Shown: in pieces, positions 1 to 64,000 of the stretch
How the letters are laid out: each line of letters begins with the position of its first letter
How positions within the stretch are numbered: the stretch's first letter is position 1
NCBI GenBank assembly: GCA_050291935.1
Contig: JBNKKR010000004.1
Span: forward strand, 3,206 to 67,205
Origin: Desulfocapsaceae bacterium
GTDB taxonomy: Bacteria > Desulfobacterota > Desulfobulbia > Desulfobulbales > Desulfocapsaceae
Length of the DNA stretch: 64,000 bases
Direction of reading: 5' to 3'
Made by a program: the position numbers and the translations under genes
Notes under the pieces: model-generated
Database searches by the model: none
What the model was told of the DNA's origin: nothing
The model's input: only the letters and a program-made list of their open reading frames with translations

Positions 1-1329
1 TCGAAGGAGCAGTCTGTATTCTGCGCGGGAGGTAAAGAGGCGGTAGGGTTCTTTTGTTCCGCAGGTGACAAGATCATCTATCAGTACTCCTATATAGGCT
101 TGTGATCTATCAAGAATCAGTGGATCTTTATTCTGTATTTTCTGAACGGCATTAATTGCTGCCATCAAGCCCTGGGCGGCTGCTTCTTCATATCCGGATG
201 TTCCGTTGATCTGTCCCGCTAAAAAAAGGCCGTTAACCCGTTTTGTTTCAAGACTGGGGTGAAGTTCCAGTGGGTCAATATAGTCATATTCGATGGCGTA
301 TCCGGGGCGGACGATCTTGGCATTTTCCAAACCCTTAATGGTATGGAGCATTGCCAGTTGCGTTTTGAGGGGCAGACTTGTGGGTAATCCATTGGGGTAT
401 ATTTCGGTGGTATCCAAACCTTCTGGTTCGAGAAAAATCTGATGCCTATCCTTTTCTGGAAAACGCATAACCTTGTCTTCAATGGAAGGACAATATCTGG
501 CGCCAATACCCTCAATAATACCAGCGTACATGGGAGATTGGTCGATATCCCTGCGAATGGCCTCGTGGGTTTTTTGGTTGGTGTAGGTTATATGGCAAGG
601 CCTTTGTGGCTGTATATAGTCACCCTTGCTGCTAAAGGAAAAAAAGGCAGGAGGGTGATCACTATGTTGCACCGTGAGTTCGGAGTAGTCTATGGATCTT
701 GCGTCAATTCTTGGTACCGTTCCAGTTTTCATCCGACCGGTGGTAAATCCAGCATCTTTAAACCAGGCCGCAAGGCTGCTGGATGGTGCATCGCCCATGC
801 GCCCGGCCGGAAACTGTTTCATACCAATATGGATCAGGCCGTTCAGAAAGGTACCGGTGCAGACCACCACCGCTTTCACCCTGATTTCTTCGTCAAGGGA
901 GGTGCGGATTCCGCAAACACCTGTGTCATCGACGATAATGGAGTCAACAACCGTTTGTCGAATCTCCAGATTTTCCTGGGACTCCATCACCGATTTCATA
1001 CGGAGACGATACAAAAGTCGATCTGCCTGCGCCCTGGAAGAGCGTACGGCTGGCCCCTTAGACGTGTTTAATTTGCGAAATTGGATGGAGGTGGCATCAA
1101 TATTTTTTGCCATTTCGCCACCAAGTGCATCAATTTCACGGACCAGATGCCCTTTGGCCAGCCCGCCAATGGCAGGATTGCAGGACATGGCACCTATGGT
1201 GTCGACATTGATGACGGTGACCAGGGTTTTGCATCCCATTCTGGCCGCGGCAAGGGCTGCTTCACAACCCGCATGGCCTGCCCCAATTACTGCAATATCA
1301 AATGAATCCGTCACTGTTCTTTTTTCCAT
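1..1329 (-). CDS. mnmG: tRNA uridine 5-carboxymethylaminomethyl modification enzyme MnmG/GidA, N-terminal 443 codons; the 3' end runs off the window
   Basis: Absent from the ORF track because it is open at the window edge. The reverse complement from 1329 reads [56 protein letters not shown]..., the FAD-binding GxGxxG N-terminus typical of GidA. The + strand ORFs 442..1071 and 692..1336 are antisense shadows of this gene. Confidence 0.9.
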
Positions 1330-2159
1330 GAAATAATTGCCCAACGTGGTGGAACGGCGCGGGTGACAACGCACTGGCCATCGGCAGAGCGTTTGCTGTT
1401 GCCCTTTACGTATTCCAGTAAATTTTTCTCTTCAGTTTCTGTGAGATCCTGAAACATCCAGCAGAAAGAATCCATCGCCTGTTGGATATCCTTGTACGTT
1501 GTTTCAGCGTTAAGACTAATGATATCAATCTCACAGTTGATTCCCATGCTGTAGAGCATATTGACGGTGTATATATAATCAGGACCCGAACGAAACGGTC
1601 TGTTGATTGCTGCAAAAGCACCACGATCAAAAGGTGTTGGACTAATACGGTCCACCACAAAGGTCGCATACCGGCTGTGTTGGTGTAGTTTTGCAAGGGA
1701 GTCTTTTAGATTGGCAACACTTAACGAACGCGAAGCAATGCATATATCATGGTGAGGAATTGAAAATGTTTCCCAATCATCCTCCCATGAAACCTGGAGG
1801 GTGATAATGTTTTTTATCCCACGTCTCTTTGATTCTTTATTGAGCTCTGCAAGCATCCCTTTTGAATAATCAAGAGCTGTAACTGACTTAACATGTTGTG
1901 AGAGAGGTAAAGAGAGGGTGCCGGGCCCACAACCCGCATCCAGAACAGTAAAGCTTTTTTGTAAAGGAAGTTTTGCAAGTACAAGATCGACAAAAGGTGA
2001 GGTGGCGTTTCTCTTGGCAAAAGACGGGGCCTTTTTGTCCCAATCTTGCGGTCCTTTAGGAGTCCATGACTTCTGCTCCCTGGCATTATTCCAGAGAAGT
2101 TGCCAGTCGATATTTTCGTAGGTAATTTTCGGGTCCATAGTGAGGGGCAAAGATATCAT
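1311..2159 (-). CDS. class I SAM-dependent methyltransferase (substrate unknown)
   Basis: 282-aa ORF with the SAM-binding motif [14 protein letters not shown]. Its stop overlaps the mnmG start by 19 nt, which suggests one operon. Confidence 0.7.
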
Positions 2160-2381
2160 ACCAAAATGGCTTTAGCAACTCCCGTGCTGAAAATGTTTGA
2201 CACCCCCTTTTGAATATGGTTAATGTAACTGGTTCTGATATTTTTACGTCCTGCAATTTTTTGAGGTTCAGCAACGTGTCGTGCAGGGCGGTTACTTTTC
2301 CGGTTATCGTAGTGAATCTCTGTGGAAAATCGGTGCTAACATAATGGAATGTTCCGCATAAACTGGCGGAAGGAGTAAATG

Positions 2382-2519
2382 ATGAGTAAACGTACTTTTC
2401 AACCGAGTAATCTTAAACGTAAACGTGCCCATGGGTTCCGTGCCCGTATGTCCACCCGTGCTGGCCGTGCGATCTTGAATGCCCGTCGTGCCAAGGGGCG
2501 TAAACGCCTTTCAGCCTAA
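2382..2519 (+). CDS. rpmH: 50S ribosomal protein L34
   Basis: 45-codon ORF below the ORF-track size cutoff. It reads [45 protein letters not shown], preceded by GGAGTAA. An in-frame ATG at 2379 is an alternative start. It sits in the classic position upstream of rnpA. Confidence 0.95.
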
Positions 2520-2524
2520 GAATA

Positions 2525-2866
2525 TTGCCAGGATATAAACTTCCGAAAACAGCGCTGCTTCGAAAGGGGCGGGAATTTGATAGGGTGTATCAACAGGGAA
2601 GAAGGTATCATGGCCAGGGCTTTTCTCTGATTCTGCTTGCCAATGAATTGGGATACAATCGGATCGGGATCAGCATTCATAGAAAGCTGAAAGGAGCAGT
2701 CAAACGAAATAGAATCAAACGAATCATTCGTGAATCTTTTCGTCTTGAACGGTTGCTATATCCTGATTGTGCTGACATTGTTTTTACCGTTCGCCCAGAG
2801 TTTTCTCTTGCTCACCCTGCCTTGATCACTTCGGCTGTAACCTGCCTTATACCACCGGTGAAGTAG
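2525..2866 (+). CDS. rnpA: ribonuclease P protein component
   Basis: 113 aa, basic, with KLPKTALLRKGREFDRVYQQGRR... typical of RnpA. Synteny fits: directly after rpmH and before yidD/yidC. TTG start as tracked; the exact start is uncertain. Confidence 0.85.
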   Translation: MPGYKLPKTALLRKGREFDRVYQQGRRYHGQGFSLILLANELGYNRIGISIHRKLKGAVKRNRIKRIIRESFRLERLLYPDCADIVFTVRPEFSLAHPALITSAVTCLIPPVK

Positions 2867-2872
2867 CTCGGT

Positions 2873-3175
2873 TTGGCCTCACTGAGGATATGTGATTTGC
2901 AACGGGATAGATCTCTTTTATTGAACCTTTTCTCATCAACCCGTCATTTTGTTGTGTGGGTATGTTTGGGAGTGATTCGTGGGTATCAATATGTTATTTC
3001 TCCACTTTTCCCTCCCAGTTGCCGTTTTACGCCAACATGTTCTTGTTATGCTGCCGAAGCCATTCGCCTGCATGGTCCCTTGAAGGGAATTGTCCTTGCT
3101 GTGATTCGAATTCTCCGCTGTCATCCCTTTAGTCGTGGTGGCTATGATCCTGTACCACCTGTAAAAAATGGATGA
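2873..3175 (+). CDS. yidD: membrane protein insertion efficiency factor YidD
   Basis: Contains [58 protein letters not shown], the YidD signature. The tracked TTG start gives 100 aa, which is long. An internal GTG near 2954 would give about 73 aa. Confidence 0.85.
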
Positions 3176-3231
3176 CACTAAAAAAACAACAGCGTTGATG
3201 TATATCAAGCTGTCTTTTCTATGGAAAAAAA

Positions 3232-4899
3232 ATGGATATTTATAGAACGTTTCTCGCAATTGTTATTTCTTTTGTGATTCTTATTGGTTACCAGTACCTT
3301 TTTGTGGGCTTTGGTCCTCAGGAAACACAAGAGGGTGAGCCTGCAACTACTGAACAGACAACTACTGCTCCAGCGGAGACCCAAAAGAAGGTGGAGGATA
3401 CGTCCACTGTGCCCCCTGCTCCTTCGGTGGCCCAGTCTGTTGCGGCTTCGGCTATGGAACGTCCGGAAAGGGATGGTCGGGATCTGTTGGTTGAAACCGA
3501 CTATTATAGTGCCACGGTGAGCGAGGAAGGAGGTTCCATAAAGAGTTTTATCCTCAAAGAATACAAGGAAACAAACGAAAAAGATTCACCCGGGATGCAG
3601 ATGGTGAAAGTCGATGGTGCGGAAGGATATCCACTTGAGTTTTCATGGGGAAGTGTCGCTCCTGTTGCTACATTTTATGCATCAGAAAACGATACGGTAT
3701 CGTTTGCCGGTAACAGCGCCAAGTTGCTGATGACCGGGCGCGGCAACGGACTTGAGATAGAAAGGGATTACAGCTTTGTAAAGGACTCTTATCTTGTTGA
3801 TCTTGTTGTACGGGTAAAAAATATTTCTGCAGCCCCTCTCCAGGGGGCAGCAGAACTCCATCAGACCGGGGTCCCTTTTCGTAAAAGCACGACGAGCAAC
3901 CGGTTTCAGTTTAGTGGTCCTGCCTACTATCTTGGTGAGGATCTGGAAGAGATGGATGCGGATCTGTATGAAACCGGGCCAAAAACCATTACCGCAAAAA
4001 TGGATTGGGCTGCCTATGAAGGGACATATTTTATGAATGCCATTCTCCCTGATCCCGCAACTGTTGATTCCTTAACCGTGCAGTCTGCTACTGAAGATGT
4101 GGTCAAAATGAAGGTGAGCAGCACGCTTGATACTCTGCAGCCGGGTGAGACAAAGGAGTACGTCTATAAGCTTTACTTTGGTCCTAAAAGACTTAGTACC
4201 CTAAAGGATGTTGGCTATAATCTGGATAAAGCAGTGAATTTTGGCTATTTCGATGTTATTGCCAAGCCGACCCTCTATCTGCTCAACCTTTTCTATTCCA
4301 TGGTTAAAAATTATGGTATTGCCATCATTCTGGTGACGGTAATTTTTAAAGCTGCTTTTTGGCCTATTACCCAAAGGGGCCTGAAGTCCATGAAGAATAT
4401 GCAAAAATTGCAGCCCAAGATGGTAAAGCTTAAGGAAAAATACAAAGGGGATCCAGCCAGGATGAACCAAGAGGTGATGAACCTCTATAAAACGTATAAG
4501 GTAAATCCTTTGGGCGGTTGTCTTCCCATGGCACTACAGATTCCAGTGTTTTTTGCGCTTTACAAGGTGTTGCTTATGTGCGTAGAGCTCCGCCATGCAC
4601 CATTTATGTTGTGGATCAGTGATCTTTCTGCTCCTGATCGCCTCTTTATTGGTGTCGATCTCCCTTATCTTGGCGGAATCCCGGTTTTGACCCTTTTGAT
4701 GGGTGCTTCAATGTTCTTGCAGCAGAAGATGACCCCAACAACGGCTGATCCTACCCAGGCCAAGATTATGATGTTCCTCCCAGTGCTTTTTACCTTTATG
4801 TTTGTCAACTTTGCTTCTGGTTTGGTGCTTTACTGGTTTGTGAACAATCTGTTGGCAATTTTGCAGCAATATCTGATTAATCGTCAGAAAAAGGCTTAA
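3232..4899 (+). CDS. yidC: membrane protein insertase YidC
   Basis: 555 aa. It has an N-terminal TM, a large periplasmic domain and a C-terminal 60-kDa insertase core (PLGGCLPMALQIPVFFALY..., basic tail). Syntenic with rnpA/yidD/jag. Confidence 0.95.
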   Translation: MDIYRTFLAIVISFVILIGYQYLFVGFGPQETQEGEPATTEQTTTAPAETQKKVEDTSTVPPAPSVAQSVAASAMERPERDGRDLLVETDYYSATVSEEGGSIKSFILKEYKETNEKDSPGMQMVKVDGAEGYPLEFSWGSVAPVATFYASENDTVSFAGNSAKLLMTGRGNGLEIERDYSFVKDSYLVDLVVRVKNISAAPLQGAAELHQTGVPFRKSTTSNRFQFSGPAYYLGEDLEEMDADLYETGPKTITAKMDWAAYEGTYFMNAILPDPATVDSLTVQSATEDVVKMKVSSTLDTLQPGETKEYVYKLYFGPKRLSTLKDVGYNLDKAVNFGYFDVIAKPTLYLLNLFYSMVKNYGIAIILVTVIFKAAFWPITQRGLKSMKNMQKLQPKMVKLKEKYKGDPARMNQEVMNLYKTYKVNPLGGCLPMALQIPVFFALYKVLLMCVELRHAPFMLWISDLSAPDRLFIGVDLPYLGGIPVLTLLMGASMFLQQKMTPTTADPTQAKIMMFLPVLFTFMFVNFASGLVLYWFVNNLLAILQQYLINRQKKA

Positions 4900-4952
4900 G
4901 AAAGCTGCAAAAATGGTGAGCGCCAACCCCAGATTCCCATAAAGGAAAACAT

Positions 4953-5828
4953 ATGTCTTTAAAGAAAAAAGATTTTTTTGCAAATGAGGTAACAGAGGCA
5001 ATTAAGGATGCCTGTGACAGCTTTGGTGTAGCCCAGGAAAAGTTAGATATCGAGGTTGTGGAAACGGGATCCAATGGCATTTTTGGCTTGATCCGTAAAA
5101 AAGCTCATATCAGGGTCTCACCTTTAGACGGCCAGAAGAAGCAACCTCCCGTAAGCAAGGAAAAAGCAGCTAAGAAGGAACCTAAGCTATCCAGCAAGAA
5201 AGCACATGAGGAAAGTGAAAAAGAGAGCAAAAAGATAAGCAGCCCAGAACCCACGACTGTGGTAAACGAATCTGTGAGCCCTGAAAGTGCTGAGATTGTC
5301 CGCCAGGAACTCTCAACCCTTCTTTCTTTAGTGGGTTTTACTTCCGATGTGACTACCGAAATTGATGGTCCCACGGTGTATTGTGTGGTGAGCGATGAAC
5401 ATGAAGAGGCGCTTACCGGGCAAGAGGGCAAGATCATAGATTCACTGCAGTATCTGCTTCGAAAGCTTGTTGCCAGAAAAGTTGATGAAAAAGTACGGCT
5501 TTCCATTGATATTGGACAGTTTCGTGAAAAACGAAAAGTTGAGCTGATGGAACGGGCAAAAGAGCTTGCCGCCATGGTGAAGGAAGATGGAAAGACCCAG
5601 GCTATTCCTCCCCTTAACCCTTCTGAAAGACGTGTCGTCCATCTTGTTTTGCAGGAAGATAAAGAAATCCGTTCCCGTAGTGTTGGGGGTGGTTTGTTTA
5701 AAAAGGTTCTTATCTATAAACCTGGAAAAGCAAAGAAACCAGCAGGGAAGCGTACAGGGCGTGGGCCCAAAAAGAGTAGTGCTCCCAAAACTGGCCAAGA
5801 AAAAAGCGGTATTGAGGAAAAAAACTGA
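4953..5828 (+). CDS. jag: RNA-binding protein Jag/KhpB (Jag_N, KH and R3H domains) with a long Lys/Glu/Ser-rich linker
   Basis: 291 aa. The C-terminal R3H-like segment reads LNPSERRVVHLVLQEDKEIRSRSVG. Position between yidC and mnmE is the conserved one. Confidence 0.85.
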   Translation: MSLKKKDFFANEVTEAIKDACDSFGVAQEKLDIEVVETGSNGIFGLIRKKAHIRVSPLDGQKKQPPVSKEKAAKKEPKLSSKKAHEESEKESKKISSPEPTTVVNESVSPESAEIVRQELSTLLSLVGFTSDVTTEIDGPTVYCVVSDEHEEALTGQEGKIIDSLQYLLRKLVARKVDEKVRLSIDIGQFREKRKVELMERAKELAAMVKEDGKTQAIPPLNPSERRVVHLVLQEDKEIRSRSVGGGLFKKVLIYKPGKAKKPAGKRTGRGPKKSSAPKTGQEKSGIEEKN

Positions 5829-5870
5829 ATTGAACAACTTGGTTGCTCAAAAAAAAGGAAGGTATAAGTG

Positions 5871-7259
5871 ATGGGATCTGTTGATACCATTGCAGCGATC
5901 TCAACACCACCCGGGGCAGGTGGCATTGGTATTATTCGAGTGAGTGGTCCTGAAGCGCTTGCCTATTTACAAACAATCTTTTTCCCCCATAATCCAGCTT
6001 GCTCCGCATTTGAATCACACCGACTCTACTATGGACAGATTGTCCATCCCCATTCGAAACAGGTTCTTGATGAAGTTTTGGCTGTGTATATGGCAGCGCC
6101 AAAAACCTATACCAGAGAAGATGTGGTAGAGATCCATTGTCATGGCAATTATTTGGTCCTCACATCTATCTTAGAGCTTCTTTTATCCCTTGGTGTTCGT
6201 CTGGCTGAGCACGGTGAATTTACAAAACTTGCCTTTTTAAATGGTCGGATAGATTTGACCCGCGCAGAGGCGGTGATAGATATCCTGTCTGCTCGAACCA
6301 GAAAGGGCTTGGATCTAGCGCTTGAACAACTCGGCGGGAGCCTCTATGGGCGGGTAAACACCATTCGGAACGCATTGGTTCGCATGCGCGCGATTGTGGA
6401 AGTGGCCATTGATTTTCCAGATGAAGACGTTGATATTGTAGACCATTCTACGCTCCGGCAGCAGCTGGCAGACGAAGTCCTTTCCCCGTTACGACAACTC
6501 TTAAGACATGCTGAACAGGGAAGAGTTTACCGAGAAGGGATTGCAGTAGTTATTGTCGGGGTGCCCAATGTCGGCAAATCAAGCTTATTAAATACCCTGT
6601 TACGGGAAGAGCGAGCACTGGTCACTGCAATTCCCGGGACAACCAGAGATACCATTGAGGAGTATATAGATATTAGAGGTGTTCCGGTTCGCATCGTTGA
6701 TACTGCAGGGATTAGAAGTGGTGCGGACATGGTGGAAGAGTTGGGTATAGAAAGAGCCAGAAAACAGATTCAGCAGGCGGATTTGGTCCTGTTTATGCTC
6801 GATATGGAACGAGGTGTCCAGGAAGAAGATATTGAACTTTTTTCTTTGCTAAGCCATAAACCCATGCTGTTACTGGCCAACAAAATGGATATCCATGGGC
6901 AGAAAGAGGGTGTTGAACAGTTTGTAAGGAGTCATCCCAAACTGCCCTTTGTTCAGATATCAGCTAAAAAGAATCAAAATATTGAAGCACTTAAGGATGC
7001 AATCTTTACAAAAGTAGTTGGCGGAAATGAGCAGTGGCAGGAAGAAAATTGCGCTCCCAATATTCGCCATAAAGATGGGTTGCAGCGGGCAGTGGTAGCA
7101 GCAGAGTTCTTTGATGAGGGGCTTAAGATAAGCAGTACCAACGACTTGCTGGCCATTGATCTTCAGGAATGTCTTGATCAGCTCAATGGTATTGTTGGTA
7201 TAACCACCACTGAAGATGTGCTGGATGTTATTTTTGAGCAGTTTTGCCTTGGTAAGTGA
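5871..7259 (+). CDS. mnmE: tRNA modification GTPase MnmE/TrmE
   Basis: MGSVDTIAAISTPPGAGGIGIIRVSG N-terminus, G1 motif GVPNVGKSSLLN, DTAG, and the C-terminal CLGK motif. An ATG at 5871 directly follows the tracked GTG at 5868, with AAGGAAGG upstream. Confidence 0.95.
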   Translation: MGSVDTIAAISTPPGAGGIGIIRVSGPEALAYLQTIFFPHNPACSAFESHRLYYGQIVHPHSKQVLDEVLAVYMAAPKTYTREDVVEIHCHGNYLVLTSILELLLSLGVRLAEHGEFTKLAFLNGRIDLTRAEAVIDILSARTRKGLDLALEQLGGSLYGRVNTIRNALVRMRAIVEVAIDFPDEDVDIVDHSTLRQQLADEVLSPLRQLLRHAEQGRVYREGIAVVIVGVPNVGKSSLLNTLLREERALVTAIPGTTRDTIEEYIDIRGVPVRIVDTAGIRSGADMVEELGIERARKQIQQADLVLFMLDMERGVQEEDIELFSLLSHKPMLLLANKMDIHGQKEGVEQFVRSHPKLPFVQISAKKNQNIEALKDAIFTKVVGGNEQWQEENCAPNIRHKDGLQRAVVAAEFFDEGLKISSTNDLLAIDLQECLDQLNGIVGITTTEDVLDVIFEQFCLGK

Positions 7260-7386
7260 AAACTTCTTGTAATATCATATGGATGTTTTGATGGCTTGAG
7301 GAGCGTAAGCGCTCTATTGGAAATTTTATTGCAAAAAAAAACAAGAGAATTGTTTGCAGGTCTAAAAGGGTCCATCTTGTTTCGTT

Positions 7387-7413
7387 TTACACCAAAAATG
7401 ATTTTTGGTGTAA
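7387..7413. terminator. perfect 12-bp inverted repeat between convergent mnmE and elbB (possible bidirectional terminator)
   Basis: TTACACCAAAAA-TGA-TTTTTGGTGTAA, flanked by T-rich (5') and TTT (3') sequence. It lies in the 221-nt gap between the two stop codons. Confidence 0.6.
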
Positions 7414-7480
7414 TTTGAAACTTGAACTTGCAAAATGCACCGATATTGTTTTCAAGGTAAGCCTTTGTTGCAGGGTTGTC

Positions 7481-8143
7481 TTACGCCATAAGTTTTATAA
7501 TTTCGCAAATGAGCTTTTCAGCACTTTCCCCAATCTGATCAACCCGTGCTTCAAGCATATAACAGGGAGTGGTTACGAGTTTATGCTTCTTATCAACTAC
7601 AACTTCACCCTGTAGTGTTGTGTGGTGTTGTGCGCCCATGGAGTGAATTTTTTCTGCTACTTCCTGGCTTTGCCCAATTGTTAGCGTAGCATTTTCGATG
7701 ACTTTTGCAAGGATGACCGGGGCGATACAGAGGGCGCCAATGGGTTTTTGGGCAGCCACAGTCTGTTCAATGGCTTGTCGAACATCTTCGTTGATCTTGC
7801 AATCGGCACCGTTATAGGCAAAATTTGATAAGTTCTTAGCAGCTCCCAGACCTCCCGGAAGTACCAACGCGTCGTGTTTGCTCACCTGAAACTGCGTAAG
7901 ATCCTTAATCTTTCCCCTGGCAATACGAGCAGATTCCACCAGAACATTGCGCTGTTCTGTCATCTCTTCTCCCGTGAGGTGGTTCATGACATTGTATTGG
8001 GGAATGTTTGGCGCGTAGCACTGGTAGCCTGCTCCAAGCTTATGGATAGCCCAAAGAGTCAGTGTCGCTTCATGAATTTCTGATCCATCTCTATTGCCTG
8101 AACCGGAAAGAATGACCGCAATTGATTTTTTTTTCATATGCAA
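7481..8143 (-). CDS. elbB: isoprenoid biosynthesis glyoxalase ElbB (DJ-1/PfpI superfamily)
   Basis: MKKKSIAVILSGSGNRDGSEIHEATLTLWAIHKLGAGYQCYAPN... and the ...GALCIAP nucleophile-elbow Cys match ElbB-type proteins. The start may be 8137. Confidence 0.85.
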   Translation of the reverse strand: MHMKKKSIAVILSGSGNRDGSEIHEATLTLWAIHKLGAGYQCYAPNIPQYNVMNHLTGEEMTEQRNVLVESARIARGKIKDLTQFQVSKHDALVLPGGLGAAKNLSNFAYNGADCKINEDVRQAIEQTVAAQKPIGALCIAPVILAKVIENATLTIGQSQEVAEKIHSMGAQHHTTLQGEVVVDKKHKLVTTPCYMLEARVDQIGESAEKLICEIIKLMA

Positions 8144-8151
8144 AATAAGCC

Positions 8152-8676
8152 CTACAGGTTGAGATGATAAATTTCTGCTAAGTTGCGATATCTCTCGTCA
8201 TAATCCAAGCCATAGCCCACCAAAAAACCTTGGGCAATGGAAAAACCGGTGTAGTCAATAGACACCTCATGTTCCCGTCGTTCTGCTTTGTCTATTAGTG
8301 CACAGACACGAACTGAGGCGGCACCTTTGTCCCTAAAGTGTTTGGCCAGCCAGCGCACGGTTGAGCCGGTGTCAACAATATCCTCAACCAAAAGAAGGTG
8401 ACGATTCTTTACCTCCTGGGAGGGGGTGGCCACCAAAGTTATTTCGCCTGATGAAGTGGAACCGGCACCATATGAGGATACTTGAATAAAATCAGCACAG
8501 AGCGGGAGGTCAATGGCACGGATCAAATCCGCCATAAATACAAAGGCACCTTTTAAGACGCCGATAACCACAAGTTCCTTTCCCTGGTATTCTTCTGATA
8601 TAGTATGGCCAAGTTCCTGGATCCGTTGGTTGATTTCCTGCTTACTGAGGACGAGTTCTTTTGTCGTTGATTCCAT
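8152..8676 (-). CDS. hpt: hypoxanthine phosphoribosyltransferase
   Basis: 174 aa. PRPP-binding motif LLLVEDIVDTGSTV and a typical Hpt N-terminus (LSKQEINQRIQELG). Lies 8 nt upstream of elbB. Confidence 0.9.
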   Translation of the reverse strand: MESTTKELVLSKQEINQRIQELGHTISEEYQGKELVVIGVLKGAFVFMADLIRAIDLPLCADFIQVSSYGAGSTSSGEITLVATPSQEVKNRHLLLVEDIVDTGSTVRWLAKHFRDKGAASVRVCALIDKAERREHEVSIDYTGFSIAQGFLVGYGLDYDERYRNLAEIYHLNL

Positions 8677-8979
8677 GTATCTTTAGTCTGGTTGTGAACA
8701 AAGAGGGTACTTGTTTCATTGATACCCTTTATATGTGAGTAAAAACCAAGGGGCCGCAAATATCTGCTCTGCATGTTGCTGAAGTGCGTTACGAATCGAC
8801 TCAAGTTATCCCGTAACCATGTGATAAAGTCAAGGAAAAATGCGATCTCCCTGGAAGCTTTCATTTTGTTGACAAAAATAGTCGCTTCAAGTAGGTTATA
8901 AATTTCATTGATGGAATGTATCAGTAAACGTGGTGAGTGAAAAGGCCACTTGAACCTTTACAGAGTTAAAAGTCGATCC

Positions 8980-9540
8980 ATGGGAAAGTCATCAACAACA
9001 TTGAATCCAGCGTTTAATAGAGAAATTACTGGATTACCGGGCGGGGAGCATCTCAATAGCTGTTTTGCATGCGGTGCCTGTAGTGGGATTTGTCCTGTGA
9101 GCCAGGCAATACCTGAGTTTGATCCGAGAAAAATAATTCATATGATCCGTATGGGGATGAAAGAGCGATTGCTCAGTTCGGATATGATGTGGTACTGTTC
9201 CGGGTGCAGATCCTGTGTTTTTGTCTGTCCGCAAGATGTTGGCTTTGCGGACATTATGGCAGCTGTTGCCAAGCTTGCCCTTAAAGAGGGCTATGTGACC
9301 AAGGAACAACTGGTTGAAAAGGGCAAGGCTGCTAAAGTTGAACGTGATCTCTGTGTTGCCTGTCTTACCTGTGTGCGCACCTGTCCCTGGGAAATTCCAC
9401 ATATTGATAAGCTCGGTGTCGCAGATATTGATGTGGAAAAATGTAGAGCTTGCGGTATTTGTGTGGAAGAGTGTCCAGCAAATGCAATTACTTTAAATGA
9501 ATCAAAAGATGAACGGCTCCTTGCGGCTTGTGGTGTCTAA
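8980..9540 (+). CDS. Fe-S protein: HdrC-like CCG-partner 4Fe-4S domain plus a C-terminal 2x[4Fe-4S] ferredoxin domain
   Basis: Cys clusters CFACGACSGICP, CSGCRSCVFVCP, CVACLTCVRTCP and CRACGICVEECP. The ATG at 8980 (MGKSS...) is preferred over the tracked TTG at 8950. Confidence 0.7.
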   Translation: MGKSSTTLNPAFNREITGLPGGEHLNSCFACGACSGICPVSQAIPEFDPRKIIHMIRMGMKERLLSSDMMWYCSGCRSCVFVCPQDVGFADIMAAVAKLALKEGYVTKEQLVEKGKAAKVERDLCVACLTCVRTCPWEIPHIDKLGVADIDVEKCRACGICVEECPANAITLNESKDERLLAACGV

Positions 9541-9556
9541 GAGAAGAGGATAGAAG

Positions 9557-9964
9557 ATGAGTTTTGAGCCTGCAATTACCCTGTTTAGTTGTCACTATAC
9601 TTCCCAGCAGAGTTGCGCTGAGGGTGGAAAGGAGCTTGAGCGCCTGGGTTTTCCTTCGGGCATTAGCCTGGTACGAGTACCTTGTACTGGAAAATTACAG
9701 ATTACCACACTCCTCAAAGCTTTTGAAGATGGCGCTGATGGTGTGTATGTGGTTGGTTGTCCAACAGATGGTTGTCATAATGTGAAGGGGAGTGAGCGGG
9801 CGGCGAAACGGGTGTCCGCCGTGCGTGAGGCCCTTGTGGAGTTGGGGGTTGAGGGTGAGCGGGTGGAGATGTATCACCTTCCACGTGGTTTGCATCCTGA
9901 GTTTGTCGCCAAGGCAAAAGAGATGGATGCGAGGATCCGCAGCTTAGGTCCCAGCCCATTTTAA
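9557..9964 (+). CDS. MvhD/FlpD-like (methyl-viologen-reducing hydrogenase delta subunit family) protein
   Basis: FSCHYTS...VRVPCTGKLQITTLLKAFEDGADGVYVVGCPTDGCHN is the MvhD-domain signature. Confidence 0.8.
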   Translation: MSFEPAITLFSCHYTSQQSCAEGGKELERLGFPSGISLVRVPCTGKLQITTLLKAFEDGADGVYVVGCPTDGCHNVKGSERAAKRVSAVREALVELGVEGERVEMYHLPRGLHPEFVAKAKEMDARIRSLGPSPF

Positions 9965-10043
9965 CAAAAGAGTAGTCTGGCGGTATATTAACGGCAATAC
10001 GGAAAGAAGAGTTCTCTATTGCATATATGTGGAGTAGAATAAA

Positions 10044-10715
10044 ATGATAGTTGCAGAACGAAAGCCCATGGCTGAGATCATTGGAATGGTACAGGAATGT
10101 AAAAAAATTCTGGTACTGGCTTGTCGTGGCTGTGTTACAGTTTGTTCGGCAGGAGGTGAAAGAGAGGCGGAAATTCTCTCCTCTTTAATTCGTCTTGGAA
10201 TGCGGAAGGCAGGGAAATCCATTGAGGTTACAATGGCAAGTCTGGTTCGGCAATGTGACCGTGAATATATTGATGAGATTGATCAGTTTAAGGATGCTGG
10301 TTATGATGCCATTGTCTCCACAGCCTGTGGAGTTGGGGTAAATTTTATCTCTAATCTTAGACAGGATCTAATGGTTTATCCGGCTTTGAATACAACCTTT
10401 TTTGGTGGTTCAGCATCCCAGGGAGAGTGGACGGAGCAATGTGCAGGTTGCGGGGACTGTGTGCTGCATCTCACTGGTGGTCTTTGTCCGGTCGCTCGTT
10501 GTGCCAAAAGTTTAATGAACGGTCCCTGTGGCGGCTCTGTTGATGGGAGGTGTGAAATAAACAGTGAGGTGGAATGTATTTGGCAATCCATCCACGATAG
10601 GCTTGGAGCTTTTGATAGAGCTGCACAAATGGAGACCATTGCTCCAATTCGTGACTGGTCAAATGCCGGGCATGGTGGGCCGAGGAAAATTGTGCGCAAT
10701 GATTTGACTGTGTAA
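10044..10715 (+). CDS. methylenetetrahydrofolate reductase C-terminal domain protein (MetV-like)
   Basis: Cys-rich CAGCGDCVLHLTGGLCPVARCAKSLMNGPCGG motif typical of the MTHFR_C/MetV family. No metF is present in the window. Confidence 0.7.
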   Translation: MIVAERKPMAEIIGMVQECKKILVLACRGCVTVCSAGGEREAEILSSLIRLGMRKAGKSIEVTMASLVRQCDREYIDEIDQFKDAGYDAIVSTACGVGVNFISNLRQDLMVYPALNTTFFGGSASQGEWTEQCAGCGDCVLHLTGGLCPVARCAKSLMNGPCGGSVDGRCEINSEVECIWQSIHDRLGAFDRAAQMETIAPIRDWSNAGHGGPRKIVRNDLTV

Positions 10716-10758
10716 ACGCAGTTTTTTTATACTACTCTCCTGATGGGAGGTTCTGATT

Positions 10759-10793
10759 CGCCCATGTACTTTGTACAAGGGCGTTTTTGTTTT
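10759..10793 (+). terminator. Rho-independent terminator after the MetV-like gene
   Basis: CGCCCATGTAC-TTT-GTACAAGGGCG (11-bp stem, one mismatch) followed by TTTTTGTTTT. Confidence 0.8.
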
Positions 10794-10824
10794 AACTATA
10801 TATTTGTATTGATAGGAGAAATAA

Positions 10825-12033
10825 GTGGTTCAGCCATTGGATCTGGAAGATGCGCAACGGAAAATTATTGACTCCTGCCAAGTGCTTTCTTCTGAAAAAG
10901 TGGGACTTTCTGCGGCGCCTGGGCGGATTGCGGCGAGACCGCATCTTGCCCTTTCGCCATTACCGGGTTATGACGCCTCGCTACGTGATGGCTACGCCAT
11001 TGGAGCAATGCAGGTTGGTGATGGTAACGGACAAACAGAGTTTCAGGTCACCGATCTGCTGGCGGCAGGAGATTTGCGGAGGATAGACGTTGGGCAGGGG
11101 GAAGCGGTACGGATAATGACCGGTGCGCAGGTTCCAGACGGCTGTCAGCAAATTATACCCCAAGAAGATTGTACTATTTTTGGAAGGCGTCTCACCATAG
11201 CTTTAGAAAATGTATCTCGTAATAAGCACTATATCCATAGAAGGGGCTGTGACATTGCTGAAGGGGAAACAATTGTAGAAGAGGGCACAGTAATCAGTTG
11301 TGAACAGCAGGTCCTTTTGGCAGGTTGCGGCTATGTCTTTGCCGATGTGGTCAAAAAAGCAGCGGTGAGATTTTTCTGTACTGGAAGTGAGCTTGTGGCC
11401 ACAGGGAGTCAGACAGCAGTGGAAAAAGGGCAGCGTTTTTCTGCAAATGGCCACTTGTTGTCCGGGTTGATAGAAAGATGTGGTGGGGTACTACAGGGGC
11501 AGGAATTTGTAGATGATGATATAGACCATGTCTCGGCATGTATGCAAAGAATGGTTAATGACGGTTGTGATGTATTGCTTTCCACGGGCGGGATGGGACC
11601 TGGAAAGTTTGATCTGACCAAAGATGCCTTTATTCAATGTGGGGGAGAAATTATATTTGATTCTTTGCGGATGCGCCCTGGAAAAGCGATTCTTTTCGGG
11701 AAATTGGATGGCGTTTTGTTTTTTGGCCTTCCCGGTCCACCACCTGCGGTGCAGCTTTTGTTTCATGCATTGGTTCGTCCAGCTCTTGTCGCCCTGCAAG
11801 GTGCTTCTTTTTCTCTTGCACAAAAGAGTAAAGCGAAGTTGACCGAAAAACTTCCACTGGGAAAGCATGGCTTGCTTCGGTTAAAAAGCGGATATTTTTC
11901 TTTTGCTGACGGATATTGTCTTGTCCGCCCAGCAAGGAAAAAAGAGTCTGCCAACTGTTATATTTACTGTCCCTCGGATGTGCAGGTTTTGGAGCAAGGT
12001 GACGTTGTGGATGTGTATGTCTTGTCAGCTTGA
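10825..12033 (+). CDS. moeA: molybdopterin molybdotransferase MoeA
   Basis: 402 aa. MoeA N-terminal, linker, MoCF-binding (LSTGGMGPGKFD) and C-terminal domains are recognisable. GTG start with AGGAG 7 nt upstream. Confidence 0.85.
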   Translation: MVQPLDLEDAQRKIIDSCQVLSSEKVGLSAAPGRIAARPHLALSPLPGYDASLRDGYAIGAMQVGDGNGQTEFQVTDLLAAGDLRRIDVGQGEAVRIMTGAQVPDGCQQIIPQEDCTIFGRRLTIALENVSRNKHYIHRRGCDIAEGETIVEEGTVISCEQQVLLAGCGYVFADVVKKAAVRFFCTGSELVATGSQTAVEKGQRFSANGHLLSGLIERCGGVLQGQEFVDDDIDHVSACMQRMVNDGCDVLLSTGGMGPGKFDLTKDAFIQCGGEIIFDSLRMRPGKAILFGKLDGVLFFGLPGPPPAVQLLFHALVRPALVALQGASFSLAQKSKAKLTEKLPLGKHGLLRLKSGYFSFADGYCLVRPARKKESANCYIYCPSDVQVLEQGDVVDVYVLSA

Positions 12034-12854
12034 CACGATGGACAGAAAAAAGTTGTCCTCCCGCAAATGTTTATTTTCTCAATGATATGACCACACTTCT
12101 CGCAAGCTACTCCAGCTTTAGCATAAATTTGAAAGTTGATCTGGAAGTAGCCACCTTCACCTGCAGCATTGACATAATCACTAATGGTGGAACCACCACA
12201 GGCGATGGCGTGACGCAGAGTATTGCGAATGGTGCGTATTAAGATCCGCCACTCTTTGTTCTCAAGGGAAAAAGCGGGTTTTGCCGGATGGATCTTTGCT
12301 CGAAAAAGGGATTCATTCGCGTAAATATTTCCAATTCCGGCCATAACCTTGCTGTCCATGATAAAGGCTTTAATGGCTAGCGTGCGGTTTTTTGCGCGTT
12401 TTTGGAGATAGTTTGCCGTACACGTTCGTCCCAAAGGCTCTGGCCCAATACCACTAAAGAATTTTTTTTCGTCTTGCCTTGCCGTTTGGGGCGGAAAAAG
12501 ATGGATGGCACCAAAACGTCTGGAGTCATTGAAACGCATTTCCATACCATTGTCCAGGAGCCAGCAAAAATGGTCATGTTTTTTTAGTCGTGTATCTTTG
12601 GGGAATAAGCCAATATTTCCGGTCATTCCAAGATGGATAATAAGGTAGCCACCATTACTTATCTTTATACAAAGGTACTTGGCGCGACGGGTGATAGAAT
12701 GGATCTGCTGGCCAAGGAGTTCATCTTGCATATCCTGCAGGTCAACGTTTGCACGCAGTGGCATGCCGGAGCTTTGGATTTTTGTAATGGTACTGCCGAG
12801 GATAAGAGGCTGGAGCCCTCGGCAGATTACTTCTACTTCAGGCAACTCGGGCAT
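11964..12854 (-). CDS. mutM: formamidopyrimidine-DNA glycosylase (Fpg/MutM)
   Basis: The functional start must be the internal MPELPEVE at 12854, because the catalytic Pro2 requires it. H2TH region present, and a C-terminal zinc finger CEKCG...CPSCQ. The tracked ORF begins 18 codons further upstream. Confidence 0.9.
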   Translation of the reverse strand: MPELPEVEVICRGLQPLILGSTITKIQSSGMPLRANVDLQDMQDELLGQQIHSITRRAKYLCIKISNGGYLIIHLGMTGNIGLFPKDTRLKKHDHFCWLLDNGMEMRFNDSRRFGAIHLFPPQTARQDEKKFFSGIGPEPLGRTCTANYLQKRAKNRTLAIKAFIMDSKVMAGIGNIYANESLFRAKIHPAKPAFSLENKEWRILIRTIRNTLRHAIACGGSTISDYVNAAGEGGYFQINFQIYAKAGVACEKCGHIIEKINICGRTTFFCPSCQADKTYTSTTSPCSKTCTSEGQ

Positions 12855-13638
12855 GGGGAAGATTCCTTCTGTTTTGCTGACAACAGAGCGCAAGGCCATA
12901 TTTTTCATGAAATAGGCTTGTGACCACCTGGAGGAGGCCGTTTTTGCTTTTCAGTGAGAACAGTAAAAGGTTGTTGTTGTGGAAATGGCGCTCAATACCA
13001 ATAAGTTCCAGTTCTAAAAATCCAGGAATACCAAACGGACTGCACATTTTTTTTGCAGCTTCTTTTGCGCTCCAGAGTAGAGTAAGTCTGTTGATTGGTG
13101 AATAGGTAGAGAGAATGTCTGCTAATATTTTTTCTTCGGGCACATTGCAGAAGCGGTCCTGAACTCTGGTGAATGTCGATGCAGTATATTGAATATCTAT
13201 ACCGCAAAGGCAATCACTACAAACGGCTGTGGCAAATTCTTTAGAATGGCTGATGGAGAGTTCCGGTACCTCAGTTCCTAATTTTGTTGGTAAATTGGGG
13301 CGGCCATCTTCTGTTGATTGTATACGGTAATATGTGGGAGAAATTGGTTGAGCCTGAGGAGTGATAGTATGGAGAATGGTCTGTGTGCTGTGTTTGGCAC
13401 AGATTCTCCCTCCTAACCATTCATCTGCTCGTTTTGCCAGGGTAAAACTCTCATATTTCTTTATTTCCTGGGGGTGAAGCCAAGCCGCTTGGTATTTATC
13501 ACCATCATTTTGCATGGAATCCAATTTAAGGATGCTCACAGCAATTGCACCTGTGGCAAAAGTCTTGTCGCATAGGGAGAGAAAGCCAGGTGGTTCAGCT
13601 TCAAAGGTAAGTTGTATTTCAGGGGCGCTACCAGGCAT
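12838..13638 (-). CDS. 4'-phosphopantetheinyl transferase, Sfp-type
   Basis: 266 aa with ISISHSKEFATAV, GIDIQ and the WSAKEAAKK motif characteristic of the PPTase superfamily. Overlaps the mutM start by 17 nt. Confidence 0.75.
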   Translation of the reverse strand: MPGSAPEIQLTFEAEPPGFLSLCDKTFATGAIAVSILKLDSMQNDGDKYQAAWLHPQEIKKYESFTLAKRADEWLGGRICAKHSTQTILHTITPQAQPISPTYYRIQSTEDGRPNLPTKLGTEVPELSISHSKEFATAVCSDCLCGIDIQYTASTFTRVQDRFCNVPEEKILADILSTYSPINRLTLLWSAKEAAKKMCSPFGIPGFLELELIGIERHFHNNNLLLFSLKSKNGLLQVVTSLFHEKYGLALCCQQNRRNLPHARVA

Positions 13639-13730
13639 ATATATTATATCCTTGCATTTTAGATAATTTCAATTAATTAATTAGCCAGAGCGCTTTAAAT
13701 AAAAGGCCTTTTACTCTTTGGAGGAGATAC

Positions 13731-14342
13731 ATGAATGGCTCTTTAGGTTTAACGGGGTTTGACTTTATTGTCATTGGTATTTTTGTTCTCTTTGTAGCTC
13801 GTGGTTTATGGATCGGTTTTCTTCGTCAGGTGACCACCATTGTGGCCCTGGTTGTTGGCTACGTCATTGCCGGACAGTATCATGACAGACTTTTTCCTTT
13901 TTTACGAGACTTAAGCGAAAATCCACATGCTGTTTTTTGGGCGTCTTATGTGCTGCTTTTTGTTTTAACCTATGTGGTATGCATGCTCCTTGGCAAGGGG
14001 TTGGCAAAGGTGGTGGAGTTGACCATTGCCGGCTGGTTTGATAAACTCCTGGGTGGTCTGCTTGGCGTTGTGAAAGGCGGAGTTCTTATAATCCTGCTGC
14101 ATATGCTTCTTTCAAGTGTCCTGGCTCCAGAAAATAATATGCTCCGTGAGAGTTTTCTTTCTGTGTACATCGGCCAGGGAACAAAAATGTTTCGGTCAAT
14201 TATTAAAGATGAGAACATTCGCAAGAAATTTGTCCAGCAGATGCCAGCCATTCGGGAGAAAGAACCGCCACGTGGTGCGGATGGAGTTCGCCCCTTTGTC
14301 CCGGCACCTTCCCAGGAGGATTCATCGCCTCCTGTAAAATGA
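13731..14342 (+). CDS. cvpA: CvpA family membrane protein
   Basis: 203 aa with four predicted TM segments and a GFDFIVIGIFVLFVARGLWIGFLRQ start typical of CvpA/colicin V production proteins. Confidence 0.75.
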   Translation: MNGSLGLTGFDFIVIGIFVLFVARGLWIGFLRQVTTIVALVVGYVIAGQYHDRLFPFLRDLSENPHAVFWASYVLLFVLTYVVCMLLGKGLAKVVELTIAGWFDKLLGGLLGVVKGGVLIILLHMLLSSVLAPENNMLRESFLSVYIGQGTKMFRSIIKDENIRKKFVQQMPAIREKEPPRGADGVRPFVPAPSQEDSSPPVK

Positions 14343-14996
14343 GGCCAATGTTTCAATGGAAACGCCCAAATGGTACCCAATGAGCATTATTTGATTTATT
14401 AACGTTGTGCGAACAACTCCGGTTTTCTGCCATCGTCTTGCTGAGGTGGTGACTCGCTCTGGCAGGGTACGTATGGTACCTTTTCTTTTTGCCCGCCGCA
14501 CAAAAATATAATCTTCCATAATGGGGAGTTCGGGAAATCCGCCAAGGGTTTCAAAATCGCTCTTTCGGAGAAACAGTGCTTGGTCTCCGTAGGGTAAGTG
14601 TAAATACGTAGAGCGTATATTTGCTCCACTGGCGATAAGGTTTGTGGAAGGTGAAGAGGGCGAAATCCCGAGTGAAAATGCCCCAAGGATAACCGATTTG
14701 TCGGCAAGACATTCTGTGATGAGATCTGAAAAGAGTGGTGGCAAGCGGGTATCGGCATGCAAGAAAAGGAGAAGCGTTGATGTTGCCTTAGCTGCCCCCA
14801 GATTAAGTTGAGCACCCCTGCCCCTGTCTGTGAAAAAGAGTTTCCAGCCGTTATTCGTCGCAACTTCTTGGCTTGCGTCTGTACTGCCGCCATCAACAAC
14901 TATGACTTCATTGACATGATCACTGAGGAAGCGAAGTTTTGTAAGGTTTTGCTCCTCATTTAAGGTCGGAATAATAATTGAAATAGTGGAGATCAT
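14322..14996 (-). CDS. family 2 glycosyltransferase of the TIGR04283 type (rSAM/selenodomain- or arsenosugar-associated transferase 2)
   Basis: ISIIIPTLNEEQNL...VIVVDGGSTDAS GT-A fold start. Adjacent to a DUF2064 partner, as is usual for this family. Confidence 0.7.
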   Translation of the reverse strand: MISTISIIIPTLNEEQNLTKLRFLSDHVNEVIVVDGGSTDASQEVATNNGWKLFFTDRGRGAQLNLGAAKATSTLLLFLHADTRLPPLFSDLITECLADKSVILGAFSLGISPSSPSTNLIASGANIRSTYLHLPYGDQALFLRKSDFETLGGFPELPIMEDYIFVRRAKRKGTIRTLPERVTTSARRWQKTGVVRTTLINQIMLIGYHLGVSIETLASFYRRR

Positions 14997-15591
14997 CTGG
15001 AGTATCTATATCATGAAGTTTTTTAAGCAAGTGTGCTTGCAGTGAAAGCGCTTCTATTTTGGCGAGTGTTTTGCTCAGTACAGTACCACTTCCCCAGGGG
15101 ATATTGGTAAAGAGAGCCTGCAGCTGTATCGCTGTACAGGAGTTATTTGCACCAATAAGATAATATCCCCCATCAAAGGCAGGCCCCAAAACAATATCCT
15201 TTGCTTGCAGTGCTGAAAAAGCCTCTTCCAGTAGTTGTGGAGTGACTTCGGGACAGTCAGAGCCAAGGAGTATGCAGTTTTTTGTGTTTTGTAACGTGAG
15301 TGTTAGTGCATGGGCCATCCGTTCTCCGAGATCTCTTCCTTCTTGGGCAATAAAGTGTCGAGGCCCAAGCCACTTTTCCATTTCTTTTGCCGAAGCATCC
15401 GTATAAAAGATATGATATGCTGTTTGCTGTTTTGTGGCAAGGAAGCCTTCGATGGCCGTTATAGTGTGTGCTACCAGTTGCCGGTGAATGTCAGCGGCCT
15501 CTTGGGAGCTGTATTGTGGAAGCATCCTTGTCTTGCAGTGGCCCGGTCTGGGATAGCGGGTAAAGAGAATAATGGTGTTTAGCGTATTCAT
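14956..15591 (-). CDS. DUF2064/TIGR04282-type transferase (CofC-like nucleotidyltransferase fold)
   Basis: MNTLNTIILFTRYPRPGHCKTRMLP... is the DUF2064 N-terminus, so the internal ATG at 15591 is preferred over the tracked start at 15759. Confidence 0.7.
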   Translation of the reverse strand: MNTLNTIILFTRYPRPGHCKTRMLPQYSSQEAADIHRQLVAHTITAIEGFLATKQQTAYHIFYTDASAKEMEKWLGPRHFIAQEGRDLGERMAHALTLTLQNTKNCILLGSDCPEVTPQLLEEAFSALQAKDIVLGPAFDGGYYLIGANNSCTAIQLQALFTNIPWGSGTVLSKTLAKIEALSLQAHLLKKLHDIDTPDDLHYFNYYSDLK

Positions 15592-15594
15592 GAT

Positions 15595-16353
15595 ATGAAA
15601 AAACCGGAGTCGTATAGAAAACGTTCCTATCGAGCGTTGTTGGATGCTGCAGATTTCGTTTCTACAACGGTCCAGATTGAAGAGACGGATTTGCATATTC
15701 TGGCAGACCAGGAGGTGAGCGCCCTCGCTACCGACCTTATCGTACAATATCGATCTCAACTTGAGAATTATATTCTTCGGCAGCCCGCTTTTTTACGTGC
15801 TCTTACGCCTCTACCCAAAGACAAGATCGCCCCTCCTCTGATCAGACAGATGATAGAAGCCGGAAGACGAGCAGAAGTTGGCCCCATGGCCTCTGTTGCA
15901 GGAGCAATTGCTGAATTTGTGGGGCGTGGGTTGCTTGCAGGGGGTTGTAGGGAAGTGATGGTGGAAAATGGGGGGGATATCTTTATCAGCAGGCTGCATG
16001 ATTGTTCGGTGGCAATATTTGCCGGGGAATCTCCTTTGAGTTATAAGGTTGGTTTACGATTGCAAGGGCAAGAAATGCCCCTGGGCGTCTGTACCTCTTC
16101 CGGGACTGTTGGCCATTCCTTAAGTTTTGGGGCAGCGGATTCCGTGACCGTTATTGCCAAATCAACGTTACTAGCTGATGCAGCGGCGACCCGACTTGGT
16201 AACGAGGTCGGACAGGGAAAAAACGCAAAAAAAGGAATGCAACGAGCCCTTGATATTGCGGCAAGCATTGGAGGCATTACAGGTGTGGTGGTTATTTGCG
16301 GTGAGCTGATGGGGGCTTGGGGTGATGTGGAACTGGTAAACGTAGCGGTATAG
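15595..16353 (+). CDS. UPF0280 family protein (ApbE-like fold)
   Basis: 252 aa. The pattern YRKRSYRALLDAADFVSTTVQIEETDLHILAD and ...PMASVAGAIAEFVG... matches UPF0280. Confidence 0.65.
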   Translation: MKKPESYRKRSYRALLDAADFVSTTVQIEETDLHILADQEVSALATDLIVQYRSQLENYILRQPAFLRALTPLPKDKIAPPLIRQMIEAGRRAEVGPMASVAGAIAEFVGRGLLAGGCREVMVENGGDIFISRLHDCSVAIFAGESPLSYKVGLRLQGQEMPLGVCTSSGTVGHSLSFGAADSVTVIAKSTLLADAAATRLGNEVGQGKNAKKGMQRALDIAASIGGITGVVVICGELMGAWGDVELVNVAV

Positions 16354-16367
16354 TAGCAGAAACCTAT

Positions 16368-17249
16368 TTATATGGCCTTGCATTCATTGAGCAGCTTCTC
16401 TTTATGCTCCTGAACAAAAAGATCAATGTCTTCCTGCCATGGGGAGAAGACAGAAATGCTTGCTTCTTCAAGCCTGCTGTTGGTAAGGATTGAGTTCTGT
16501 GGTCTATGGGCAGGAGTGGGGTAGTCCGCAGTGGTGCATGGAATAAGGTTATGCGGGACCTGCATGGCAGCAAGAAAATAACATGCGCCCTGGTACCAGG
16601 TGCAAGAGCCGGTTGCGGTGGCATGAACAATGCCTTTGATTGAAACGTCTAGTAGCTGTTCAATCTGTCTTGCAAGGGTTGCCGTCCAGGTAAGAGAACC
16701 ATACTGGTCATCTACCACCTTAATTTCTTTTTCAGGGTCACTAAGTGCCAGGCGAAGCATGGTTTTTAAGAAATTGTTACCTGATATTCCATAAAGCCAT
16801 GCAGTACGTAGAATTAATGGATTTGATGCAAATTGCATAATTGCATCTTCGCCAGCCAATTTACTCTTTCCGTATTCCGAAAGTGGCTGGACCATGTCAC
16901 TTTCAAGGTATGTCTTTTCCGGTGTTTTTTTGCCGTCAAAAACGTAATCGGTAGAAATATGGATAAGCCTTGCGCCGATCATTTCAGCACAGGTGGCTAG
17001 ATTTTCAGGGCCAAGGCTGTTCACCCGCCAGGCAAGTTCTTTTTCTGCCTCACAGTTGTCAACCGCAGTGTAGGCCGCACAGTTAATAATGATTTCCGGC
17101 TGTTCATCCGTAATGGTCTTTTCTACTCTTTTTCTGTTGCCAATATCGAGCTCTTTGGAGCCATAGGAGATGACGATATGCTTTTTGTTTAGCAGAGTGG
17201 TGACATCATATCCCAGTTGTCCATGTCCACCGGTTACCAGGATTTTCAT
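16368..17249 (-). CDS. rfbD: dTDP-4-dehydrorhamnose reductase
   Basis: [13 protein letters not shown] Rossmann start and STDYVFDG motif. 4-nt overlap with rfbA. Confidence 0.9.
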
Positions 17250-18136
17250 GTGAAAAGTGCTCCCGTCTCCTGTTCCTGGACAATATCCATAAGGTATTGG
17301 CCATACTGGTTTTTTAGCATATCTTTGGCAAGTGTTTGCATCTGTGTGGCGTCGATATAGCCAAAGTTATAGGCAATTTCTTCGATACAGGCGACTTTCA
17401 GGCCTTGTCTGTTTTGCACTGCCTCCACATAACTTGAGGCCTGTTGCAACGATTCATGGGTTCCAGTATCCAGCCAACAAAATCCTCGGCTTAGGGGCTC
17501 CACCTGGAGTTTTCCCCTTTGCAGATAGGTCATATTGATGTCGGTTATTTCAAGTTCTCCCCGGGCGGAAGGTTTAATGCTTTTTGCGATGCTAACCACA
17601 TCATTGTCATAAAAATAGAGCCCAGGTACTGCAAATTTGGATTTTGGCTTAATCGGCTTTTCTTCAATACCAATAACTTTATTGTCTCCGTCAAATTCAA
17701 CTACGCCGTATCGCTCGGGATCTTTCACCGGATAACCAAAAATTAAGCCACCTTCTTTTAGGGTGGAGGCTTGGGTGAGGATCCTGGAAAAACCGGAGCC
17801 AAAAAAGATGTTATCGCCAAGTATCAGGGAAACGTTGTCCTCTCCTATGAATTCTTCTCCAATAATAAATGCCTGGGCCAGACCTTCGGGTCGTGGTTGT
17901 TTGGCGTAACTGATGGAGATCCCCAGTTGTGATCCATCGGCGAAGAGCTCTTTGAACTGTGGAAGATCGCGCGGTGTTGAAATAATAAGGATATCTTTGA
18001 TCCCTGCCAGCATAAGGACGGAAAGCGGGTAGTAGATCATTGGTTTGTCGTATACTGGAATTAATTGCTTGGAGAGTACCCGGGTTAAGGGGTAGAGTCT
18101 TGTGCCGGAACCGCCGGCCAGGATTATACCTTTCAT
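17246..18136 (-). CDS. rfbA: glucose-1-phosphate thymidylyltransferase
   Basis: [46 protein letters not shown] is nearly the canonical RmlA N-terminus. Confidence 0.95.
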
Positions 18137-18235
18137 ATGTCTCGTGTGTTGAATTGCTGGGCTGTTTTTGTTATGCTATGTTTTGTTTTCCCAGACATTT
18201 CTACCCGAATAGCAATACTTTTTAAAGGATAAAAA

Positions 18236-19597
18236 ATGAGTGCTGAGCTCCCGTCATGTTTTAAGGCTTACGATGTCCGCGGCCAGGTCCCAGAAGAGCT
18301 TGATCAGGAACTGGTATACGATATCGGCAGGGCCTTTGCTGCGGTGTTTGGGCCCAAGCTGGTGGCGGTTGGATATGATATTCGTCTAACCAGCCAAGAG
18401 CTAAGCGAGGCGTTGATTGCCGGATTATGCGATTGTGGTGTTGATGTCCTGCGACTGGGACTGTGCGGTACTGAGGAAATGTATTATGCGGCCTTTAGCA
18501 ACGAGGACAAAGGAGTGGATGGTGGAATAATTGTCACTGCCAGCCATAATCCCTCTAATTATAACGGATTAAAATTTGTTAGCAAAGGCGGAAGCCCTGT
18601 GAGTGGTAAAACAGGCCTGCAGCAGATGGGTGCTTTGGTAATGCAAAAACGATTGCCAGGCGCCGCCAAAGTGTCTGGAAAAGTTACCGATTTTTTTGAT
18701 AAAAATTCATATATTAAACACCTTTTGCGCTACGTGGATGTGGATCAGTTGGCCCCATTTACCATTGTCTGTAATAATGGGAACGGTTGTGCGGCACCTG
18801 TTATTGATCTCCTTGAAAAAGAGCTACCGTTTACCTTTATCAAAACTTGCCATACTCCCGATGGTTCTTTTCCAAATGGGGTGCCCAATCCCCTACTTCC
18901 GGAAAAAAGGGCTGAGACAGCGGATCTTGTTACCCAACATGGAGCTGATTTTGGCATTGCCTGGGATGGAGATTTCGATCGCTGTTTTTTTTGGGATGAA
19001 AAGGGTACTTTTATTGAAGGCTACTATCTGGTGGGTTTACTTGGGCTTGAACTCCTGCGGAAAAATCCCGGTGCGAAAATTCTTCATGATCCACGTTTAA
19101 TCTGGAATACAAAAGAACTTATTGCAGGTGCTGGTGGTGTTCCCATTGTTACCCAGACCGGGCATGCACTTATAAAAAAACGCATGCGGGAAGAAGATGC
19201 TATTTATGGCGGAGAGATGTCTGCCCATCACTATTTTAAAAGCTTTGGTTACTGTGATTCCGGAATGATTCCCTGGCTGCTCGTGGCCTCACTGCTGAGT
19301 CGAAAAAAAGTTCCCCTTTCATCTCTTATTCGGGAGCGAGTGGCCGCTTACCCGGTATCTGGTGAGATTAATAGCCGGGTAAAAGATGCGGATGCGACCA
19401 TTGCTAAGATTAAGAAACAGTATAGTGGTGCGGAGATGGATTATACTGATGGTTTGTCGGTATCCTTTCCAACATTTCGCTTTAACGTACGAAAGTCGAA
19501 CACCGAATCGCTGCTCAGGTTAAATGTGGAAAGCCGGGGAGATGTCGCCTTGGTGGAAGAACAAACAGCCCTTTTGTTGGAACTGATTAGAAATTGA
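18236..19597 (+). CDS. manB: phosphomannomutase/phosphoglucomutase
   Basis: 453 aa. Active-site TASHNP, metal site DGDFDR, sugar-binding GGEMSAHH. Confidence 0.9.
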   Translation: MSAELPSCFKAYDVRGQVPEELDQELVYDIGRAFAAVFGPKLVAVGYDIRLTSQELSEALIAGLCDCGVDVLRLGLCGTEEMYYAAFSNEDKGVDGGIIVTASHNPSNYNGLKFVSKGGSPVSGKTGLQQMGALVMQKRLPGAAKVSGKVTDFFDKNSYIKHLLRYVDVDQLAPFTIVCNNGNGCAAPVIDLLEKELPFTFIKTCHTPDGSFPNGVPNPLLPEKRAETADLVTQHGADFGIAWDGDFDRCFFWDEKGTFIEGYYLVGLLGLELLRKNPGAKILHDPRLIWNTKELIAGAGGVPIVTQTGHALIKKRMREEDAIYGGEMSAHHYFKSFGYCDSGMIPWLLVASLLSRKKVPLSSLIRERVAAYPVSGEINSRVKDADATIAKIKKQYSGAEMDYTDGLSVSFPTFRFNVRKSNTESLLRLNVESRGDVALVEEQTALLLELIRN

Positions 19598-19609
19598 TGG
19601 GATAGTGAG

Positions 19610-21016
19610 ATGAAAATACAACCAATTATTCTTGCGGGTGGAACGGGATCAAGATTATGGCCCTTGTCGCGTGAGTTATACCCAAAGCAGTTGCTTAACT
19701 TGATTGATGAGACATCGTTGTTGCAGACCACTGTACTACGGGTGGCTCAGCTTGAAGGGGTATTGCCCCCCATCCTTGTGGTGGGTGAGGAACATCGATT
19801 TATTGCCAAAAGTCAAGTGGCTGGTCTTGGGCTTGATGAGTGCTGCAAAATCTTACTGGAGCCGATTGGGCGCAATACGGCCCCGGCTATTTGTGCTGCG
19901 GTTGAATATAGTGGTCTTGAGTTGGATGAGAAGAGTGTGCTTTTGGTACTGCCTGCCGATCATCTTATCATGCGCCAGGATGCTTTCCAAGAAGCTGTTT
20001 CTAAGGCGGTGCAGCTTGCAGAAGATGGAAAGATCGTAACCTTTGGTATTGAACCGCAGCATCCTGAGACGGGATATGGCTATATTGAGCGAGGCGAAAC
20101 CCATCTGGTGAGCTCTTTTTGCGAAAAGCCGGATCTTGAGACGGCAAAATCGTATCTTAAAAAGGGAAATTATTTTTGGAACAGCGGTATGTTTGCCTTT
20201 TCCATTGAGACCTTTAGACAGGAGATGGAACAGTTCGAACCGGAAATGCTTGTCGCCATGAAAAAGTCAGTGGAACTTGGGGTGGGTGATGATGTATTTT
20301 TTCGTCTTGACCTAAAAGCCATGGAAGAGAGCCCCAGTGAATCCATTGATTATGCCTTGATGGAAAAAACGAAGCGGGCGGCAGTGGTAGCTGCGGATCT
20401 TGATTGGAGTGATATCGGCTCCTGGTATGCTTTGTGGGAGGTGTCCGCAAAGGATAAGGATGGAAATGTCACCCAGGGCGATGTGATTTTGCATGATACC
20501 AAAAATTGTCTTGTTCGTTCAGAAGATACCCTTGTTGCCACGGTGGGGCTTGAGGATACTTTGGTGGTTGAAACCTCCGATGCGGTTTTAGTCGCACCCC
20601 TTGCTAAGGCGCAGGACGTAAAAAAAATCGTTTCCAGTCTGAAAAAAAGGCAGCGTTCCGAATTTAAAACCCATCGCACGGTGTTCCGCCCCTGGGGAAG
20701 CTATACAGTTCTTGAGGAACAGGAAAGGTATCAGATCAAGCGAATAACCGTAGCACCAGGATCAATATTGTCTTTACAAATGCATCACCATCGTCATGAA
20801 CATTGGGTGGTGGTCTCCGGGACTGCACGAATCACCAATGGAGAGGAAGTGTTCCTGTTATACGAAAACCAATCGACCTATATCCCCGCAGGCGTTACCC
20901 ATCGTCTGGAAAATCCAGGGGTAATGGATCTTGAGTTGATTGAGGTGCAGATTGGCAGCTATCTGGGTGAGGATGACATCGTTCGTCTGGAAGATATCTA
21001 TGGGCGTAAAAACTAA
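19610..21016 (+). CDS. manC: mannose-1-phosphate guanylyltransferase / mannose-6-phosphate isomerase (bifunctional type)
   Basis: ILAGGTGSRLWPLSRELYPKQ N-terminus and a C-terminal cupin domain (HHHRHEHWVVVSGTA). Confidence 0.9.
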   Translation: MKIQPIILAGGTGSRLWPLSRELYPKQLLNLIDETSLLQTTVLRVAQLEGVLPPILVVGEEHRFIAKSQVAGLGLDECCKILLEPIGRNTAPAICAAVEYSGLELDEKSVLLVLPADHLIMRQDAFQEAVSKAVQLAEDGKIVTFGIEPQHPETGYGYIERGETHLVSSFCEKPDLETAKSYLKKGNYFWNSGMFAFSIETFRQEMEQFEPEMLVAMKKSVELGVGDDVFFRLDLKAMEESPSESIDYALMEKTKRAAVVAADLDWSDIGSWYALWEVSAKDKDGNVTQGDVILHDTKNCLVRSEDTLVATVGLEDTLVVETSDAVLVAPLAKAQDVKKIVSSLKKRQRSEFKTHRTVFRPWGSYTVLEEQERYQIKRITVAPGSILSLQMHHHRHEHWVVVSGTARITNGEEVFLLYENQSTYIPAGVTHRLENPGVMDLELIEVQIGSYLGEDDIVRLEDIYGRKN

Positions 21017-22116
21017 TCCTTTTCCGGAAAAAGCTGATGGATGGCCTCTTTGCTGGCTGCTGTTACACCCCGCTCGGTGATAAGACCGGTAACAAGCCGT
21101 GCGGGAGTAACGTCGAAACTATAATTTCGGGCTTTGGTGCCAGGGGCAGTAAGCTGTACGGTTTCAACTTCTCCTTTACTGCCTAGTCCGGAAATCCTGG
21201 TGATTTCTTCACCAGAGCGCTCTTCAATGGGGATATCATACCCATTATCCAGTTCCCAGTCAAAGGTGGAAGAAGGGAGGGCAACGTAAAAGGGAATATT
21301 GTTGTCTTTTGCCGCAAGGGCCTTAAGGTAAGTACCGATTTTATTAGCCACATCTCCGGTGTGGGTGGTTCTGTCTGTGCCAACAATAACCATATCCACT
21401 AGACCCTTTTGCATCAGATGCCCACCGGCGTTATCTGTGATAAGGGTGCATTCAATACCTTCCTGTTGCAGCTCCCAGGCCGTAAGCTTCGCACCCTGAT
21501 TCCAGGGGCGTGTTTCATCCACCCACACATGGATATCAATTCCCGCATCTCTTGCTGCATAAATTGGTGCAGTTGCACTACCATAATCCACAAATGCAAG
21601 CCAACCGGCATTGCAGTGGGTGAGCAGATTAACAGTTTTACCGTTTTTTTCTTTTGCTATATCTGCAATAAGCTGTAGGCCGTGTTGGCCAAGTGATTGG
21701 CAAAAGGCCGCGTCTTCATCGGCGATATCACAGGCCGTTTGCAGACAAATGGCAAGCTTTTCCTTATGATTTTTTCCCTTACTTGCGGCTGCTAAAACCC
21801 TTTCCACGGCCCACTTGAGGTTTTTGGCAGTTGGACGGCTGGCATCAAGGAGGGTTGCTGCCTTTTGCAGGGCTTGATCCAGTTCGTTACCCTTGTGGCT
21901 GACGGCAGCAAGATACATCCCAAATCCAGCGGTGGCTCCAATGAGGCCGGCTCCTCGTACATGCATATCTCGAATTGCCTCTATTGCATCATCCAAAGAA
22001 CATAGTTTCTCAACCACAAATTGATGTGGAAGCTGCCGTTGATCAATAATGCAAACCTGTTCGGGGTTGTCGGTCGCAAGCCAAATGGTGCGATAATGCT
22101 GGTCGTTAATTTTCAT
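21013..22116 (-). CDS. mtnA: S-methyl-5-thioribose-1-phosphate isomerase
   Basis: eIF-2B alpha/beta/delta-like. MKINDQHYRTIWL... start at 22116 is preferred over the tracked 22185. Motifs THCNAG and GTDRTTHTGDVANKIGTY. Its stop overlaps the manC stop (CTAA). Confidence 0.85.
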   Translation of the reverse strand: MKINDQHYRTIWLATDNPEQVCIIDQRQLPHQFVVEKLCSLDDAIEAIRDMHVRGAGLIGATAGFGMYLAAVSHKGNELDQALQKAATLLDASRPTAKNLKWAVERVLAAASKGKNHKEKLAICLQTACDIADEDAAFCQSLGQHGLQLIADIAKEKNGKTVNLLTHCNAGWLAFVDYGSATAPIYAARDAGIDIHVWVDETRPWNQGAKLTAWELQQEGIECTLITDNAGGHLMQKGLVDMVIVGTDRTTHTGDVANKIGTYLKALAAKDNNIPFYVALPSSTFDWELDNGYDIPIEERSGEEITRISGLGSKGEVETVQLTAPGTKARNYSFDVTPARLVTGLITERGVTAASKEAIHQLFPEKD

Positions 22117-22424
22117 AGGATGAGATGGGTAATTTTGACAAAAATGTAAAAATGTTCGAAAAACGAAACAAAATTGTGTGACCATTGTGGGGTCTACCGA
22201 GACATTTTACTGTGAAAAAGTCCAATGTCAACCCTGCAAAAGAGAAGAGAGTTTGAGGTGGGCTATGGAGCAAATCTGCAACCTATTTTACTGTTTTAAT
22301 CGCTATTGCACCGTAGTTGCAGAAAAGAGTCTCACGGTTGAATTTGCTGTTTTGTAAAAGGTCCACAGAAATGGAAGTGGGTGGCAAGGGCAAGAAACAA
22401 GATAAAAAGCGACGGCAGGGAATC

Positions 22425-22439
22425 TGGCATAAGTGTTGA
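22425..22439 (+). promoter_or_regulatory. candidate sigma54 (-24/-12) promoter upstream of the amt operon
   Basis: TGGCAT-AAGTG-TTGA versus the consensus TGGCAC-N5-TTGC. The GG is correctly spaced but the -12 element is GA rather than GC. About 150 nt upstream of the amt ATG. Weak call. Confidence 0.3.
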
Positions 22440-22586
22440 TAAGGGGGCTGTGGATTTTGTGGAATTGCAATTGTAGTTTTGCTTGAGGAGGCAACTACAT
22501 TCCACAATTGAGGAATCGAGAAGGGAGATCTCGATAATTTTGCCAAGACGGGAGATCTTGGTGGCTAATTCTTTACGGAGGAGCAA

Positions 22587-23810
22587 ATGATTAGTGCAGC
22601 GGATACCGCCTTTATTTTGGCGGCAGCCGGCTTGGTGTTGCTTATGACACCGGGACTGGCATTGTTTTATGCGGGAATGGTTCGGGAGAAGAATGTTCTT
22701 GCGACCATTATGCAGTCTGTCTTCTTGATAGCGTTGATTTCTGTTGAGTGGGTTTATCTTGGCTACAGTATGTCTTTTGGGCCTGATGTTGGTGGTGTTG
22801 TGGGAGATTTATCCTGGTTTGCCTTAAAAGGTGTAACAAATGCGCCAAGTCCAGACTACGCAAGCACCATTCCGCAAACGGTTTTTATGATTTATCAGTG
22901 CATGTTTGCAATTATTACACCGGCTCTTATTACCGGTGCCTTTGCTGAGCGGGTGCGTTTTGTGCCATTTCTGGTCTTTTCCCTGTTATGGGCCGTTTTG
23001 GTGTACAACCCGGTTTGCCACTGGGTTTGGGGGAAAGGCGGCTGGCTTGGTTCCATGGGCGTTTTGGATTTTGCCGGTGGGCTGGTTGTTCATGTAACCT
23101 GTGGTGCTGCAGCACTGGCTGCAGTTTTTGTTATTGGGCCGCGGCAGGGATATGGACGGCAGAGTTTTATGCCGCATAGTTTGCCAATGACATTTGTCGG
23201 GACGGGACTTCTCTGGTTTGGCTGGTTTGGTTTTAACGGAGGTTCTGCCCTTGCTGCCAATGAGGTAGCCGCAACAGCCTTTGTTGCGACTCATCTTGCC
23301 GGTATGGCGGGGATGCTGATGTGGGTGGTCATGGAATGGATTAGCCTTGGTAAGGCAACGACACTTGGCGCTGCTTCCGGTGCCATAGCGGGTCTTGCCA
23401 CCATAACCCCGGCAGCCGGTTTTGTCGGGCCAAATTCGGCGATAGTGATTGGTCTTATTGCAGGAACGATCTGCTTTGCCGCAGTAAATTTGAAAGGAAA
23501 ATTAAAACTTGATGATTCCCTTGATGTTGTGGGAATTCATGGAGTAGGCGGAGCGGTGGGAACACTCTGCCTTGGTGTGTTTGCCTCAACTGCTGTAAAC
23601 CCAGGTGGCGTTGACGGACTGTTGGCTGGTAGTGCAAAACAGCTTGGTCTGCAAGCCCTTGGTGTGGCCGTGGTTGGCGTATATACGCTGGTTGTAAGTT
23701 GGATTTTATTAAAACTTGTCCATAGTACTATTGGGATAAGGGTAACGGAAGAGGCGGAAGTAGTTGGCCTGGATTCAAGCGAACATACAGAAAGCGCCTA
23801 TAACAGTTAA
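22587..23810 (+). CDS. amt: ammonium transporter (Amt family), copy 1
   Basis: 407 aa, multi-TM, with signature DFAGGLVVHVTCGAAALA and GWFGFNGGSAL. GGAGGAG Shine-Dalgarno upstream. Confidence 0.95.
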   Translation: MISAADTAFILAAAGLVLLMTPGLALFYAGMVREKNVLATIMQSVFLIALISVEWVYLGYSMSFGPDVGGVVGDLSWFALKGVTNAPSPDYASTIPQTVFMIYQCMFAIITPALITGAFAERVRFVPFLVFSLLWAVLVYNPVCHWVWGKGGWLGSMGVLDFAGGLVVHVTCGAAALAAVFVIGPRQGYGRQSFMPHSLPMTFVGTGLLWFGWFGFNGGSALAANEVAATAFVATHLAGMAGMLMWVVMEWISLGKATTLGAASGAIAGLATITPAAGFVGPNSAIVIGLIAGTICFAAVNLKGKLKLDDSLDVVGIHGVGGAVGTLCLGVFASTAVNPGGVDGLLAGSAKQLGLQALGVAVVGVYTLVVSWILLKLVHSTIGIRVTEEAEVVGLDSSEHTESAYNS

Positions 23811-23833
23811 CGGTTTTTTTGTTTAGGAGTAGA

Positions 23834-25054
23834 ATGATGAATAGTGGAGATACAGCATTTATGCTGGTAGCAACAGCGATGGTAATGCTCATGACACCGG
23901 GCTTAGCCCTCTTTTACAGTGGACTGGTACGAAGTAAAAACGTCCTGTCCACCACCATGCAGAGTTTTATCTGTTTGGGAGTTATTTCTGTAATTTGGGC
24001 TCTCTATGGATATTCCATGGCCTTTGGACCCGATGTCAGTCATTTTGTCGGCAATTTTGATTTTGCTGGCCTGAAAAATGTCGGACTTGCTCCCGGACCC
24101 TATTCGGACACTATTCCTGACTTGCTCTTTTGTGCATTTCAATTGATGTTTGCAATTATTACCCCTGCTCTTATTACCGGAGCAATAGCTGAGCGAATGA
24201 AGTTTTCGGCCTATCTTCTTTTTATTGTGCTTTGGGCCACTTTTGTTTATTTTCCAGTATGTCACTGGGTATGGGGCCAAGGTGGATGGCTTGGTGGAAT
24301 GGGCGCCCTTGATTTTGCGGGTGGAACGGTTATCCATATCAATTCAGGTGCTGCTGCATTGGTTGCCTGTCTTGTACTTGGTAAGCGAAAGGGATATGGA
24401 AGAGACGCCATGCACCCCCATAATTTACCTATAACTGTGCTTGGTGCCGGGTTGTTATGGTTCGGTTGGTTTGGTTTTAACGCTGGTTCTGCTCTTTCAG
24501 CAGGTCCTGTTGCGGTACTTGCCCTTATGACCACCCAGGTGGCAACCGGAGCTGGTCTGCTTGCCTGGGTCCTTGCAGAATGGAAAATTCAGGGAAAACC
24601 AACGGTTTTAGGAGCAGCTTCTGGAGCCCTTGCGGGTCTTGTTGCCATCACCCCAGGTGCTGGTTTTGTGGGGCCTCTTTCAGCGGTTGCCATAGGCGCA
24701 ATTGCTGGAGTGATCTGTTATGTGGCCGTACTTGCGAAATCTAAGTTTGGCTATGACGATTCCTTAGACGTTGTGGGAATACATGGCGCAGGAGGAGTGT
24801 GGGGAGCGCTTGCTACTGGAATTTTTGCTTCAACTGCAGCAAACCCGGATGGTGCCAATGGGCTTCTTTTTGGTAATCCTGGGCAGTTAACCATTCAGGC
24901 CATTGGTGTTGGGGCAACAATTGCGTATTCAATTGTACTAACGTTTGTTATTTTAAAAGTACTTGATGTTGTAATAGGTCTTCGGGTGGAGAAAGATGAG
25001 GAAACCCAAGGGCTTGATGTGACTACCCATGGCGAGGTTGGCTATAATTTATAG
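23834..25054 (+). CDS. amt: ammonium transporter (Amt family), copy 2
   Basis: Paralog of the preceding gene (DFAGGTVIHINSGAAALV, GWFGFNAGSAL). The ATG at 23834 follows AGGAG and is preferred over the tracked TTG at 23819. Confidence 0.95.
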   Translation: MMNSGDTAFMLVATAMVMLMTPGLALFYSGLVRSKNVLSTTMQSFICLGVISVIWALYGYSMAFGPDVSHFVGNFDFAGLKNVGLAPGPYSDTIPDLLFCAFQLMFAIITPALITGAIAERMKFSAYLLFIVLWATFVYFPVCHWVWGQGGWLGGMGALDFAGGTVIHINSGAAALVACLVLGKRKGYGRDAMHPHNLPITVLGAGLLWFGWFGFNAGSALSAGPVAVLALMTTQVATGAGLLAWVLAEWKIQGKPTVLGAASGALAGLVAITPGAGFVGPLSAVAIGAIAGVICYVAVLAKSKFGYDDSLDVVGIHGAGGVWGALATGIFASTAANPDGANGLLFGNPGQLTIQAIGVGATIAYSIVLTFVILKVLDVVIGLRVEKDEETQGLDVTTHGEVGYNL

Positions 25055-25080
25055 GCTGCTTCGTAAAGGAGTCTTTTTGA

Positions 25081-25433
<353 letters not shown>

Positions 25434-25434
<1 letters not shown>

Positions 25435-27995
25435 TGGTGATTTTACGTACCCAAAAGGAGACGCTTGAGGAGTTGTGGAAGCAGGGTTTGAGTGGTCAGG
25501 CCCTGCTTGCAGAACTGAGCCGTATTGTCGATGCGTTTATTGTTGAACATTTTGAGCAAGTGGCCGATGAAAGCTTACGGGAAGCAGTAGCCGTTATCGC
25601 TCTTGGTGGGTATGGCCGCAAAGAGTTATTCCCCTATTCCGATATTGATCTATTGATTCTTTTTCGTGAGGACGCAAAAGAAGAGATGGAGCAGGTGGCA
25701 GGCGCAATCCTGTATCCTCTTTGGGATACAGGATTTGATGTGGGCCATGGGGTGCGTAGTGTTCAAGAGTGTTTGAGCCATGCAAGTGAAGATTTCTTTT
25801 TTCAAGTGGCCATGCTCGATGCCCGAATGCTTGCTGGTTCTCGTCAGTTGTACAAAGAGTTGCAGGATACATTTCGAGCCGAGTTCGTCGATGGTGCAAG
25901 AGAAGAGTTTGTCAGCGTTATGCAAAAATTTATGGCTGATAGGCGTAAACGTTTTGGCAGCCATGGGTATCTTCTTGAACCAAATATAAAAGAGTCAAAA
26001 GGCGGCATGCGTGATATCCAGGCCATGTTATGGACGGCTTTGGTTATTTTTGGTTTGCAGGACATTGAGGCTATCACCACTGCTGGGATTCTACTTGAAG
26101 AGGAGAAGGATGAATTCCTGAAAGCCTGGAATATGTTGATCAGGATCAGGAATCGGTTGCACTATATAAGTGGCCGTAAAAATGAGCAGCTCCATTTTGA
26201 AAAGCAAGAAGAGATGGCTGCGGCCTTTGGCTATAAGGATAGTGCGGGAATGCTGGCTGTGGAAAGCTTTATGCGTGAGTTTTACGCCCATTTGCAGACC
26301 ATTGCAGTGACGACCGATTTGTTCTTTGGGCATGTGGACGATGTTTTGGGCCTTGCCGAGGGAGAAAATAAAGGGAAAGTAGTTGAGAGGGGAATTGAAA
26401 TTCGGATGAACCGGGTGCATCTTGTGGCTCGGGCTGAAGAACTTATTGCCAGGCCGTATCTGTTGATGCGCCTTTTCCTGGTTGCTGCTAAGACAGGTCT
26501 TCCGATCCATCATAGAACCATTAAAATTATTGGTGGAAATCTTGGCCTTATTGACGACAAGCTACGCGTTTCTGCACGCATGGCTAAACCTTTTTTTGAG
26601 ATTCTTGAAAGGGGGAAGGAACTTCTTTCTGTACTTGAAATGATGCTTGAAACGGGTTTGCTTTCAGCATATATCCCTGAATTTGCAAGAATTGAATCCC
26701 TTGCCCAGCATGATGTGTATCATATATACACCGTGGATCGTCACCTTTTGCAAAGTGTGGTGGAGCTTCGTTGTGCCATAGCATCGGAGCAGGCTATTTA
26801 TGAGCATGTCGCATCTCCCCGCGTTCTTTTTCTTGCAACCCTGCTCCACGATATCGGAAAGGGCGCAGGAAAGGATCATTCCATCCTTGGTGCAGATTTG
26901 GTTGCTGACATTGGCCGCAGATTTGGCTTTGATGAAATGGAAAGGGACTCCTTGCAGTTCGTTATCCGTCAGCACCTTTTTCTTCCCGAAAATGCGCTTC
27001 GTCGTGATTTGAATGATGAGCTTTTTATTCGGCGCTGTGCCGAAACAATAGGCAATAATGATCGGCTAGCTATGCTCTATCTTATCTCTGTTGCAGATTC
27101 CAGGGCAACAGGGCCTTCAGCCTGGAGTGATTGGAAGGCGTCATTGCTTTTTGAGATGTATTTGAAAGTGTTGCCGTACCAGCAAGTAACCGAGGCGGAT
27201 GATGTCCAGCAGCAAGTGGATCAAGGTGTTGATTGGTTGCGGGAACAGGTCGCTTCTTTACTTAGGGAGGAAAGTGAGGCCAGGGTGTTTGTGGATGATC
27301 TACCCGCCGATTATCTCTTGAGTTTTACGCCGGAAACGGTTGTTCGGCACTGTAGGCTCCACGCGCAGCATAATGGTATTCTTTCCCAAAAAGCCCTGCT
27401 GTTTCAAACGGAGATGCGTGATCGCTGGGCGCTTTTGGTGATGTGTCGTGATAGAAACGGGCTGCTGGCTAAGATTTGTGGGGTGTTAAGCCTGCATAAC
27501 CTGAATGTTTTGAATGCTCACGTGTTTACTTGGGAAAATGGCAGCGCAGTCGACGTACTTGAAGTCAAAGCCGATGACAATTTGGGGTTTGCTGAAATAG
27601 ATTGGAAAGGTGTTGAAACTGATCTCAACCGGGCTCTGGTGCATCGCCTGGGGCTTGGGCATAGGTTGTATAAAAAACTCAAAACGGCCTATCCGAGGCG
27701 AAAGGTTCTCGATGCCGGTGTGGAGACAAGGGTACAGATAGAGAATGATACGTCAAAAAACTATACGATTGTAGAGGTGTATTGCCCGGATCGTGTGGGG
27801 CAGCTCTACCGGATCACCCAGACCTTGGCAGATTTTGGGATATCCATCTATCGCGCCTATATAGCTACAGAAGTGGAACAACTTATAGATGTCTTTTATG
27901 TGCTTGACAATAAAGGACAAAAAATCATGGATCCGTCTTTTATCCAGGAGCTCCATGATGGATTGTACTATGGAATAGAGAGCGTGGTGCAGTAG
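25434..27995 (+). CDS. glnD: [protein-PII] uridylyltransferase/uridylyl-removing enzyme
   Basis: 853 aa. Nucleotidyltransferase motif GGYGRKELFPYSDIDLLILF, HD domain (LLHDIGKG) and two C-terminal ACT domains. The start overlaps the glnK stop (TAATG). Confidence 0.9.
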
Positions 27996-28189
27996 CTAAC
28001 AGTTACAAATTTGTGAGCAATATATTTTTTATTGAATTTTTCTCTCAAAATGGTAAGAGAGAGCATTTGGATTTTGGTGTCGCTTTTGAACAGCAATGTA
28101 TTAATAAGGCCCGTTACGGGAACATCTTTTATTTGGTAGCAATTGGCCGGGTAAGAGAGGCTATTTAACCTCAGTAAGGAGACGTTACG

Positions 28190-29521
28190 ATGACAAGAGA
28201 CGAGATTATGAAAACGATTGAGGAGGAAAATATTCACTATTTTCGCCTTCAGTTCGTTGATATTTTAGGGTTTATGAAAAACGTTGCCATCCCCCGCAGC
28301 CAGGTGGAGAAGGCCCTTGATGGAGATATTATGTTTGATGGTTCTTCCATCGACGGTTTTGTACGTATTAACGAATCAGATATGTATTTAAAACCAGACT
28401 ACAATACCTTCACCGTTCTTCCCTGGAGGAATCATGATGGTGTGGCTGCTGCCCGTATTATTTGTGATGTTGCTAAGTCCGATGGAACACCTTTTGCCGG
28501 ATGTCCGCGGAACAACCTCAAACGTGTACTTGCTGAGGCAAAAGAACTCGGTTACACCATGAATGTTGGTACCGAGGCTGAGTTTTTCCTTTTTGAAAAA
28601 GATGAGGATGGAACCGCCACCACCATTACCAACGATGTTGCCGGGTACTTCTCTTTGGATCCGGAAGATACCGCCAACGATTGTCGCCGCGAAATTATCG
28701 AGACCCTTGAGGAAATGGGTTTTGAGATTGAGGCTTCTCATCATGAAGTTGCCGAAGGCCAACATGAGATTAACTTCAAATATGCCGATGCCCTTACCGC
28801 TGCAGATAACACCGTTACCTTTAAATGGGTTGTAAAATCCATCGCAGCTCGTTACGGACTCCACGCAACCTTTATGCCAAAACCAATTTTTGGTATCAAT
28901 GGTTCCGGAATGCATACCAATCAGTCCCTTTTTAATGCAGCCGATGGTACCAACGTATTCTTCGATGAGAGTGACAAGTTGCAACTCTCTGAGACAGCGT
29001 ATCAGTATATTGCTGGAGCACTGAAAAATGCTCGTGGTTTTGCTGCGGTAACCAACCCGCTGGTTAACTCCTACAAGCGCCTTGTTCCTGGTTATGAGGC
29101 TCCTGTATATGCTGCCTGGTCTGCTTCTAACCGTTCAGCCCTTGTTCGTATTCCAGCCTCTCGTGGACTTGGAACCCGTACAGAGATCCGTTGCCCGGAT
29201 CCAACCTGTAACCCATACCTGGCACTGGCAATGATGCTTAACTCCGGTCTTGACGGAGTGAAAAACAAACTGACTCCTCCTGCATCCGTTGATCGCGATA
29301 TCTTCAAAATGAATGCTGCTGAAATGGATGAGGCCGGTATCCTTATAATGCCAGCCAATCTGAAAGAGGCTATTGAAGAGCTGAAAGCAAATCCAATCGC
29401 CAAAGAAACCCTTGGCGAGCATATCTTTGAGAAATATATCGAAGCCAAGGAAGCTGAGTGGGACAAGTATCGCACAGCAGTGACCGATTGGGAGCTTGAT
29501 GAGTATCTTGATGTGTATTAA
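28190..29521 (+). CDS. glnA: glutamine synthetase, type I
   Basis: 443 aa. [22 protein letters not shown], and [18 protein letters not shown] motifs. Confidence 0.95.
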
Positions 29522-29582
29522 TTTGTAGTGGATCTACACGAGAGTTCTCTTTAACATTTGTTGTTGGAGAGGTCTTATCTGT

Positions 29583-29622
29583 AAGCCTTGTTGATGTAAT
29601 TTTATCGACAAGGCTTTTTTTT
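29583..29622 (+). terminator. Rho-independent terminator after glnA
   Basis: AAGCCTTGT-(16-nt loop)-ACAAGGCTT followed by a T8 run. It marks the left edge of the accessory islet. Confidence 0.8.
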
Positions 29623-29636
29623 ATGCCGGTGTTAGG

Positions 29637-29906
29637 TTATTCAAACAAGTCTGAATGCGTACCAGTACGGTACAAGATAACAGTTTTTTCTGTTACTGAA
29701 TAAATTAAAAGCCAATCTGACTCTATGTGACACTCTCTGTGTCCGATCCAGTTTCCAGTCAAGTTATGGGGGAAACATGTTTGAGGAGCATCCCCGGTAT
29801 TGCATATTTCAGAGATAATAAGTTTGAGAGCTTCAAGATTCTTACCCCTTTTTTTCTGTCGTTTGAGGTCTTTTTTGAATCGAGTGGTATATTGTTGCTT
29901 TCTCAT
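29637..29906 (-). CDS. yafQ: type II toxin, YafQ family (RelE/ParE superfamily mRNA interferase)
   Basis: 89 aa. FKKDLKRQKKRGKNL...HNLTGNWIGHRECHIESDWLLIYSV...ILYRTGTHSDLF is the YafQ signature. Confidence 0.85.
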   Translation of the reverse strand: MRKQQYTTRFKKDLKRQKKRGKNLEALKLIISEICNTGDAPQTCFPHNLTGNWIGHRECHIESDWLLIYSVTEKTVILYRTGTHSDLFE

Positions 29907-30172
29907 TCTTTTAGCATATCTGAGAACGCATCTTCTACATTGGAATATGTTGACAGGTTTTTGGGATTTTCTGCTTCTTTGAAGGCCTCTATTGTTTCGC
30001 TATTAGGAATGTGGGGAACTGAGACGTCAAAGGGAAGGCCTTTTCTCATAACCAGTTGACGAAAAGTCATGCGGATCAGCTCGGTAGTGGTCATTCCGAG
30101 TTGATTTAGAATTTTTTCCCCTTCCTTTTTAAGGGGCTCTTCAATGCTCGCTTGTATCCTACTCATACTCAT
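29903..30172 (-). CDS. dinJ: type II antitoxin, RelB/DinJ family
   Basis: 89 aa with a ribbon-helix-helix N-terminus (RIQASIEEPLKKEGEKILNQLGMTTTELIRMTFRQLV). 4-nt overlap with the toxin gene. Confidence 0.85.
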   Translation of the reverse strand: MSMSRIQASIEEPLKKEGEKILNQLGMTTTELIRMTFRQLVMRKGLPFDVSVPHIPNSETIEAFKEAENPKNLSTYSNVEDAFSDMLKE

Positions 30173-30210
30173 ATTTTACTCTCTTCTGAGTATCTGTCAA
30201 TTTAAATCCC

Positions 30211-30310
30211 GGCAGGTTTCCAGGGCCATTTTTTGCAAGGTCCGAAAGGGACTGAAAGCAGTAGCGTGAGCAGCGATCAAGAATTATCCATGAAAACCAC
30301 ATGTGCTGCC
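30211..30310 (+). pseudogene. decayed fragment homologous to an internal segment of the downstream AAA/DUF4143 ATPase gene
   Basis: GGTTTCCAGGGCCATTTTTTGCAAGGTCCGAAAGGGACTGAAAGCAGTAGCGTGAGCAGCGATCAAGAATTATCCATGAAAACC aligns by eye, with substitutions and small indels, to 30854..30955 (GGTTTTCCGGAGCCATTTTTTGCAGGTTCAGAAAGGGACTGGAAACGTTGGCAGCGTGAGCGACAGTCAAGGGTTATCCATGAAGACC). No intact reading frame. Confidence 0.7.
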
Positions 30311-30412
30311 CCCTTATGTTTCATGTTTTACTCTGTGTTTTGTGAATTTTCTGGTTGACCTTAAAAATACAAAGGATATAATTTGATTGACCCGAAAATT
30401 CACGGAAACTCT

Positions 30413-31543
30413 ATGAAAAGATACCTTAAAGAGTCAATAAAAGAAGATCTCAAAACAAAAATGGTCTTTGTTGGTGGACCAAGACAAGTGGGGAAAACGA
30501 CTTTGTCGCTTGGTATTCTTGGGGGCGATGAGCAGCATCCCGCCTATCTTAACTGGGATTATGTTGATGATAAACGCTTGCTATTGCAGGGCGGTTTGCC
30601 ATCAGGACAAAATCTGGTGGTGTTGGATGAAATTCACAAATACAAACAGTGGAGAAATTTTGTTAAGGGGTTATATGATAAAAATAAATCCACTGTTTCG
30701 TTTTTGATAACCGGTTCTGCCAGGCTGGATTATTATCGTAAAGGCGGGGATTCTCTGCAGGGCCGCTACCACTACTATCGTTTACATCCACTTTCTCTGT
30801 ATGAGTTGAATGATTGCCCAAATGAGCATGATCTTGAGCTGCTTATGCAATTTGGAGGTTTTCCGGAGCCATTTTTTGCAGGTTCAGAAAGGGACTGGAA
30901 ACGTTGGCAGCGTGAGCGACAGTCAAGGGTTATCCATGAAGACCTTGTGTCTTTAGAGCAGGTTCGGGAGGTGAGTCAACTGGATTTACTGGCCATGCTC
31001 CTGCAAGATAGAGTTGCATCACTTTTATCAATAAATGGACTCCGGGAAGATCTGCATGCTTCCCATGAGGCCGTTAGCCGGTGGGTGCAGATTTTTGAAA
31101 ACTTGTATTACTGTTTCCGGATCAGGCCCTATGGTCCAAAAAAAATTAAAGCGCTCAAAAAAGATCGAAAATTGTATCTTTGGGATTGGTCTCTGTGTCA
31201 GGATAGAGGTGGGCGGTTTGAAAATTTAGTTGCGTCCAACTTGCTCAAGTATTGTCATTACCATGAAGATGTCTATGGTGATGCAATGGAGTTGTGCTTT
31301 TTAAGAGATAATAACCAGCGTGAAGTTGATTTTGTTGTTTTGCGTGATGGAGTCCCGCTCTTTGCTGTTGAATGCAAAGTTGGTGAAAAGACTGTGAGTA
31401 AGCATCTTGCCTATTTTGCAGGGCGTACTGATATTCCACTTTTCTATCAAGTACATATGGGAAAGGACGACTATGAAATAAAAGATTTTCGCACAAGAGT
31501 CCTGCCTTTTACACGGTTTGCTGGAGAAATTTTGAAGGTTTGA
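30413..31543 (+). CDS. AAA ATPase with C-terminal DUF4143 (PD-(D/E)xK-like) domain, paralog 1
   Basis: Walker A GGPRQVGKTT, Walker B VVLDEIH, C-terminal EVDFVVL...FAVECKVGEK nuclease-like motif. The ATG at 30413 (MKRYLKES) is preferred over the tracked TTG at 30383. Confidence 0.8.
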   Translation: MKRYLKESIKEDLKTKMVFVGGPRQVGKTTLSLGILGGDEQHPAYLNWDYVDDKRLLLQGGLPSGQNLVVLDEIHKYKQWRNFVKGLYDKNKSTVSFLITGSARLDYYRKGGDSLQGRYHYYRLHPLSLYELNDCPNEHDLELLMQFGGFPEPFFAGSERDWKRWQRERQSRVIHEDLVSLEQVREVSQLDLLAMLLQDRVASLLSINGLREDLHASHEAVSRWVQIFENLYYCFRIRPYGPKKIKALKKDRKLYLWDWSLCQDRGGRFENLVASNLLKYCHYHEDVYGDAMELCFLRDNNQREVDFVVLRDGVPLFAVECKVGEKTVSKHLAYFAGRTDIPLFYQVHMGKDDYEIKDFRTRVLPFTRFAGEILKV

Positions 31544-31673
31544 CGGTGTGCTACTGGGTGGCATTCCCCCTTCCATTGCATTCTTTCCCCACCCCATATT
31601 CGTTTTCTTTTGCTGTTGTCGCTTTGCTGTTTCTGTACTATATTGCACCTAAGACGCAAAAAAGGAGGCGTAA

Positions 31674-32840
31674 ATGGAAACTTTAGTGCGATATTTTCGG
31701 GAGCCAAAACAGAGTTTTTTTCTTTTTGGTCCCAGAGGTACCGGGAAATCGACCTGGCTAAAGCAGCACTACTCAAATGCTGTCCTGATTGATCTCTTAG
31801 CGCCAGAGGCTTTCCGGGCTTACTCTGCAAAACCGGAACGATTGCGTGAAATCGCTAAAGCGGCTGAAGGGAAGATAATAATTATTGATGAAGTTCAAAA
31901 GGTTCCTGAACTTCTGGATGTTGTCCATGAGCTTATTGAAAGTGAGGGGAAATTCCAGTTTATCTTGTCCGGCTCCAGTGCTCGTAAACTCAAAAGGACG
32001 GGTGTTGATCTATTGGCGGGCCGTGCCGTTGTGAAATCAATGCATCCATTTTTGGCCGCCGAATTGGATGATGCTTTCAGTCTTGAACAAAGTTTGCAAA
32101 CAGGTTTAGTTCCATTGGTGATAAACTCCCCTGATCCCGAGGAAACCCTTGCTTCCTATATTGCACTCTATTTAAGGGAAGAAGTGCAGATGGAGGGAGC
32201 GGTAAGAAACATAGGCGCATTTGGTCGGTTTCTGGAAGCGGTAAGTTTTTCACATGGCTCCACATTAAATGTTTCCGAAGTTGCAAGGGAGTGCCAGGTA
32301 AAACGCAAAACGGTGGATAATTACCTTGCTGTACTTGATGATCTTCTTCTTTCATTCCAGGTGCCGGTTTTTTCACGGCGCGCTAAGCGGCACCTGATTT
32401 CCCACCCCAAATTTTATTATTTTGATAGTGGAGTGTTTCGCTCTTTACGTCCCGCAGGTCCTCTGGACAGTCCTCAGGAGATTGATGGCGGTGCTCTTGA
32501 GGGGCTCGTTGCCCAGCATTTTAGAGCCTGGATCGCATATGGCAACAAGGATTGTATCCTCTATTATTGGCGGACAAAGGCTGGGGTCGAGGTTGATTTT
32601 GTCCTTTATGGAAAAGAGACTTTTTGGGCAGTCGAAGTCAAGAATACAGCAAGAGTTCACAAGAAAATGGTAAGAGGGCTAATTGCCTTTAAAGAGGATT
32701 ATCCAGAAGCACAAACGGTGTTGTTGTATCGTGGTAATGAGCATCTTGTTCTTGGTGGCGTGTTGTGTGTGCCTTGTGAATGTTTTCTTCAAGGCTTGGT
32801 TCCTGGTAAACCGATAGTCGCCGGGAAGTTTAGCCCTTAA
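31674..32840 (+). CDS. AAA ATPase with C-terminal DUF4143 (PD-(D/E)xK-like) domain, paralog 2
   Basis: Walker A GPRGTGKST, Walker B IIIDEVQ, C-terminal GVEVDFVLYG...WAVEVKNT. Strong AAGGAGG Shine-Dalgarno upstream. Confidence 0.8.
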   Translation: METLVRYFREPKQSFFLFGPRGTGKSTWLKQHYSNAVLIDLLAPEAFRAYSAKPERLREIAKAAEGKIIIIDEVQKVPELLDVVHELIESEGKFQFILSGSSARKLKRTGVDLLAGRAVVKSMHPFLAAELDDAFSLEQSLQTGLVPLVINSPDPEETLASYIALYLREEVQMEGAVRNIGAFGRFLEAVSFSHGSTLNVSEVARECQVKRKTVDNYLAVLDDLLLSFQVPVFSRRAKRHLISHPKFYYFDSGVFRSLRPAGPLDSPQEIDGGALEGLVAQHFRAWIAYGNKDCILYYWRTKAGVEVDFVLYGKETFWAVEVKNTARVHKKMVRGLIAFKEDYPEAQTVLLYRGNEHLVLGGVLCVPCECFLQGLVPGKPIVAGKFSP

Positions 32841-33124
32841 GGGTATTTTCTTGAAGTATGGAGTATATTCAGCACGGTAACAGTCTTGCTAGCTTCGTCA
32901 ATTGTGATAATAGCAATAAAAGGGAGGTGATTTATTACACATTCCCTTGTCCCCGCTACTCGTCCTTTTCTGCTTCTATTCGGAAAAATATGTAAGGATT
33001 CTGTTTCTTCTTTAATTTTTACTAACATTTTATTGGCAAACAAAATTGATACTTTATCGGCATAATATAATAGTATGTCTGTTAGATCTTGTTCTGCCAT
33101 TTGGGTCCAAATAATTTCGTACAT
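32837..33124 (-). CDS. type II toxin, RelE/ParE family
   Basis: 95 aa. MYEIIWTQMAEQDLTDILLYYADK... is typical of ParE-like toxins. Directly downstream of a Phd/YefM-type gene. Confidence 0.8.
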   Translation of the reverse strand: MYEIIWTQMAEQDLTDILLYYADKVSILFANKMLVKIKEETESLHIFPNRSRKGRVAGTRECVINHLPFIAIITIDEASKTVTVLNILHTSRKYP

Positions 33125-33127
33125 CGT

Positions 33128-33421
33128 TTATTCGTTGAGTAGTTTCGATACTCTTTTTATGACGTCATCATGTTTGGATAATGGCAAAGAAGTGTCATGC
33201 AAACTATCCAGTGATTTTTGAATCTTAGCTGTAAACCACTCATCGTATCCTTCTTCTTTTTCCAGGAACATTTCACTTATGAAAGTGTTTTTAGCATCTT
33301 CCATAGAAATCATAATACCAACAGGCCTGCTATTTTTTGTAACTATCACGGGTTCCCTTTGCATGGCATCAAGGAACGCGCCAAATCTGTTTTTTGCTTC
33401 TACTGAAGTCATTGTTTTCAT
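33128..33421 (-). CDS. type II antitoxin, Phd/YefM family
   Basis: 97 aa. TSVEAKNRFGAFLDAMQREPVIVTKNSRPVGIMISMEDA matches the Phd/YefM fold consensus. Confidence 0.8.
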   Translation of the reverse strand: MKTMTSVEAKNRFGAFLDAMQREPVIVTKNSRPVGIMISMEDAKNTFISEMFLEKEEGYDEWFTAKIQKSLDSLHDTSLPLSKHDDVIKRVSKLLNE

Positions 33422-33490
33422 TATAAGCTCCGTGTCAAAATGAAAAATTAACTATTCTAACTAAAATATCTATATTAAGCAGTATAGTTG

Positions 33491-33508
33491 TTGCTTTTGG
33501 AAAAGCAA
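33491..33508. promoter_or_regulatory. perfect palindrome upstream of the phd/parE pair (possible antitoxin operator, or hairpin after the upstream ATPase gene)
   Basis: TTGCTTTTGGAAAAGCAA, with 8-bp arms, lies 70-87 nt upstream of the antitoxin start at 33421. Confidence 0.3.
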
Positions 33509-33579
33509 ATTTTACAAACCAAAGAAATGAATTATCTGTCGCTGGAGGACAAACCGGTGAATTTCTCAGTCCTCCTCTG

Positions 33580-34842
33580 TCAGGTTTGTGTTCCACTTTT
33601 TGTCTGCCAAAGGCAGGAAATGGGAACTGCATAGAGATTGCGGCCAAATGGTACAACCGAGTCACCGTCATACAGTACTACTCCGGCTGTAAACCTTTCT
33701 TTAATGGATTCCTGGAGTTTTCGTAGCCCTTTGAAATCTTCACCGGTTACCGTTGCTGCGGCTTTCACTTCAACACCGGCCACGAGGCCTCTGGACTCCA
33801 GGACAATATCTATTTCAATTTTGTCCTTGCTGCGGAAATGACTGAAGGTTATTACATCATCGTACCAGCTTGCAAGTCTACGTAATTCTTGATAGATAAA
33901 AGTTTCCAGCAGGTGCCCGAAAAGAGCACGATCCTTCCACAGCATCTCTGCATCCAGCCCTAGTAAAGCACAGGCTAATCCGGTATCATCAAAGTGTAAT
34001 TTGGGGGTTTTGATAAGGCGTTTTAACCGGTTACTGTGCCAGGGAGGCAGCTCCTCCAGTAAGAATATCCGTGACAGCAGTGTTATATATTCACGGATAG
34101 TAGGACGGCTTATCTGGAAGGGTGCTGCAAGCTCGGTTATGTTGATCAGGCATGCCGTTTGTCCGGCAGCAAGGGTCAATAAACGCGGCAAAGTATCCAG
34201 AGCGCCGATACGTGCCAGATCTTGAATATCACGCTGAATCAACGTATCGGCATAATCCTTATACCATGTCATTTGCCGTCGTGGTGTGGCACGCGCAAGC
34301 GCTGCTGGATAACCTCCGGATGCCACTCGAACGGCGAGTTTTGCGCCCAGCCGTTTGCTCGAGTGTTCTGCCTGAAAGGAAGCGTTGAAAAGTGATGACA
34401 GGAAATTGGTATCTTCACCTGCTAGTTCTGCCTGAGATAAAGGGTGTAGCCGCAGGATTTCCATACGACCAGCCAGCGAGTCACCCAACCTGGGTACCAG
34501 CAGTACATTCGCTGAACCAGTCAAAATGAAGCGGCCAGGTTCCCGCCGCCTATCCACTTCCGCTTTTAAAGATGTGAATAACTCCGGTACCCGTTGCACT
34601 TCATCAAGGATTATCCGCTCCGGTAGATCGGCCACATATCCGACAGGATCAGCTTGAGCTGCTGCTCGCTGTACATCGTCATCAAAGGTGTAATACGTAA
34701 AATTTTCTTCTTCCCCGACCAACTGCGCCAAGGTGGTCTTCCCGCATTGTCGCGGCCCATGAATCAGTACCACAGGTGTGTCTGCCAGGGCCTCGACAAC
34801 ACGATCACGAAGATAACGAGGATATAAATTCTGGTTTGTCAT
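33580..34842 (-). CDS. AAA ATPase with C-terminal DUF4143 (PD-(D/E)xK-like) domain, paralog 3
   Basis: Walker A GPRQCGKTT, Walker B IILDEVQ, C-terminal IEIDIVLE...VAGVEVKAAAT. The ATG at 34842 (MTNQNLYPRYL) is preferred over the tracked 34863. Confidence 0.8.
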   Translation of the reverse strand: MTNQNLYPRYLRDRVVEALADTPVVLIHGPRQCGKTTLAQLVGEEENFTYYTFDDDVQRAAAQADPVGYVADLPERIILDEVQRVPELFTSLKAEVDRRREPGRFILTGSANVLLVPRLGDSLAGRMEILRLHPLSQAELAGEDTNFLSSLFNASFQAEHSSKRLGAKLAVRVASGGYPAALARATPRRQMTWYKDYADTLIQRDIQDLARIGALDTLPRLLTLAAGQTACLINITELAAPFQISRPTIREYITLLSRIFLLEELPPWHSNRLKRLIKTPKLHFDDTGLACALLGLDAEMLWKDRALFGHLLETFIYQELRRLASWYDDVITFSHFRSKDKIEIDIVLESRGLVAGVEVKAAATVTGEDFKGLRKLQESIKERFTAGVVLYDGDSVVPFGRNLYAVPISCLWQTKSGTQT

Positions 34843-34866
34843 AGCGGCTAATCGTAAAAACAAAGC

Positions 34867-34923
34867 CGACTAATTGCAAGATTTATCCCGACCAATTGAA
34901 AGTTTTTTGGCGACTAATTGAAA
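34867..34923. repeat. three 13-nt direct repeats, CGAC(T/C)AATTG(C/A)AA, at an exact 22-bp period
   Basis: Copies start at 34867 (CGACTAATTGCAA), 34889 (CGACCAATTGAAA) and 34911 (CGACTAATTGAAA). Each contains the palindromic core CAATTG. They lie 25-80 nt upstream of the paralog-3 ATPase start. Confidence 0.85.
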
Positions 34924-34938
34924 ACTTAAAGAGTGGCG

Positions 34939-34956
34939 TTCTTTAGGTTCTTTAGG
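34939..34956. repeat. tandem 9-mer TTCTTTAGG x2
   Basis: TTCTTTAGGTTCTTTAGG read directly, in the same intergenic region as the 22-bp periodic repeats. Confidence 0.8.
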
Positions 34957-35000
34957 TAGATAAATTAACAAATATTGGCTATGATATTCCTAAAAAAGGT

Positions 35001-35214
35001 ATGTTTTGCCCCAAGAAGTGCTGTTTTGACGATTGCTTTTCATATCAAGCAACTACAGCAAGAGATACAATGGACCCAAGCCGAATGAGCTGGGAAGATG
35101 GGGGCAAGCAAAAACAGATATCAGCTTATGCGCGGGGGGAATGCTCCATCAACAGATGTTTTGATCAAACTGTCTGGAGTATTTGATGTTACGCTTAATC
35201 ATCTTGCATTTTGA
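35001..35214 (+). pseudogene. frameshifted XRE-family helix-turn-helix gene remnant
   Basis: The tracked ORF ends ...KQISAYARGECSINRCF*. Shifting +1 at the G-run GCGCGGGGGGAA continues as NAPSTDVLIKLSGVFDVTLNHLAF*. Joined, this gives the typical HTH_XRE pattern ISxYERGxxxPSxDxLxKLxxxFxVxxxxL. Confidence 0.6.
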
Positions 35215-35238
35215 CCTACTTTTAGGAGTTGTAACGAC

Positions 35239-35448
35239 ATGACAAATATATTCACAGCAGTTGTTCATAAGGAAGAAAATCTCTATGTAGCCGAATGTTC
35301 TGAGGTAGGCACTGCAAGCCAGGGAGAGACTATTGAAGAAGCGGTGAGTAACCTAAAAGAAGCAACTGAACTTTACCTTGAAGAATTTCCCATCAAGCAG
35401 ACCTTTAGACCTTTTTTGACTACGTTTGAGGTCGCGGCCCATGCCTGA
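35239..35448 (+). CDS. hicB: type II antitoxin, HicB family (UPF0150 small form)
   Basis: 69 aa. FTAVVHKEENLYVAECSEVGTASQGETIEEAVSNLKEATELYLEE is the HicB/UPF0150 fold signature. Confidence 0.75.
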   Translation: MTNIFTAVVHKEENLYVAECSEVGTASQGETIEEAVSNLKEATELYLEEFPIKQTFRPFLTTFEVAAHA

Positions 35449-35500
35449 AATCCCGCGAATATCTGGCGAGGAGGCTAATAGCAGGCATTATAGTTGTTAA
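35441..35500 (+). pseudogene. hicA: truncated hicA (YcfA-like toxin) remnant
   Basis: An ATG overlapping the hicB stop (ATGCCTGA) opens MPEIPRISGEEANSRHYSC*. The first 12 residues match the HicA N-terminus (MPxLPxxSGxE), then the frame diverges and stops after 19 codons. Confidence 0.55.
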
Positions 35501-35642
35501 TTTTGTAAAAAATAATAACAATTCTTGAAATAGTTGTTTTGACTATTTACAGATCGTATAAAGTGTGATACTAGTGCAACAAATGGCGTTTGTCTTTTTG
35601 AAGACAGACGGTTTGTTAGGGCAAAATAATTGGGGTGTGAAA

Positions 35643-36365
35643 ATGAAAAAGAGATATATTTTGGCTCTCTGTTCCGCAGCGCTGTGCTTTGCGATAACAG
35701 GGATGGCACAGGCTGCTACGGTTAGTACCACTGAGATCACAGGAACAGTTGAGGAAATCGATTCTATTTCCAGCTATTCGACATCAGGTATAACCATGGC
35801 GGGAATGGAGGTAACCGTAACGTTTTCAGATTTTACGACGGAGACCATTTCCTGGGGAAGTAGTGGGTATGGTTCTGGTGCTGAGGGAACCGGCTGGTCT
35901 TTGACTATGTCTGATCCAAGTACAACCACCTATTTTGATGCATACTGGGATTTTGATGTGACTGATTCTAGTAAGTCTGTTTTGAGCATCGCTTTGGATG
36001 GTTTTGCTAATAATGTTGTTTTTGACGATGATGTTACGGGGGTAGGTAGTGTTGGTTCTGGATATGGTAATTCGCTTACGATTGATGCCTACACTGCACC
36101 TGATACTACATACGATGGATTGATCAATGTGTCGTATATTGGTGGAGTGCAAATAGCTGGACAGGCGTTGGTTGGTGATTTATATCAAAGCATGTTGATT
36201 GAATTTGCTGGAGATGCTTTCACTGCTGCTGATGAGTTTTACTTCTTGCAAGATACGGACAATATGGCAAATCCGATTCCTGAACCTGCTACGGTGCTAC
36301 TTTTGGGCCTAGGCGTTGCTGGATTGGCTGGAGGTCGTTTACGACGGAAGGGAGTGAAGAAGTAA
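35643..36365 (+). CDS. PEP-CTERM sorting-domain secreted protein
   Basis: Signal peptide MKKRYILALCSAALCFAITGMAQA. Ser/Thr/Gly/Asp-rich body. C-terminal IPEPATVLLLGLGVAGLAGGRLRRKG (PEP motif, TM, Arg-rich tail). The ATG at 35643 is preferred over the tracked start at 35565. Confidence 0.9.
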   Translation: MKKRYILALCSAALCFAITGMAQAATVSTTEITGTVEEIDSISSYSTSGITMAGMEVTVTFSDFTTETISWGSSGYGSGAEGTGWSLTMSDPSTTTYFDAYWDFDVTDSSKSVLSIALDGFANNVVFDDDVTGVGSVGSGYGNSLTIDAYTAPDTTYDGLINVSYIGGVQIAGQALVGDLYQSMLIEFAGDAFTAADEFYFLQDTDNMANPIPEPATVLLLGLGVAGLAGGRLRRKGVKK

Positions 36366-36394
36366 TTTTTTTCTCCAATAACATTGAGTGTTTG

Positions 36395-36431
36395 AAAAAG
36401 CTGATGTCCATGTTGACATCAGCTTTTTTTG
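36395..36431 (+). terminator. Rho-independent terminator after the PEP-CTERM gene
   Basis: AGCTGATGTC-CATGTT-GACATCAGCT followed by T7 and preceded by an A-run, so it could act in both directions. Confidence 0.85.
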
Positions 36432-36482
36432 TTTACAGTACACTTTTTCTCCAGTATTGAGTCATATTGTTAATGGCGTGAC

Positions 36483-37385
36483 CTATGCGCTTACAAGTAG
36501 TTCAAGGCTGCTAATAATCCTTGGTATCGCATCCGTCGTTTGCGGGCTACATATTTTATGGATTTGCACTTGCTGTAGAAGAAGGGAACAGCAATCGAGC
36601 AGCGTGGTGTATTCTTCTTTAGATAGCGCAGTATGGTATTTTGCAAAGTATTGATTGCTAAGAAGGTGAAACAATTTTTCCGATTCAGTTAGTTGCTGAA
36701 TAGTTACAGTGTTTCCTCGTTCCAAGATTACAATATTGCATAAGGGAGAGTTGTGTTGTGCTAGTTGGTTACTTTGAATGTTAACAGCATGCTTGGGAAG
36801 TATTGGAGAAATAAGAGGGAATTTCTCCAGATTTAGCCCTATGGCTCGCATGGCATCGTACCACAATTTTATTCTTGGAATACCTAATGGAATAATTGGT
36901 TTTCCCTCTGGAACGATTGAGACTGCCGTTACATCGTCAGTTAAAAATTTATGTCCTTTGGTAACTAACGCAGCGGTAATTGTAGATTTTCCAAACCCCT
37001 TGTCTCCAACAAGCATTACCCCCTTATTCATGATGGTTACAGAACTAGCGTGAAAGACACTAAACCCCATCTGTTTAAGCAAGGTAGCCATAACAATGGC
37101 ATAAAGTGGCTGTAGTATCAGGTTGGAGAACTCAACGGAAAGAGAGTGCGGTGTGATAACGATTTTGTTGGCATCCTCTATGTTATATGACGCCACCTCT
37201 GGCCAGCAAATAACAAGTCCATCGCCATTGTCTGAAACCACAACCTTTTCGTCAACGACGGGTGGAGAAGGAAAATACGCGCTTTCGGAGACTGATACCT
37301 CATACTCCCCTGAATGTGCTACATTGAATCCGGGGAGTGCTCGATATGACCGGATACCAAATCCATAAGCTTCACAAAAAAACAC
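36483..37385 (-). CDS. HPr kinase/phosphorylase-like kinase (HprK C-terminal domain family), lasso-cluster associated
   Basis: 300 aa. P-loop GVMLVGDKGFGKSTITAALVTKGHKFLTDDV resembles the HprK catalytic core. Immediately downstream of the precursor gene. GTG start without a clear Shine-Dalgarno, so the start is uncertain. Confidence 0.75.
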   Translation of the reverse strand: MFFCEAYGFGIRSYRALPGFNVAHSGEYEVSVSESAYFPSPPVVDEKVVVSDNGDGLVICWPEVASYNIEDANKIVITPHSLSVEFSNLILQPLYAIVMATLLKQMGFSVFHASSVTIMNKGVMLVGDKGFGKSTITAALVTKGHKFLTDDVTAVSIVPEGKPIIPLGIPRIKLWYDAMRAIGLNLEKFPLISPILPKHAVNIQSNQLAQHNSPLCNIVILERGNTVTIQQLTESEKLFHLLSNQYFAKYHTALSKEEYTTLLDCCSLLLQQVQIHKICSPQTTDAIPRIISSLELLVSA

Positions 37386-37414
37386 TGTGATCTGAACGAA
37401 TAAGACTCTCGCAG

Positions 37415-37450
37415 AATGCTAGACCAAAGTGCAAATGGTCAGCTAGCATT
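37415..37450 (-). promoter_or_regulatory. stem-loop 4 nt downstream of the precursor stop codon (possible attenuator or mRNA stabiliser)
   Basis: AATGCTA/TAGCATT outer stem plus GACCA/TGGTC inner stem with a small bulge. No U-tract follows on the minus-strand transcript, so it is not a classical terminator. Confidence 0.45.
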
Positions 37451-37454
37451 TTTG

Positions 37455-37640
37455 TCAACTGCAACCTATAGTACCTAAACCAGGTATCGAGCAATCACTT
37501 GGACCGCTGTTAGCTTCTCCTTTTGTTAGCTCTGATGCCTTTCCTAGCCTAGCTACTGTGGGCGCTTCATATATTGGTTTTTTTGCCATTTTTCCTGAGT
37601 TACAAGAAATTTCAGGTTTGTTTGATCGCCGATAATGCAT
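37455..37640 (-). CDS. lasso peptide precursor (A peptide)
   Basis: MHYRRSNKPEISCNSGK-MAKKPIYEAPTVARLGKASELTK|GEANSGPSDCSIPGLGTIGCS. The leader fits YxxPx(L/V)x3Gx5Tx-G exactly (Y-17, P-14, V-12, T-2). The core starts with Gly1 and has Asp9 as the only acidic residue at positions 7-9. Two possible starts exist: ATG 37640 (GGGGG 5 nt upstream, 2 nt after the cyclase stop) or ATG 37589 (AGGA 3 nt upstream). Confidence 0.85.
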   Translation of the reverse strand: MHYRRSNKPEISCNSGKMAKKPIYEAPTVARLGKASELTKGEANSGPSDCSIPGLGTIGCS

Positions 37641-37642
37641 AA

Positions 37643-39535
37643 TTACCCCCTTACTTTTCTATTCCAAACATCCAAAGATACAATTTTTAACAGAATTCTA
37701 ATGTCAACGAAGCTGAAGCGAGTAGATTCCCGAAAAAATGAGTCGCATGCTTGCTGGGAAAATTTCCTATTTACATAATCATACGTTTCCTTGGATATGT
37801 TGTCAATGCTAAACTGTAACCATTCCTTTGCGGCTGTTGAAAATACGTGATTTATATTAGCATCGAAATACGTTTTTGATTTTCGCTTAGAGATTTTTTC
37901 AGGAAAGATTGACCGTAAAGCATTCCGTAGAATATTTCTATTGTAACCCTTATGCCTCTTATGCTGAGTCGGTAGGGCTAAGCAAAATTCTATGAGTCGT
38001 TTATCGAAGAAGGGATATCTGCCTATTAAATTCTGCCTTTTATTTTGTCGTTCAAATAATTCAAGATGAAGAGGGCGTAATGGTTGCTTGACTAAAAGGT
38101 GATGATGAATTTTTTCTGTTTGAGCAGGGTGATAGCGAGTATGAAAGAAAGAAAGTAATCGTTCCCGCATATCACTATTCTGTAAAAATGAGGGATTTAG
38201 TATATCCGTCATTTTTTGAATATCTTTTTTATGATAAAAAGAAGGAAATAATTGGCCATAGTCATAGCTTATCCGTTGCCGAGCAATATATGCAAATAAT
38301 TTCAACGCCTTTTTTAGGCTTTGTGTATTACCAGTGGCGTAGCATTCTTGTAACAGGCGTAGCCATCTGCCACGAATAAATAAATCATTATACAAACCTT
38401 CACCATGGGAAACTGCAGAATCCCCATCATGTCCATCCAGAATAACACGGATACCTTTTTTTTCTGCAATTCCCATAAGATTCCATACCATAAAGAAATG
38501 AGGTGCAAAGAATGGCTCGTCTTCTGTGTTGGCGACTTGTTCAAAAGCTTTACCCGGGTGAATTGTATCCGCTTCGATAAAGTTTGGCGAAATGTTATAT
38601 CTTGCAAGTGTGCTGTTAAAAAAATGACGCTCATCGCATTCTGTTACTGTATTAAAAATTCCAGAGAAGGAATGCAATGTCCCGGGATAGCAGTTTTGCA
38701 AAGGACCTGCTGCCATACAGACAATGGAAGACGAGTCAAGACCGCCACTAAGGTAGGAGCCTATTGGAAAGGCTGTGCGCAACCTGCAGCGGACGGATTC
38801 TTTAAAAATGGAGTAAAAAGCTTCTCTATATTCACTATCTTTTTTACAGAAGAGTGTCGTTGCATGGGGCTCCCAGAATTTTTCGATAAGGCTATTGTCT
38901 CTGGTAATTTTGAAATAATGGCCCGGAGGAAGACGAAATAGAGTCGTATAAAAGGTGCTTTCTTCATCAGTAACTTCACATGTAAGAAACTCGGCTATCC
39001 TGGTGGTATTGATTATGGAGGTGTCTTTAAGGGGAAGACAACGAATCCCTTTTATCTCAGAAGCAAAAACAAAAATATCATCGGAAAGATAATAGTAGAA
39101 GGGCATAACGCCCATATGATCCCTCGCACAAAAGAGAGATTGGGCAGCAGCATCCCAAATAACAAAGGCAAAATCACCTAGAAGATGATATACGCAATCA
39201 TGGCCCCATTTTTCGTAAGCCGCAAGGATAAGTTCGCTATCCGTTGTTTGGGAAAGGGGTTTTGACCATCCAACTGAATCTCGTAATTCTTCCCGGTTAT
39301 CTATTCGCCCCTGCCAGGTAATGGTTCGCCTGGATCTCTGATTTTGGGCAGGGAGTTTTTCAAAAAGAGATTCCGGGGTGTCATGAAGAGCACAATGCAA
39401 TAGGCCGATATTGGAATCAGAAAAATAATTGATACCGTCCGGCCCCCGATGGGCCAAGGCTGTCCCCATTGCTTGTAACTGAGTTGGTTCAACAGGTGCG
39501 CCGTTGCGATGGAAGATTCCGCCTATTCCACTCAT
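37643..39535 (-). CDS. lasso peptide isopeptide bond-forming cyclase (asparagine synthetase B homolog)
   Basis: 630 aa. The N-terminus MSGIGGIF lacks the Cys2 glutaminase nucleophile of true AsnB. PP-loop SYLSGGLDSSSIV is retained. Flanked by a PqqD-like gene and the precursor. Confidence 0.85.
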   Translation of the reverse strand: MSGIGGIFHRNGAPVEPTQLQAMGTALAHRGPDGINYFSDSNIGLLHCALHDTPESLFEKLPAQNQRSRRTITWQGRIDNREELRDSVGWSKPLSQTTDSELILAAYEKWGHDCVYHLLGDFAFVIWDAAAQSLFCARDHMGVMPFYYYLSDDIFVFASEIKGIRCLPLKDTSIINTTRIAEFLTCEVTDEESTFYTTLFRLPPGHYFKITRDNSLIEKFWEPHATTLFCKKDSEYREAFYSIFKESVRCRLRTAFPIGSYLSGGLDSSSIVCMAAGPLQNCYPGTLHSFSGIFNTVTECDERHFFNSTLARYNISPNFIEADTIHPGKAFEQVANTEDEPFFAPHFFMVWNLMGIAEKKGIRVILDGHDGDSAVSHGEGLYNDLFIRGRWLRLLQECYATGNTQSLKKALKLFAYIARQRISYDYGQLFPSFYHKKDIQKMTDILNPSFLQNSDMRERLLSFFHTRYHPAQTEKIHHHLLVKQPLRPLHLELFERQNKRQNLIGRYPFFDKRLIEFCLALPTQHKRHKGYNRNILRNALRSIFPEKISKRKSKTYFDANINHVFSTAAKEWLQFSIDNISKETYDYVNRKFSQQACDSFFRESTRFSFVDIRILLKIVSLDVWNRKVRG

Positions 39536-39846
39536 TGTGCTTGAATAGTAATAAATTCTTTATCCGCAAGTTGTTGTAAAAAGCTAAGGATATCCGGAGT
39601 ACATTCTTCATCTGTTGTATCAAATCTATCAGTTACCTTTGTGATAAGTTGAGCTAATGTAACGTCCTCTTGCAAAAGTTCCCAAATAAGTGAAGCAACT
39701 GGGTTCAATTGACTGTATACTCCGTCAACCATATCAAGAATGATGGTTTCCATATCAATCTGCGTGGACAATTTGTCGTCTTTCCTGCAGAAGGTGGCTT
39801 GGGAGAGTTTGGCATTTTTGGGGGAAAAGAACGTTGCGTAATCCAT
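39532..39846 (-). CDS. PqqD-family RiPP recognition element protein (lasso B1)
   Basis: 104 aa. ...ILDMVDGVYSQLNPVASLIWELLQEDVTLAQLITKVTDRFDTTDEECTPDILSFLQQLADKEFI matches PqqD-like winged-helix proteins. 4-nt overlap with the cyclase gene. Confidence 0.8.
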   Translation of the reverse strand: MDYATFFSPKNAKLSQATFCRKDDKLSTQIDMETIILDMVDGVYSQLNPVASLIWELLQEDVTLAQLITKVTDRFDTTDEECTPDILSFLQQLADKEFITIQAQ

Positions 39847-39882
39847 AACGTTTTTGCTCGTTTTTTTTGTATTTTTGTAGTG

Positions 39883-40713
39883 CTAAAAGTGAAGAAGAGA
39901 CCCTTCTCGTTTTGCAATTCGTATCCCTTGGTATATTGATACTATACCAATACCTAGTGATATTATCGAGAGAATTAAAAGGATAGATAACTGTATGCGT
40001 ACCCCCATAAGATCCGAACCATTGAGGAGAATTTGCCGGAGCGCTTCCAGTCCGTGGGTTATGGGAAAGAAAACAGAAAAAGGTTTGATCCATTGGGGTA
40101 GAACGCTTACCGGATACATAACGCCGCCCAACAGTCCTGATATTGTGGTCATCAGGATTCCTATTGGATTTCCCTGCTTAAAGACAATAATAAAAGATGC
40201 CGAGAGCAGGCCAAGGCCAAAAAAAGGCAAAAGAGTAAGGGTGAAAGCAACCAGGAGTGCTCCAATATTTACAGGATGGATCTGCATATCAAAGAGAAAA
40301 ATACCCACTACAAAATAGCTAATGGTTCTAAAACTGGTTGAAAAGAGTTTGTACACATAGGAAGAAAGCAAAATCGTAATGATAGAAGTGGGAGTGACTA
40401 GCAGTGATTCCAGGGTGCCGAGGACTTGTGAAGACCTGATCTCATTGGCAAAGGTGTTGGTGGAAATGGTGAAATAATCCGCCAGTGCGATACCTATTAA
40501 TACAAAGGAAAAGTAATCTCCGCCGTAAGGCTCAAGCTGCGCTATTTCGTTGCCAGCAAAGAGTTTTGCAAGAAGGAAAAAGGAAAACGTAGTGAGAATA
40601 ATACCAAATCCTTGGGTGACATAGTGCAGGCGATAGCTTGTCGCAGTTTTAAAATCACGAATGAAAAAGGCCGCGGGTTTTGCCACTATTTGCTGCACTT
40701 TTATACTGTTCAT
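39883..40713 (-). CDS. ABC-2 type transporter permease
   Basis: 276 aa with six predicted TM segments. 4-nt overlap with the upstream ABC ATPase gene. Confidence 0.8.
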   Translation of the reverse strand: MNSIKVQQIVAKPAAFFIRDFKTATSYRLHYVTQGFGIILTTFSFFLLAKLFAGNEIAQLEPYGGDYFSFVLIGIALADYFTISTNTFANEIRSSQVLGTLESLLVTPTSIITILLSSYVYKLFSTSFRTISYFVVGIFLFDMQIHPVNIGALLVAFTLTLLPFFGLGLLSASFIIVFKQGNPIGILMTTISGLLGGVMYPVSVLPQWIKPFSVFFPITHGLEALRQILLNGSDLMGVRIQLSILLILSIISLGIGIVSIYQGIRIAKREGSLLHF

Positions 40714-41504
40714 TGTGGGGATAGGGAGGAAGATGGATGTGGTGCAGTGATGAGGTCTATAAAACTTTGCTCAATGGAGCTGCAGTCGGCAATACCTTGA
40801 AAGGTGCCATTATACAAAAGATTTCCTCCATTGAGGATGGTTACAGAATCACATATTTCTTCCGCTTCATGTAAGTTATGGGTGCACCAAATAACAGTTC
40901 TCTGCTTCTTTTTTACCAGAGTTTCCTTTGTGAACTTGAGCAGTTTTTTACAGGCGATAGGGTCAAGGCTGGTAGTTGCCTCATCCATAAGTAAAATTTC
41001 AGGATTTGCCAGTAATGCCCTTGCAATGGCTAAGCGTTGCTTTTGACCTGCGGAATAGGACATAAATTTAAACTCTGCTTTTTCCTCCATATCGGTGAGT
41101 TGTAGTACATCATGAATGCGTTCTTTTTGTAACTTACCGGAAATATTATAAAGGGTTGCAAAAAAAGAGAGATTCTCTCGTCCACTAAGACGCCAATAGA
41201 ATGTCCGATCGTTGGTGTTGACCATGCCTATTTTTGATTTTATGGCCATTGCTTGTGAGTGAAGACAGAGTCCGGCAATGCTCCCTGTTCCCTCATCTGG
41301 GGTGACTAATGTGGAGAGAATTTTTATCAAGGTTGTTTTGCCAGCACCATTGGGCCCCAGTAAACCCATTATCTCCCCTTGATGGACAGTGAGTGAAACA
41401 TGGCTGAGGGCAATTGTTTTTCTGGGGGGGCGAAAGAAGAAGGTTTTCCAATTTCGTTCGGTAAAGCTTTTGGAAATATTGTTTAGGGTTATGATTGGAA
41501 CCAT
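40710..41504 (-). CDS. ABC transporter ATP-binding protein
   Basis: Walker A GPNGAGKTT, signature YSAGQKQRL, Walker B ILLMDEATTSLD. Confidence 0.9.
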   Translation of the reverse strand: MVPIITLNNISKSFTERNWKTFFFRPPRKTIALSHVSLTVHQGEIMGLLGPNGAGKTTLIKILSTLVTPDEGTGSIAGLCLHSQAMAIKSKIGMVNTNDRTFYWRLSGRENLSFFATLYNISGKLQKERIHDVLQLTDMEEKAEFKFMSYSAGQKQRLAIARALLANPEILLMDEATTSLDPIACKKLLKFTKETLVKKKQRTVIWCTHNLHEAEEICDSVTILNGGNLLYNGTFQGIADCSSIEQSFIDLITAPHPSSSLSPQ

Positions 41505-41552
41505 TTACTCTTTGAAGACCAATGAAGGAGCAGAGCTTTTATCGCGCGTGCG

Positions 41553-42158
41553 TTACTTGAAAATGATGCCACGCTCTCGAAGCTCATATATGATATCATT
41601 TACACAGTCTCGTAAAAGACGACTCCCGGTGTCCAGCTCAATATCAGGATTTTCAGGTGCTTCATAGGGGGAAGATATTCCGGTATAATTTTTTATTTTT
41701 CCCTCTCTTGCCTTTTTGTACAATCCTTTCACATCGCGTTGTTCGCAAATTTCTAAAGGGCAATTGCAGTACACTTCAAGTATATTTTCCGGGCCTATAA
41801 TGTTCTTAACCCTTTCCCGGTCAACTTTCAGCGGAGAAATAAAAGCGGTGAGAGAAATAACACCACAATCAAGGAATAAGCCAACCATCTCTGCTATTCT
41901 TCTCATATTTTCGCTACGGTCTTCCATGGAAAAGCCAAGATCACCGCAAAGGCCGTGGCGCACATTATCCCCGTCAAATACATAGGTTCGGCATCCCATC
42001 AAGTGCAGACGTTGTTCAACGGCATGGGCAAGGGTTGATTTTCCTGATCCTGAAAGGCCGGTGAACCAGAGATTAATACTCAGATGTCCATTTTGGGTTT
42101 CACGTCTTGGCCTGGTGACAGCCGCTTGCTGTCTGATAACATTGGGTGATGTAGCCAT
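41553..42158 (-). CDS. cysC: adenylyl-sulfate (APS) kinase
   Basis: 201 aa. WFTGLSGSGKSTLA P-loop, FDGDNVRHGL, and ISPLKVDRE motifs. Confidence 0.9.
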   Translation of the reverse strand: MATSPNVIRQQAAVTRPRRETQNGHLSINLWFTGLSGSGKSTLAHAVEQRLHLMGCRTYVFDGDNVRHGLCGDLGFSMEDRSENMRRIAEMVGLFLDCGVISLTAFISPLKVDRERVKNIIGPENILEVYCNCPLEICEQRDVKGLYKKAREGKIKNYTGISSPYEAPENPDIELDTGSRLLRDCVNDIIYELRERGIIFK

Positions 42159-42159
42159 G

Positions 42160-43026
42160 TTAACAGAGAAGCTCTTTAAGGTAGGGAAGCAGGGTATCTT
42201 TTATCTCTGGATGCTCTAAAGCGAAAGCAAGGTTAGCCATTTGAAATCCTGCCTTATCGCCACAGTCAAATCGGGTTCCTGAAAAACGATAGCCGAAAAT
42301 CGGTTGTTCTGTGAGCAGTTGGGACATTGCATCGGTGAGTTGTATCTCCCCACCTGCTCCGGTTGCTTGTCCTCCCAGTATTTCAAAAATACGTGGAGTA
42401 AGAATATAACGACCAATGACCGCCAAGTTTGATGGCGCCTTATCGGAAGGTGGCTTTTCAATCATACCACGAATGCGGAACGTTTCATCACATGGAGTAT
42501 CCGCATCAAGAATGCCATATCGTGAAGTTTCTTCCTGAGGTACCTCAATTGCAGCAACGGTTGAAGCTCGAATTCTATCGAATTCCTGTATCATCTGATA
42601 AAGAACCGGAATATCACTTTTTATCAGATCATCAGCAAGGAGTACGGCAAAAGGTTCGTCACCAACGATATCTCTTGCGCACCAGATTGCATGGCCTAAT
42701 CCAAGGGGTTCACTTTGTCTTGTGTATATTATTGTCCCTGATTTGGGGACCAATGATTCAATCTCTTTAAGGAGTTCAAATTTTTCGCGTTGTCTGAGAG
42801 TTTCTTCTAATTGGAAAGACCTGTCAAAGTGGTTTTCCAAGGCACTTTTTCCTCCTCCAGTAACAAAAATAAGGTGCTCTATTCCAGATGCAAGTGCTTC
42901 TTCAACGGCATATTGAATAAGTGGCTTGTCCACCACTGGTAACATCTCTTTGGGCATGGCTTTGGTGGCTGGAAGAAATCTCGTTCCAAGCCCTGCCACA
43001 GGAAAAATCGCTTTTTTAATTTTCAT
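42160..43026 (-). CDS. galU: UTP--glucose-1-phosphate uridylyltransferase
   Basis: KKAIFPVAGLGTRFLPATKAMPKEMLPVVDKPLIQY is the canonical GalU N-terminus. Confidence 0.95.
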   Translation of the reverse strand: MKIKKAIFPVAGLGTRFLPATKAMPKEMLPVVDKPLIQYAVEEALASGIEHLIFVTGGGKSALENHFDRSFQLEETLRQREKFELLKEIESLVPKSGTIIYTRQSEPLGLGHAIWCARDIVGDEPFAVLLADDLIKSDIPVLYQMIQEFDRIRASTVAAIEVPQEETSRYGILDADTPCDETFRIRGMIEKPPSDKAPSNLAVIGRYILTPRIFEILGGQATGAGGEIQLTDAMSQLLTEQPIFGYRFSGTRFDCGDKAGFQMANLAFALEHPEIKDTLLPYLKELLC

Positions 43027-43247
43027 GGGAACTCTTTGGTTGATGAATCACGTTTTGAAGACGTTTCAGGTTGTTTCAAAAAGCATTACAGCTCCATGAT
43101 AGTGAAAATTGGATAAACAATCCACCATAAAATATTTTGAATGCTAAAGGGAGCGATCAAAAAAATACCTTGCACCTTTTTGGCAACTTACGGTTTAATT
43201 ACGTGAGACCGTATACTCTTTTTCTCCTTTTTTCAGGAAAGCAAACT

Positions 43248-43922
43248 ATGAAATATATGTTTACCATTTTTGGTCTTGTTCTTATGACCAGTCTCTTGAC
43301 CTTGTATTACTTGTGGCCTGATAGTGGTGGTGCAAGTAAACCGAGCACTGAGCAAAATGGACAGGAATCGCCTGCAAGTTACCATCTTATTGGCCAGAAA
43401 GCTCGGGAGGCAGCGAGCTTGAACAGACAAATTCTTGTTCAAGAGGCACAACGGATTGGAATTGATAAAGAAGAGAGTTTTAGAAAATCATTGAAGGAAT
43501 ATTATGAACAATCGTTGGTGAGAGTGTTGATGGATAGAAAGCTTGCTGAGACTAGTGTTACTGTAAGCGAAGAAGATATTGACAGCTATCTTGGGAAGTT
43601 TGGTTCTATTTTTACCTTTACCCGTTTTCCAGTGATAAACGGAAAAATTCAGCAGGAGAGTGGAAATCAAAGCACTGTTCTTTTTGATGAGCTTTCTTCC
43701 ACATTACAACTTTTATTGGCCGGACTTGAACTGGGGGAAAGTGCAAGTCAATACGAGACAGGGACTGAAATCAGTGTAATTCGTTTAGATGCAGTTCGTC
43801 CATCTTCGGTGGTTGTGGCTACTGATCTTGATAGAAATCAAATACGTGAGCAGCTTGCAAATTACAAAAGGAGTCAACAGATCGATCTTTGGATTCATAT
43901 GTTGCGAGAAAGCAGTCATTAA
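43248..43922 (+). CDS. SurA N-terminal-domain-like chaperone protein (no rotamase domain), membrane-anchored
   Basis: Start MKYMFTIFGLVLMTSLLTLYYLW (signal/anchor) with AGGA upstream. ...NRQILVQEAQRIGIDKEESFRKSLKEYYEQSLVRVLMDRKL... resembles the SurA_N/EpsD-like N-domain. Weak call. Confidence 0.45.
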   Translation: MKYMFTIFGLVLMTSLLTLYYLWPDSGGASKPSTEQNGQESPASYHLIGQKAREAASLNRQILVQEAQRIGIDKEESFRKSLKEYYEQSLVRVLMDRKLAETSVTVSEEDIDSYLGKFGSIFTFTRFPVINGKIQQESGNQSTVLFDELSSTLQLLLAGLELGESASQYETGTEISVIRLDAVRPSSVVVATDLDRNQIREQLANYKRSQQIDLWIHMLRESSH

Positions 43923-43999
43923 TATGTTTGGTGGTTGTGGCCGTGGAGTGAAAGTGTAATACGGTAAAGAGGAATCAGTAGAGGACGGGAAAAAGAGAA

Positions 44000-44605
44000 A
44001 TGGCAGAGAAAGGGTATAAACGTAAAAACTATTTTATCAAAAAGAATTTTCAAGGAAAATTAATCCTTGGCTATTTTCTGTTTTTGGTTGTTGGTTGCCT
44101 GCTCTTTATTCTGGCACTGTCATTTTTGGCAGCAGATAGTATGACGGTGACCTATAGCAATAACAATTTGCAAATTGGCCAGACCCCTTTGATGTTGTTT
44201 AAGGAGTTAGTTACAGCAAATTGGATTGTTATAGTTGTTGGTGCGGCTTTGGTCGTTGCCATTGCCACACGAATAACCCATCGTATGGCAGGGCCCATGT
44301 TTAATCTGGAGCGCTCACTTGATGCTATGATTGATGGCAAACTCAACAAGACAATCTATTTACGAAAAAAAGATGAAGGAAAGGAATTGGCCGCAAAAAT
44401 CAATCAATTTAATGCGGAACTAAGCACTGATATAAAAAGTATAAAGAAACGTTCAAAAAATATTGAGGAGTTATTGTCAAGCTGGGCTGTTCAAGATCCA
44501 ACAAAGAGAAGGCAGGACGACCTGGACTCGATTCATGCATCAATTGCAAAACAGAATGGTATTATTGGTGAAATAGTTAGCAGGTACAAGTTGCTAGATG
44601 ATTAA
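44000..44605 (+). CDS. two-TM membrane protein with a HAMP-like linker and coiled-coil tail (function unknown)
   Basis: 201 aa. KRKNYFIKKNFQGK, then TM1, a short loop and TM2, then RITHRMAGPMFNLERSLDAMIDGKL (HAMP-like). 8-nt overlap with the next gene. Confidence 0.5.
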   Translation: MAEKGYKRKNYFIKKNFQGKLILGYFLFLVVGCLLFILALSFLAADSMTVTYSNNNLQIGQTPLMLFKELVTANWIVIVVGAALVVAIATRITHRMAGPMFNLERSLDAMIDGKLNKTIYLRKKDEGKELAAKINQFNAELSTDIKSIKKRSKNIEELLSSWAVQDPTKRRQDDLDSIHASIAKQNGIIGEIVSRYKLLDD

Positions 44606-45137
44606 ATATTTGTTGACAGTGTTCTTCTTGTTGCTCTCATGCGTTTTGTTCGGCGTTACGGAAACTGCCCAGGCACAGGAGCAAAAGAGCAAATATGTAA
44701 CGCTGTGGTATTCAAATAGGGAGGTGTTACAGGAGTTTAATGATAATTTGCAACTTAATCGAAAGCTACATTATGCCATGCGTAAAAATGTGGTTACGGT
44801 GGCAGATGAGGTGTTGGCAAAACTTGATATTATCGTAGAAAAAGTCCAAATTGTCCTTGATATGTTTCCTGAATATTATCATGTTCGGGTGGCAGTTCTA
44901 CCAGATAACGACGATGTGGCACGAATCTATAAAAAGCGATATGGAAAACGGGTAAATCATATCGCCTACTATTCCCTTTCTGAAAAAACCATTTATATTT
45001 CAGCAGATGATACAAGACTTCGGGTTGTGGCCCATGAAGTTGGGCACTCCGTGGTCGATCACTATTTTAAAGTGCGTCCGCCTTATAACATTCACGAGTT
45101 GATGGCCCAGTTCGCCGAAAAGCATGTAACGGATTAG
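44598..45137 (+). CDS. secreted small protein with an HExxH zinc-metallopeptidase motif (function unknown)
   Basis: Signal peptide MIKYLLTVFFLLLSCVLFGVTETAQA. VAHEVGHSVVDHYFKVRPPYNIHELMAQFAE gives HExxH plus a downstream Glu (gluzincin-like arrangement). Confidence 0.5.
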   Translation: MIKYLLTVFFLLLSCVLFGVTETAQAQEQKSKYVTLWYSNREVLQEFNDNLQLNRKLHYAMRKNVVTVADEVLAKLDIIVEKVQIVLDMFPEYYHVRVAVLPDNDDVARIYKKRYGKRVNHIAYYSLSEKTIYISADDTRLRVVAHEVGHSVVDHYFKVRPPYNIHELMAQFAEKHVTD

Positions 45138-45161
45138 GGGTTAAGTGGGCAAGATTTGTTT

Positions 45162-47504
45162 TTATATGGGGTTCTGTTTTTCTATCTTATTGATCCGTTG
45201 CTGTATCCTTATGTTTCTGGGGTCCAGGAAAAGTGCCTGCTTATACTCTTCCAATGCGCGATAATTGATTCCTTGTTTGCGGTAGTAGTCCCCCAAAGAG
45301 ATATGAAAGGAAGGATAGTCGGGTGATGCTTCTATTCCGCGTCTAAGAATCTCAATGGCTTCCTCTTCTTTTTTGTGTCTTTTATAGAATGAATAGATTT
45401 GATTAAAAAAATGTGGTTTGACAGTTTCTTCCTGATCCAAAAAGTCCAAGGCGTGGAGTCTGAAAAATTCTGCATCTTCAAGTTTTCCCATTTTCTCCAA
45501 AAAATGACCGGTTTGAATCCAGGGTGAGGCTTTACGTGGGAGTAATGAAGCTATTGATTCTTTCGTATAATCGCTACTTAAAAGAAAAAGAGGAAGGGCC
45601 TTCGCCAGGTTAGGATAAAGTTTTATCCCTTGTTGCAGCGCCTTTGCGGCCTGTTTTGGTTTACGCTGTTGGAGAAGCCATTCGATCCAGGAGAAAATGA
45701 GCTCTTCTTTGTTTTGGCTACGAAGATATCCCTCTTCCATAAGAGTATTTGCAAGACGAATCTTTTGTGGCGGAAGTGAAAGGGCAAGCCGTTGTAAGTA
45801 TGCACCTTCGTTAGGGTTTTTCATTGATGCTTTACTGTATGCTCTTAGTGCATCATCACCTTGTTTCCTCGCTGAAAAAAGGCCTCCTTTATAGAAATAA
45901 TAGTAACCTTCCAAAGGATCATATTCTATTGCCTGGTCAATGGTTTTATGGAGCCTGGTAAACAGCGCAGTGGAAAGTTTAGGGGAAACATAGACTTGTT
46001 CTGCCTGGTGTTGTAGCTTTTTGGCCTTAATAACGCCGTTTTGAACAAAAAAAGTGAGAAAAAAGAGTGGGAGAGTGAGAAAACAGATAGTGCGTAGTGT
46101 TGCTGAACCTGTTCGTAACAGTGTTGGGCGTGATCTGAAATGAAGGCGGGTATTGCCTGCGGAAACAAGCAGACCGCAGAGGAAGAAAAAATAGAGGCCA
46201 TTGGCGCCATTATGCATATTAAAGTCGGTAATACTGTGCAAAAGTATCGAGAAGAGGGCTGTTATCCCGGCGATTGAGAGTAAAATCGAATAGGTGTCTC
46301 GCCTCTTTTGCAACATATTGATACCGTTTCGGAAAATTGCTAATACAAACCATGCTGCAAGACTAAAACCAATTAACCCACCGTCGGTGAGTAGTTCTAT
46401 ATAATCGTTGTGGGCATGATCAAACAGTGCACTTGAGGGAATAGTTGAGTAGCGGGGAAATGCATGGGTGAAGGTTGCAAAACCGGATCCGGTAAAGAAA
46501 TAATCATGGATCATGGGTGCACAATCCTGCCAAATAAAAAGTCTTCCATTTTGAATTTCGCCTGTTGCAGAGACCACACTATTAAAGCGGCTTAAAATGG
46601 GGTCCCATCCCATCCATCCTACAGCTAAAAAAACAATGGCCATGGCCAGGAAGAAAACACCTCCTTTGGATTTGCTGCTTTTTTGTCTCAGCAGCAGAAA
46701 AAAGAGGAGTAAACCAAGGTTGATGGCGATGGTACCACCGCGAGAGAGGGTGACAAATACGGAACAAAGAATAAGGATTGCACCAAAGCCAAGTAAAAAA
46801 TAAAAATTAGACCCTGAGGTTGACAAAAAAGCGGCCATGCGTGCACGAAAGGCAAGTTTTTTGTCAACTTTGGGTCGATGGTAAAAAAAGAGGGCAAGTA
46901 CCAGCGGAAAGACAAGTTCCATAAAACCGGCATAATGGTTTCGATAGACCCACGGCCCGCCAGGGCTTGCATCTTGGGGAGCAGGTCTTAGCCAGTAGAT
47001 GATAGTATCGGAAGTAAATTTTTGCAAAATTGCCAAAAAGGCGATACCAATAGCCAGATACACAACAACATGCACTGTTTTGAGAAGTCTGTCCTTTTTG
47101 CTCAACAGTTGGACGGTAAGGATATAGAAACTTGTGTAACAGCTAATACGAATAAACTCAAGGAGTGTTGCTTTCTGGTTTACAGTGAGAGGGATCCAGC
47201 TCTTTGTTTCTTGAAGATCAAGAATAGGGGCGTACGTCTTATATATCTGTGGGGCTATAAAATTAACAAAATTTGCAGGAAGAGGGATAAGCTGCAGGAA
47301 AATAAAACAAACGAGTAAGAGAAGGGGGACTATACCAGGAGTTGCGAAGAACGCACCTGAACGCTTTTTAGGGAAGACCAAGAAAAATAAACTGCTGAAA
47401 ACAAGTAGCTCAACAATCGCAATTGACCACGTTTCCACACTGCCAAATGCCAAAGGAGCAAAAATCAGGCAAATTACAAAGAGTGGAAAAGAAAGTTTTC
47501 GCAT
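45162..47504 (-). CDS. O-antigen ligase/polymerase family (Wzy_C) membrane protein fused to a C-terminal TPR domain
   Basis: 780 aa and multi-TM, with HAHNDYIELLTDGGLIGF (Wzy_C motif). The last ~280 aa are soluble TPR-like repeats (...ALRAYSKASMKNPNEGAY..., ...ALEEYKQALFLDPRN...). Confidence 0.75.
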   Translation of the reverse strand: MRKLSFPLFVICLIFAPLAFGSVETWSIAIVELLVFSSLFFLVFPKKRSGAFFATPGIVPLLLLVCFIFLQLIPLPANFVNFIAPQIYKTYAPILDLQETKSWIPLTVNQKATLLEFIRISCYTSFYILTVQLLSKKDRLLKTVHVVVYLAIGIAFLAILQKFTSDTIIYWLRPAPQDASPGGPWVYRNHYAGFMELVFPLVLALFFYHRPKVDKKLAFRARMAAFLSTSGSNFYFLLGFGAILILCSVFVTLSRGGTIAINLGLLLFFLLLRQKSSKSKGGVFFLAMAIVFLAVGWMGWDPILSRFNSVVSATGEIQNGRLFIWQDCAPMIHDYFFTGSGFATFTHAFPRYSTIPSSALFDHAHNDYIELLTDGGLIGFSLAAWFVLAIFRNGINMLQKRRDTYSILLSIAGITALFSILLHSITDFNMHNGANGLYFFFLCGLLVSAGNTRLHFRSRPTLLRTGSATLRTICFLTLPLFFLTFFVQNGVIKAKKLQHQAEQVYVSPKLSTALFTRLHKTIDQAIEYDPLEGYYYFYKGGLFSARKQGDDALRAYSKASMKNPNEGAYLQRLALSLPPQKIRLANTLMEEGYLRSQNKEELIFSWIEWLLQQRKPKQAAKALQQGIKLYPNLAKALPLFLLSSDYTKESIASLLPRKASPWIQTGHFLEKMGKLEDAEFFRLHALDFLDQEETVKPHFFNQIYSFYKRHKKEEEAIEILRRGIEASPDYPSFHISLGDYYRKQGINYRALEEYKQALFLDPRNIRIQQRINKIEKQNPI

Positions 47505-47509
47505 AAAGT

Positions 47510-49762
47510 CTATTTGTCTTTGTAAGTATCTATGTCAATTTCATCTTTTTGATAATAATCGTAATAGCCATAGTAGCCTGAAGTTGCTCTACCTTGTTGC
47601 TTAATACCATTAACCACAACACCAAGAATGTTTGCGTGAATTTCACGAAATTTTCTTAGTCCGGAATCTATGGACTCGTAAGTCGTGAAACCACTACGAA
47701 CGACAAGGAGGGTTCCGTCTACTAATTTGCTAAGTGTAAGACTATCTGTTACTCGCTGCACAGGTGGAGAGTCAAGGAGCACATAGTCAAAACGTTTTGC
47801 CATCTCATTGACAAGGGTTTTCATCCTTTCAGAGTTGAGTAGTTCCGCAGGGTTAGGAGGAATGGTGCCCGCAGTAATAAGATAGACTCCATTTTCTTTT
47901 ATCGTTTTGACAAGTTCTTTCGTCCTGCCCCCGGTGAGATAGTTGCTCAAACCGCTGGTATTAGGAATAGCTGCAACACGATGCATACGTGGGCGCCGCA
48001 TATCACAACCGATAATCAGTACCTTTTTTCCATTTTGCGCTAGAATATGAGCAAGATTGCTGGTTGTTGTTGTCTTGCCCTCTTTAGGTGAAAGGCTGGT
48101 TATCAAAAGTGTGCGTGGTGGATTATCTGGAGTGGAGAGTAAAAGTCCGGATTGGATTAGACGATAACTTTCCGCCATGGGTGAGAGTAAGTTAGCTGGA
48201 AGCCAAGTGTCAAGATGTTCACCTTCTTGTCCTTTAAATTCACCGACAGATCCAAGTACAGTAAGCCCAAATTTTTGTTCAAGTTCTTTGCCATCTTTGA
48301 CGCTGTTATCAAGATATTCAATAAAAAAAGCGAGTCCAATACCTCCAAAGAGCCCTAAAATAAGCCCAAGCAATAGATTACGTTTTTTCTGTGGTTTTGA
48401 AGGAGCGCCTGGTAAAGAAGCCTTCTTTACTACCCAGATATTTATATCATGGGATTGTTCTGTGACAGAGGCCTTTTTTATGCTTGCAGAAAGTGCATCG
48501 TAGAGGACACGAGAAGTATCGACCTCTCTTTTCATTATCGAGTATTGAGTGAAACGTTCATTCACATTCAGCATTTCTTTTTTGGTTTTTGCAAGAAGCT
48601 GAGTGAGGTTTTGTTCCTTTGATTTGGTGAGTTCGTATGAGTTGCGAGTGGCTTCAATAATTCTGTTTACTTCGAATTTTTTTTCCTTTAAGAGTAAAGC
48701 GCGCTCAGCCTTGGCATTGATCATCACAGGGTGTTTGGGCCCATATTTTTTCGAGAGATCCTTTATTTTTTGTTCAACCTGATAGAGTTTTTCCCGGAGT
48801 CCTTGCAAGACCTTATTGTCTGCAAAAAGGGGAATCATTTCAACATTATCGTAATTTTCACCCAGTCTTTTTATCTGTGTGTATAGTGCTTCGTAATCCT
48901 TGAGTTCGGTTTGGGCTCTGGAGAGTTGGGAGCTGAATTCTGCAAGTTGTTGCGGATAAATGGCCAGTTTATTTTCAACCGTTACCAGGTCATTTTCACG
49001 AACATATTTTTGTAGCGCAATTTCAGATCCTTCCAGTTTCTTTCGTTCTTCATTTGCTTTTGCCGTCATCCATTGGAGGGAATAGTTACTGTTAGAGAGC
49101 TTGATTTCTAAAATTTCATCTATATAGGCCTGGACGATGGCATTGGCAATAAGTTTTGCCATGGCTGGATTTTTGTTACTGTAAGCGATATGGACCGTCT
49201 TGGTATTAGCCACAGGTTTTATGGTGAGTGCGCCCTTAATCTTATTGGCTATGATATCCGCATCTGATAGTGGCTCTGCTGCTGTACTTAATAGGTCTTC
49301 AGTATCAGAAATGTTATTTGTTCCACTATTGTTATCAGAATTAATTAAGCCTGCAAAAAAGTCTTTTATGGACCCTCGAAGACCGGTGAAAAATGTGAAA
49401 AGCCCATCTTTTTTTTCTGCAAAAAAATAACGTCTATATTTGGTATCAAGGTCTAAGGCTTTAACCACATTGTGTGCAACATTTGCAGAACGGATAAGTT
49501 CAAATTGAGTGGTGAGAAAATCTGGATCCCATCTGTAATACGAGCGCCCATCAATCCCTCCAGATTCATTTCGCTCTATCAAGACTTGTGATGAAGCGGT
49601 GTAATACGGTGTTGCGGTGTAGGTTGCTATCAGAACGGTAAAAAAGGTTATGGCGAGAAAGGTGAAAACGGTGGTTTTTCGTTTAACAATGACCTGCCAA
49701 TAATCACGGAGGTGAATTTCTTCCTCCTGTAGGTCGTGTGCATATAAATCGTTACGTGTCAT
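47510..49762 (-). CDS. polysaccharide co-polymerase (Wzz/GumC) fused to a BY-kinase tyrosine autokinase
   Basis: Wzz N-domain, coiled-coil region, second TM, Walker A SPKEGKTTTTSNLA, Walker B VLLDSPP and a Tyr-rich tail SGYYGYYDYYQKD. The ATG at 49762 (MTRNDLY), 1 nt after the upstream stop, is preferred over the tracked 49786. Confidence 0.85.
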   Translation of the reverse strand: MTRNDLYAHDLQEEEIHLRDYWQVIVKRKTTVFTFLAITFFTVLIATYTATPYYTASSQVLIERNESGGIDGRSYYRWDPDFLTTQFELIRSANVAHNVVKALDLDTKYRRYFFAEKKDGLFTFFTGLRGSIKDFFAGLINSDNNSGTNNISDTEDLLSTAAEPLSDADIIANKIKGALTIKPVANTKTVHIAYSNKNPAMAKLIANAIVQAYIDEILEIKLSNSNYSLQWMTAKANEERKKLEGSEIALQKYVRENDLVTVENKLAIYPQQLAEFSSQLSRAQTELKDYEALYTQIKRLGENYDNVEMIPLFADNKVLQGLREKLYQVEQKIKDLSKKYGPKHPVMINAKAERALLLKEKKFEVNRIIEATRNSYELTKSKEQNLTQLLAKTKKEMLNVNERFTQYSIMKREVDTSRVLYDALSASIKKASVTEQSHDINIWVVKKASLPGAPSKPQKKRNLLLGLILGLFGGIGLAFFIEYLDNSVKDGKELEQKFGLTVLGSVGEFKGQEGEHLDTWLPANLLSPMAESYRLIQSGLLLSTPDNPPRTLLITSLSPKEGKTTTTSNLAHILAQNGKKVLIIGCDMRRPRMHRVAAIPNTSGLSNYLTGGRTKELVKTIKENGVYLITAGTIPPNPAELLNSERMKTLVNEMAKRFDYVLLDSPPVQRVTDSLTLSKLVDGTLLVVRSGFTTYESIDSGLRKFREIHANILGVVVNGIKQQGRATSGYYGYYDYYQKDEIDIDTYKDK

Positions 49763-49763
49763 A

Positions 49764-50564
49764 TTAGAAAAAGCTCTCAGGAACAACTATAATATCATTG
49801 GCCTGTAATGGTGTATGTAGATCAACATCTTTGTAAATAGTTTTTTCCCCATCGACCAATCGTACAATACGGACGCCGGATTTCGAAGCCTTTCCCGTAA
49901 AGCCTCCTGAACGTGCTATAAGTTTTAATACAGTGCTCTCCTTATCGCAGGAATATGCATCAGGGTTTTTTACCTCGCCGGTAACATAGCACATGCCACC
50001 TTTAGCTATATAAATGGTGTCGCCATCATTAATAAGTACATTGTGACTAAGATCTCCACCTTCAACCAAGGATTTAATATCTACTACTATAACTTCCTGC
50101 TTTTTCCCTTTTGCACGTTTAATGGTTGCAACATCGCCTGCTGCTTCCTTTAAGCCGCCTGCACTTGAGATTGCCTCAAGAAATGTGGTTGATCCTCTAA
50201 TTTCCACAATGCCAGGTCTATAGACTTGGCCAAGAATTACCGCTTTTTTACTGCGATAATCTTCTATAAAAATATTGACTTGGGGGTTGACAAGGTATCC
50301 ATCGGCTAAAAGTCTGGTCAGTTTTTCCGTTACTTCTGATACTTTAAGACCTGTTACTTCAACCTGGCCAATAAGAGGCATAACGATGGTTCCACCGTCG
50401 GTCACCCGGACAGTTGTTTGTAAATCCGGATTGTCGTACACATCAATTTTTAAAACGTCACCAGTGCCAACATAATATTCATCGCTATGACAAACGAAGG
50501 GCAAGAAGAGAAAAGAAAAAAAGAGAGCAACAAACAAGGAATGTGAAAAACGTACAGCAGACAT
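49764..50564 (-). CDS. polysaccharide export protein (Wza-like; Poly_export plus SLBB)
   Basis: Signal peptide. YYVGTGDVLKIDVYDNPDL (Poly_export motif) and SLBB-like repeats. Confidence 0.85.
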   Translation of the reverse strand: MSAVRFSHSLFVALFFSFLFLPFVCHSDEYYVGTGDVLKIDVYDNPDLQTTVRVTDGGTIVMPLIGQVEVTGLKVSEVTEKLTRLLADGYLVNPQVNIFIEDYRSKKAVILGQVYRPGIVEIRGSTTFLEAISSAGGLKEAAGDVATIKRAKGKKQEVIVVDIKSLVEGGDLSHNVLINDGDTIYIAKGGMCYVTGEVKNPDAYSCDKESTVLKLIARSGGFTGKASKSGVRIVRLVDGEKTIYKDVDLHTPLQANDIIVVPESFF

Positions 50565-50721
50565 GAGCAGATATTTCCTTTTAGTAGCCTGGGCAGTAAA
50601 AAAAGTAACTTGCCGAACAAATTATCGGAAGAGAGCAACAAACCGATAATAGTACCCTATCAGACTTTTTTTATAATATTAAAGAAAAAAGTCTGTAGGT
50701 TACCAAAAAAATATCAGCTGT

Positions 50722-52122
50722 TTAAAGAGCGCCGTTTAAAGATATGGAAAAGATGTTGGTTGTGTAGTTGTAAAAGTCGTCTGTGGAGTCCCTCATATCA
50801 TAGGTATAACCAAGTTCTGCCATAAGCCAGTCTTTCATGATGTATTGAAGGGCAGGTCGAAAAACAAACCGGTCATCTTCGCGGCTGTTGTCGACAGTTT
50901 CAACATAGGAATAGTCGGCGTTTTCATATCGAAAATCACACATTCCAATAAAATCCTCAAAAAATTCCTGCTCATAATGAACATTTCCTGCAAGTACCTG
51001 CTTGTCGATGGCATCCCAGGAATCTGTCTCTTCAATGCTATTGTTAACGGAGACGATCAGCTTGGTTTTTTCTGAGAAGTAGTAGTCTAGAGCAGCCTCC
51101 ATGGCCCAGGAATCATTTGAAGCATCTTCAGAGCTTGCCACAAGATTATTCATTACCTGATACTTGAAATCTCGCTGTTGATAACCTAATTTAAAACGAA
51201 GAGCAGTTTTATCCGTGGTAATCCATTCAATACCACCCATCAGAAAGTTATGCTCAGAATCACCCAAGTCATCTTCGTCATAAGCCACGTCGACATAACG
51301 ATATTCAACCAAAAAGGAAGTTTTTAGGCTGAACTTGTAATATCCATAGAGTGAAACTGCATTATCAACTCGGTTGAGCCAACTATCCTCATCTTCATCG
51401 TAATTAAGAAGAAAATTGGAAAACTCAACTTTGGCTCGCAACTTCTCAGTAAATTCCCAATCCGCGTCTGCAACAGCGAGGTTTGAATGATAACGTCTAT
51501 TTTCTTCTGCAGCATCGTTCTCGATATCAAATCGATCTTGATTTCTGTTGTAGCTGTCAACAATTTGGAAAGACAACCCAGTTCGAAAATTCAATTTGAA
51601 CAATCCCTCTAGGCGGGCATCAAAATCGTTGAGATCTGAATCACTTGAATACATCTTATAGGCAATCCCGCCTAAGAGGTAAATATTCATTCTATCAAAG
51701 GTGGTGAAATCATCTAAGGCGCTTTGCAGACCACCAGCCGAAGTATTGTTGGGGGCAATGGCGAGAGGAATCTGCTTTCTACTTGGTAGAGCCAGCCATA
51801 TGCCAGGGCTGATGGTGGTAAGAAAGTTTTCGGTCTCATCAGTATCAACATTATAGAGATTGTCTGTCCATTCTCCTGCAATGGAAATATAAGGGTGAAA
51901 ATAGCCACCTCCCTCAGTTCCAAATAAATCGCCTTCATCATAAGTATCATCTTCTGGGAGAAGGGAAGGCACACCTTCTTCTGTTTGTCCCATGGGCATG
52001 TCGGGACTTGATTCAACCACATCTAATCCCTGGACAACCAGATCTTGAGCTTGTCCAAAATCAGCTAAAAAAAATACACTTACGAGGAGGACGGAGGATG
52101 CAACTCTTTGAAAGAACTTCAT
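50722..52122 (-). CDS. outer membrane beta-barrel protein (EPS/PEP-CTERM-locus associated type)
   Basis: Signal peptide MKFFQRVASSVLLVSVFFLADFGQAQ. Asp/Tyr/Asn-rich alternating beta-strand pattern over 466 aa. The family assignment is an inference from context. Confidence 0.55.
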   Translation of the reverse strand: MKFFQRVASSVLLVSVFFLADFGQAQDLVVQGLDVVESSPDMPMGQTEEGVPSLLPEDDTYDEGDLFGTEGGGYFHPYISIAGEWTDNLYNVDTDETENFLTTISPGIWLALPSRKQIPLAIAPNNTSAGGLQSALDDFTTFDRMNIYLLGGIAYKMYSSDSDLNDFDARLEGLFKLNFRTGLSFQIVDSYNRNQDRFDIENDAAEENRRYHSNLAVADADWEFTEKLRAKVEFSNFLLNYDEDEDSWLNRVDNAVSLYGYYKFSLKTSFLVEYRYVDVAYDEDDLGDSEHNFLMGGIEWITTDKTALRFKLGYQQRDFKYQVMNNLVASSEDASNDSWAMEAALDYYFSEKTKLIVSVNNSIEETDSWDAIDKQVLAGNVHYEQEFFEDFIGMCDFRYENADYSYVETVDNSREDDRFVFRPALQYIMKDWLMAELGYTYDMRDSTDDFYNYTTNIFSISLNGAL

Positions 52123-52197
52123 AAGCTTATGGGATGGTAGAATGAAACAACGAAACTAACCGTGTACTGTGGCCACAGTACACGGTCAGGGAAAATT

Positions 52198-52632
52198 TTA
52201 ATTAAAGGTTGATGGGCTGGCAGTCCTTACGTTCGTGGCAGGAGCTGGAATCCCAGCAAACCTTACTCCTTGTGCTACTGGAGTATATGCCTGGGAATCA
52301 GCAACTGCATCCCCACATTCTGCAACACTTTTATCAAATGCTGCCAACAAAATTAATTCCGATATTCCAGCCTGATCCGCCGCTACCTTAATATCATCAC
52401 CGGCCGCACCTGCACAATACAACGCCTTTAAAACATTCTGCGGGTTAAGACCTTCTATCTCAATGGCTCTGTTGACAATGTCCGTTGGGGTCTTCCCAAT
52501 CTCAAGTGCTTTGTCAACGGCGACCTCTATACCTTGGTTCTCAAGATTTACATCAAAATCTTCAATCCAATCAGCATAAGCGGTAGACACTAGCAACAAG
52601 CTGGAACATATGAGTATAATTAGTCGTTTCAT
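52198..52632 (-). CDS. secreted hypothetical protein
   Basis: 144 aa. Signal peptide MKRLIILICSSLLLVSTAYA. I recognised no family. Confidence 0.5.
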   Translation of the reverse strand: MKRLIILICSSLLLVSTAYADWIEDFDVNLENQGIEVAVDKALEIGKTPTDIVNRAIEIEGLNPQNVLKALYCAGAAGDDIKVAADQAGISELILLAAFDKSVAECGDAVADSQAYTPVAQGVRFAGIPAPATNVRTASPSTFN

Positions 52633-52870
52633 GACTTTCTCCTGGGAAGGAATATTATCTAACTTTGGTTTCCAATCCCATTGTAAACCATACCCTGCTT
52701 TGCGGCAATAGTTAAAATGCTTATTTTTGCGCTATATGTCGATATTTCCATTGAAAATAGTCAAAATGACTAGAGGAGCGCGCAAAAATATTGAAAACAA
52801 AACCCTGCTTACCATGCTTAACCTAATAAAACAACAATATTTTGTCTGTTTTTGATTATTATTTACTGAA

Positions 52871-54322
52871 TTAGTCTGTGAAAGAATTTAATAAATTTTT
52901 GATATAGTTTTTTTGTTGTTCGTTTTCAAAAATAAATTTATAGCCGTGAATTTTTTTTCCATCGGATTCTGAAATCCACATGTGTTCTGCAGAAAATATT
53001 TCCTCTGGTGAGATAGTGTTAGCAACGTTAGTCTCATTTATAGAAAAAGTTATTTTTGATCCAAGGGCTGTTATCTCAGGGATTTTAGCCATAAAGCCTT
53101 CACAGGATAAATTTAGTATTGTCCCTGCAAACAGTTGGGCATTGTTCTCGTCATGCCCTTGGATAGGAATTGTAACACTATTTCTCGGTAGTTTGCGAAA
53201 TAGTCTGATCCAGTCAAGAAGGTTGAATACCATTTGCAGAATGTTGACTGGTAATTTGCAACTACTGCGTTTACGTTTAAAACGCAAGGAACAGCGTATA
53301 TAGAGAGGAATATAGAATGAGAGCGTAAAATAGCCTAAAAAGTATATAACGAATATTAAAAACAATAGCCAACCAGTAAGGTGATAGATTGGCTCAAGCA
53401 AACTTAGCATTCCAAGAAATGTACTCAATACAATAATCGATTTTGTGGTAGTTTTAGTTCCAAAGCCAAAACGTAAAAAAATATGGTGCAGGTGGTGTTT
53501 GTCTGCAGTAAAAGGACTGCCACCGTGAAGTACCCTTTTCCCCATAATTGTTAATGTGTCGACGATGGGAACTGCAAGTATTAATAGTGGGGTAATGGGG
53601 CGGATTAGTGGGCTTTCTCCCTGGCTCATAGCGATGGACATAAACGCAAGGGTAAATCCGAGGCAAAGGCTTCCTGCATCTCCCATAAAAAGGCGTGCTG
53701 GATGCCAGTTAAATCGTAAAAAACCCAGGACAGCACCAGCAAAGGAGAGGTTTAAAAGCATAAAGGTTTCATTTCCTGCAAGGTATGCATGTGTTGCAAA
53801 AAGCATAAAGGCTATAAAGGAAATGCCACCTGCAAGTCCATCAATGCCATCTATTAAATTGATTGCATTAATCACTCCGCAGACACAAAAGACAGTAGTA
53901 ATCCATGAGAGCCAGACCCAGGGAACCACAATATTTCCTAACCCCAGCAAATTGCCAAAAGAGCTCAAAGTTACCTTGCTGAAATAAATGAGCAAAATAC
54001 AGGCAGCAAATTGGGCAAGAAATTTTTGGCGATGACCCATTTCTTTAAAGTCATCAAGAAATCCTATAAGCAGCAATAATGATAAACCAGAAAAAAAACC
54101 TCTTAACCCACTAAGAGGAACAAAGAGTAGGGAGGCAAAAGTTGCTGCAATCATCATCCCGATTCCACCAACTAAAGGTTTGGGGACGGTATGTACCTTG
54201 CGCTGGTTGGGTTGGTCTAGTAAGCCAATATTTTTGGCTATAATAGCAAGTTTTGGGAGAACGAAAAGTGCTCCAAAAAGTGCAATTAAAAATACTAGTA
54301 TGGTTTTCAAATTGGTATGCAT
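52871..54322 (-). CDS. WecA/MraY-family (GT4) polyprenyl-phosphate HexNAc-1-phosphate transferase with a C-terminal PilZ domain
   Basis: The N-terminal ~330 aa are multi-TM with IGFLDDF, NAINLIDGIDGLAGG and MGDAGSLCLGF motifs. The last 111 aa (52874..53206) carry RLFRKLPR (RxxxR) and, 24 residues later, NLSCEG (NxSxxG), with a beta-rich tail. These are the PilZ c-di-GMP-binding signatures. Confidence 0.8.
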   Translation of the reverse strand: MHTNLKTILVFLIALFGALFVLPKLAIIAKNIGLLDQPNQRKVHTVPKPLVGGIGMMIAATFASLLFVPLSGLRGFFSGLSLLLLIGFLDDFKEMGHRQKFLAQFAACILLIYFSKVTLSSFGNLLGLGNIVVPWVWLSWITTVFCVCGVINAINLIDGIDGLAGGISFIAFMLFATHAYLAGNETFMLLNLSFAGAVLGFLRFNWHPARLFMGDAGSLCLGFTLAFMSIAMSQGESPLIRPITPLLILAVPIVDTLTIMGKRVLHGGSPFTADKHHLHHIFLRFGFGTKTTTKSIIVLSTFLGMLSLLEPIYHLTGWLLFLIFVIYFLGYFTLSFYIPLYIRCSLRFKRKRSSCKLPVNILQMVFNLLDWIRLFRKLPRNSVTIPIQGHDENNAQLFAGTILNLSCEGFMAKIPEITALGSKITFSINETNVANTISPEEIFSAEHMWISESDGKKIHGYKFIFENEQQKNYIKNLLNSFTD

Positions 54323-54568
54323 ATATACAACATCGAGAGTTTCTAAGAAGAAAATAAGTGATATACTATATCACCTAGATGCTGCGAATAGTAGTATAAT
54401 TAGTGAAAATTGACTAGTACTCAGAAAATTATCTGGCAAAATGACCTGTCTATTGTGCTAATCGCCAAAGCCGATGGCCACTATCCTTGTCACTCATATT
54501 GTGAGTGGGCTCGGTCGAATCACAGGTCTCAAGTCTCTAAGATTGGGAAAGAGCGCCATACGTAAAAT

Positions 54569-55693
54569 TTACGAAATATCAGAAGAGAATTGATTTTCCT
54601 TGAGAAGCCAGCGCACAATTCGTTTTGCACTTTTCCCATCCCATTTTTCCGGGATTTGATTGTTTTTCTGGTTATTTTTCAACGCTTTTTTTGAAGCTTC
54701 AAGGATTTTTTCTCCACTGTTTCCAACAATAGTATTTGTTCCAATTGTACACGTAATAGGTCTTTCCGTATTATGCCGCATGGTTATACAAGGGATACCT
54801 AAGACAGTAGACTCTTCTTGCAGCCCGCCGCTGTCTGTAAGGATTAGGCTTGCATGCATATTCAAATTAAGAAATTCAAGGTAGCTCATGGGCTCTGTTA
54901 CCCAAATTCCCGTAACCTCAGATCCTTCATTAAGGTAACGAGATAGGTTATATTTAGCGATCATTTTTCTGGTTCTGGGATGGATGGGGAAAATGATTGG
55001 TATGATTTGGCTGATTTCTGCTAAAGTCTGTAAAATTTCTTCTAAAACTGATTTACTATCAACATTTGAAGGGCGATGCATGGTAAGTGTTGCATATCCA
55101 TTTTTTTCAACTCCTAATTTGTTGAAAACATCAAGTTTTAAAGCCAAATTCTTGTGTTTCAGTAATGTATCAATCATCACATTTCCCACAAAGAAAATCT
55201 TATCCTCCGATATTCCTTCATTTCGGAGATTTTCATTTGCAAAATGGTCAGTGGTGAACAGGTAGTCGCACAGTGCATCGGTACACAATCGGTTGATCTC
55301 TTCGGGCATTTCCATATCCCTTGAGCGCAGTCCAGCTTCAACATGAGCAACTTTAATCCCAAGTTTTTTGGCGGTAATGGTGCAAGCCATGGTTGAATTG
55401 ACGTCACCAACAACAATAACCAGATCAGGCTTTTCTGTAAGACACACTTTCTCAAATAATACCATAATTTTTGCAGTTTGTTCAGCATGGCTCCCTGAAC
55501 CCACCCCAAGATCAATATCAGGTTTTGGCATTCCAAGATCATCAAAGAAAGCTTTTGACATTTTCGTGTCATAATGTTGACCAGTATGGACTAAAAGGTG
55601 TTCAATCTGATCAGGGTACTGATTCATTGCATCGATTATTGGGGCCATTTTCATAAAGTTTGGTCGTGCACCGACCACATTGATCACTTTCAC
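54569..55693 (-). CDS. wecB: UDP-N-acetylglucosamine 2-epimerase (non-hydrolysing)
   Basis: MKVINVVGARPNFMKMAPI..., VHTGQHYD, LILTDSGGLQEE motifs. Confidence 0.95.
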   Translation of the reverse strand: MKVINVVGARPNFMKMAPIIDAMNQYPDQIEHLLVHTGQHYDTKMSKAFFDDLGMPKPDIDLGVGSGSHAEQTAKIMVLFEKVCLTEKPDLVIVVGDVNSTMACTITAKKLGIKVAHVEAGLRSRDMEMPEEINRLCTDALCDYLFTTDHFANENLRNEGISEDKIFFVGNVMIDTLLKHKNLALKLDVFNKLGVEKNGYATLTMHRPSNVDSKSVLEEILQTLAEISQIIPIIFPIHPRTRKMIAKYNLSRYLNEGSEVTGIWVTEPMSYLEFLNLNMHASLILTDSGGLQEESTVLGIPCITMRHNTERPITCTIGTNTIVGNSGEKILEASKKALKNNQKNNQIPEKWDGKSAKRIVRWLLKENQFSSDIS

Positions 55694-55727
55694 TGGAAAA
55701 CTCCTGGGTTGTTAGTATTGCGTCCTT

Positions 55728-56909
55728 TTATCGTTTCTTCGCAAAGGCTACAAAGAGTTGCGAGCATATTCGAAGTGGCCTTAGGAAATAATAGAGCCAA
55801 GTCAGTCTATTTGGTAGTTGTAGTATTTGCCAGTCTGCTTTGGTGGGTAAAACAAAAAGACGAATCAGATGTCTTGCTTGGTCGAAAATGTTGTCACGAA
55901 TATACAAATGGTTATGGGTAAAACGAGCCTGTTTTCGACTGTTACGATTGTTACCAAAAAGACGGCTTAGCAACTCTTCGCCAGTCTGTTTCACTCGAAC
56001 GTTGGCGCTGGCTTTATTCTGTAAATTCTGGGGCAGTGTAATATCAAATAGTTGATGAGCGAGTAACAGGCCAAGAAGAACAATGTTTTTGCAATGTAGC
56101 TTTTCGGCAAGTTGCCAGGCTTGTTTCCAGTTTATATCTTTACGGGTATTGACTAATTCGGCCAAACAACAAATCCATTCAAGTGTTTCCCAGTTGTGTT
56201 TTTCGCCGTGGATACAGAGGTATACAAGTAGGGCGGTTGGGCCTATGGTGCAAACTTTTTTTCCGCAGAATTCAACGAACTCGATATGGTCTTTAATTAT
56301 ATCCAAGGTAAAGGCTTGTGGCAATGATCTGCCGGATAGTTCCCAGTGAAGCTCCAGAAACATATTGTGAGATTCGTTTTTGAAGTTGAGATTATCTTCC
56401 ACTTTTATGTATTGGGAGAGTTGAGAGCTTGACAGGCGCAGCTCGGGCAAGTACCCATATTGTTGTAACAAGTCATTTGATTGTTTGACATGACGTGTAT
56501 GGATTAGCACATCAAGATCGCCAAATGGTCTAAAACCGAGGTTTCCATATACTGAGACCGCAAGTACTGGACCTTTAAAAGGTACTATCGGAATATGATG
56601 TTTTTGAAAGAGGTCCAGGATTGTAAATAGCTGCGCGCTGAACTGAAGATTTCGCTGGGTAATATGTAATGTAAACCCGGTAAGTTGCTTGGCGATAGTA
56701 CTTGGAATTAATTCTGGGCAGCTTTGTTTTAGGTTGTGGTGGAGTAATGTTAACACTCTGTGTTTCTTTGCCGCCTGGATGAGGTAATCCCAGTCAGGAT
56801 TTTTGGATACAAGTCTGCAAATCTGTTGTTGTAGGTTTGCATTCAATTTTGTTCGTGAACAACATAGTAGTAGTTCGTGCTCTGGTCTATGAATATGTTG
56901 AGCTTTCAT
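55728..56909 (-). CDS. uncharacterised nucleotidyltransferase family protein (NTP_transf_5/PF14907-like)
   Basis: 393 aa. N-terminal ELLLCCSRTKLNANLQQQICRLV...DWDYLIQAAKKHRVLTLLHHNL and a central GDLDVLI motif resemble this family. The start codon abuts the stop of the upstream TagA-like gene with zero gap. Confidence 0.6.
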   Translation of the reverse strand: MKAQHIHRPEHELLLCCSRTKLNANLQQQICRLVSKNPDWDYLIQAAKKHRVLTLLHHNLKQSCPELIPSTIAKQLTGFTLHITQRNLQFSAQLFTILDLFQKHHIPIVPFKGPVLAVSVYGNLGFRPFGDLDVLIHTRHVKQSNDLLQQYGYLPELRLSSSQLSQYIKVEDNLNFKNESHNMFLELHWELSGRSLPQAFTLDIIKDHIEFVEFCGKKVCTIGPTALLVYLCIHGEKHNWETLEWICCLAELVNTRKDINWKQAWQLAEKLHCKNIVLLGLLLAHQLFDITLPQNLQNKASANVRVKQTGEELLSRLFGNNRNSRKQARFTHNHLYIRDNIFDQARHLIRLFVLPTKADWQILQLPNRLTWLYYFLRPLRICSQLFVAFAKKR

Positions 56910-57656
56910 TCAGATTGAATGCGATTTTGTAAAGTATTTTTCAATGAATACCTGAAACGCAAATAGTGGAAGTACCCGCTGACGTTTTATCCGATTTGGT
57001 TCTGCAAGTAGACGGTAAAACCATTCAAGTCCAAAACGACAGAAAAGATCTGGTGCACGTTTTACATTTCCGGTGATTACATCAAGCGTACCGCCTATTC
57101 CCTGGCATACACGTATGTTTTTGAGATCCTGGTGGTATGTAGAAAACCATTTTTCCTGTTTGGGTGATCCAAGGGCAAGAAATAATATCTGGGCTCCGGA
57201 ATTGTTTATCTGTTCCACAAGCTCGTTCATTTTTTCTTCAGGTAGATAGCCGTTACAGCGTCCAACAATTTGTAAATCTGGAAGGCGCTTTTGAAGTGTT
57301 TTTGTAGCTTTGAGATTTACTTCTTCTTTTGCACCGTAGATAAATATTTTATAACCTTGTTTTGCAGACAAGGCACAAATGTCCTGCATGAATTCACATC
57401 CTGGAACTCTTGAGAGTTTTGCTCCATGTAAAAGCCTTGCTGCCAGCACCATGCCAATGCCGTCTGGTAAAAGTAGGTCGGCGTTTTTAAAACTATCATA
57501 AAGAAGAGGATCTTGAGGAACGGAATAATTTTTTTCGGGATTGGTGGCAAAAACTGTATGGGGTCGGTTACCAGTTTCGATAAAATTTGCGACCTGTTGT
57601 AATGCACCCTCCTTGGTGATGGCGTCTGTCCAAATATTTAAAATAGGATACCTCAT
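56910..57656 (-). CDS. WecB/TagA/CpsF family glycosyltransferase (ManNAc/ManNAcA transferase type)
   Basis: 248 aa. ...LLLPDGIGMVLAARLL..., IFIYGAKEEV, ILFLALGSPKQEKW, and QGIGGTLDVITGNVKRAP motifs. Confidence 0.85.
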   Translation of the reverse strand: MRYPILNIWTDAITKEGALQQVANFIETGNRPHTVFATNPEKNYSVPQDPLLYDSFKNADLLLPDGIGMVLAARLLHGAKLSRVPGCEFMQDICALSAKQGYKIFIYGAKEEVNLKATKTLQKRLPDLQIVGRCNGYLPEEKMNELVEQINNSGAQILFLALGSPKQEKWFSTYHQDLKNIRVCQGIGGTLDVITGNVKRAPDLFCRFGLEWFYRLLAEPNRIKRQRVLPLFAFQVFIEKYFTKSHSI

Positions 57657-57674
57657 ATTCTGATTTCCGTTGTG

Positions 57675-59462
57675 CTACAGCATTACAATGCTAGTCTTAA
57701 AAAAAGTGTTTTCTGGAGTGCCATGTTTTACCGCCTGAATAGTTGTCGTAGGTTCAATCGATCCGTAAGAACGAGAATACCAACCTGCCAATGGCTCATT
57801 TTTGCCATGCAAAAGATTGATGGTTTCAGCGTTTATTGTCAGTGACATGGTTATATTTTCTCGCTGCAAAAGAATGGTTTTGTTTTTCCTACTCACTGTT
57901 ACCGCCGGATGGAGATGAAAGTGTAGCGTATATTCATGCTTACCACTACCTGAAAATGTATCTTCGATGGTAAGCGTCCCTGTTGGGTTAAAAGTTAGGG
58001 TGCGACAGTGGCTCACGGCAATATCTTGTAAGGTAAAGCCGTTGTGTTTCCCGGAAGCGATGATATTATTTTTGTTGACGATTTTTGCTTCCCAAGAGAC
58101 CTCAAAAGAGCGATCCCACATGAAACTGCTAAGGTGTTTAGCCTGGCTGAACCCATCGACAGAAACCGTGTTGTGTGCTTTAGTGCTTTTGAAATAGCGC
58201 CGTAATTGTTGATTTCCATTATATTGAAATGTTCCAGGATCTATGAGGAAATCAATATGTTGAAATGAGATTAGGATTGAGAGACAATCGGCGTGACCAT
58301 GGTTGTATAAGGGGGCCATACCAAGACTGCCGTGATCAAAAAGAATACGCAGCCCATTCTCGCCACGAAACAGAGAGTAACCACTATTTGGAAAGTTTTT
58401 GTAGGGTAATGGTTGATTGGTAGCATTCAGTACTTCTCGGACAGGTGAGAGTCCTGGAGCAACAGCAAAACCATCATCACTATCTCCAATCATCGGTAGA
58501 GATTCGTCTTTATACTGAATTGTTTGTAAAAATGTTTCGCCAACAAGAACTCGTTTTCGCATGGAAGAACAATCATGGAGATTATTGTCGGTAAGGAAAT
58601 GAATTGCCAGCCAATACAGATCAAGTACAAAACGATGATAGGAGAAGGATTGTTCTGCCGGTCCACCATCATCGAGAATTTGATGGTTACACTCTTGTTC
58701 TAGCAGTCGAATGCCGGTTTGTAGCCATTCTGTTCCTTGATCAGTTTTTTTAAACAGTGCTCCGGCAATGATTAAACCAACACACTCACTTATGGTGTGA
58801 TTGCCTAATGATGAGTATAGTGAAAGACGTTTGCGAATTAACCAGCTATGCTGGAAAATTGTTAACAGCAGTGTGTGTTGCTGATTACTGCTTAACTGTT
58901 TTAGGTTTAGATAAGCAGCAAAAAAAACAGGGATGCGCAGAGCACATTCCATAACAGAGGTATAATGGGGACCATGCAGAAAAGGGTTGTGAATAATCCA
59001 CCAAAATAGCCTTGCTTGGATAAGTTCTTCAATGGAGTTCTTTTGTTCTTGATTTCTATTTGTTGATAGGTGATGAAGTAAAATCATCAGGTGCTGCAGT
59101 CTGGCCGGTTCCCAAACAGCACGAATATCCGGATCTGTATTTTTTTGCTTTATTTCCGAGAAGGGGATTTCTCGCCAGGTGTCTTCAAAAGTAGATAAAA
59201 CCGAGCGCTTTTCCCCTAGGGTGAATTCTTTCCCATTCTCGAGTTGGGTGTGTAGTACACTCTTTACAGAGCATGAAAGTTTCGGGAATTTAAGGGTGTG
59301 ATTCGCTGCCTTTTGTAGGTCACGCACCAAGTCTTTTTTATAACTGTTTGGGTTTGCTTTTAATTTTTGTATAAGTAAAGAATCAGATATTCTATGGAGG
59401 ATTTCAGCCATTGAAGAACGACGTAGTCTAAGGAAGTAGAAATGAAGTCGTTCAATATTCAT
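57675..59462 (-). CDS. heparinase II/III-like (alginate-lyase superfamily) protein
   Basis: About 595 aa with an N-terminal alpha/alpha toroid-like region and a C-terminal Hepar_II_III-like beta region (NHGHADCLSILISF). The start is uncertain: ATG 59462 or the tracked TTG 59534. Confidence 0.7.
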   Translation of the reverse strand: MNIERLHFYFLRLRRSSMAEILHRISDSLLIQKLKANPNSYKKDLVRDLQKAANHTLKFPKLSCSVKSVLHTQLENGKEFTLGEKRSVLSTFEDTWREIPFSEIKQKNTDPDIRAVWEPARLQHLMILLHHLSTNRNQEQKNSIEELIQARLFWWIIHNPFLHGPHYTSVMECALRIPVFFAAYLNLKQLSSNQQHTLLLTIFQHSWLIRKRLSLYSSLGNHTISECVGLIIAGALFKKTDQGTEWLQTGIRLLEQECNHQILDDGGPAEQSFSYHRFVLDLYWLAIHFLTDNNLHDCSSMRKRVLVGETFLQTIQYKDESLPMIGDSDDGFAVAPGLSPVREVLNATNQPLPYKNFPNSGYSLFRGENGLRILFDHGSLGMAPLYNHGHADCLSILISFQHIDFLIDPGTFQYNGNQQLRRYFKSTKAHNTVSVDGFSQAKHLSSFMWDRSFEVSWEAKIVNKNNIIASGKHNGFTLQDIAVSHCRTLTFNPTGTLTIEDTFSGSGKHEYTLHFHLHPAVTVSRKNKTILLQRENITMSLTINAETINLLHGKNEPLAGWYSRSYGSIEPTTTIQAVKHGTPENTFFKTSIVML

Positions 59463-59554
59463 GGAGGCTTTTATTAATGTGGTCAGAATGAGTCTACATG
59501 GATAAGCGTACCGGAAACGAATGTTTTTTTGCAACTTACAGGTGGTAAACTGAC

Positions 59555-61720
59555 TTAACTTTGTGGCTCACCAATAAAAATAGTGCGGCGGTGCTGTAAG
59601 GATTCCAAAACTGCGAAAGTCGCATGGCTAACTGTGAAAATTTCATCTTTTGCTATGGGAGGGACCCCTCCATCCTGAATCGCCCCTAAAAACGCAGCAA
59701 GCATTTTCTTTTGCCCTTTATCCTGAGATAGCATTTTTTTGCGGAATGGTTTGCCCGCGCTGAAAATCTCCAATTCTTTATAATCTCTAATAATACCTGT
59801 TGATCCACTGGAGTATATTTCGAGGTACTCTTTGGTTAGTGATTTGGCTCCATTGGCAAAATATGATATGGAGCCGATGGATCCATTCTCGAATTCCAGG
59901 TTTATTGAAACAGTATCATTGGTGTTGTGAGGACTAGGAAGGGCAGATGCAGAAACGGTTTTTGGAAGCGATTCACACATGAATGACATGAAATCAATAA
60001 AGTGGCATACCTCACCAAGAATTCTTCCCCCACCAATTGTCCTGTCCTGTATCCATGAATCTGCAGGGATATATCCAGCATTAATCCTGTAAATCATGGA
60101 CATGGGACCCGTTCCTAATTTGTCCTTCATAACTTGAACAAGGGGAGCAAAGCGCCGGTTAAAGCCTACCATCAGATGGGTTGTATCAGTAGCAGCGTTT
60201 TCAATAGCGTTTAACTCTTCAAGGGTTAAGCAGAGGGGTTTTTCAACAAATACATGTTTGTTGTTTTGCAGTGCTTCCAGTATATATTCGGCGTGACTAT
60301 TATGGCGGGTGGAAATGAAAACTGTATTAATATCTTTGTTGTCGAATATGTCTGCCTTTTCAGATGTGCAGAACTCAAAACCAAATTTTTCTGCCACTGT
60401 TTTTGACGTGGTTCCCGATGTTGTCATTACACCTTTGTTAACAATCTCAGGATCGTTTTTTGGTAAGTTAGGTAAAAGACTGCCTTGGGCATAGCTTCCA
60501 GCACCGATAAAAGCTAATCCTATTTTCCCGGTTGCTTGTATAGGAGCAACAGGGATTTTTTCTCTTTTAATTGGTTTTGTAACATCATATTTGATGAGGA
60601 TCCCAAGAAAGGGTTCATTTCGGTTAACCACCATATCATAAGCCCCAGGTGCATCCTCCAGCGAGAACTCATGGGTGGTTAGAAAGTTTAAATTGATCTT
60701 TTCTGTACGGATAAGCTCCTGAAAAGCTGCCATATTACGGTTCTCTGTCCAGCGAACGTAGGCAGGAGGATAATCAATTCCTTTGTCTTCATAGTTGATA
60801 TCGTATCGCCCTGGACCATAGGAACATGACATGCGAATATCCAATTCTTTACGGTAATAATAGGGATCTCGGTCAAATCCTGTAGGAACTGCACCAGAAA
60901 CGATGATTCTCCCTTTCTTTCTAGCAATCTCTCCGGCAAAGTTGATTGGTACTAAACTCTCTGTTGCAGCGGTAATAATAACTCCATCACAACCAAGGCC
61001 AATGGTAAATGCGAAAATGGAATCGGTAACACCTGCTTCTCCAAGAACAAAGGCAAAATCAGCACAATTTTCTTGGGCTCGTTTAACTGCTGATGGGTCA
61101 ATATCAAGTCCAATTACCCTTATTCCTGAAGCTTGCAATAATAAGCAAGAAAGCTGGCCAAGTAGGCCTAAACCTATAACCGCACATGTCTCCCCGAGCC
61201 TCAAGTCGGCTTGACGAACCCCCTGCATAGCAATGGCACCAAGGGTATTGTAGGCAGCCATCTTTAACTGTTTGCTAGATTCGATATCTGGGGTGCCTGT
61301 CACCTTGACGCATAAGTTTTTCGGTACCGATACTATCTCGGCATGGTTGGCAGTTAAACCCCCGCATGCGACGAAATCACCCTCTTGAAATTCTGTAACG
61401 TCAGGGGCAACATCAATTACTTCTCCAACACAGGAGTAACCTAGGGGGGAATAGGCATCAAGTTTTTTCATAACGGCCCGGTAGGTTTGCATTGGGCCTT
61501 GGGTTTTTAATATATCAAGAACTTGTTTTACCTGTTGGGGTCTTTCTTTAGCTTTGCCTACGAGTCCTTTTCTGGCAGTCGTAACGGTGTTGCCTTCAGT
61601 CCCTGCGCTGATGAGGGAATAATGGTTGCGGACCAGGATACAACCTGTAAAGAGTGACGGCCATGGTGCTTTGATAGTCTTCACGTTTCCGTTTTTTAAC
61701 TTTTGGGCTAACTGATACAT
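59555..61720 (-). CDS. bi-domain oxidoreductase (zinc-type alcohol dehydrogenase-like plus Gfo/Idh/MocA)
   Basis: 721 aa. An MDR/GroES-like N-half (VIGLGLLGQL Rossmann) is followed by a Gfo/Idh/MocA half (LAFIGAGSYAQ..., VFVEKPL). Confidence 0.8.
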   Translation of the reverse strand: MYQLAQKLKNGNVKTIKAPWPSLFTGCILVRNHYSLISAGTEGNTVTTARKGLVGKAKERPQQVKQVLDILKTQGPMQTYRAVMKKLDAYSPLGYSCVGEVIDVAPDVTEFQEGDFVACGGLTANHAEIVSVPKNLCVKVTGTPDIESSKQLKMAAYNTLGAIAMQGVRQADLRLGETCAVIGLGLLGQLSCLLLQASGIRVIGLDIDPSAVKRAQENCADFAFVLGEAGVTDSIFAFTIGLGCDGVIITAATESLVPINFAGEIARKKGRIIVSGAVPTGFDRDPYYYRKELDIRMSCSYGPGRYDINYEDKGIDYPPAYVRWTENRNMAAFQELIRTEKINLNFLTTHEFSLEDAPGAYDMVVNRNEPFLGILIKYDVTKPIKREKIPVAPIQATGKIGLAFIGAGSYAQGSLLPNLPKNDPEIVNKGVMTTSGTTSKTVAEKFGFEFCTSEKADIFDNKDINTVFISTRHNSHAEYILEALQNNKHVFVEKPLCLTLEELNAIENAATDTTHLMVGFNRRFAPLVQVMKDKLGTGPMSMIYRINAGYIPADSWIQDRTIGGGRILGEVCHFIDFMSFMCESLPKTVSASALPSPHNTNDTVSINLEFENGSIGSISYFANGAKSLTKEYLEIYSSGSTGIIRDYKELEIFSAGKPFRKKMLSQDKGQKKMLAAFLGAIQDGGVPPIAKDEIFTVSHATFAVLESLQHRRTIFIGEPQS

Positions 61721-62928
61721 TGATTGTAGTTGTTGTTTAGGATGGTTTCATATTTCTGAAATAATGTTGACTGGAAAAATAATTTTCTACATTTAGCAAC
61801 ATTATTAGATTTTTCATGTATAGAACTCGATGTTAACTCTTTTAGAATATTGATAACCTCACAGGAGTTAAAAGAAGCATACCAGCCTATATCGTATTTT
61901 TTTACAAAATCTGTACTGTCTCCTGACCCTAAAGAAATCATCGGAAGCCCCGCCGCTATACTATCAAATACTTTGTTTGGTAATGCTCCAGAAACCATTG
62001 GTATTATAGATACATGATGGTGTCGTAATTCTCCGACCAACTTTTCGGGGGACAGCAGCCCTACAACTTCAACTTGCTGAGATAAGTTATGTTTGTCGAT
62101 AAACTCAATTGTCTCGTTGTATCTCTCTCCAGAACCATTATCACCAATTATTGTAAAATAAAAATTTGAAGAACAACTGGATAAAGCTTGCAAAATAGGT
62201 TTTATGTTAAACTGATCCGTCAATGTTCCACAATATACAAGTTTTACGGTATCACCTGTGCCAATGCGAGAACTGTTAACGTTAACACATCTGCCTTCCC
62301 AACGATGTTCATCAAATCCAAGAGGAATAAATGTTGAAATTGCGTCTACAGAAAATCGACTCAACCAAGCTAAATATGACGGTGCTACATGGACATAATC
62401 ATCAAAATGACAAACGGAATTCTTTAGAAAAAGTGTACAATATTTGTCAAACAAGTATCGAGTTATCCCTGAAGTAGTGGTCAAAGCATCGGGCCATATA
62501 TCACGAATATCTAGAACTGTTTTACAGCCACATTCATGCTTTAAACGAGCTATCATCCAGATAAGTTCTGGTGGCCTTGAAGGAATGATTATCACATCTT
62601 TTTCATTTACAATTTGTTTTAGTTTTTTATAGCATTTGTAAGCAAATTTCTGGTGCCAGAAAACACGTTTGAAAGATAAATTCTTTTTATAGCTTCCAAC
62701 GTCAATTAGAGTGAGTTCATAAGGAACACGTTTTTGAACGTGTACATACTCTGATTCCGAAAAATTTCTTTTTTCTGCATGACTAAAGTTAGTACTTAAA
62801 TACTCTACATCCCAACCATGTTTTACGAGATATTCAGCGAGATTAGGGTGTCGTTTCCCTCTAATGGTCAGCGCTGATTCTGTTGGAGAAATAATAAAAA
62901 GTCTTTTTTTGTTGGAAGATGGGGCCAC
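61708..62928 (-). CDS. glycosyltransferase family 4 (GT-B, group 1)
   Basis: 406 aa. The C-terminal half shows a GT1-like pattern (...SIIPMVSGALPNKVFDSIAAGLPMI...). 13-nt overlap with the downstream oxidoreductase gene. Confidence 0.7.
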   Translation of the reverse strand: MAPSSNKKRLFIISPTESALTIRGKRHPNLAEYLVKHGWDVEYLSTNFSHAEKRNFSESEYVHVQKRVPYELTLIDVGSYKKNLSFKRVFWHQKFAYKCYKKLKQIVNEKDVIIIPSRPPELIWMIARLKHECGCKTVLDIRDIWPDALTTTSGITRYLFDKYCTLFLKNSVCHFDDYVHVAPSYLAWLSRFSVDAISTFIPLGFDEHRWEGRCVNVNSSRIGTGDTVKLVYCGTLTDQFNIKPILQALSSCSSNFYFTIIGDNGSGERYNETIEFIDKHNLSQQVEVVGLLSPEKLVGELRHHHVSIIPMVSGALPNKVFDSIAAGLPMISLGSGDSTDFVKKYDIGWYASFNSCEVINILKELTSSSIHEKSNNVAKCRKLFFQSTLFQKYETILNNNYNQCIS

Positions 62929-62980
62929 AGTTTTTTATATTCTTTTTTTGAATTTTAAGAACATCACAAAAACAATAGAA

Positions 62981-64000
62981 CTATATTACTGAACCATAGA
63001 TACTCTTACATTTATCTATGATTACAGATGACTCGAAATTGTCAAAGGCATATTTGATATTTTTTTGACCAATTTCTCTAACTAATTGTTTGTTGTTATG
63101 GGCCCATTCAATTTTATTTGCCAAATCATCTGGATTTCTAGACATGACAATTCTACCATTGACCCTATCTTTGACAACTTCAGACAATGCTCCCACCGTA
63201 CTACAAATTATAAAACATCCAGAAGCCATTGCTTCAAGCACTGTATTAGGACATCCTTCGTGGTATGAAGGTAGTAGTAAAATGTCATACGCCTTAAGAC
63301 AGTTGTATTTGTCGATTCCGTCAATAAATCCTTTAAATTCAATTTGATGTTGAATGTTTTGAGTATGTGCAAGGGAAATTAAATCTTCTATTATTTCTTC
63401 ATTTGCACCGTGTCCAACAAAACATATATCCAACTTAACCCCTCTTTTTTTTAATATTCCAAGAGCTTTTATTATTTCATATACTCCTTTTTCTCTGCTG
63501 ATTCTGCTAAGAAAGAGAAGGCTGAGTTGCTGAGGGTTGTCTTTTTTGGTTTCACGCACAGAATTAACCAAATTGCCATCAAACATTGTTCTAGTTAGAA
63601 TGATTTTTTCTTTTGCAATTCCCATTTGTTCCAGGTAGACCGCAAATGGTTCTGCTAGCACTAGTATACAATCAGTTCTTCCAAATATTTTCGTGAAAAA
63701 CTTTTTAGAAAGAGATTGTTTTGCTAGTTTTTTTGCGAACGCATCTGACCAACCTCGAAAAAAAACGATCGTTTTTTTTGAGAAAATGTATGAAATCAAG
63801 AGAATAATCCCATCCCTAAGAATTGGTAATGGGATCAAAGAGGGGTTTACCTGAACTAAACAGACTTCTTTATCTATCCATAGCTTCACAATTAACTTAC
63901 AGATATCATTTGCGAAGTCAATTCCATACTGTAATCTTCTTGCTCCACGCTTCAGGTAATCTCTTGCACGAGAACCAATTGGAAACCACTCCAGCTCAAT
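62981..64000 (-). CDS. glycosyltransferase family 4 (GT-B, group 1); the 5' end runs off the window
   Basis: C-terminal EX7E-type region LLPSYHEGCPNTVLEAMASGCFII. The reading frame stays open upstream of the tracked GTG at 63889 up to the window end (...IELEWFPIGSRARDYLKRGARRLQYGIDF...). Confidence 0.75.
   Translation of the reverse strand: MELEWFPIGSRARDYLKRGARRLQYGIDFANDICKLIVKLWIDKEVCLVQVNPSLIPLPILRDGIILLISYIFSKKTIVFFRGWSDAFAKKLAKQSLSKKFFTKIFGRTDCILVLAEPFAVYLEQMGIAKEKIILTRTMFDGNLVNSVRETKKDNPQQLSLLFLSRISREKGVYEIIKALGILKKRGVKLDICFVGHGANEEIIEDLISLAHTQNIQHQIEFKGFIDGIDKYNCLKAYDILLLPSYHEGCPNTVLEAMASGCFIICSTVGALSEVVKDRVNGRIVMSRNPDDLANKIEWAHNNKQLVREIGQKNIKYAFDNFESSVIIDKCKSIYGSVI

Follow-up and report, generated by a model that had tools for sequence, protein, structure and literature searches.

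A kinase-associated lasso peptide operon without a neighbouring B2 leader peptidase gene in a Desulfocapsaceae bacterium

Organization of the lasso operon

The DNA analysed here, referred to as the window, covers 64,000 nucleotides of a contig from a Desulfocapsaceae bacterium. A tightly packed operon of eight genes occupies positions 36483-43026 of the minus strand. These genes, the overlap between two of them and the flanking genes considered below are as follows.

42160..43026, minus strand: GalU (UTP-glucose-1-phosphate uridylyltransferase); TIGR01099 galU, 364 bits, cutoff 327
41553..42158, minus strand: adenylyl-sulfate (APS) kinase; Pfam APS_kinase, E = 6e-64; NF003013, 279 bits
40710..41504, minus strand: ABC transporter ATPase (DrrA-like); Pfam ABC_tran, E = 1.6e-30
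39883..40713, minus strand: ABC-2 type permease (DrrB-like); Pfam ABC2_membrane, E = 2.3e-13
39532..39846, minus strand: B1, a stand-alone PqqD-like RiPP recognition element of 104 aa; Pfam PqqD, 60.8 bits, cutoff 23.4
39532..39535, minus strand: overlap of the B1 stop and the cyclase start (ATGA), a PqqD-to-C gap of -4 nt
37643..39535, minus strand: lasso cyclase C (asparagine-synthetase-like macrolactam synthetase) of 630 aa; NF033535, 614.4 bits, cutoff 525
37455..37640, minus strand: precursor peptide A; NF033521 lasso leader, 21.4 bits, cutoff 19
36483..37385, minus strand: HprK-like kinase; Pfam Hpr_kinase_C, 37.2 bits, cutoff 33.3
35565..36365, plus strand: PEP-CTERM sorting-signal protein; TIGR02595 PEP_CTERM, 22.3 bits, cutoff 16
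44598..45137, plus strand: secreted HExxH protein with an N-terminal Sec signal sequence

GalU is the opening gene of the same-strand string and is separated from the APS kinase gene by 1 nt. Its position is conserved among relatives both with and without the leader peptidase B2, and any part it plays in peptide tailoring is putative. The ABC ATPase and permease genes overlap by 4 nt, and the DrrA-like ATPase is probably an exporter subunit. No peptidase domain was found in the ABC-2 permease by Pfam.

The first-pass annotation had described the PqqD gene as a stand-alone 104-aa ORF and the 630-aa cyclase as free of any extra domain, and both descriptions hold. B1 and its counterparts in relatives align over their full length, and it scored 55.2 bits against the lasso-specific model NF033536 (NCBIfam lasso_PqqD_Bac), under the cutoff of 80. 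Because the B1 stop overlaps the cyclase start, there is no room for B2 at this junction. The cyclase contains GATase_7 and Asn_synthase domains only (Pfam), keeps the N-terminal GATase-like domain, and carries an SGGxDS ATP-binding motif that is invariant in a 31-sequence alignment. The XrtA/PEP-CTERM system amidotransferase model TIGR03108 gave 204.5 bits against an equivalog cutoff of 816.9; we identify the enzyme as a lasso cyclase and not as the EPS amidotransferase, its PEP-CTERM neighbourhood notwithstanding.

The precursor leader ends in ...PIYEAPTVARLGKASELTK, and the core is GEANSGPSDCSIPGLGTIGCS (core codons 37458-37520), which begins GEANSGPSD, ends GCS and has two cysteines and a C-terminal Ser in its tail. 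The peptide has the features of a canonical lasso precursor, namely the leader motif and an N-terminal Gly that can be joined to Asp9; canonical cores open with Gly, Ala, Ser or Cys, to be linked to Asp or Glu at position 7-9. Cleavage is predicted between Lys(-1) and Gly(+1), followed by formation of a Gly1-Asp9 ring. The HprK-like kinase gene directly follows A in 10 of 10 related loci and probably encodes an enzyme acting on a precursor Ser, as in the paeninodin type. Both genetic hallmarks of this type, the kinase gene and the C-terminal Ser of the core, are present, the phosphorylation itself being predicted only.

The PEP-CTERM gene converges with the kinase gene, is conserved as its neighbour and takes the same position in 9 of 10 relatives; the exception, L006, encodes there a 240-aa protein without a Pfam match. 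Any membership of this neighbour in the pathway is putative. The lasso operon as a whole sits inside an EPS/PEP-CTERM locus.

B2 in the window and in related loci

In lasso pathways, leader cleavage must precede cyclisation, and genome-mining rules generally expect B2 next to B1 and C. The in-cluster B2 (PF13471, Cys-His-Asp) of a canonical lasso cluster was not present within the 64-kb window. This absence had been noted by the first-pass annotation for both cluster and window, and it was confirmed by Pfam, NCBIfam, tblastn, a six-frame HMM search and hhalign. By Pfam, Transglut_core3 or a peptidase domain was absent from every window ORF of at least 110 aa, and the combined Pfam and NCBIfam scans of window ORFs recovered no B2. 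The B2 proteins of relatives matched the window only at E > 1 in tblastn. All stop-to-stop fragments of 25 aa or longer, in six frames, were scored with an HMM of the family's B2 (--max); the best E value was 4.4 in the window, against 1e-67 to 1e-71 on the positive-control loci. In hhalign, the B2 profile aligned to the three unannotated ORFs at 43137-43922, 44598-45137 and 52198-52632 and to the kinase with a probability below 1%. The PqqD-C spacers were also searched for B2 remnants, and nothing exceeded shuffled controls.

Fusions of B2 to a nucleotidyltransferase occur in some Firmicutes lasso clusters (PMC8498205). Such a fusion was ruled out here: GalU is a plain 288-aa GalU, and the NTP_transf_5 protein (55728-56909) lacks a B2 region. 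The sole peptidase-family match in the window, a DJ-1/PfpI protein (7481-8143), is an ElbB glyoxalase.

The HExxH protein starts with a typical Sec signal sequence (MIKYLLTVFFLLLSCVLFGVTETAQA, cut before Q), read straight from the sequence. It had no match in Pfam or the PDB, and hhalign against the B2 profile gave a probability of 0.1%. Homologs were present at the B2-less loci L002 and L091 and also at the B2-containing loci L088, L089 and L090. Because of the signal peptide, and because these homologs hold an equivalent position in relatives that do have B2, it was rejected as a substitute leader protease, in line with its earlier assessment as a poor candidate. No candidate protease was found in the window, and the comparison of B2-less with B2-containing relatives revealed no gene confined to B2-less loci. 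The idea that a different protease had been recruited is thus unsupported, for the neighbourhood only.

In six relatives, the slot between B1 and C is filled by a Transglut_core3 (PF13471) B2 of 147-150 aa. L088, L089 and L090 are fully syntenic with the window, sharing the order three small divergent genes, GalU, APS kinase, ABC, ABC-2, PqqD, C, A, HprK, PEP-CTERM gene, GlnA and GlnD; they also have a gene with an HHH motif (83-84 aa), which no B2-less locus has. L087, L004/L005 and L006 (Dissulfuribacter thermophilus) are more distant, and L006 has in common with the window only the core ABC-ABC-2 ... PqqD-B2-C-A-HprK order, its wider context being different. The cyclases of L088, L089, L090 and L006 are 44-53% identical to the window cyclase. 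The B2 ORFs of the relatives overlap both B1 and C, and their B2 is normally translationally coupled to both.

In L002, L092, L091 and L003, B2 is absent as it is in the window; the B2-less lineages include the source of the window, GCA_054039555.1 and GCA_053992375.1. In B2-containing loci, 426-450 nt separate PqqD from C; the corresponding gap is 35-167 nt in the remaining B2-less loci and -4 nt in the window. Recurrence of B2-less arrangements among homologs of the cyclase, which the first-pass annotation had proposed to examine, was thus observed in at least four further loci, with the other genes under purifying selection. A scan of genome contigs with the cyclase gave a single match, a Parcubacteria locus at 27% identity. 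A metagenome scan with generic asparagine-synthase motifs returned mostly non-lasso loci (24-39% identity), 5 of 80 with a B2.

Selection, cleavage site and possible routes of leader removal

In NJ trees of C (97% bootstrap) and HprK (96%), the B2-containing L090 is sister to the B2-less L002/L092; the cyclases of L090 and L002 share 60% identity. Since L090 is nested in the B2-less set in both trees, the topology suggests that B2 was lost at least twice. L002 and L092 have the same PqqD-C junction of 75-78 nt, and the dN/dS values between them were 0.17 for PqqD, 0.15 for C, 0.26 for A and 0.18 for HprK, at a dS of 0.6-1.2. The low values together with the common junction indicate that the cluster is under selection without a neighbouring B2. 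Lasso-gene divergence relative to GlnD was about 2.2 in B2-less pairs versus about 3.8 in B2-containing pairs, and the eight operon genes were all intact in five independent assemblies. Substitutions specific to B2-less loci were seen in one column of C, one of HprK and none of PqqD, within the range of random partitions.

The precursors were also compared. Y-17, P-14, G-8, T-2 and D9 are invariant in 11 homologous precursors, and all B2-less precursors retain Y-17, P-14, G-8, T-2, Gly1 and Asp9. Every B2-less precursor reads ...LTK/G at the predicted cleavage site (slash), namely those of five loci and P0244 and P0246, the latter two being counted here because they group with the L002 precursor by sequence, not on the B2 status of their own loci. 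Where B2 is present, the site in the seven precursors is Q/G, Q/A, L/A, R/A, C/S, K/A and L/G, with a Lys-Gly pair in none. The earlier suggestion of a non-canonical pathway found no support: the cyclase lies over the curated threshold, the leader is canonical, the core has Gly1...Asp9, and the closest relatives have a normal B2 in the slot where it is expected.

That B2 or another protease acts in trans is the most likely reading, and production of the peptide probably continues with a protease whose gene lies elsewhere. In its full form we hold this reading tentatively, at slightly less than even confidence: a working kinase-associated split-B lasso operon, formerly a canonical A-B1-B2-C, lost only B2 by clean deletion, and the cutter is encoded outside the 64 kb and is most probably of B2 type. 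B1 would still bind the precursor via the Y-17/P-14/G-8 leader motif, the precursor would be cleaved at the Lys(-1)/Gly(+1) bond, the cyclase would form the Gly1-Asp9 macrolactam, and the kinase would probably phosphorylate the C-terminal Ser. We infer that cleavage still occurs, and the cutter would most probably be a transglutaminase-like Cys-His-Asp peptidase elsewhere in the genome, for example in a second lasso cluster. A redundant B2 from elsewhere, if present, would explain the repeated loss of the neighbouring copy. On the other hand, an unlinked B2 copy would be unusual, given that the overlaps of the B2 ORF with those of B1 and C normally couple their translation. In a profile search across 5.8 billion proteins, the 120 best B2 matches included no family-type B2 on the contig of the window (130,745 bp) or on contigs of 126,478, 290,046 or 294,718, 41,896 and 8,399 bp; as the B2 proteins of L087 and L089, two of the six already known, are also missing from these matches, this is weak evidence. 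Moreover, the occurrence of Lys(-1)Gly(+1) only in B2-less precursors points to a cutter with a specificity different from that of the family's own B2. By their motifs the B2-less precursors still look like substrates: T(-2) is described as a recognition element in enzymatic processing of lasso precursors, and its conservation may also be due to B1 or kinase requirements, not to B2 (PMC10368454).

The same cleavage-site pattern would fit B2-independent leader removal, in which an unrelated protease, possibly a housekeeping cytoplasmic one, cuts after Lys and the B2-less precursors became fixed on Lys(-1)/Gly(+1) to suit it. The pattern is found on both sides of the split between L090 and L002+L092 (96-97% bootstrap), B2 loss is recurrent and stable, no family-type B2 is among the matches listed on the long contigs bearing B2-less clusters, and unclustered RiPP proteases are described in general terms (PMC8960859). 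However, neither the window nor the set of B2-less loci offers a protease for this role, T(-2) is still invariant, and C, HprK and PqqD lack B2-less-specific substitutions beyond chance; the lineages are few and related, and the Lys-Gly pattern could be partly inherited. We judge this route unlikely. The wider proposition, that a clade of otherwise canonical lasso pathways matures without any B2-type peptidase, whether through a non-homologous protease for Lys(-1)/Gly(+1) or, less likely, through cyclase use of the Lys(-1) side-chain amine, is possible but rather doubtful. In the latter case the leader would be retained at cyclisation, with Asp9 joined to the Lys(-1) side chain as a branched lariat, or another product such as a phosphorylated linear peptide would arise. 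We know of no precedent for a branched lariat of this kind. Lys(-1) is invariant only among B2-less precursors, and B1 could have been kept for a second role in kinase stimulation (PMC10368454), but the invariance of Gly(+1) and T(-2) is left unexplained and the cyclase has no B2-less-specific changes, which makes leader retention highly improbable.

An ordinary split cluster, with B2 on the same contig just beyond the window, deserves consideration because the direct B2 search covered 64,000 of the 130,745 bp of the source contig. Against this, the flanks of the operon inside the window, 27 kb upstream and 20 kb downstream, contain no B2, nor do the roughly 10 kb to either side in L002 or L091, and none of the 120 best B2 matches is on the 130,745-bp or the 126,478-bp contig. 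In the protein collection, nothing related to the window lasso proteins reaches 90% identity, so a B2 from this contig should appear there as a separate entry. This arrangement is improbable. An equally improbable case is a decaying or silent remnant that makes no lasso peptide without B2 and is heading for loss. B2 is held essential in canonical pathways (PMC13352647), but eight intact genes in five independent assemblies, dN/dS of 0.15-0.26 following the common loss in L002 and L092, no rate acceleration against GlnD, and conservation of the ATP-binding motif of C and of the precursor motifs all argue against decay.

Significance and comparison with known systems

B2 has been lost, apparently repeatedly, from a lasso operon that depends on a leader and contains B1, and yet the operon is under purifying selection. 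Searches of the open-access literature yielded no description of a lasso cluster with B1 but without B2. If B2 acts in trans, it would be an unlinked lasso leader peptidase, none having been found there for a B1-containing, leader-dependent cluster, and it would warn that mining pipelines throw out real clusters. If the genomes are without any B2, leader removal would be transferable to an unrelated protease, a new mechanism that would also be of use for engineering; maturation without a B2-type peptidase would mean that the B2 step can be replaced in a pathway that retains B1 and a full-length cyclase.

The operon resembles those of paeninodin (Paenibacillus dendritiformis), the polyphosphorylated lasso peptide of Sphingobium yanoikuyae and Bsf of Bradymonas sediminis in having A, a stand-alone B1, C and an HprK-like kinase (PMC8498205, PMC10368454). 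With these kinase-associated split-B clusters it shares the YxxPxL...T(-2) leader, a core ending in or next to Ser, and a transporter alongside. In contrast to them, it has no B2 gene, its exporter is a two-gene ABC-2 type (DrrAB-like) instead of a fused McjD-like ABC transporter, and it lies in an EPS/PEP-CTERM locus and begins with galU and an APS kinase gene. Triculamin-type clusters likewise have no B2 in the cluster, but they also lack B1, their precursor has a follower peptide and no leader, and their cyclase is truncated at the N terminus (PMC12070363); the PqqD, the canonical leader and the full-length 630-aa cyclase rule out this type for the window. In the lanthipeptide clusters with an unclustered leader protease described in PMC8960859, the gene for the maturation protease lies apart from the cluster; these belong to another RiPP class, and their protease acts after the class-defining modification. 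The B2-containing sister clusters differ from the window in the presence of B2 and in their variable cleavage-site residues, and those such as L090 are natural controls for the B2-less clusters.

The lasso operon and its missing B2 gene

Eight genes, close or overlapping (gaps of -4 to 69 nt), occupy the minus strand at 36483-43026. They were assigned with Pfam/NCBIfam models and, for the precursor, with the lasso leader model NF033521:

42160-43026, minus strand, GalU
41553-42158, minus strand, APS kinase
40710-41504, minus strand, ABC ATPase
39883-40713, minus strand, ABC-2 permease
39532-39846, minus strand, PqqD-like recognition element (B1), 104 aa
37643-39535, minus strand, asparagine-synthetase-like lasso cyclase (C), 630 aa
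37455-37640, minus strand, precursor (A), 61-aa ORF
36483-37385, minus strand, HprK-like kinase, 300 aa

At 614 bits the cyclase exceeded the cutoff (525) of NF033535, a curated model for lasso cyclases, the 61-aa ORF passed NF033521, and the ATP-binding motif of C was invariant in the alignment of cyclases. A PEP-CTERM amidotransferase was rejected as the identity of the large enzyme because the score was far under that model. The operon's best-scoring sigma-70-like site (TTGACA, 17 nt, TATGAT; 11/12) is at 37778-37806 on the minus strand, inside the cyclase gene near its 3′ end. It may be a promoter dedicated to the precursor, whose ORF follows ~140 nt downstream; promoter-like sites were in total not above shuffled controls.

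The first-pass annotation had claimed that the 64 kb encode no transglutaminase-like leader peptidase (B2), and this was borne out by Pfam, tblastn, six-frame HMM and hhalign searches. Neither Transglut_core3 nor any peptidase domain was found in ORFs of ≥110 aa over the whole 64 kb; the sole peptidase-type match, a weak one to DJ-1/PfpI, was attributed to an ElbB glyoxalase. With the B2 proteins of relatives as queries, tblastn gave only E > 1 against the window. A B2 HMM, built from six and then twelve B2 proteins and run without filters on six-frame stop-to-stop fragments of ≥25 aa, reached a best E of 4.4 in the window versus 1e-67 to 1e-71 in control loci, and in hhalign comparisons the B2 profile matched neither the kinase nor any of three unannotated ORFs (probabilities <1%). 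The B1 stop and the ATG of the cyclase overlap (ATGA), which leaves no space for another gene at this junction. The description of PqqD as a stand-alone 104-aa protein and of the 630-aa cyclase as free of extra domains also stood: both lengths equal those in B2-containing relatives, indicating that nothing is fused to either.

Related loci with and without B2

Many cyclase homologs were found (40-54% identity), and the neighborhoods of ten relatives' loci were compared with the window. In six of them (L090, L087, L088, L089, L004/L005, and L006 from Dissulfuribacter thermophilus) a B2 gene (PF13471, 147-150 aa) occupies precisely the space between PqqD and C and overlaps each of these neighbors. 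L088, L089 and L090 carry the same genes in the same order as the window, namely three small divergent genes, GalU, APS kinase, ABC, ABC-2, PqqD, C, A, HprK, a PEP-CTERM gene, GlnA, GlnD, P-II and Amt. The B2 slot of the relatives and this synteny indicate that the window's cluster is a member of a canonical lasso family that has lost B2 alone. The other four loci (L002 in GCA_054039555.1, L092 in GCA_053992375.1, and L091 and L003 in JGI bins) are without B2 like the window, which answers positively the earlier question whether such an arrangement recurs among homologs of the cyclase. Their PqqD-C spacers measure 78, 75, 35 and 167 nt, respectively, versus 426-450 nt in B2-containing loci; no B2 remnant was detectable in these spacers and no B2 elsewhere within the four loci. 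The absence of B2 is real and recurrent.

L088 (6970-7221), L089 (6297-6548) and L090 (6942-7196) also have a helix-hairpin-helix (ComEA-like) gene of 83-84 aa, located between those for APS kinase and ABC ATPase. It is missing from all B2-less loci (window ~41505-41552), so that these differ from the syntenic B2-containing loci by two genes.

All-against-all ORF comparison of the window with the related loci revealed no gene specific to the B2-less state, each conserved window gene near the operon having homologs in both kinds of locus. The secreted HExxH protein (44598-45137) was rejected as a replacement because its homologs occur in B2-containing loci too. It had been judged a poor candidate for its signal peptide; we agree, the comparative argument being the stronger one. 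B2-less-specific substitutions in C, HprK and PqqD did not exceed those of random partitions. The HExxH gene belongs to three small genes without a Pfam family at 43137-45137 (plus strand), divergent from galU and kept in all syntenic relatives, whose products are a 261-aa protein with a membrane anchor, one of 201 aa that gave weak HAMP-like matches and the secreted 179-aa HExxH protein, for which a sequence search against the PDB gave no match.

In neighbor-joining trees of C (97% bootstrap) and HprK (96%), B2-containing L090 was sister to B2-less L002/L092, and the window, L091 and L003 fell outside this group. This branching implies that B2 was lost independently at least twice, or lost and then regained through recombination; left-flank genes and GlnD do not settle between the two, and no exact count of losses is claimed. 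Since L002 and L092 have the same junction, the loss predates their split. Between these two loci dS was 0.6-1.2, and dN/dS was 0.17 for PqqD, 0.15 for C, 0.26 for A and 0.18 for HprK. The divergence of C relative to GlnD was not raised without B2 (~2.2 in B2-less pairs versus ~3.8 in B2-containing pairs), and all eight genes were intact in 5/5 B2-less assemblies, as far as the contig extends. The low dN/dS, the lack of excess divergence, the intact genes and the invariant motif of C make a decaying remnant unlikely. The lasso genes (36483-43026) diverge 2-5 times faster than flanking housekeeping genes such as glnD (25434-27995), with identities of ~50% for cyclases, 65-88% for GlnD and 85-93% for GalU, and their trees conflict with the GlnD tree. 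Fast divergence and tree conflict hint at diversifying selection or recombination in the locus.

A PEP-CTERM sorting-signal protein of ~240 aa is encoded at 35565-36365 (plus strand), convergent to the HprK-like kinase gene. Such a gene holds this position in 9/10 relatives (L002, L003, L004/L005, L087-L092), even where the wider neighborhood differs (L087, L004), which suggests a functional link of the lasso family to an exosortase substrate. Between glnA and this gene ~6 kb are inserted (29522-35564), versus ~0.2-0.5 kb in relatives:

30383-31543, AAA_14/DUF4143 ATPase
31674-32840, AAA_14/DUF4143 ATPase
32837-33421, ParE/Phd toxin-antitoxin pair
33580-34863, AAA_14/DUF4143 ATPase
35239-35448, HicB-like gene

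An NTP_transf_5 (PF14907) nucleotidyltransferase gene lies in the EPS locus at 55728-56909 (minus strand), 13 kb from the operon. In L006, L088 and L089 a member of this family adjoins the lasso genes. Some kinase-type lasso clusters are reported to employ nucleotidyltransferases for tailoring, though their Pfam family may differ from NTP_transf_5. The rnpA-yidC-jag-mnmE string at 2525-7259 (plus strand) places the window in the usual origin-proximal chromosome region.

The precursor and its cleavage site

The precursor reads ...PIYEAPTVARLGKASELTK/GEANSGPSDCSIPGLGTIGCS, the slash marking the predicted cleavage site. Its leader residues Y-17, P-14, G-8 and T-2, and its core with a predicted Gly1-Asp9 ring, two tail cysteines and a C-terminal Ser, are the features expected of a kinase-associated lasso peptide (PMC8498205, PMC10368454). 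Asp9 and a cysteine close to the C-terminus are common to all cores compared; in the window both cysteines are tail residues, a pattern resembling class IV.

The precursors of 5/5 B2-less loci share ...LTK/G, as do two further precursors from a protein collection, assigned to the L002 type by their own sequence. Seven precursors from B2-containing loci have Q/G, Q/A, L/A, R/A, C/S, K/A and L/G at the same position, the Lys-Gly pair occurring in 0/7, in a small sample of related lineages. The contrast holds between sisters, with Q/G in L090 and K/G in L002/L092. This pattern suggests that whatever cuts the B2-less leaders would be stricter than the B2 of this family at positions -1 and +1. T(-2) was invariant, and this residue is usually taken as a requirement for enzymatic processing. 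However, in the Bsf pathway this penultimate residue appears to matter for B1- and kinase-dependent steps as well (PMC10368454), so T(-2) is no proof of a B2-type enzyme.

The leader peptidase and known lasso systems

The best-supported interpretation is a functional lasso operon dependent on a leader peptidase encoded elsewhere. We tentatively favor, at slightly under an even chance, an unlinked B2-type enzyme as the one that cuts the leader; a second B2 copy would provide redundancy and so account for the repeated loss of the neighboring B2. A non-homologous protease specific for the Lys-Gly pair is a less likely alternative. Low dN/dS, intact genes and the invariant motif of C stand against a dead cluster, which is improbable. 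Cyclization without earlier cleavage, through the Lys(-1) side chain, is the least credible of the readings.

A B2 gene just beyond the window is as improbable as a dead cluster. In a B2 profile search of a 5.8-billion-protein collection, none of the best 120 matches was a family-type B2 on a contig equal in length to that of the window (130,745 bp), L002, L003, L091 or L092. The same search found B2 for ~20 other cyclase-bearing contigs, but two known B2 proteins were also missing from the best 120, and one from a more remote lasso family would score too low to be among them. The result thus argues weakly against a B2 elsewhere on the window's contig, and bears on that contig only, not on the rest of the genome.

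Searches of the open-access literature found no description of a lasso cluster with B1 but without B2. The only lasso system found described without B2 is triculamin (PMC12070363), which also is without B1, has a truncated cyclase and starts from a precursor that bears a follower peptide but no leader. The window locus is unlike triculamin in that B1 and a leader are present and the cyclase is full-length. Nearest among known systems are the kinase-associated split-B clusters represented by paeninodin, Sphingobium and Bsf, from which the window locus differs in its lack of B2, its ABC-2 exporter and its embedding in an EPS / PEP-CTERM locus.

Follow-up and report, generated by a model that had tools for sequence, protein, structure and literature searches.

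The window, that is the whole 64-kb stretch of DNA analysed here, carries six co-oriented minus-strand ORFs at positions 36483-41504, where the earlier note had placed them, and the labels given there agree with Pfam and NCBIfam assignments. In the direction of transcription these are a DrrA-like ABC ATPase (40710-41504; PF00005, 107 bits; TIGR01188 drrA, 208 bits, below cutoff), a DrrB-like ABC-2 permease that is a probable exporter subunit (39883-40713; PF01061, 50.6 bits), a 104-aa PqqD-family protein corresponding to B1, the RiPP recognition element (RRE; 39532-39846; PF05402), a 630-aa protein of the Asn-synthetase fold, the lasso cyclase C (37643-39535; NF033535), a small ORF of 61 aa, the precursor peptide A (37455-37640), and a 300-aa HprK-like lasso-tailoring kinase K (36483-37385; PF07475, 37 bits). 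Directly upstream and on the same strand lie cysC, encoding APS kinase (41553-42158; NF003013, 279 bits), and galU, encoding UDP-glucose pyrophosphorylase (42160-43026; TIGR01099, 364 bits), with 1 nt between galU and cysC and 48 nt between cysC and the ABC ATPase gene. Of three claimed 4-nt overlaps, those between the ATPase and permease genes and between the B1 stop and the cyclase start are present, whereas permease and B1 are separated by a 36-nt gap.

Downstream of the kinase gene and convergent with it is a plus-strand gene for a PEP-CTERM-sorted all-beta protein (35565-36365, likely start at 35643; PF07589 tail). Between the two genes, a hairpin at 36394-36428 (dG -21.6 kcal/mol, z -5.9, none of 200 shuffles equally stable) is followed by a T-run, and this predicted terminator marks the end of the operon. 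A hairpin considered as an attenuator in the precursor-kinase intergenic region was neither significant (z -0.12) nor conserved, and Rfam and tRNA scans of the 64-kb window gave no matches. Several features had been singled out earlier as unusual, and here comparison led to a different view: the seven closest loci as a rule have the precursor located between cyclase and kinase, an order that is also common among kinase-type loci at large, the ABC-2 exporter, the galU-cysC pair and the PEP-CTERM neighbour occur in all close relatives, and the kinase is a normal component of a known kinase-tailored subfamily.

Cyclase, precursor and putative tailoring enzymes

The 630-aa protein scored 614 bits against NF033535, the model for lasso isopeptide bond-forming cyclases (cutoff 525), while it reached only 204.5 bits against TIGR03108, the EPS (XrtA/PEP-CTERM system) amidotransferase (cutoff 816.9), and 152 bits against AsnB PRK09431 (cutoff 499). 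The invariant PP-loop SGGLDS is present, and the N-terminus reads MSGIGG, with Ser at residue 2 and thus no Cys2 nucleophile, which is likewise missing in 18 of 18 relatives. That the protein could instead be a glutamine-dependent asparagine synthetase or an XrtA/PEP-CTERM amidotransferase, with the small ORF being spurious, is very improbable. Its gene does sit within a PEP-CTERM-type EPS region, and it marginally exceeds the general asn_synth_AEB model (270.9 vs 267.1); yet the catalytic Cys2 is replaced by Ser, an RRE, a kinase and a conserved precursor adjoin it, and a related locus, L002, carries the same genes in a non-EPS context. Judged by the profile scores, a glutamine-hydrolysing or EPS amidotransferase identity is already contradicted, and the lasso cyclase call of the earlier note was borne out in the comparison that had been set for it in advance.

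The reading of the small ORF as the precursor was likewise upheld by its conservation in homologous loci: seven of them (L001-L004 and L087-L089) have, at the matching position, an ORF encoding 60-65 aa in which the leader motif is conserved. In the window, its ATG at 37640 is preceded by the RBS AAGGGGG, and the peptide scores 21.4 bits on NF033521 lasso_leader_L3 (cutoff 19). A leader of ~40 aa ending in ...YEAPTVARLGKASELTK is followed by a predicted 21-residue core, GEANSGPSDCSIPGLGTIGCS, at 37458-37520, and the junction ...ELTK/GEANSGPSD... provides Thr-2, Gly1 and Asp9 as lasso processing requires. Across the seven related loci Thr at -2, Gly, Ser or Ala at +1, Asp at +9 and two Cys are kept, and the remaining core positions are variable. 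The Cys residues of the window core are at positions 10 and 20, both in the tail; in relatives the ring itself contains one, Cys8. Ser is the last or second-to-last precursor residue in all seven loci: the window core ends in ...GCS, and the endings seen in close relatives are CS, CPS, CVS, CSP and CSA. Most kinase-type loci have Ser-terminal precursors, and this Ser is the phosphorylation site of the kinase-tailored type. Profiles and precursor conservation thus support the core and the possible +80 Da modification that had been predicted; the computed masses would be 1902.81 Da for the cyclised peptide (-18 Da), 1982.78 Da with one phosphate added and 2144.83 Da with phosphate plus hexose.

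The kinase is homologous over its full length to kinases that adjoin lasso cyclases in 36 loci (e.g. Sphingobium L023, E 2e-24). Residues H112, K133, D150 and D151 are 97-100% conserved among 37 sequences and fit the His-Lys-Asp-Asp motif described for the lasso-tailoring kinases PadeK and ThcoK (PMC9266682). A possible second tailoring enzyme is a PF14907 nucleotidyltransferase of the PsmN-like family (55728-56909, minus strand; 193 bits), encoded among EPS genes at a distance of ~14.8 kb from the gene for the ABC ATPase: the family flanks lasso genes in 24 loci, and the window protein is 29% identical over 382 aa (E 3e-52) to a kinase-adjacent copy in Desulfocapsa (L011).

B1 and the missing leader peptidase B2

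The lasso cluster composition proposed in the earlier note stands for cyclase, RRE, precursor and HprK-like kinase and fails for the leader peptidase: the B2 protease gene is absent, which leaves the cluster as encoded here incomplete. Five out of the seven nearest loci (L002, L003 and L087-L089) carry PF13471, the transglutaminase-like Cys protease domain of B2, between the PqqD and cyclase genes; the B2 gene occupies ~450 nt in relatives, and the corresponding site in the window, the B1/C junction at 39532-39535 on the minus strand, is empty. This junction was confirmed in three independent assemblies that are 100% identical (L090-L092). B2 was not found anywhere in the 64-kb window, neither by tblastn (best E of 1) nor by a 34-sequence HMM run with --max on six-frame fragments (best 4 bits). 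When 5.8 billion proteins were searched with a B2 profile, none of the best 120 homologues lay on an NCBI contig of 130,745 bp, the length of the one that holds the window, and two NCBI-only candidates for the B2 of this genome, P0290 and P0355, were rejected as both belong to other assemblies. Fusions of B2 to a PF14907 protein have been reported for some Firmicutes; such a fusion was looked for in the window and not found.

B1 itself was kept. It scores 60.8 bits on PF05402 (cutoff 23.4) and 55 bits on the lasso-specific NF033536 lasso_PqqD_Bac, below the cutoff of 80, and retains the family-invariant residues Y44, I54, W55 and L90. It is also the most divergent B1 of its clade, with 40-47% identity to the others compared to 54-59% among them, and this divergence could reflect relaxed constraint. 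Among the ~39 kinase-type loci sampled, B2 is missing in four, namely the window, L001, L011 and L039, and in the window and L001 the B1, C, A and K genes are intact ORFs with no frameshift or stop. The window and L001 cluster together in trees of the flanks (100%), while trees of the K and PEP-CTERM genes group L001 with the B2-bearing L089 (88% and 99%); the B1 and C trees do not separate these groupings, and B2 may have been lost once or twice. In L005, a single B1/B2 set serves two cyclases, which makes sharing of components plausible.

On balance, and as read from the DNA, this appears to be a kinase-tailored lasso operon of the paeninodin/SyanK/pseudomycoidin kind that has lost its own B2 gene and is, by a narrow preference, still used. 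Cyclase and leader are above curated cutoffs and the glutaminase Cys is missing; precursor position, Thr-2, a small +1 residue and Asp9 are conserved in seven loci; the kinase motif is intact, the core ends in Ser and the invariant B1 residues are kept. B2-less loci of the kinase type also recur, and there are precedents for doing without the B proteins: cells can produce pseudomycoidin in vivo when B1/B2 are absent, and in Stanieria PCC 7437 a cluster of cyclase, precursor and kinase with no B genes was noted in silico (PMC6993621). The lack of B2 in 64 kb, the outcome of the search among 5.8 billion proteins and the divergent B1 count against continued use. The alternative is a relic cluster, in which B2 was deleted and no lasso peptide is made, the other genes being not yet decayed or giving a phosphorylated linear peptide only. 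In its favour, canonical lasso systems are considered to depend on B2 (PMC8498205), B2 is present in most of the closest loci and absent here, and the window B1 sits on a long branch. A relic nevertheless seems somewhat unlikely given undamaged B1, C, A and K genes in both B2-less loci, intact catalytic and recognition motifs, the retained Thr-2, Gly1 and Asp9, B2-less loci in distant lineages too, and the published B1/B2-independent maturation within the same subfamily.

What was observed directly are the gene identities, the conserved precursor features, the absence of B2 and its presence at this site in relatives; for an operon still in use, all the chemical steps that follow are inferred. 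The 61-aa precursor would be made first, and the PqqD-type B1 would bind the leader motif YxxPxVxxLG. Cleavage of the leader would then follow Thr(-2)-Lys(-1) and would fall to an enzyme encoded outside the operon, which could be a housekeeping protease or a B2 whose gene lies at another place in the genome. The cyclase would adenylate Asp9 and join it to the amine of Gly1, giving a 9-residue ring and a 12-residue tail that carries Cys10 and Cys20, and the DrrAB-like ABC-2 pair would export the product.

Extent of the unit and the PEP-CTERM neighbour

Whether the upstream genes belong to the same unit is less clear, and the membership of galU and cysC in the pathway is uncertain. The lasso unit may comprise only B1-C-A-K (36483-39846), with the ABC-2 pair, cysC and galU forming a separate housekeeping or EPS unit upstream, an arrangement that is possible without being the likelier one. 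Consistent with it, galU and cysC (85-91% identity to relatives) and ABC (63-76%) are more conserved than B1, C and K (35-54%), the trees of the flanks differ from those of the K and PEP-CTERM genes, L002 has lasso genes without the ABC-2 pair, cysC or galU, and distant kinase-type loci have a fused McjD-like ABC instead. However, the gap between permease and B1 is just 36 nt and holds no terminator-like site, the ABC-2 pair adjoins B1 in five out of five loci of the sub-clade, with permease orthologues at the matching position in L001 and L087-L089, and L005 has a 46%-identical ABC-2 permease homologue between its two cyclases. The DrrAB type also fits export of small molecules or peptides better than that of polysaccharides.

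On the other side of the operon, the same PEP-CTERM family adjoins the lasso genes of L001-L004 and L087-L089, loci whose wider surroundings are of two kinds, and its tree agrees with that of the kinase and disagrees with those of the flanks. The structure model of the protein has a pLDDT of 91.7 and matched no PDB entry in a fold search. A word-indexed search returned 5 homologues, whereas an exhaustive one showed a large family (446 representatives at E<=1e-10) that, taken as a whole, is not specific to lasso loci. One relative, P0133 (33% identical), was uninformative: its neighbours, at contig ends, are purH and an IS1595-type transposase. A PEP-CTERM protein beside the divergent lasso cluster L027 was rejected as a homologue because the match was confined to the sorting tail.

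A broader generalisation, which is distinctly unlikely as it stands, would be that B2-independent leader removal with B1 kept is recurrent and selected in the kinase-type family, and that the lasso genes and the PEP-CTERM surface protein form a fast-evolving cassette in Desulfobulbales. If true, a cassette of lasso genes and an exosortase-sorted PEP-CTERM protein would point to a role at the cell surface or in biofilms and not to a simple antibiotic. The conserved PEP-CTERM neighbour together with the EPS setting offers a lead on the little-known role of lasso peptides in anaerobic sediment bacteria. B2 is treated as a universal lasso requirement and used as a criterion in genome mining, and B2-less clusters are consequently easily missed or dismissed. 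With B1, cyclase, precursor and kinase intact, B2 missing and complete orthologues at hand, the locus is a clean natural test of outsourced leader removal; should a B2 elsewhere complement it, it would merely be another member of a known family.

Relation to known lasso systems

Lasso peptides are knotted peptides of ribosomal origin. By its predicted gene products, the locus is a lasso peptide cluster of the already known kinase-tailored type, of which paeninodin, SyanA and pseudomycoidin have been described (PMC8498205, PMC9266682, PMC6993621). As in the clusters of paeninodin (PadeK), ThcoK and SyanK (Sphingobium yanoikuyae), there is a split B1, an Asn-synthetase-like cyclase, a precursor whose core has Ser at its end and an HprK-like kinase that carries the His-Lys-Asp-Asp motif, and loci of the Sphingobium-type architecture (L023 and L033) encode full-length homologues. 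Unlike those clusters, the window has no B2 and has a two-component ABC-2 exporter in place of the fused McjD-like ABC; the core has two Cys, the leader is long (~40 aa) and the host resembles a Desulfobulbales anaerobe. The pseudomycoidin cluster of Bacillus pseudomycoides (psmA, C, B1, B2, K, N) combines a kinase with a PF14907-type nucleotidyltransferase for tailoring; in the window the PF14907 gene, a possible counterpart, is at a distance, inside EPS genes. Compared to pseudomycoidin production without B1/B2 and to the Stanieria PCC 7437 cluster, the window keeps B1 and loses only B2, and its product is a predicted one.

BI-32169 (class III) and LP2006 (class IV) are disulfide-bearing lasso peptides and share with the predicted window product a nine-residue Gly1-Asp9 ring and one possible disulfide with a near-C-terminal Cys; both Cys of the window core are in the tail (10 and 20), and a disulfide in an anaerobe would be putative. 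Orthologous loci were found in three Desulfobulbales metagenome-assembled genomes (L087, L088 and L089), in which three small genes and galU-cysC-ABC-ABC2-B1-C-A-K are arranged as in the window, followed by the convergent PEP-CTERM gene and then glnA-glnD-PII-amt. Their cyclases are 51-54% identical to that of the window, and they differ from it in having a B2 gene between B1 and C and, separating cysC from ABC, a small gene of the HHH (ComEA-like) kind. The locus in the window is a B2-less variant of the kinase-tailored type with a split ABC-2 exporter, and it is the lost B2 that mainly sets it apart.

Genes, operon layout and precursor

Six minus-strand ORFs make up the locus, and all of them were found where an earlier note, made from the sequence alone, had placed a lasso peptide cluster: an ABC ATPase (40710-41504), an ABC-2 permease (39883-40713), a PqqD-family protein (B1; 39532-39846), an Asn-synthetase-like protein of 630 aa (C; 37643-39535), a precursor ORF of 61 aa (A; 37455-37640) and an HprK-like protein of 300 aa (K; 36483-37385). 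The galU and cysC genes lie directly upstream, separated by 1 and 48 nt, and the PEP-CTERM gene said to border the cluster is convergent and downstream. The proposed 4-nt overlaps exist between ATPase and permease and between PqqD and cyclase genes, but not between permease and PqqD genes, which are 36 nt apart. A strong hairpin 3' of the kinase gene (36394-36428; dG -21.6 kcal/mol, z -5.9) is the operon end, and no terminator-like sites were found between the upstream genes of the operon.

The earlier note had itself raised the objection that the 630-aa protein might be a genuine AsnB or an EPS amidotransferase. The profile scores contradict this: the protein scored 614 bits with the NCBIfam lasso peptide isopeptide bond-forming cyclase model NF033535 (cutoff 525), and only 204 with the XrtA/PEP-CTERM amidotransferase model (cutoff 817) and 152 with the AsnB model (cutoff 499). 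Its N-terminus reads MSGIGG, the catalytic Cys2 is replaced by Ser or Gly in 18 of 18 aligned relatives, and the PP-loop SGGLDS is invariant. The PqqD protein is a typical RRE (PF05402, 60.8 bits) in which the family-invariant residues are retained. The kinase showed full-length homology to proteins encoded beside lasso cyclases in cyanobacteria, Mesorhizobium, sphingomonads, Acidobacteriota and Desulfobulbales (36 loci), and its conserved H112, K133, D150 and D151 form the His-Lys-Asp-Asp motif that mutagenesis found essential in lasso-tailoring kinases (PMC9266682). PadeK, ThcoK and SyanK act on the linear precursor, phosphorylating its C-terminal Ser, and PsmN, a PF14907-type enzyme, puts a hexose onto this phosphate (reviewed in PMC8498205, PMC9266682).

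The assignment of the 61-aa ORF as precursor held as well: it scored 21.4 bits with the curated lasso-leader model NF033521 (cutoff 19), and each close relative has a 60-65-aa ORF in the cyclase-kinase interval (L001, L002/L003, L004, L087, L088 and L089; cyclases 51-54% identical to that of the window by local alignment). Predicted cores are GEANSGPSDCSIPGLGTIGCS for the window, GNGSPRQCDAHGLGHGEDPCSP for L001, SETPAEGCDASFGGPPGTGSGPCPS for L002, GTEGGSNVDCNGYGHAIDPCSA for L004, ATEEGANCDGVLFGDQPCVS for L087 and GNETEPNCDASQPGRGVDPCSP for L089. Close relatives retain the leader motif Y/C-x-x-P-x-(L/V/I)-x-x-(L/H)-G-x-A-x-x-L-T-x with Thr-2, followed by a small residue 1, Asp9, one Cys beside Asp9 and one near the C-terminus, and a Ser within the final two positions, while other core positions vary almost throughout. 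A lasso precursor with a putative Gly1-Asp9 ring would be expected to show this pattern. With a leader regex, 34 of the 36 kinase-bearing loci in the first sample yielded similar precursors, most of them Ser-terminated.

Absence of the B2 peptidase

A canonical lasso cluster also requires B2, a transglutaminase-like leader peptidase, and its absence from the window was overlooked in the earlier note. Neither tblastn (best E = 1) nor a 34-sequence HMM run with filters off (best score 4 bits) detected B2 in the 64 kb. Three orthologous Desulfobulbales loci (L087, L088, L089) share the window's order of three small divergent genes, galU, cysC, ABC, ABC-2, PqqD, cyclase, precursor, kinase, convergent PEP-CTERM gene and glnA-glnD-PII-amt, and additionally carry a PF13471 gene of 148-150 aa between PqqD and cyclase, at a point where the window has the stop codon of PqqD overlapping the start codon of the cyclase gene. 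This junction is not an assembly artefact, because it is 100% identical in three other assemblies (GCA_050291085.1 and two Logan run assemblies). L001 has the window's flanking synteny and likewise no B2; with the window, L001 and the more distant L011 (Desulfocapsa) and L039 (Acidobacteriota), four of the ~39 kinase-type loci sampled are B2-less. L002/L003, whose genomic surroundings differ, also carry B2. In a profile search for B2 elsewhere in the genome, none of the best 120 matches could be assigned to the window's contig, and two candidate genes were rejected as belonging to other genomes.

By homology, the kinase would phosphorylate Ser21 of the linear precursor, B1 would bind the leader, an enzyme not encoded in the cluster would cut after Thr-Lys, the cyclase would join Gly1 to Asp9 to give a 9-residue ring with a 12-residue tail, and the DrrAB-like pair would export the product. 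I consider it somewhat probable that this pathway is functional, with leader removal external to the cluster. Both the window and L001 have intact B1, C, A and K genes, with all catalytic and recognition residues in place, Thr-2 included, which argues that the pathway is still in use and speaks against the rather unlikely reading of the cluster as a relic, a reading favoured by the window's B1 being the most divergent of its clade. A second argument for continued use is the retention of B1, which would fit a B2 supplied in trans, since the known role of B1 is to present the leader for cleavage; so would L005, a Desulfobulbaceae MAG locus in which one B1/B2 set accompanies two cyclases. Also against a relic, maturation without B2 has a published precedent in the same subfamily: pseudomycoidin was made without B1/B2 in both E. 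coli and B. subtilis, and a cyanobacterial cyclase, precursor and kinase cluster without B genes was noted (PMC6993621).

Extent of the cluster and its neighbours

Identity to orthologues falls from 85-91% for galU and cysC to 63-76% for the ABC-2 pair and 35-54% for B1, C, K and the PEP-CTERM protein. The window and L001 grouped in a concatenated flank tree (100% bootstrap), whereas L001 grouped with L089 in the kinase (88%) and PEP-CTERM protein (99%) trees, with the window elsewhere, and B1 and C trees gave no resolved grouping; these NJ trees are small and call for caution. They point to the kinase/PEP-CTERM end as a cassette that evolves faster and has possibly been exchanged, and to galU and cysC as conserved neighbours, not established members of the pathway. 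In L002 the lasso genes occur with neither galU and cysC nor the ABC-2 pair, and a PCMT-type methyltransferase and a VTT-domain protein are encoded there instead. The most likely exporter is the ABC-2 pair, as it adjoins the lasso genes in each of the five sub-clade loci and a permease homologous to its own sits between the two cyclases of L005.

The genes replacing the exporter (L002 7961-9224, L003 2362-3625; non-EPS context) encode a protein isoaspartate O-methyltransferase-like enzyme and a membrane protein; PCMT homologues install aspartimides in some lasso peptides. The L005 locus (4740-12098) has two divergent cyclases (28% mutual identity), two precursor candidates, one kinase, one B2, a pair of PqqD-family ORFs of which one may be a fragment, and an ABC-2 permease in three ORFs, which may reflect frameshifts or MAG errors.

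A PEP-CTERM family of ~240 aa is convergent to the kinase gene in seven of seven close loci, including the non-EPS L002. This adjacency and the tree congruence make a linkage to the kinase gene suggestive, within one clade only. The family is large (446 representatives at E<=1e-10), its model is confidently all-beta (pLDDT 91.7), a search with this model found no solved structural relative, and the literature searched held no report connecting lasso peptides to PEP-CTERM proteins. A PEP-CTERM protein beside L027 was rejected as a homologue, being unrelated outside the sorting tail. A 33%-identical homologue adjoins purH in six metagenome contigs (L093 6527-6667; contig ends of L094-L098), all of which break a few hundred bases 3' of the gene; the two longest continue into a partial co-directional ORF, and the one translated (L093) resembles the N-terminus of an IS1595-type transposase, which suggests that the breaks arose from a repeat during assembly.

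The three small plus-strand genes upstream of galU (43137-45137; 43-78% identity in L001 and L087-L089) matched no Pfam or NCBIfam family and were rejected as a B2 substitute because B2-bearing loci carry them as well. The product of the second (44000-44605) contains a TM segment and is weakly HAMP-like, and that of the third (44598-45137) carries a signal peptide plus a zinc-protease-like motif, HEVGH. Beyond them lies a minus-strand PEP-CTERM/exosortase-style EPS gene set (45162-54322) encoding a TPR-repeat protein that is Wzy_C/O-antigen-ligase-like, an EpsF/EpsG-like fusion of chain-length determinant and tyrosine kinase, EpsE-like exporter and EpsL-like outer-membrane proteins, and a WecA-like glycosyl-phosphate transferase ending in a PilZ domain; among the ORFs scanned in the window, none was identified as an exosortase gene. 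A PsmN-like PF14907 nucleotidyltransferase gene (55728-56909, minus strand) sits amid WecB/WecG-type EPS genes, flanked by UDP-GlcNAc 2-epimerase and WecG-type glycosyltransferase genes, and its product is homologous to copies adjoining the kinase elsewhere (E 3e-52 to L011). Family members lie just past the three small genes, ~2 kb from galU, in L087 and L088, and adjoin the lasso kinase in many distant loci.

On the other side, three AAA_14/DUF4143 ATPase genes (30383-31543, 31674-32840, 33580-34863), a toxin-antitoxin-like pair (32837-33421) and a HicB-like ORF (35239-35448) occupy the interval between glnA and the PEP-CTERM gene, and 30383-35448 looks like a roughly 6-kb insertion, since these two genes are within ~0.5 kb of each other in relatives. 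With yidC and mnmE near the window start (3232-7259, plus strand) and dnaA near the L002 lasso locus, both lasso loci may be close to the replication origin. Cumulative GC skew climbs across most of the window and is flat past ~50 kb.

Comparison with known lasso clusters

The kind is already known, namely kinase-tailored lasso peptides (paeninodin, ThcoA, SyanA, pseudomycoidin), and the NCBI models would by themselves name cyclase and leader. The cluster is real and the earlier note classified it correctly in outline, but most features flagged as unusual are normal for the subfamily. Because one defining feature, a cluster-encoded B2, is missing, the locus is best classed from its gene content not as a full member but as a variant that lacks B2 and descends from a complete cluster; the point of interest is that B2 was lost while B1, C, A and K were retained. 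Compared with known kinase-tailored lasso clusters, the window differs in its split ABC-2 exporter, its two-Cys core with a predicted nine-residue ring, its Desulfobulbales-like host (nearest named relatives are Desulfobulbaceae and Desulfocapsa MAGs), and its embedding between a PEP-CTERM-type EPS locus on one side and glnA-glnD-PII-amt on the other.

Follow-up and report, generated by a model that had tools for sequence, protein, structure and literature searches.

Does a single gene of this locus encode a polysaccharide-priming transferase joined to a c-di-GMP receptor and, if so, which step of which pathway would the second messenger control? Within the 64,000 nucleotides analysed here (hereafter the window), the initial annotation had read the gene at 52871..54322 on the minus strand as a WecA-like phosphoglycosyl transferase carrying a C-terminal PilZ domain. 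The gene is a single unbroken frame of 483 codons, with its stop codon at 52871..52873, and the Pfam scan that had been advised for its 483-residue product recovered both Glycos_transf_4 and PilZ, the latter at a borderline score in the full-length protein. This domain architecture is common to more than 100 homologous protein clusters. We considered whether an error in sequencing or assembly had merged two neighbouring genes and rejected this artefact as practically inconceivable: independent assemblies show the same architecture, the fusion being continuous in more than 100 independent clusters, and its presence in the finished genomes CP003985.1 (Desulfocapsa sulfexigens) and CP050698.1 (Desulfosediminicola flagellatus) refutes this reading. 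These data confirm that the transferase-PilZ fusion is real and conserved across its family. It is also uncharacterised, as literature searches returned no published description of such a fusion; these searches and the available literature (PMC12802240) agree with the earlier statement that no characterised example was known.

The transferase body spans residues 1-336 (53315..54322, minus strand) and adopts the MraY/WecA fold with 11 transmembrane helices. Pfam PF00953 (Glycos_transf_4) matched residues 75-232 with an E-value of 3.4e-43 and 147.9 bits against a cutoff of 27, and the WecA model TIGR02380 (ECA_wecA) aligned to residues 7-337 over 332 of its 346 profile positions with 220.7 bits, a score below its equivalog cutoff of 326.05. 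A profile search matched the body to the MraY structure 4j72 (E 3.7e-25). The AlphaFold model of the full protein (pTM 0.73) likewise contains 11 helices in this region, and Foldseek found the body to resemble MraY (TMt 0.75-0.80, E about 1e-9), DPAGT1 also being matched. The body is thus a polytopic phosphoglycosyl transferase (PGT) of the MraY/WecA/DPAGT1 superfamily.

All the catalytic acidic motifs of this superfamily (DDxxD-type, NxxNxxDGxDGL and FMGDxGS) are present on cytoplasmic loops. The DDxxD-type Mg2+ motif, D90-D91 (54050..54055, minus strand), lies at the cytoplasmic end of TM3 and is invariant in an alignment of 32 sequences; its counterparts in E. coli WecA, D90 and D91, are required for activity (PMC5222938). 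The segment NAINLIDGIDGLAG (residues 152-165, 53828..53869, minus strand) holds the NxxNxxDGxDGL motif, in which N152, N155, D158, G159, D161, G162, L163, A164 and G165 are invariant among the 32 aligned homologues and in which D158 and D161 correspond to WecA D156 and D159 (PMC5222938). A conserved cytoplasmic-loop motif, FMGDAGS (residues 212-218, 53669..53689, minus strand), contains D215 and is invariant from F212 to S218, and the fifth cytoplasmic loop carries HHLHH (residues 276-280, 53483..53497, minus strand), a HIHH-like motif with H277, H279 and H280 invariant. R263 is likewise invariant in this alignment. In bacterial WecA the HIHH motif and His279 have been implicated in recognition of UDP-GlcNAc, and the whole invariant set of D90/D91, N152 to D161, D215, R263 and H277/H279/H280 corresponds to WecA residues required for activity (PMC5222938). 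The description of the body as a complete multi-helix WecA-like transferase is therefore borne out by profiles, alignment and model, every catalytic motif being intact. The donor would be a UDP-HexNAc, most probably UDP-GlcNAc.

Where the additional domain lies relative to this active site depends on the topology of the chain. With the 11 model helices, the catalytic loops face the cytoplasm, and the charges of the loops place a K/R-rich stretch directly after TM11. The alignment with MraY stops at about residue 310, ahead of TM11, and Nitrospira relatives without a PilZ domain end directly past this helix. We take the 11 transmembrane helices of WecA to leave its C-terminus in the cytoplasm, an assumption supported by the MraY alignment and the charge analysis. 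Together, the helices, the loop charges and the MraY alignment show that the PilZ tail is cytoplasmic. The linker (residues 337-375, 53198..53314, minus strand) begins with the K/R-rich RCSLRFKRKR and continues as helix to the PilZ domain; the model draws helices at 338-350 and 357-371 and has low pLDDT at 370-377, and the mean identity of the linker across the family is 33%.

The PilZ domain itself comprises residues 376-483 (52874..53197, minus strand). In the full-length protein, Pfam PF07238 aligned residues 376-478 to positions 3-100 of its 102, with 21.6 bits against a cutoff of 22.5. When the last 111 residues (52874..53206), which had been assigned to PilZ from their motifs, were searched in isolation, the score rose above the cutoff to 25.6-25.9 bits (E 1.3e-5 at 25.9), and every one of the 32 family tails matched the PilZ profile, with a best E-value of 1.8e-15. 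A profile search also matched the PilZ domain of PP4397 (E 3e-4). The initial annotation would have been abandoned had the tail failed such searches; instead, the assignment holds in profile search, motif conservation, predicted fold and structure search alike. The AlphaFold model of the tail (pLDDT 84.3) confirms the beta-rich character that had been proposed, with six strands (16-26, 31-40, 44-48, 58-63, 77-88 and 91-99 in tail numbering) and a C-terminal helix (103-117), an arrangement that matches the definition of the PilZ fold as a β-barrel of six strands with a long α-helix at its C-terminus (bioRxiv 10.1101/814665). In a Foldseek search of the PDB with this model, ranks 1 to 41 were all PilZ-domain proteins and the top match was the PilZ domain of BcsA. 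A chance match to short motifs was also considered and rejected, since profile, conservation and fold all point to PilZ.

Both predicted c-di-GMP-binding motifs occur in this domain. The RxxxR motif reads RKLPR (residues 376-380, 53183..53197, minus strand) with R376 and R380 invariant, and the [D/N]hSxxG motif reads NLSCEG (residues 404-409, 53096..53113, minus strand) with S406 and G409 invariant. The spacing noted earlier, 24 residues past the second arginine, is correct and near-invariant in 117 of the 118 full-length homologues, the same proportion that retain both motifs. Position 404 is always N or D and position 405 is hydrophobic in the family alignment. Mean identity across the family is about 30% in the tail versus 64% in the body, and R376, R380, S406 and G409 are four of just eight tail columns that are invariant in all 32 aligned homologues. 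As judged from these alignments, the motif residues are shown to be under purifying selection. It should be noted that PilZ domains within fusion proteins have been reported to keep c-di-GMP binding (bioRxiv 10.1101/814665).

The tail of this particular protein might nonetheless have lost ligand binding and play a structural or adaptor role. The eponymous PilZ protein is a precedent for such a non-binding, adaptor-type domain. The 25.6-25.9 bits obtained for the window's tail are among the weakest scores of the family, in which relatives reach 57.7 bits (Thermodesulfovibrio, L019), and motif decay does occur in the family: two Nitrospirota members (L015 and L018) carry degenerate PilZ motifs (KxxxR and NIGxxG), so c-di-GMP binding is not universal in it. 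In the window's copy, however, RKLPR and NLSCEG are canonical and retain the hydrophobic 'h' position, the motif residues do not vary in any of the 32 aligned homologues, and the model predicts the whole PilZ barrel together with its terminal helix. Loss of binding here is accordingly judged very unlikely.

The survey of this architecture across genomes that the initial annotation had called for was performed as a genome scan with full-length alignment, using the FMGDAGS stretch as pattern. Among the matches listed, the fusion was found in at least two phyla, in Desulfobulbales and in some Nitrospirota. Its cultured hosts include Desulfocapsa sulfexigens (AGF78347.1), Desulfosediminicola flagellatus (WP_136805360.1) and Desulfocastanea catecholica (WP_459943679.1).

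To which pathway does this transferase belong? The fusion gene is the first gene of a conserved export module, and the order GT4-PilZ, 144-residue secreted-type protein, BBP2, Wza, Wzc and Wzy_C/TPR is kept in the window and in 9 of the 10 Desulfobulbales loci whose flanks were long enough. In the window all of these genes are on the minus strand. The gene that always comes directly after the transferase gene encodes a 144-residue protein that has a signal peptide but matches no Pfam or NCBIfam family (52198..52632), and it is syntenic in nine related loci at 39-71% identity. It is followed by a syntenic outer-membrane β-barrel of the BBP2_2 family (50722..52122; PF10082), weakly EpsL/PEP-CTERM-associated through TIGR03014 and TIGR03016, and by a syntenic Wza-type outer-membrane polysaccharide export protein with Poly_export and SLBB domains in Pfam (49764..50564), which scored 182.6 bits against TIGR03028 (EpsE), below the cutoff of that model. 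The next syntenic gene encodes a Wzc-type chain-length determinant and tyrosine autokinase with Wzz, GNVR and P-loop domains in Pfam (47510..49786; TIGR01007, 162.9 bits, above the cutoff of 108). The module closes with a syntenic 780-residue membrane protein of the Wzy_C O-antigen ligase/polymerase family with a C-terminal TPR region (45162..47504; PF04932, E 3.5e-25); it has about 10 hydrophobic segments, and its family spans polymerases and ligases.

Upstream of the fusion gene, again on the minus strand, lie a WecB-type UDP-GlcNAc 2-epimerase immediately adjacent to it (54569..55693; PF02350, E 7.6e-102), a protein of the uncharacterised nucleotidyltransferase family NTP_transf_5 (55728..56909; PF14907, E 8.9e-57), whose gene is also found upstream of the fusion gene in four related loci (L001, L003, L005 and L019), and a WecG/TagA-family ManNAc(A) transferase (56910..57656; PF03808, E 5.9e-58; TIGR00696, 172.6 bits against a cutoff of 69). 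WecG/TagA-family enzymes act on Und-PP-GlcNAc. The WecB and WecG/TagA-family genes upstream fit a GlcNAc donor.

The assignment of the locus to a Wzx/Wzy-type pathway stands in part: the locus encodes Wza, Wzc and Wzy_C-family proteins, but neither the scanned window ORFs nor the multi-TM ORFs in the fetched flanks included a Wzx flippase. One might thus suppose that the PilZ-controlled transferase feeds another route, in which the Wzy_C/TPR protein attaches the Und-PP-linked glycan to lipids or to proteins such as those of the PEP-CTERM type, or in which an ABC-2 transporter exports it. Besides the lack of Wzx among the scanned window ORFs, such a route would draw on the ligases and O-oligosaccharyltransferases that the Wzy_C family includes, on a weak match to TIGR03097 ('O-glycosylation ligase, exosortase A system-associated'), and on a nearby PEP-CTERM protein (35565..36365) and ABC-2 pair (39883..41504). 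By contrast, Wza together with a Wzc-type BY-kinase is a hallmark of Wzy-dependent export, and the separate Wzy_C proteins of 415-429 residues in the variable upstream regions of two relatives (L009 and L011) are typical of repeat-unit polymerases. Furthermore, the locus continues past base 64000, so a Wzx gene may lie outside the window. We consider the non-Wzx/Wzy route quite unlikely. As to the source of the signal, 40 further window ORFs scanned against Pfam included no gene of the GGDEF, EAL or HD-GYP type. Nothing meaningful came from an Rfam scan of the whole window or from a permissive scan of 52000-55000 for c-di-GMP riboswitches or leaders. Promoter and terminator counts in the window were not above those of shuffled sequence.

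The reading that we favour, with a probability of roughly 60%, is that binding of c-di-GMP at the PilZ tail switches on GlcNAc-1-P priming for an exported polysaccharide. The transferase would move HexNAc-1-phosphate, most probably GlcNAc-1-P, from the UDP-sugar to undecaprenyl phosphate (Und-P), and this priming would start the repeat unit of a polysaccharide that passes to the downstream Wza/Wzc/Wzy_C machinery. With TM11 returning the chain to the cytoplasm, the PilZ domain would be placed beside the cytoplasmic active site; c-di-GMP would bind this domain at its RxxxR linker and its [D/N]hSxxG strand and turn on the transferase allosterically, either by breaking an autoinhibitory contact, as happens in BcsA, or by stabilising an active dimer. 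In this way the cell would spend scarce Und-P on the polymer only at high c-di-GMP. We infer c-di-GMP binding, GlcNAc specificity and the allosteric signal route, and, by analogy, activation rather than inhibition. Polysaccharide synthesis is generally stimulated by c-di-GMP (PMC12802240). Weighing against the favoured reading are the low PilZ score of the window's copy, the degenerate motifs of the two Nitrospirota members, and the negative outcome of the searches for c-di-GMP turnover genes, c-di-GMP riboswitches and Wzx. The broader proposal, that the PilZ-fused polytopic PGT lets c-di-GMP gate the committed, Und-P-consuming priming of a Wzy-type exopolysaccharide pathway, we hold at even odds.

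The PilZ domain might instead bind c-di-GMP without directly activating catalysis, as a brake or as a ligand-dependent docking or dimerisation module. YcgR, which acts as an inhibitor at high c-di-GMP, is a model for the brake; in the docking version, the transferase might be brought to a particular site in the cell or into contact with Wzc or the glycosyltransferases acting next. The C-terminal helix of PilZ domains is a known interaction surface and these domains often work through protein-protein contacts (bioRxiv 10.1101/814665), dimeric MraY and DPAGT1 structures were among our fold-search matches, the Myxococcus xanthus regulator EpsW has been proposed to promote PGT dimerisation (PMC12802240), and the module always encodes the BY-kinase (Wzc). 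On the other hand, a covalent fusion beside the presumed active-site face favours an intramolecular effect, and c-di-GMP stimulates rather than inhibits known polysaccharide systems (PMC12802240; PMC12220298). A brake or docking role is thus unlikely, if somewhat less so than the other alternatives, and direct activation of priming remains the preferred reading.

Control by c-di-GMP is, as previously stated, established for synthase-dependent pathways, and post-translational control of Wzx/Wzy pathways was described in 2025 as poorly understood (PMC12802240). BcsA, with a C-terminal PilZ domain, and Alg44, with an N-terminal one, similarly have PilZ fused to or partnered with a membrane enzyme of polysaccharide synthesis; they share with our protein the placement of RxxxR within a flexible linker and of [D/N]hSxxG on the barrel and, by analogy, the expected outcome would be the same, c-di-GMP turning on polymer synthesis. 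However, BcsA and Alg8/Alg44 belong to the processive GT2 synthases, which use no lipid-linked repeat unit as they polymerise and translocate, whereas the fusion protein is a polytopic GT4/MraY-fold PGT making one priming transfer onto Und-P; it contains no GT2 domain, only the GT4/MraY type, and is not a member of the BcsA type. Since the fusion would perform this single transfer, the control point would be substrate commitment and not chain elongation. E. coli WecA and B. subtilis TagO resemble it in end-to-end similarity to the WecA model, in the 11 helices, in the DD, NxxNxxDGxDGL and HIHH-like (HLHH) motifs and in the WecB and WecG/TagA genes that adjoin the fusion gene, but they lack its cytoplasmic extension of about 147 residues with PilZ, and the fusion gene belongs to a Wza/Wzc export locus, not to one for ECA, O-antigen or teichoic acid.

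Two systems bear on the claim that control at the priming step would be a different regulatory logic. In Caulobacter crescentus, the early holdfast glycosyltransferase HfsJ is activated post-translationally by c-di-GMP at a lipid-linked step (PMC9980756), and in Myxococcus xanthus the response regulator EpsW directly and post-translationally activates EpsZ, the priming PGT of a Wzx/Wzy pathway (PMC12802240). HfsJ is a predicted glycolipid glycosyltransferase and not a priming PGT, and a review gives it no PilZ (PMC9980756), so receptor module and target step both differ in the fusion. EpsW is a phosphorylated single-domain response regulator that acts in trans on a monotopic WbaP-type PGT, whereas the fusion holds a second-messenger receptor domain in cis on a polytopic WecA-type PGT. 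The claim is therefore retained insofar as no such fusion had been described, while the logic is less unprecedented than supposed, given HfsJ and EpsZ.

If the proposed gating is real, it would be the first checkpoint of a second messenger at a PGT: a PilZ domain on the priming enzyme would put the other major class of polysaccharide pathway, too, under a second messenger, at the commitment of the carrier lipid, and the sulfate-reducing Desulfobulbales and some Nitrospirota could allocate a shared lipid carrier between envelope pathways. MraY/WecA-type enzymes are antibiotic targets, and the fusion is a compact, single-polypeptide system for studying allostery in them; it also suggests a possible way for bacteria to switch on a polysaccharide pathway at its first step.

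The naming of this family is inconsistent, its members being called either 'PilZ domain-containing protein' or 'MraY family glycosyltransferase'. Many of them already carry PilZ calls in databases, NCBI using the former name for some, and annotation pipelines miss the fusion in the window's copy because its PilZ score falls just under the Pfam cutoff. In a single comparison, weak similarity (E 0.002) hinted that another relative, P0140, may be a fusion of the transferase with the downstream 144-residue protein. Finally, the sister protein P0136 has a degenerate GGDEF-like tail, a hint that the same enzyme subfamily may have gained c-di-GMP-related modules more than once.

The gene at 52871..54322 (minus strand) is one unbroken ORF in the ORF list of the window and encodes a protein of 483 aa, GT4-PilZ, in which a WecA-like phosphoglycosyl transferase (PGT) body is followed by a PilZ tail. 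A Pfam scan of this protein matched both domains proposed in the initial annotation, Glycos_transf_4 (PF00953, E 3.4e-43) at residues 75-232 and PilZ (PF07238) at residues 376-478, the latter over profile positions 3-100 of 102. The match to PilZ was borderline, with the full protein scoring 21.6 bits (curated cutoff 22.5) and the isolated 111-residue tail delimited in the initial annotation 25.9 bits (E 1.3e-5). The RxxxR motif, RKLPR, was located at residues 376-380 (53183..53197, minus strand) and the [D/N]hSxxG motif, NLSCEG, at residues 404-409 (53096..53113, minus strand), with the spacing originally described.

A protein collection search yielded more than 100 clusters of equal length that are 49-69% identical to GT4-PilZ, for most of which the PF07238+PF00953 pair was already precomputed. 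Taken singly, all 32 representative family tails matched PilZ in Pfam (best E 1.8e-15), and RxxxR and [D/N]hSxxG were found at an almost invariant spacing in 117 of the 118 full-length homologues. Mean identity to the query is 64% in the enzyme body and 30% in the tail, where only eight alignment columns are invariant, four of them being R376, R380, S406 and G409. Invariant motif residues in a tail of such low identity are the pattern expected under selection for ligand binding; the ligand-contacting residues of the PilZ tail are under selection. The tail profile also found PP4397, a c-di-GMP-binding PilZ protein (2gjg, 3kyf), in the PDB with an E value of 3e-4. The tail as modelled by AlphaFold (pLDDT 84.3) displays six β-strands and then a long C-terminal helix, which is the canonical PilZ layout according to Galperin and Chou (bioRxiv 10.1101/814665). 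Its Foldseek matches in the PDB were all PilZ-domain proteins from rank 1 to rank 41, the BcsA PilZ domain coming first, followed by YcgR, Alg44, VCA0042, PA0012, MotI, MrkH and MapZ. Residues 370-377, around RxxxR, have low confidence in the full-length AlphaFold model and are probably flexible, as expected of a PilZ linker wrapping c-di-GMP. Taken together, four independent lines (family profile matches, motif conservation, PDB profile match and predicted fold) agree with the initial proposal of a PilZ tail on a WecA-like transferase, and the predicted PilZ assignment is more than a borderline profile match. That the architecture is real is virtually certain, and GT4-PilZ belongs to the polytopic PGTs as a superfamily and has a canonical PilZ domain.

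The curated model nearest to the transferase body is ECA_wecA (TIGR02380), which matched residues 7-337 over 332 of 346 profile positions; the score of 220.7 bits is under the equivalog cutoff of 326 bits. Compared with the PDB, the family profile matched MraY (4j72, E 3.7e-25) and human DPAGT1, and the full-length AlphaFold model (pLDDT 79.5, pTM 0.73) gave TMt values of 0.75-0.80 on MraY structures in Foldseek. The invariant positions of the family alignment include D90/D91, N152-x-x-N155-x-x-D158-G-x-D161-G-L-A-G, F212-M-G-D215-A-G-S, R263 and H277/H279/H280. The acidic and histidine residues among them correspond to D90/D91, D156/D159 and HIHH/His279 of E. coli WecA, residues that its activity requires or that have been linked to recognition of UDP-GlcNAc (PMC5222938). 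With intact catalytic motifs and matches to both WecA and MraY, the body looks like a catalytically competent enzyme of the bacterial WecA type.

Eleven membrane helices are predicted in the full-length model. With the N-terminus outside, all catalytic motifs fall on cytoplasmic loops, and the segment following helix 11 opens with RCSLRFKRKR, which by charge count agrees with the positive-inside rule. The C-terminus of MraY is periplasmic, and in WecA an eleventh helix brings the chain back to the cytoplasm. Since the MraY alignment stops near residue 310, past helix 10, and is followed by the extra helix 11, the PilZ tail would be delivered to the cytoplasm. The nearest PilZ-less relatives, two Nitrospira proteins (L020 and L022) of about 350 aa with a 51% identical body, end a few basic residues past helix 11, indicating that the WecA-like body is complete without the tail, which is an addition to it.

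All the genes surrounding GT4-PilZ described here are on the minus strand. Downstream are found sp144, a 144-aa signal-peptide protein (52198..52632), a BBP2_2 outer-membrane barrel (50722..52122), a Wza-type exporter (49764..50564), a Wzc-type chain-length determinant/tyrosine kinase (47510..49786) and a 780-aa Wzy_C+TPR membrane protein (45162..47504). Upstream are a WecB epimerase (54569..55693), an NTP_transf_5 protein (55728..56909), a WecG/TagA-family transferase (56910..57656), a heparinase II/III-like protein (57675..59534), a fused oxidoreductase (59555..61720) and, up to the window edge, two GT1 glycosyltransferases (61708..63889). Using tblastn, the order GT4-PilZ, sp144, BBP2, Wza, Wzc, Wzy_C/TPR was recovered in nine of nine Desulfobulbales loci with enough downstream sequence (L003, L005, L007-L011, L014 and L026). 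In Desulfocapsa sulfexigens (L001), the upstream sugar genes are kept and the export block is absent at that site. The upstream glycosyltransferases vary between genomes, like serotype-variable regions, and a separate Wzy_C protein of 415-429 aa, encoded upstream in L009 and L011, is a plausible repeat-unit polymerase. WecG/TagA-family enzymes act on Und-PP-GlcNAc, as established for WecA-WecG and TagO-TagA, and the presence of such a gene upstream suggests that GT4-PilZ transfers GlcNAc-1-P. As to the Wzx/Wzy-type pathway initially proposed, Wza, Wzc and Wzy_C+TPR are present and no Wzx flippase was found in the window, beyond whose edge the locus continues; such a pathway is likely. The window encodes neither a diguanylate cyclase nor a phosphodiesterase, and it has no c-di-GMP riboswitch.

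It should be noted that sp144, which has no Pfam or NCBIfam family, always directly follows GT4-PilZ and is 39-71% identical across the nine loci. A relative of 543 aa (P0140) is possibly a GT4 enzyme fused to a C-terminal domain weakly similar to sp144 (BLASTP E 0.002), a similarity that hints at a functional link. Immediately 3' of sp144 is a hairpin resembling a terminator, with a stem of 15 bp (52156..52189, minus strand), in a window whose terminator count is not above that of shuffled sequence; it suggests that GT4-PilZ and sp144 could form a transcription unit apart from the export genes. NTP_transf_5 (PF14907), an uncharacterised nucleotidyltransferase, is encoded just upstream of GT4-PilZ not only in the window but also in one Thermodesulfovibrio (L019, 552..1673) and three genomes of Desulfobulbales (L001, 6819..7991; L003, 6964..8028; L005, 8379..9506), a recurrent partner in two phyla. 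On the opposite strand to the module, three successive genes (43137..45137, plus strand; 261, 201 and 179 aa) without Pfam family are kept beside it in L001, L003, L005 and partly L011, with 38-78% identity.

These analyses show an intact priming enzyme covalently joined to an intact canonical PilZ domain, predicted to be cytoplasmic, in a protein whose gene leads a conserved export module. We propose that c-di-GMP would bind the PilZ tail, that bound c-di-GMP would raise priming activity, and that undecaprenyl phosphate would be committed to this polymer only at high c-di-GMP. The window copy very probably binds c-di-GMP; the full activation model, which draws on analogy, has a probability of roughly 0.6. 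Two routes to activation are plausible. In BcsA structures, the RxxxR linker makes an autoinhibitory contact that is relieved in activation, and a similar relief could operate here. Alternatively, an active dimer could be stabilised by the ligand, in line with what has been suggested for EpsW-EpsZ (PMC12802240). Activation is favoured over inhibition because c-di-GMP stimulates polysaccharide production in known systems (PMC12802240; PMC12220298) and PilZ domains within fusion proteins are reported to keep c-di-GMP binding (bioRxiv 10.1101/814665).

Among the matches listed in a scan of species-representative genomes, full-length fusions occur in at least Desulfopila, Desulforhopalus, Desulfocapsaceae and Desulfobulbaceae, and also in Nitrospirota (43% identity). 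The latter include a Thermodesulfovibrio protein (L019) with a strong PilZ match (57.7 bits, E 1.6e-15), flanked by the NTP_transf_5 gene upstream and by an HDOD-domain (HD-related signalling) gene directly downstream (3778..4686). Two full-length Nitrospirota members (L015, 2334..3770; L018, 2285..3718) have degenerate motifs, KRTKR in place of RxxxR and NIGTCG in place of [D/N]hSxxG, which suggests loss of c-di-GMP binding in this branch; the neighbours of L018 are housekeeping genes, without export module. Among the 150 best representatives from a library of 50%-identity clusters, the alignment runs through the tail in 22, of which 12 are full-length and 10 are fragments, the remainder being WecA-like proteins of about 350 aa or proteins of about 550 aa with other C-terminal extensions. 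Many relatives of about 540-570 aa (e.g. P0150, P0161; L024, L025, L027) carry an extension of about 200 residues without Pfam family, resembling extra transmembrane segments in P0150, and P0228 is fused to a GT1 glycosyltransferase instead. In a close relative of 506 aa from the same GT4 subfamily (P0136), the place of PilZ is taken by a C-terminal region that matches GGDEF weakly (22.7 bits versus a cutoff of 23.8) and in degenerate form, with a substituted GGDEF motif and no clean RxxD I-site; this tail may be a second kind of c-di-GMP-related module on a GT4 enzyme.

The fusion is partly visible already in database annotations: among cultured hosts, the protein of Desulfosediminicola flagellatus (WP_136805360.1) is named 'PilZ domain-containing protein', and in D. 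sulfexigens the gene of AGF78347.1 has a second, shorter call named 'MraY family glycosyltransferase'; Desulfocastanea catecholica (WP_459943679.1) is a third such host. The initial statement that no characterised example was known still holds, as no description of a PGT-PilZ fusion was found in literature on PilZ with WecA, PGTs, Glycos_transf_4 or undecaprenyl, or on c-di-GMP with priming glycosyltransferases, and neither a PilZ survey (bioRxiv 10.1101/814665) nor a 2025 effector review mentions one. GT4-PilZ lacks a GT2 domain and is therefore not a BcsA-type synthase, although its control may be similar. The nearest precedents in logic are HfsJ, an early holdfast glycosyltransferase activated by c-di-GMP (PMC9980756), and EpsZ, a monotopic PGT activated by the response regulator EpsW (PMC12802240). 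The fusion is a conserved, uncharacterised architecture in which the enzyme that primes a Wza/Wzc-type polysaccharide pathway bears a putative c-di-GMP receptor domain; it belongs among PilZ-controlled polysaccharide enzymes and is no new category. With it, the post-translational control of lipid-carrier-dependent pathways, an acknowledged gap, can be approached directly and in a single protein.

Adjoining the polysaccharide locus, 36483..43026 (minus strand) holds a cluster like a lasso-peptide or 'HPr-rel-A' system, with HPr-kinase-like and Asn-synthase-like genes, an ABC-2 transporter pair, an APS kinase and a nucleotidyl transferase; the Asn-synthase-like gene matches the NCBIfam lasso-peptide cyclase model (614 bits versus a cutoff of 525). 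In D. sulfexigens, this gene set is accompanied by Transglut_core3 and PqqD genes. A PEP-CTERM protein gene (35565..36365, plus strand) adjoins this cluster, and between that gene and glnA lies a group of three paralogous AAA_14 + DUF4143 ATPase genes (30383..34863).
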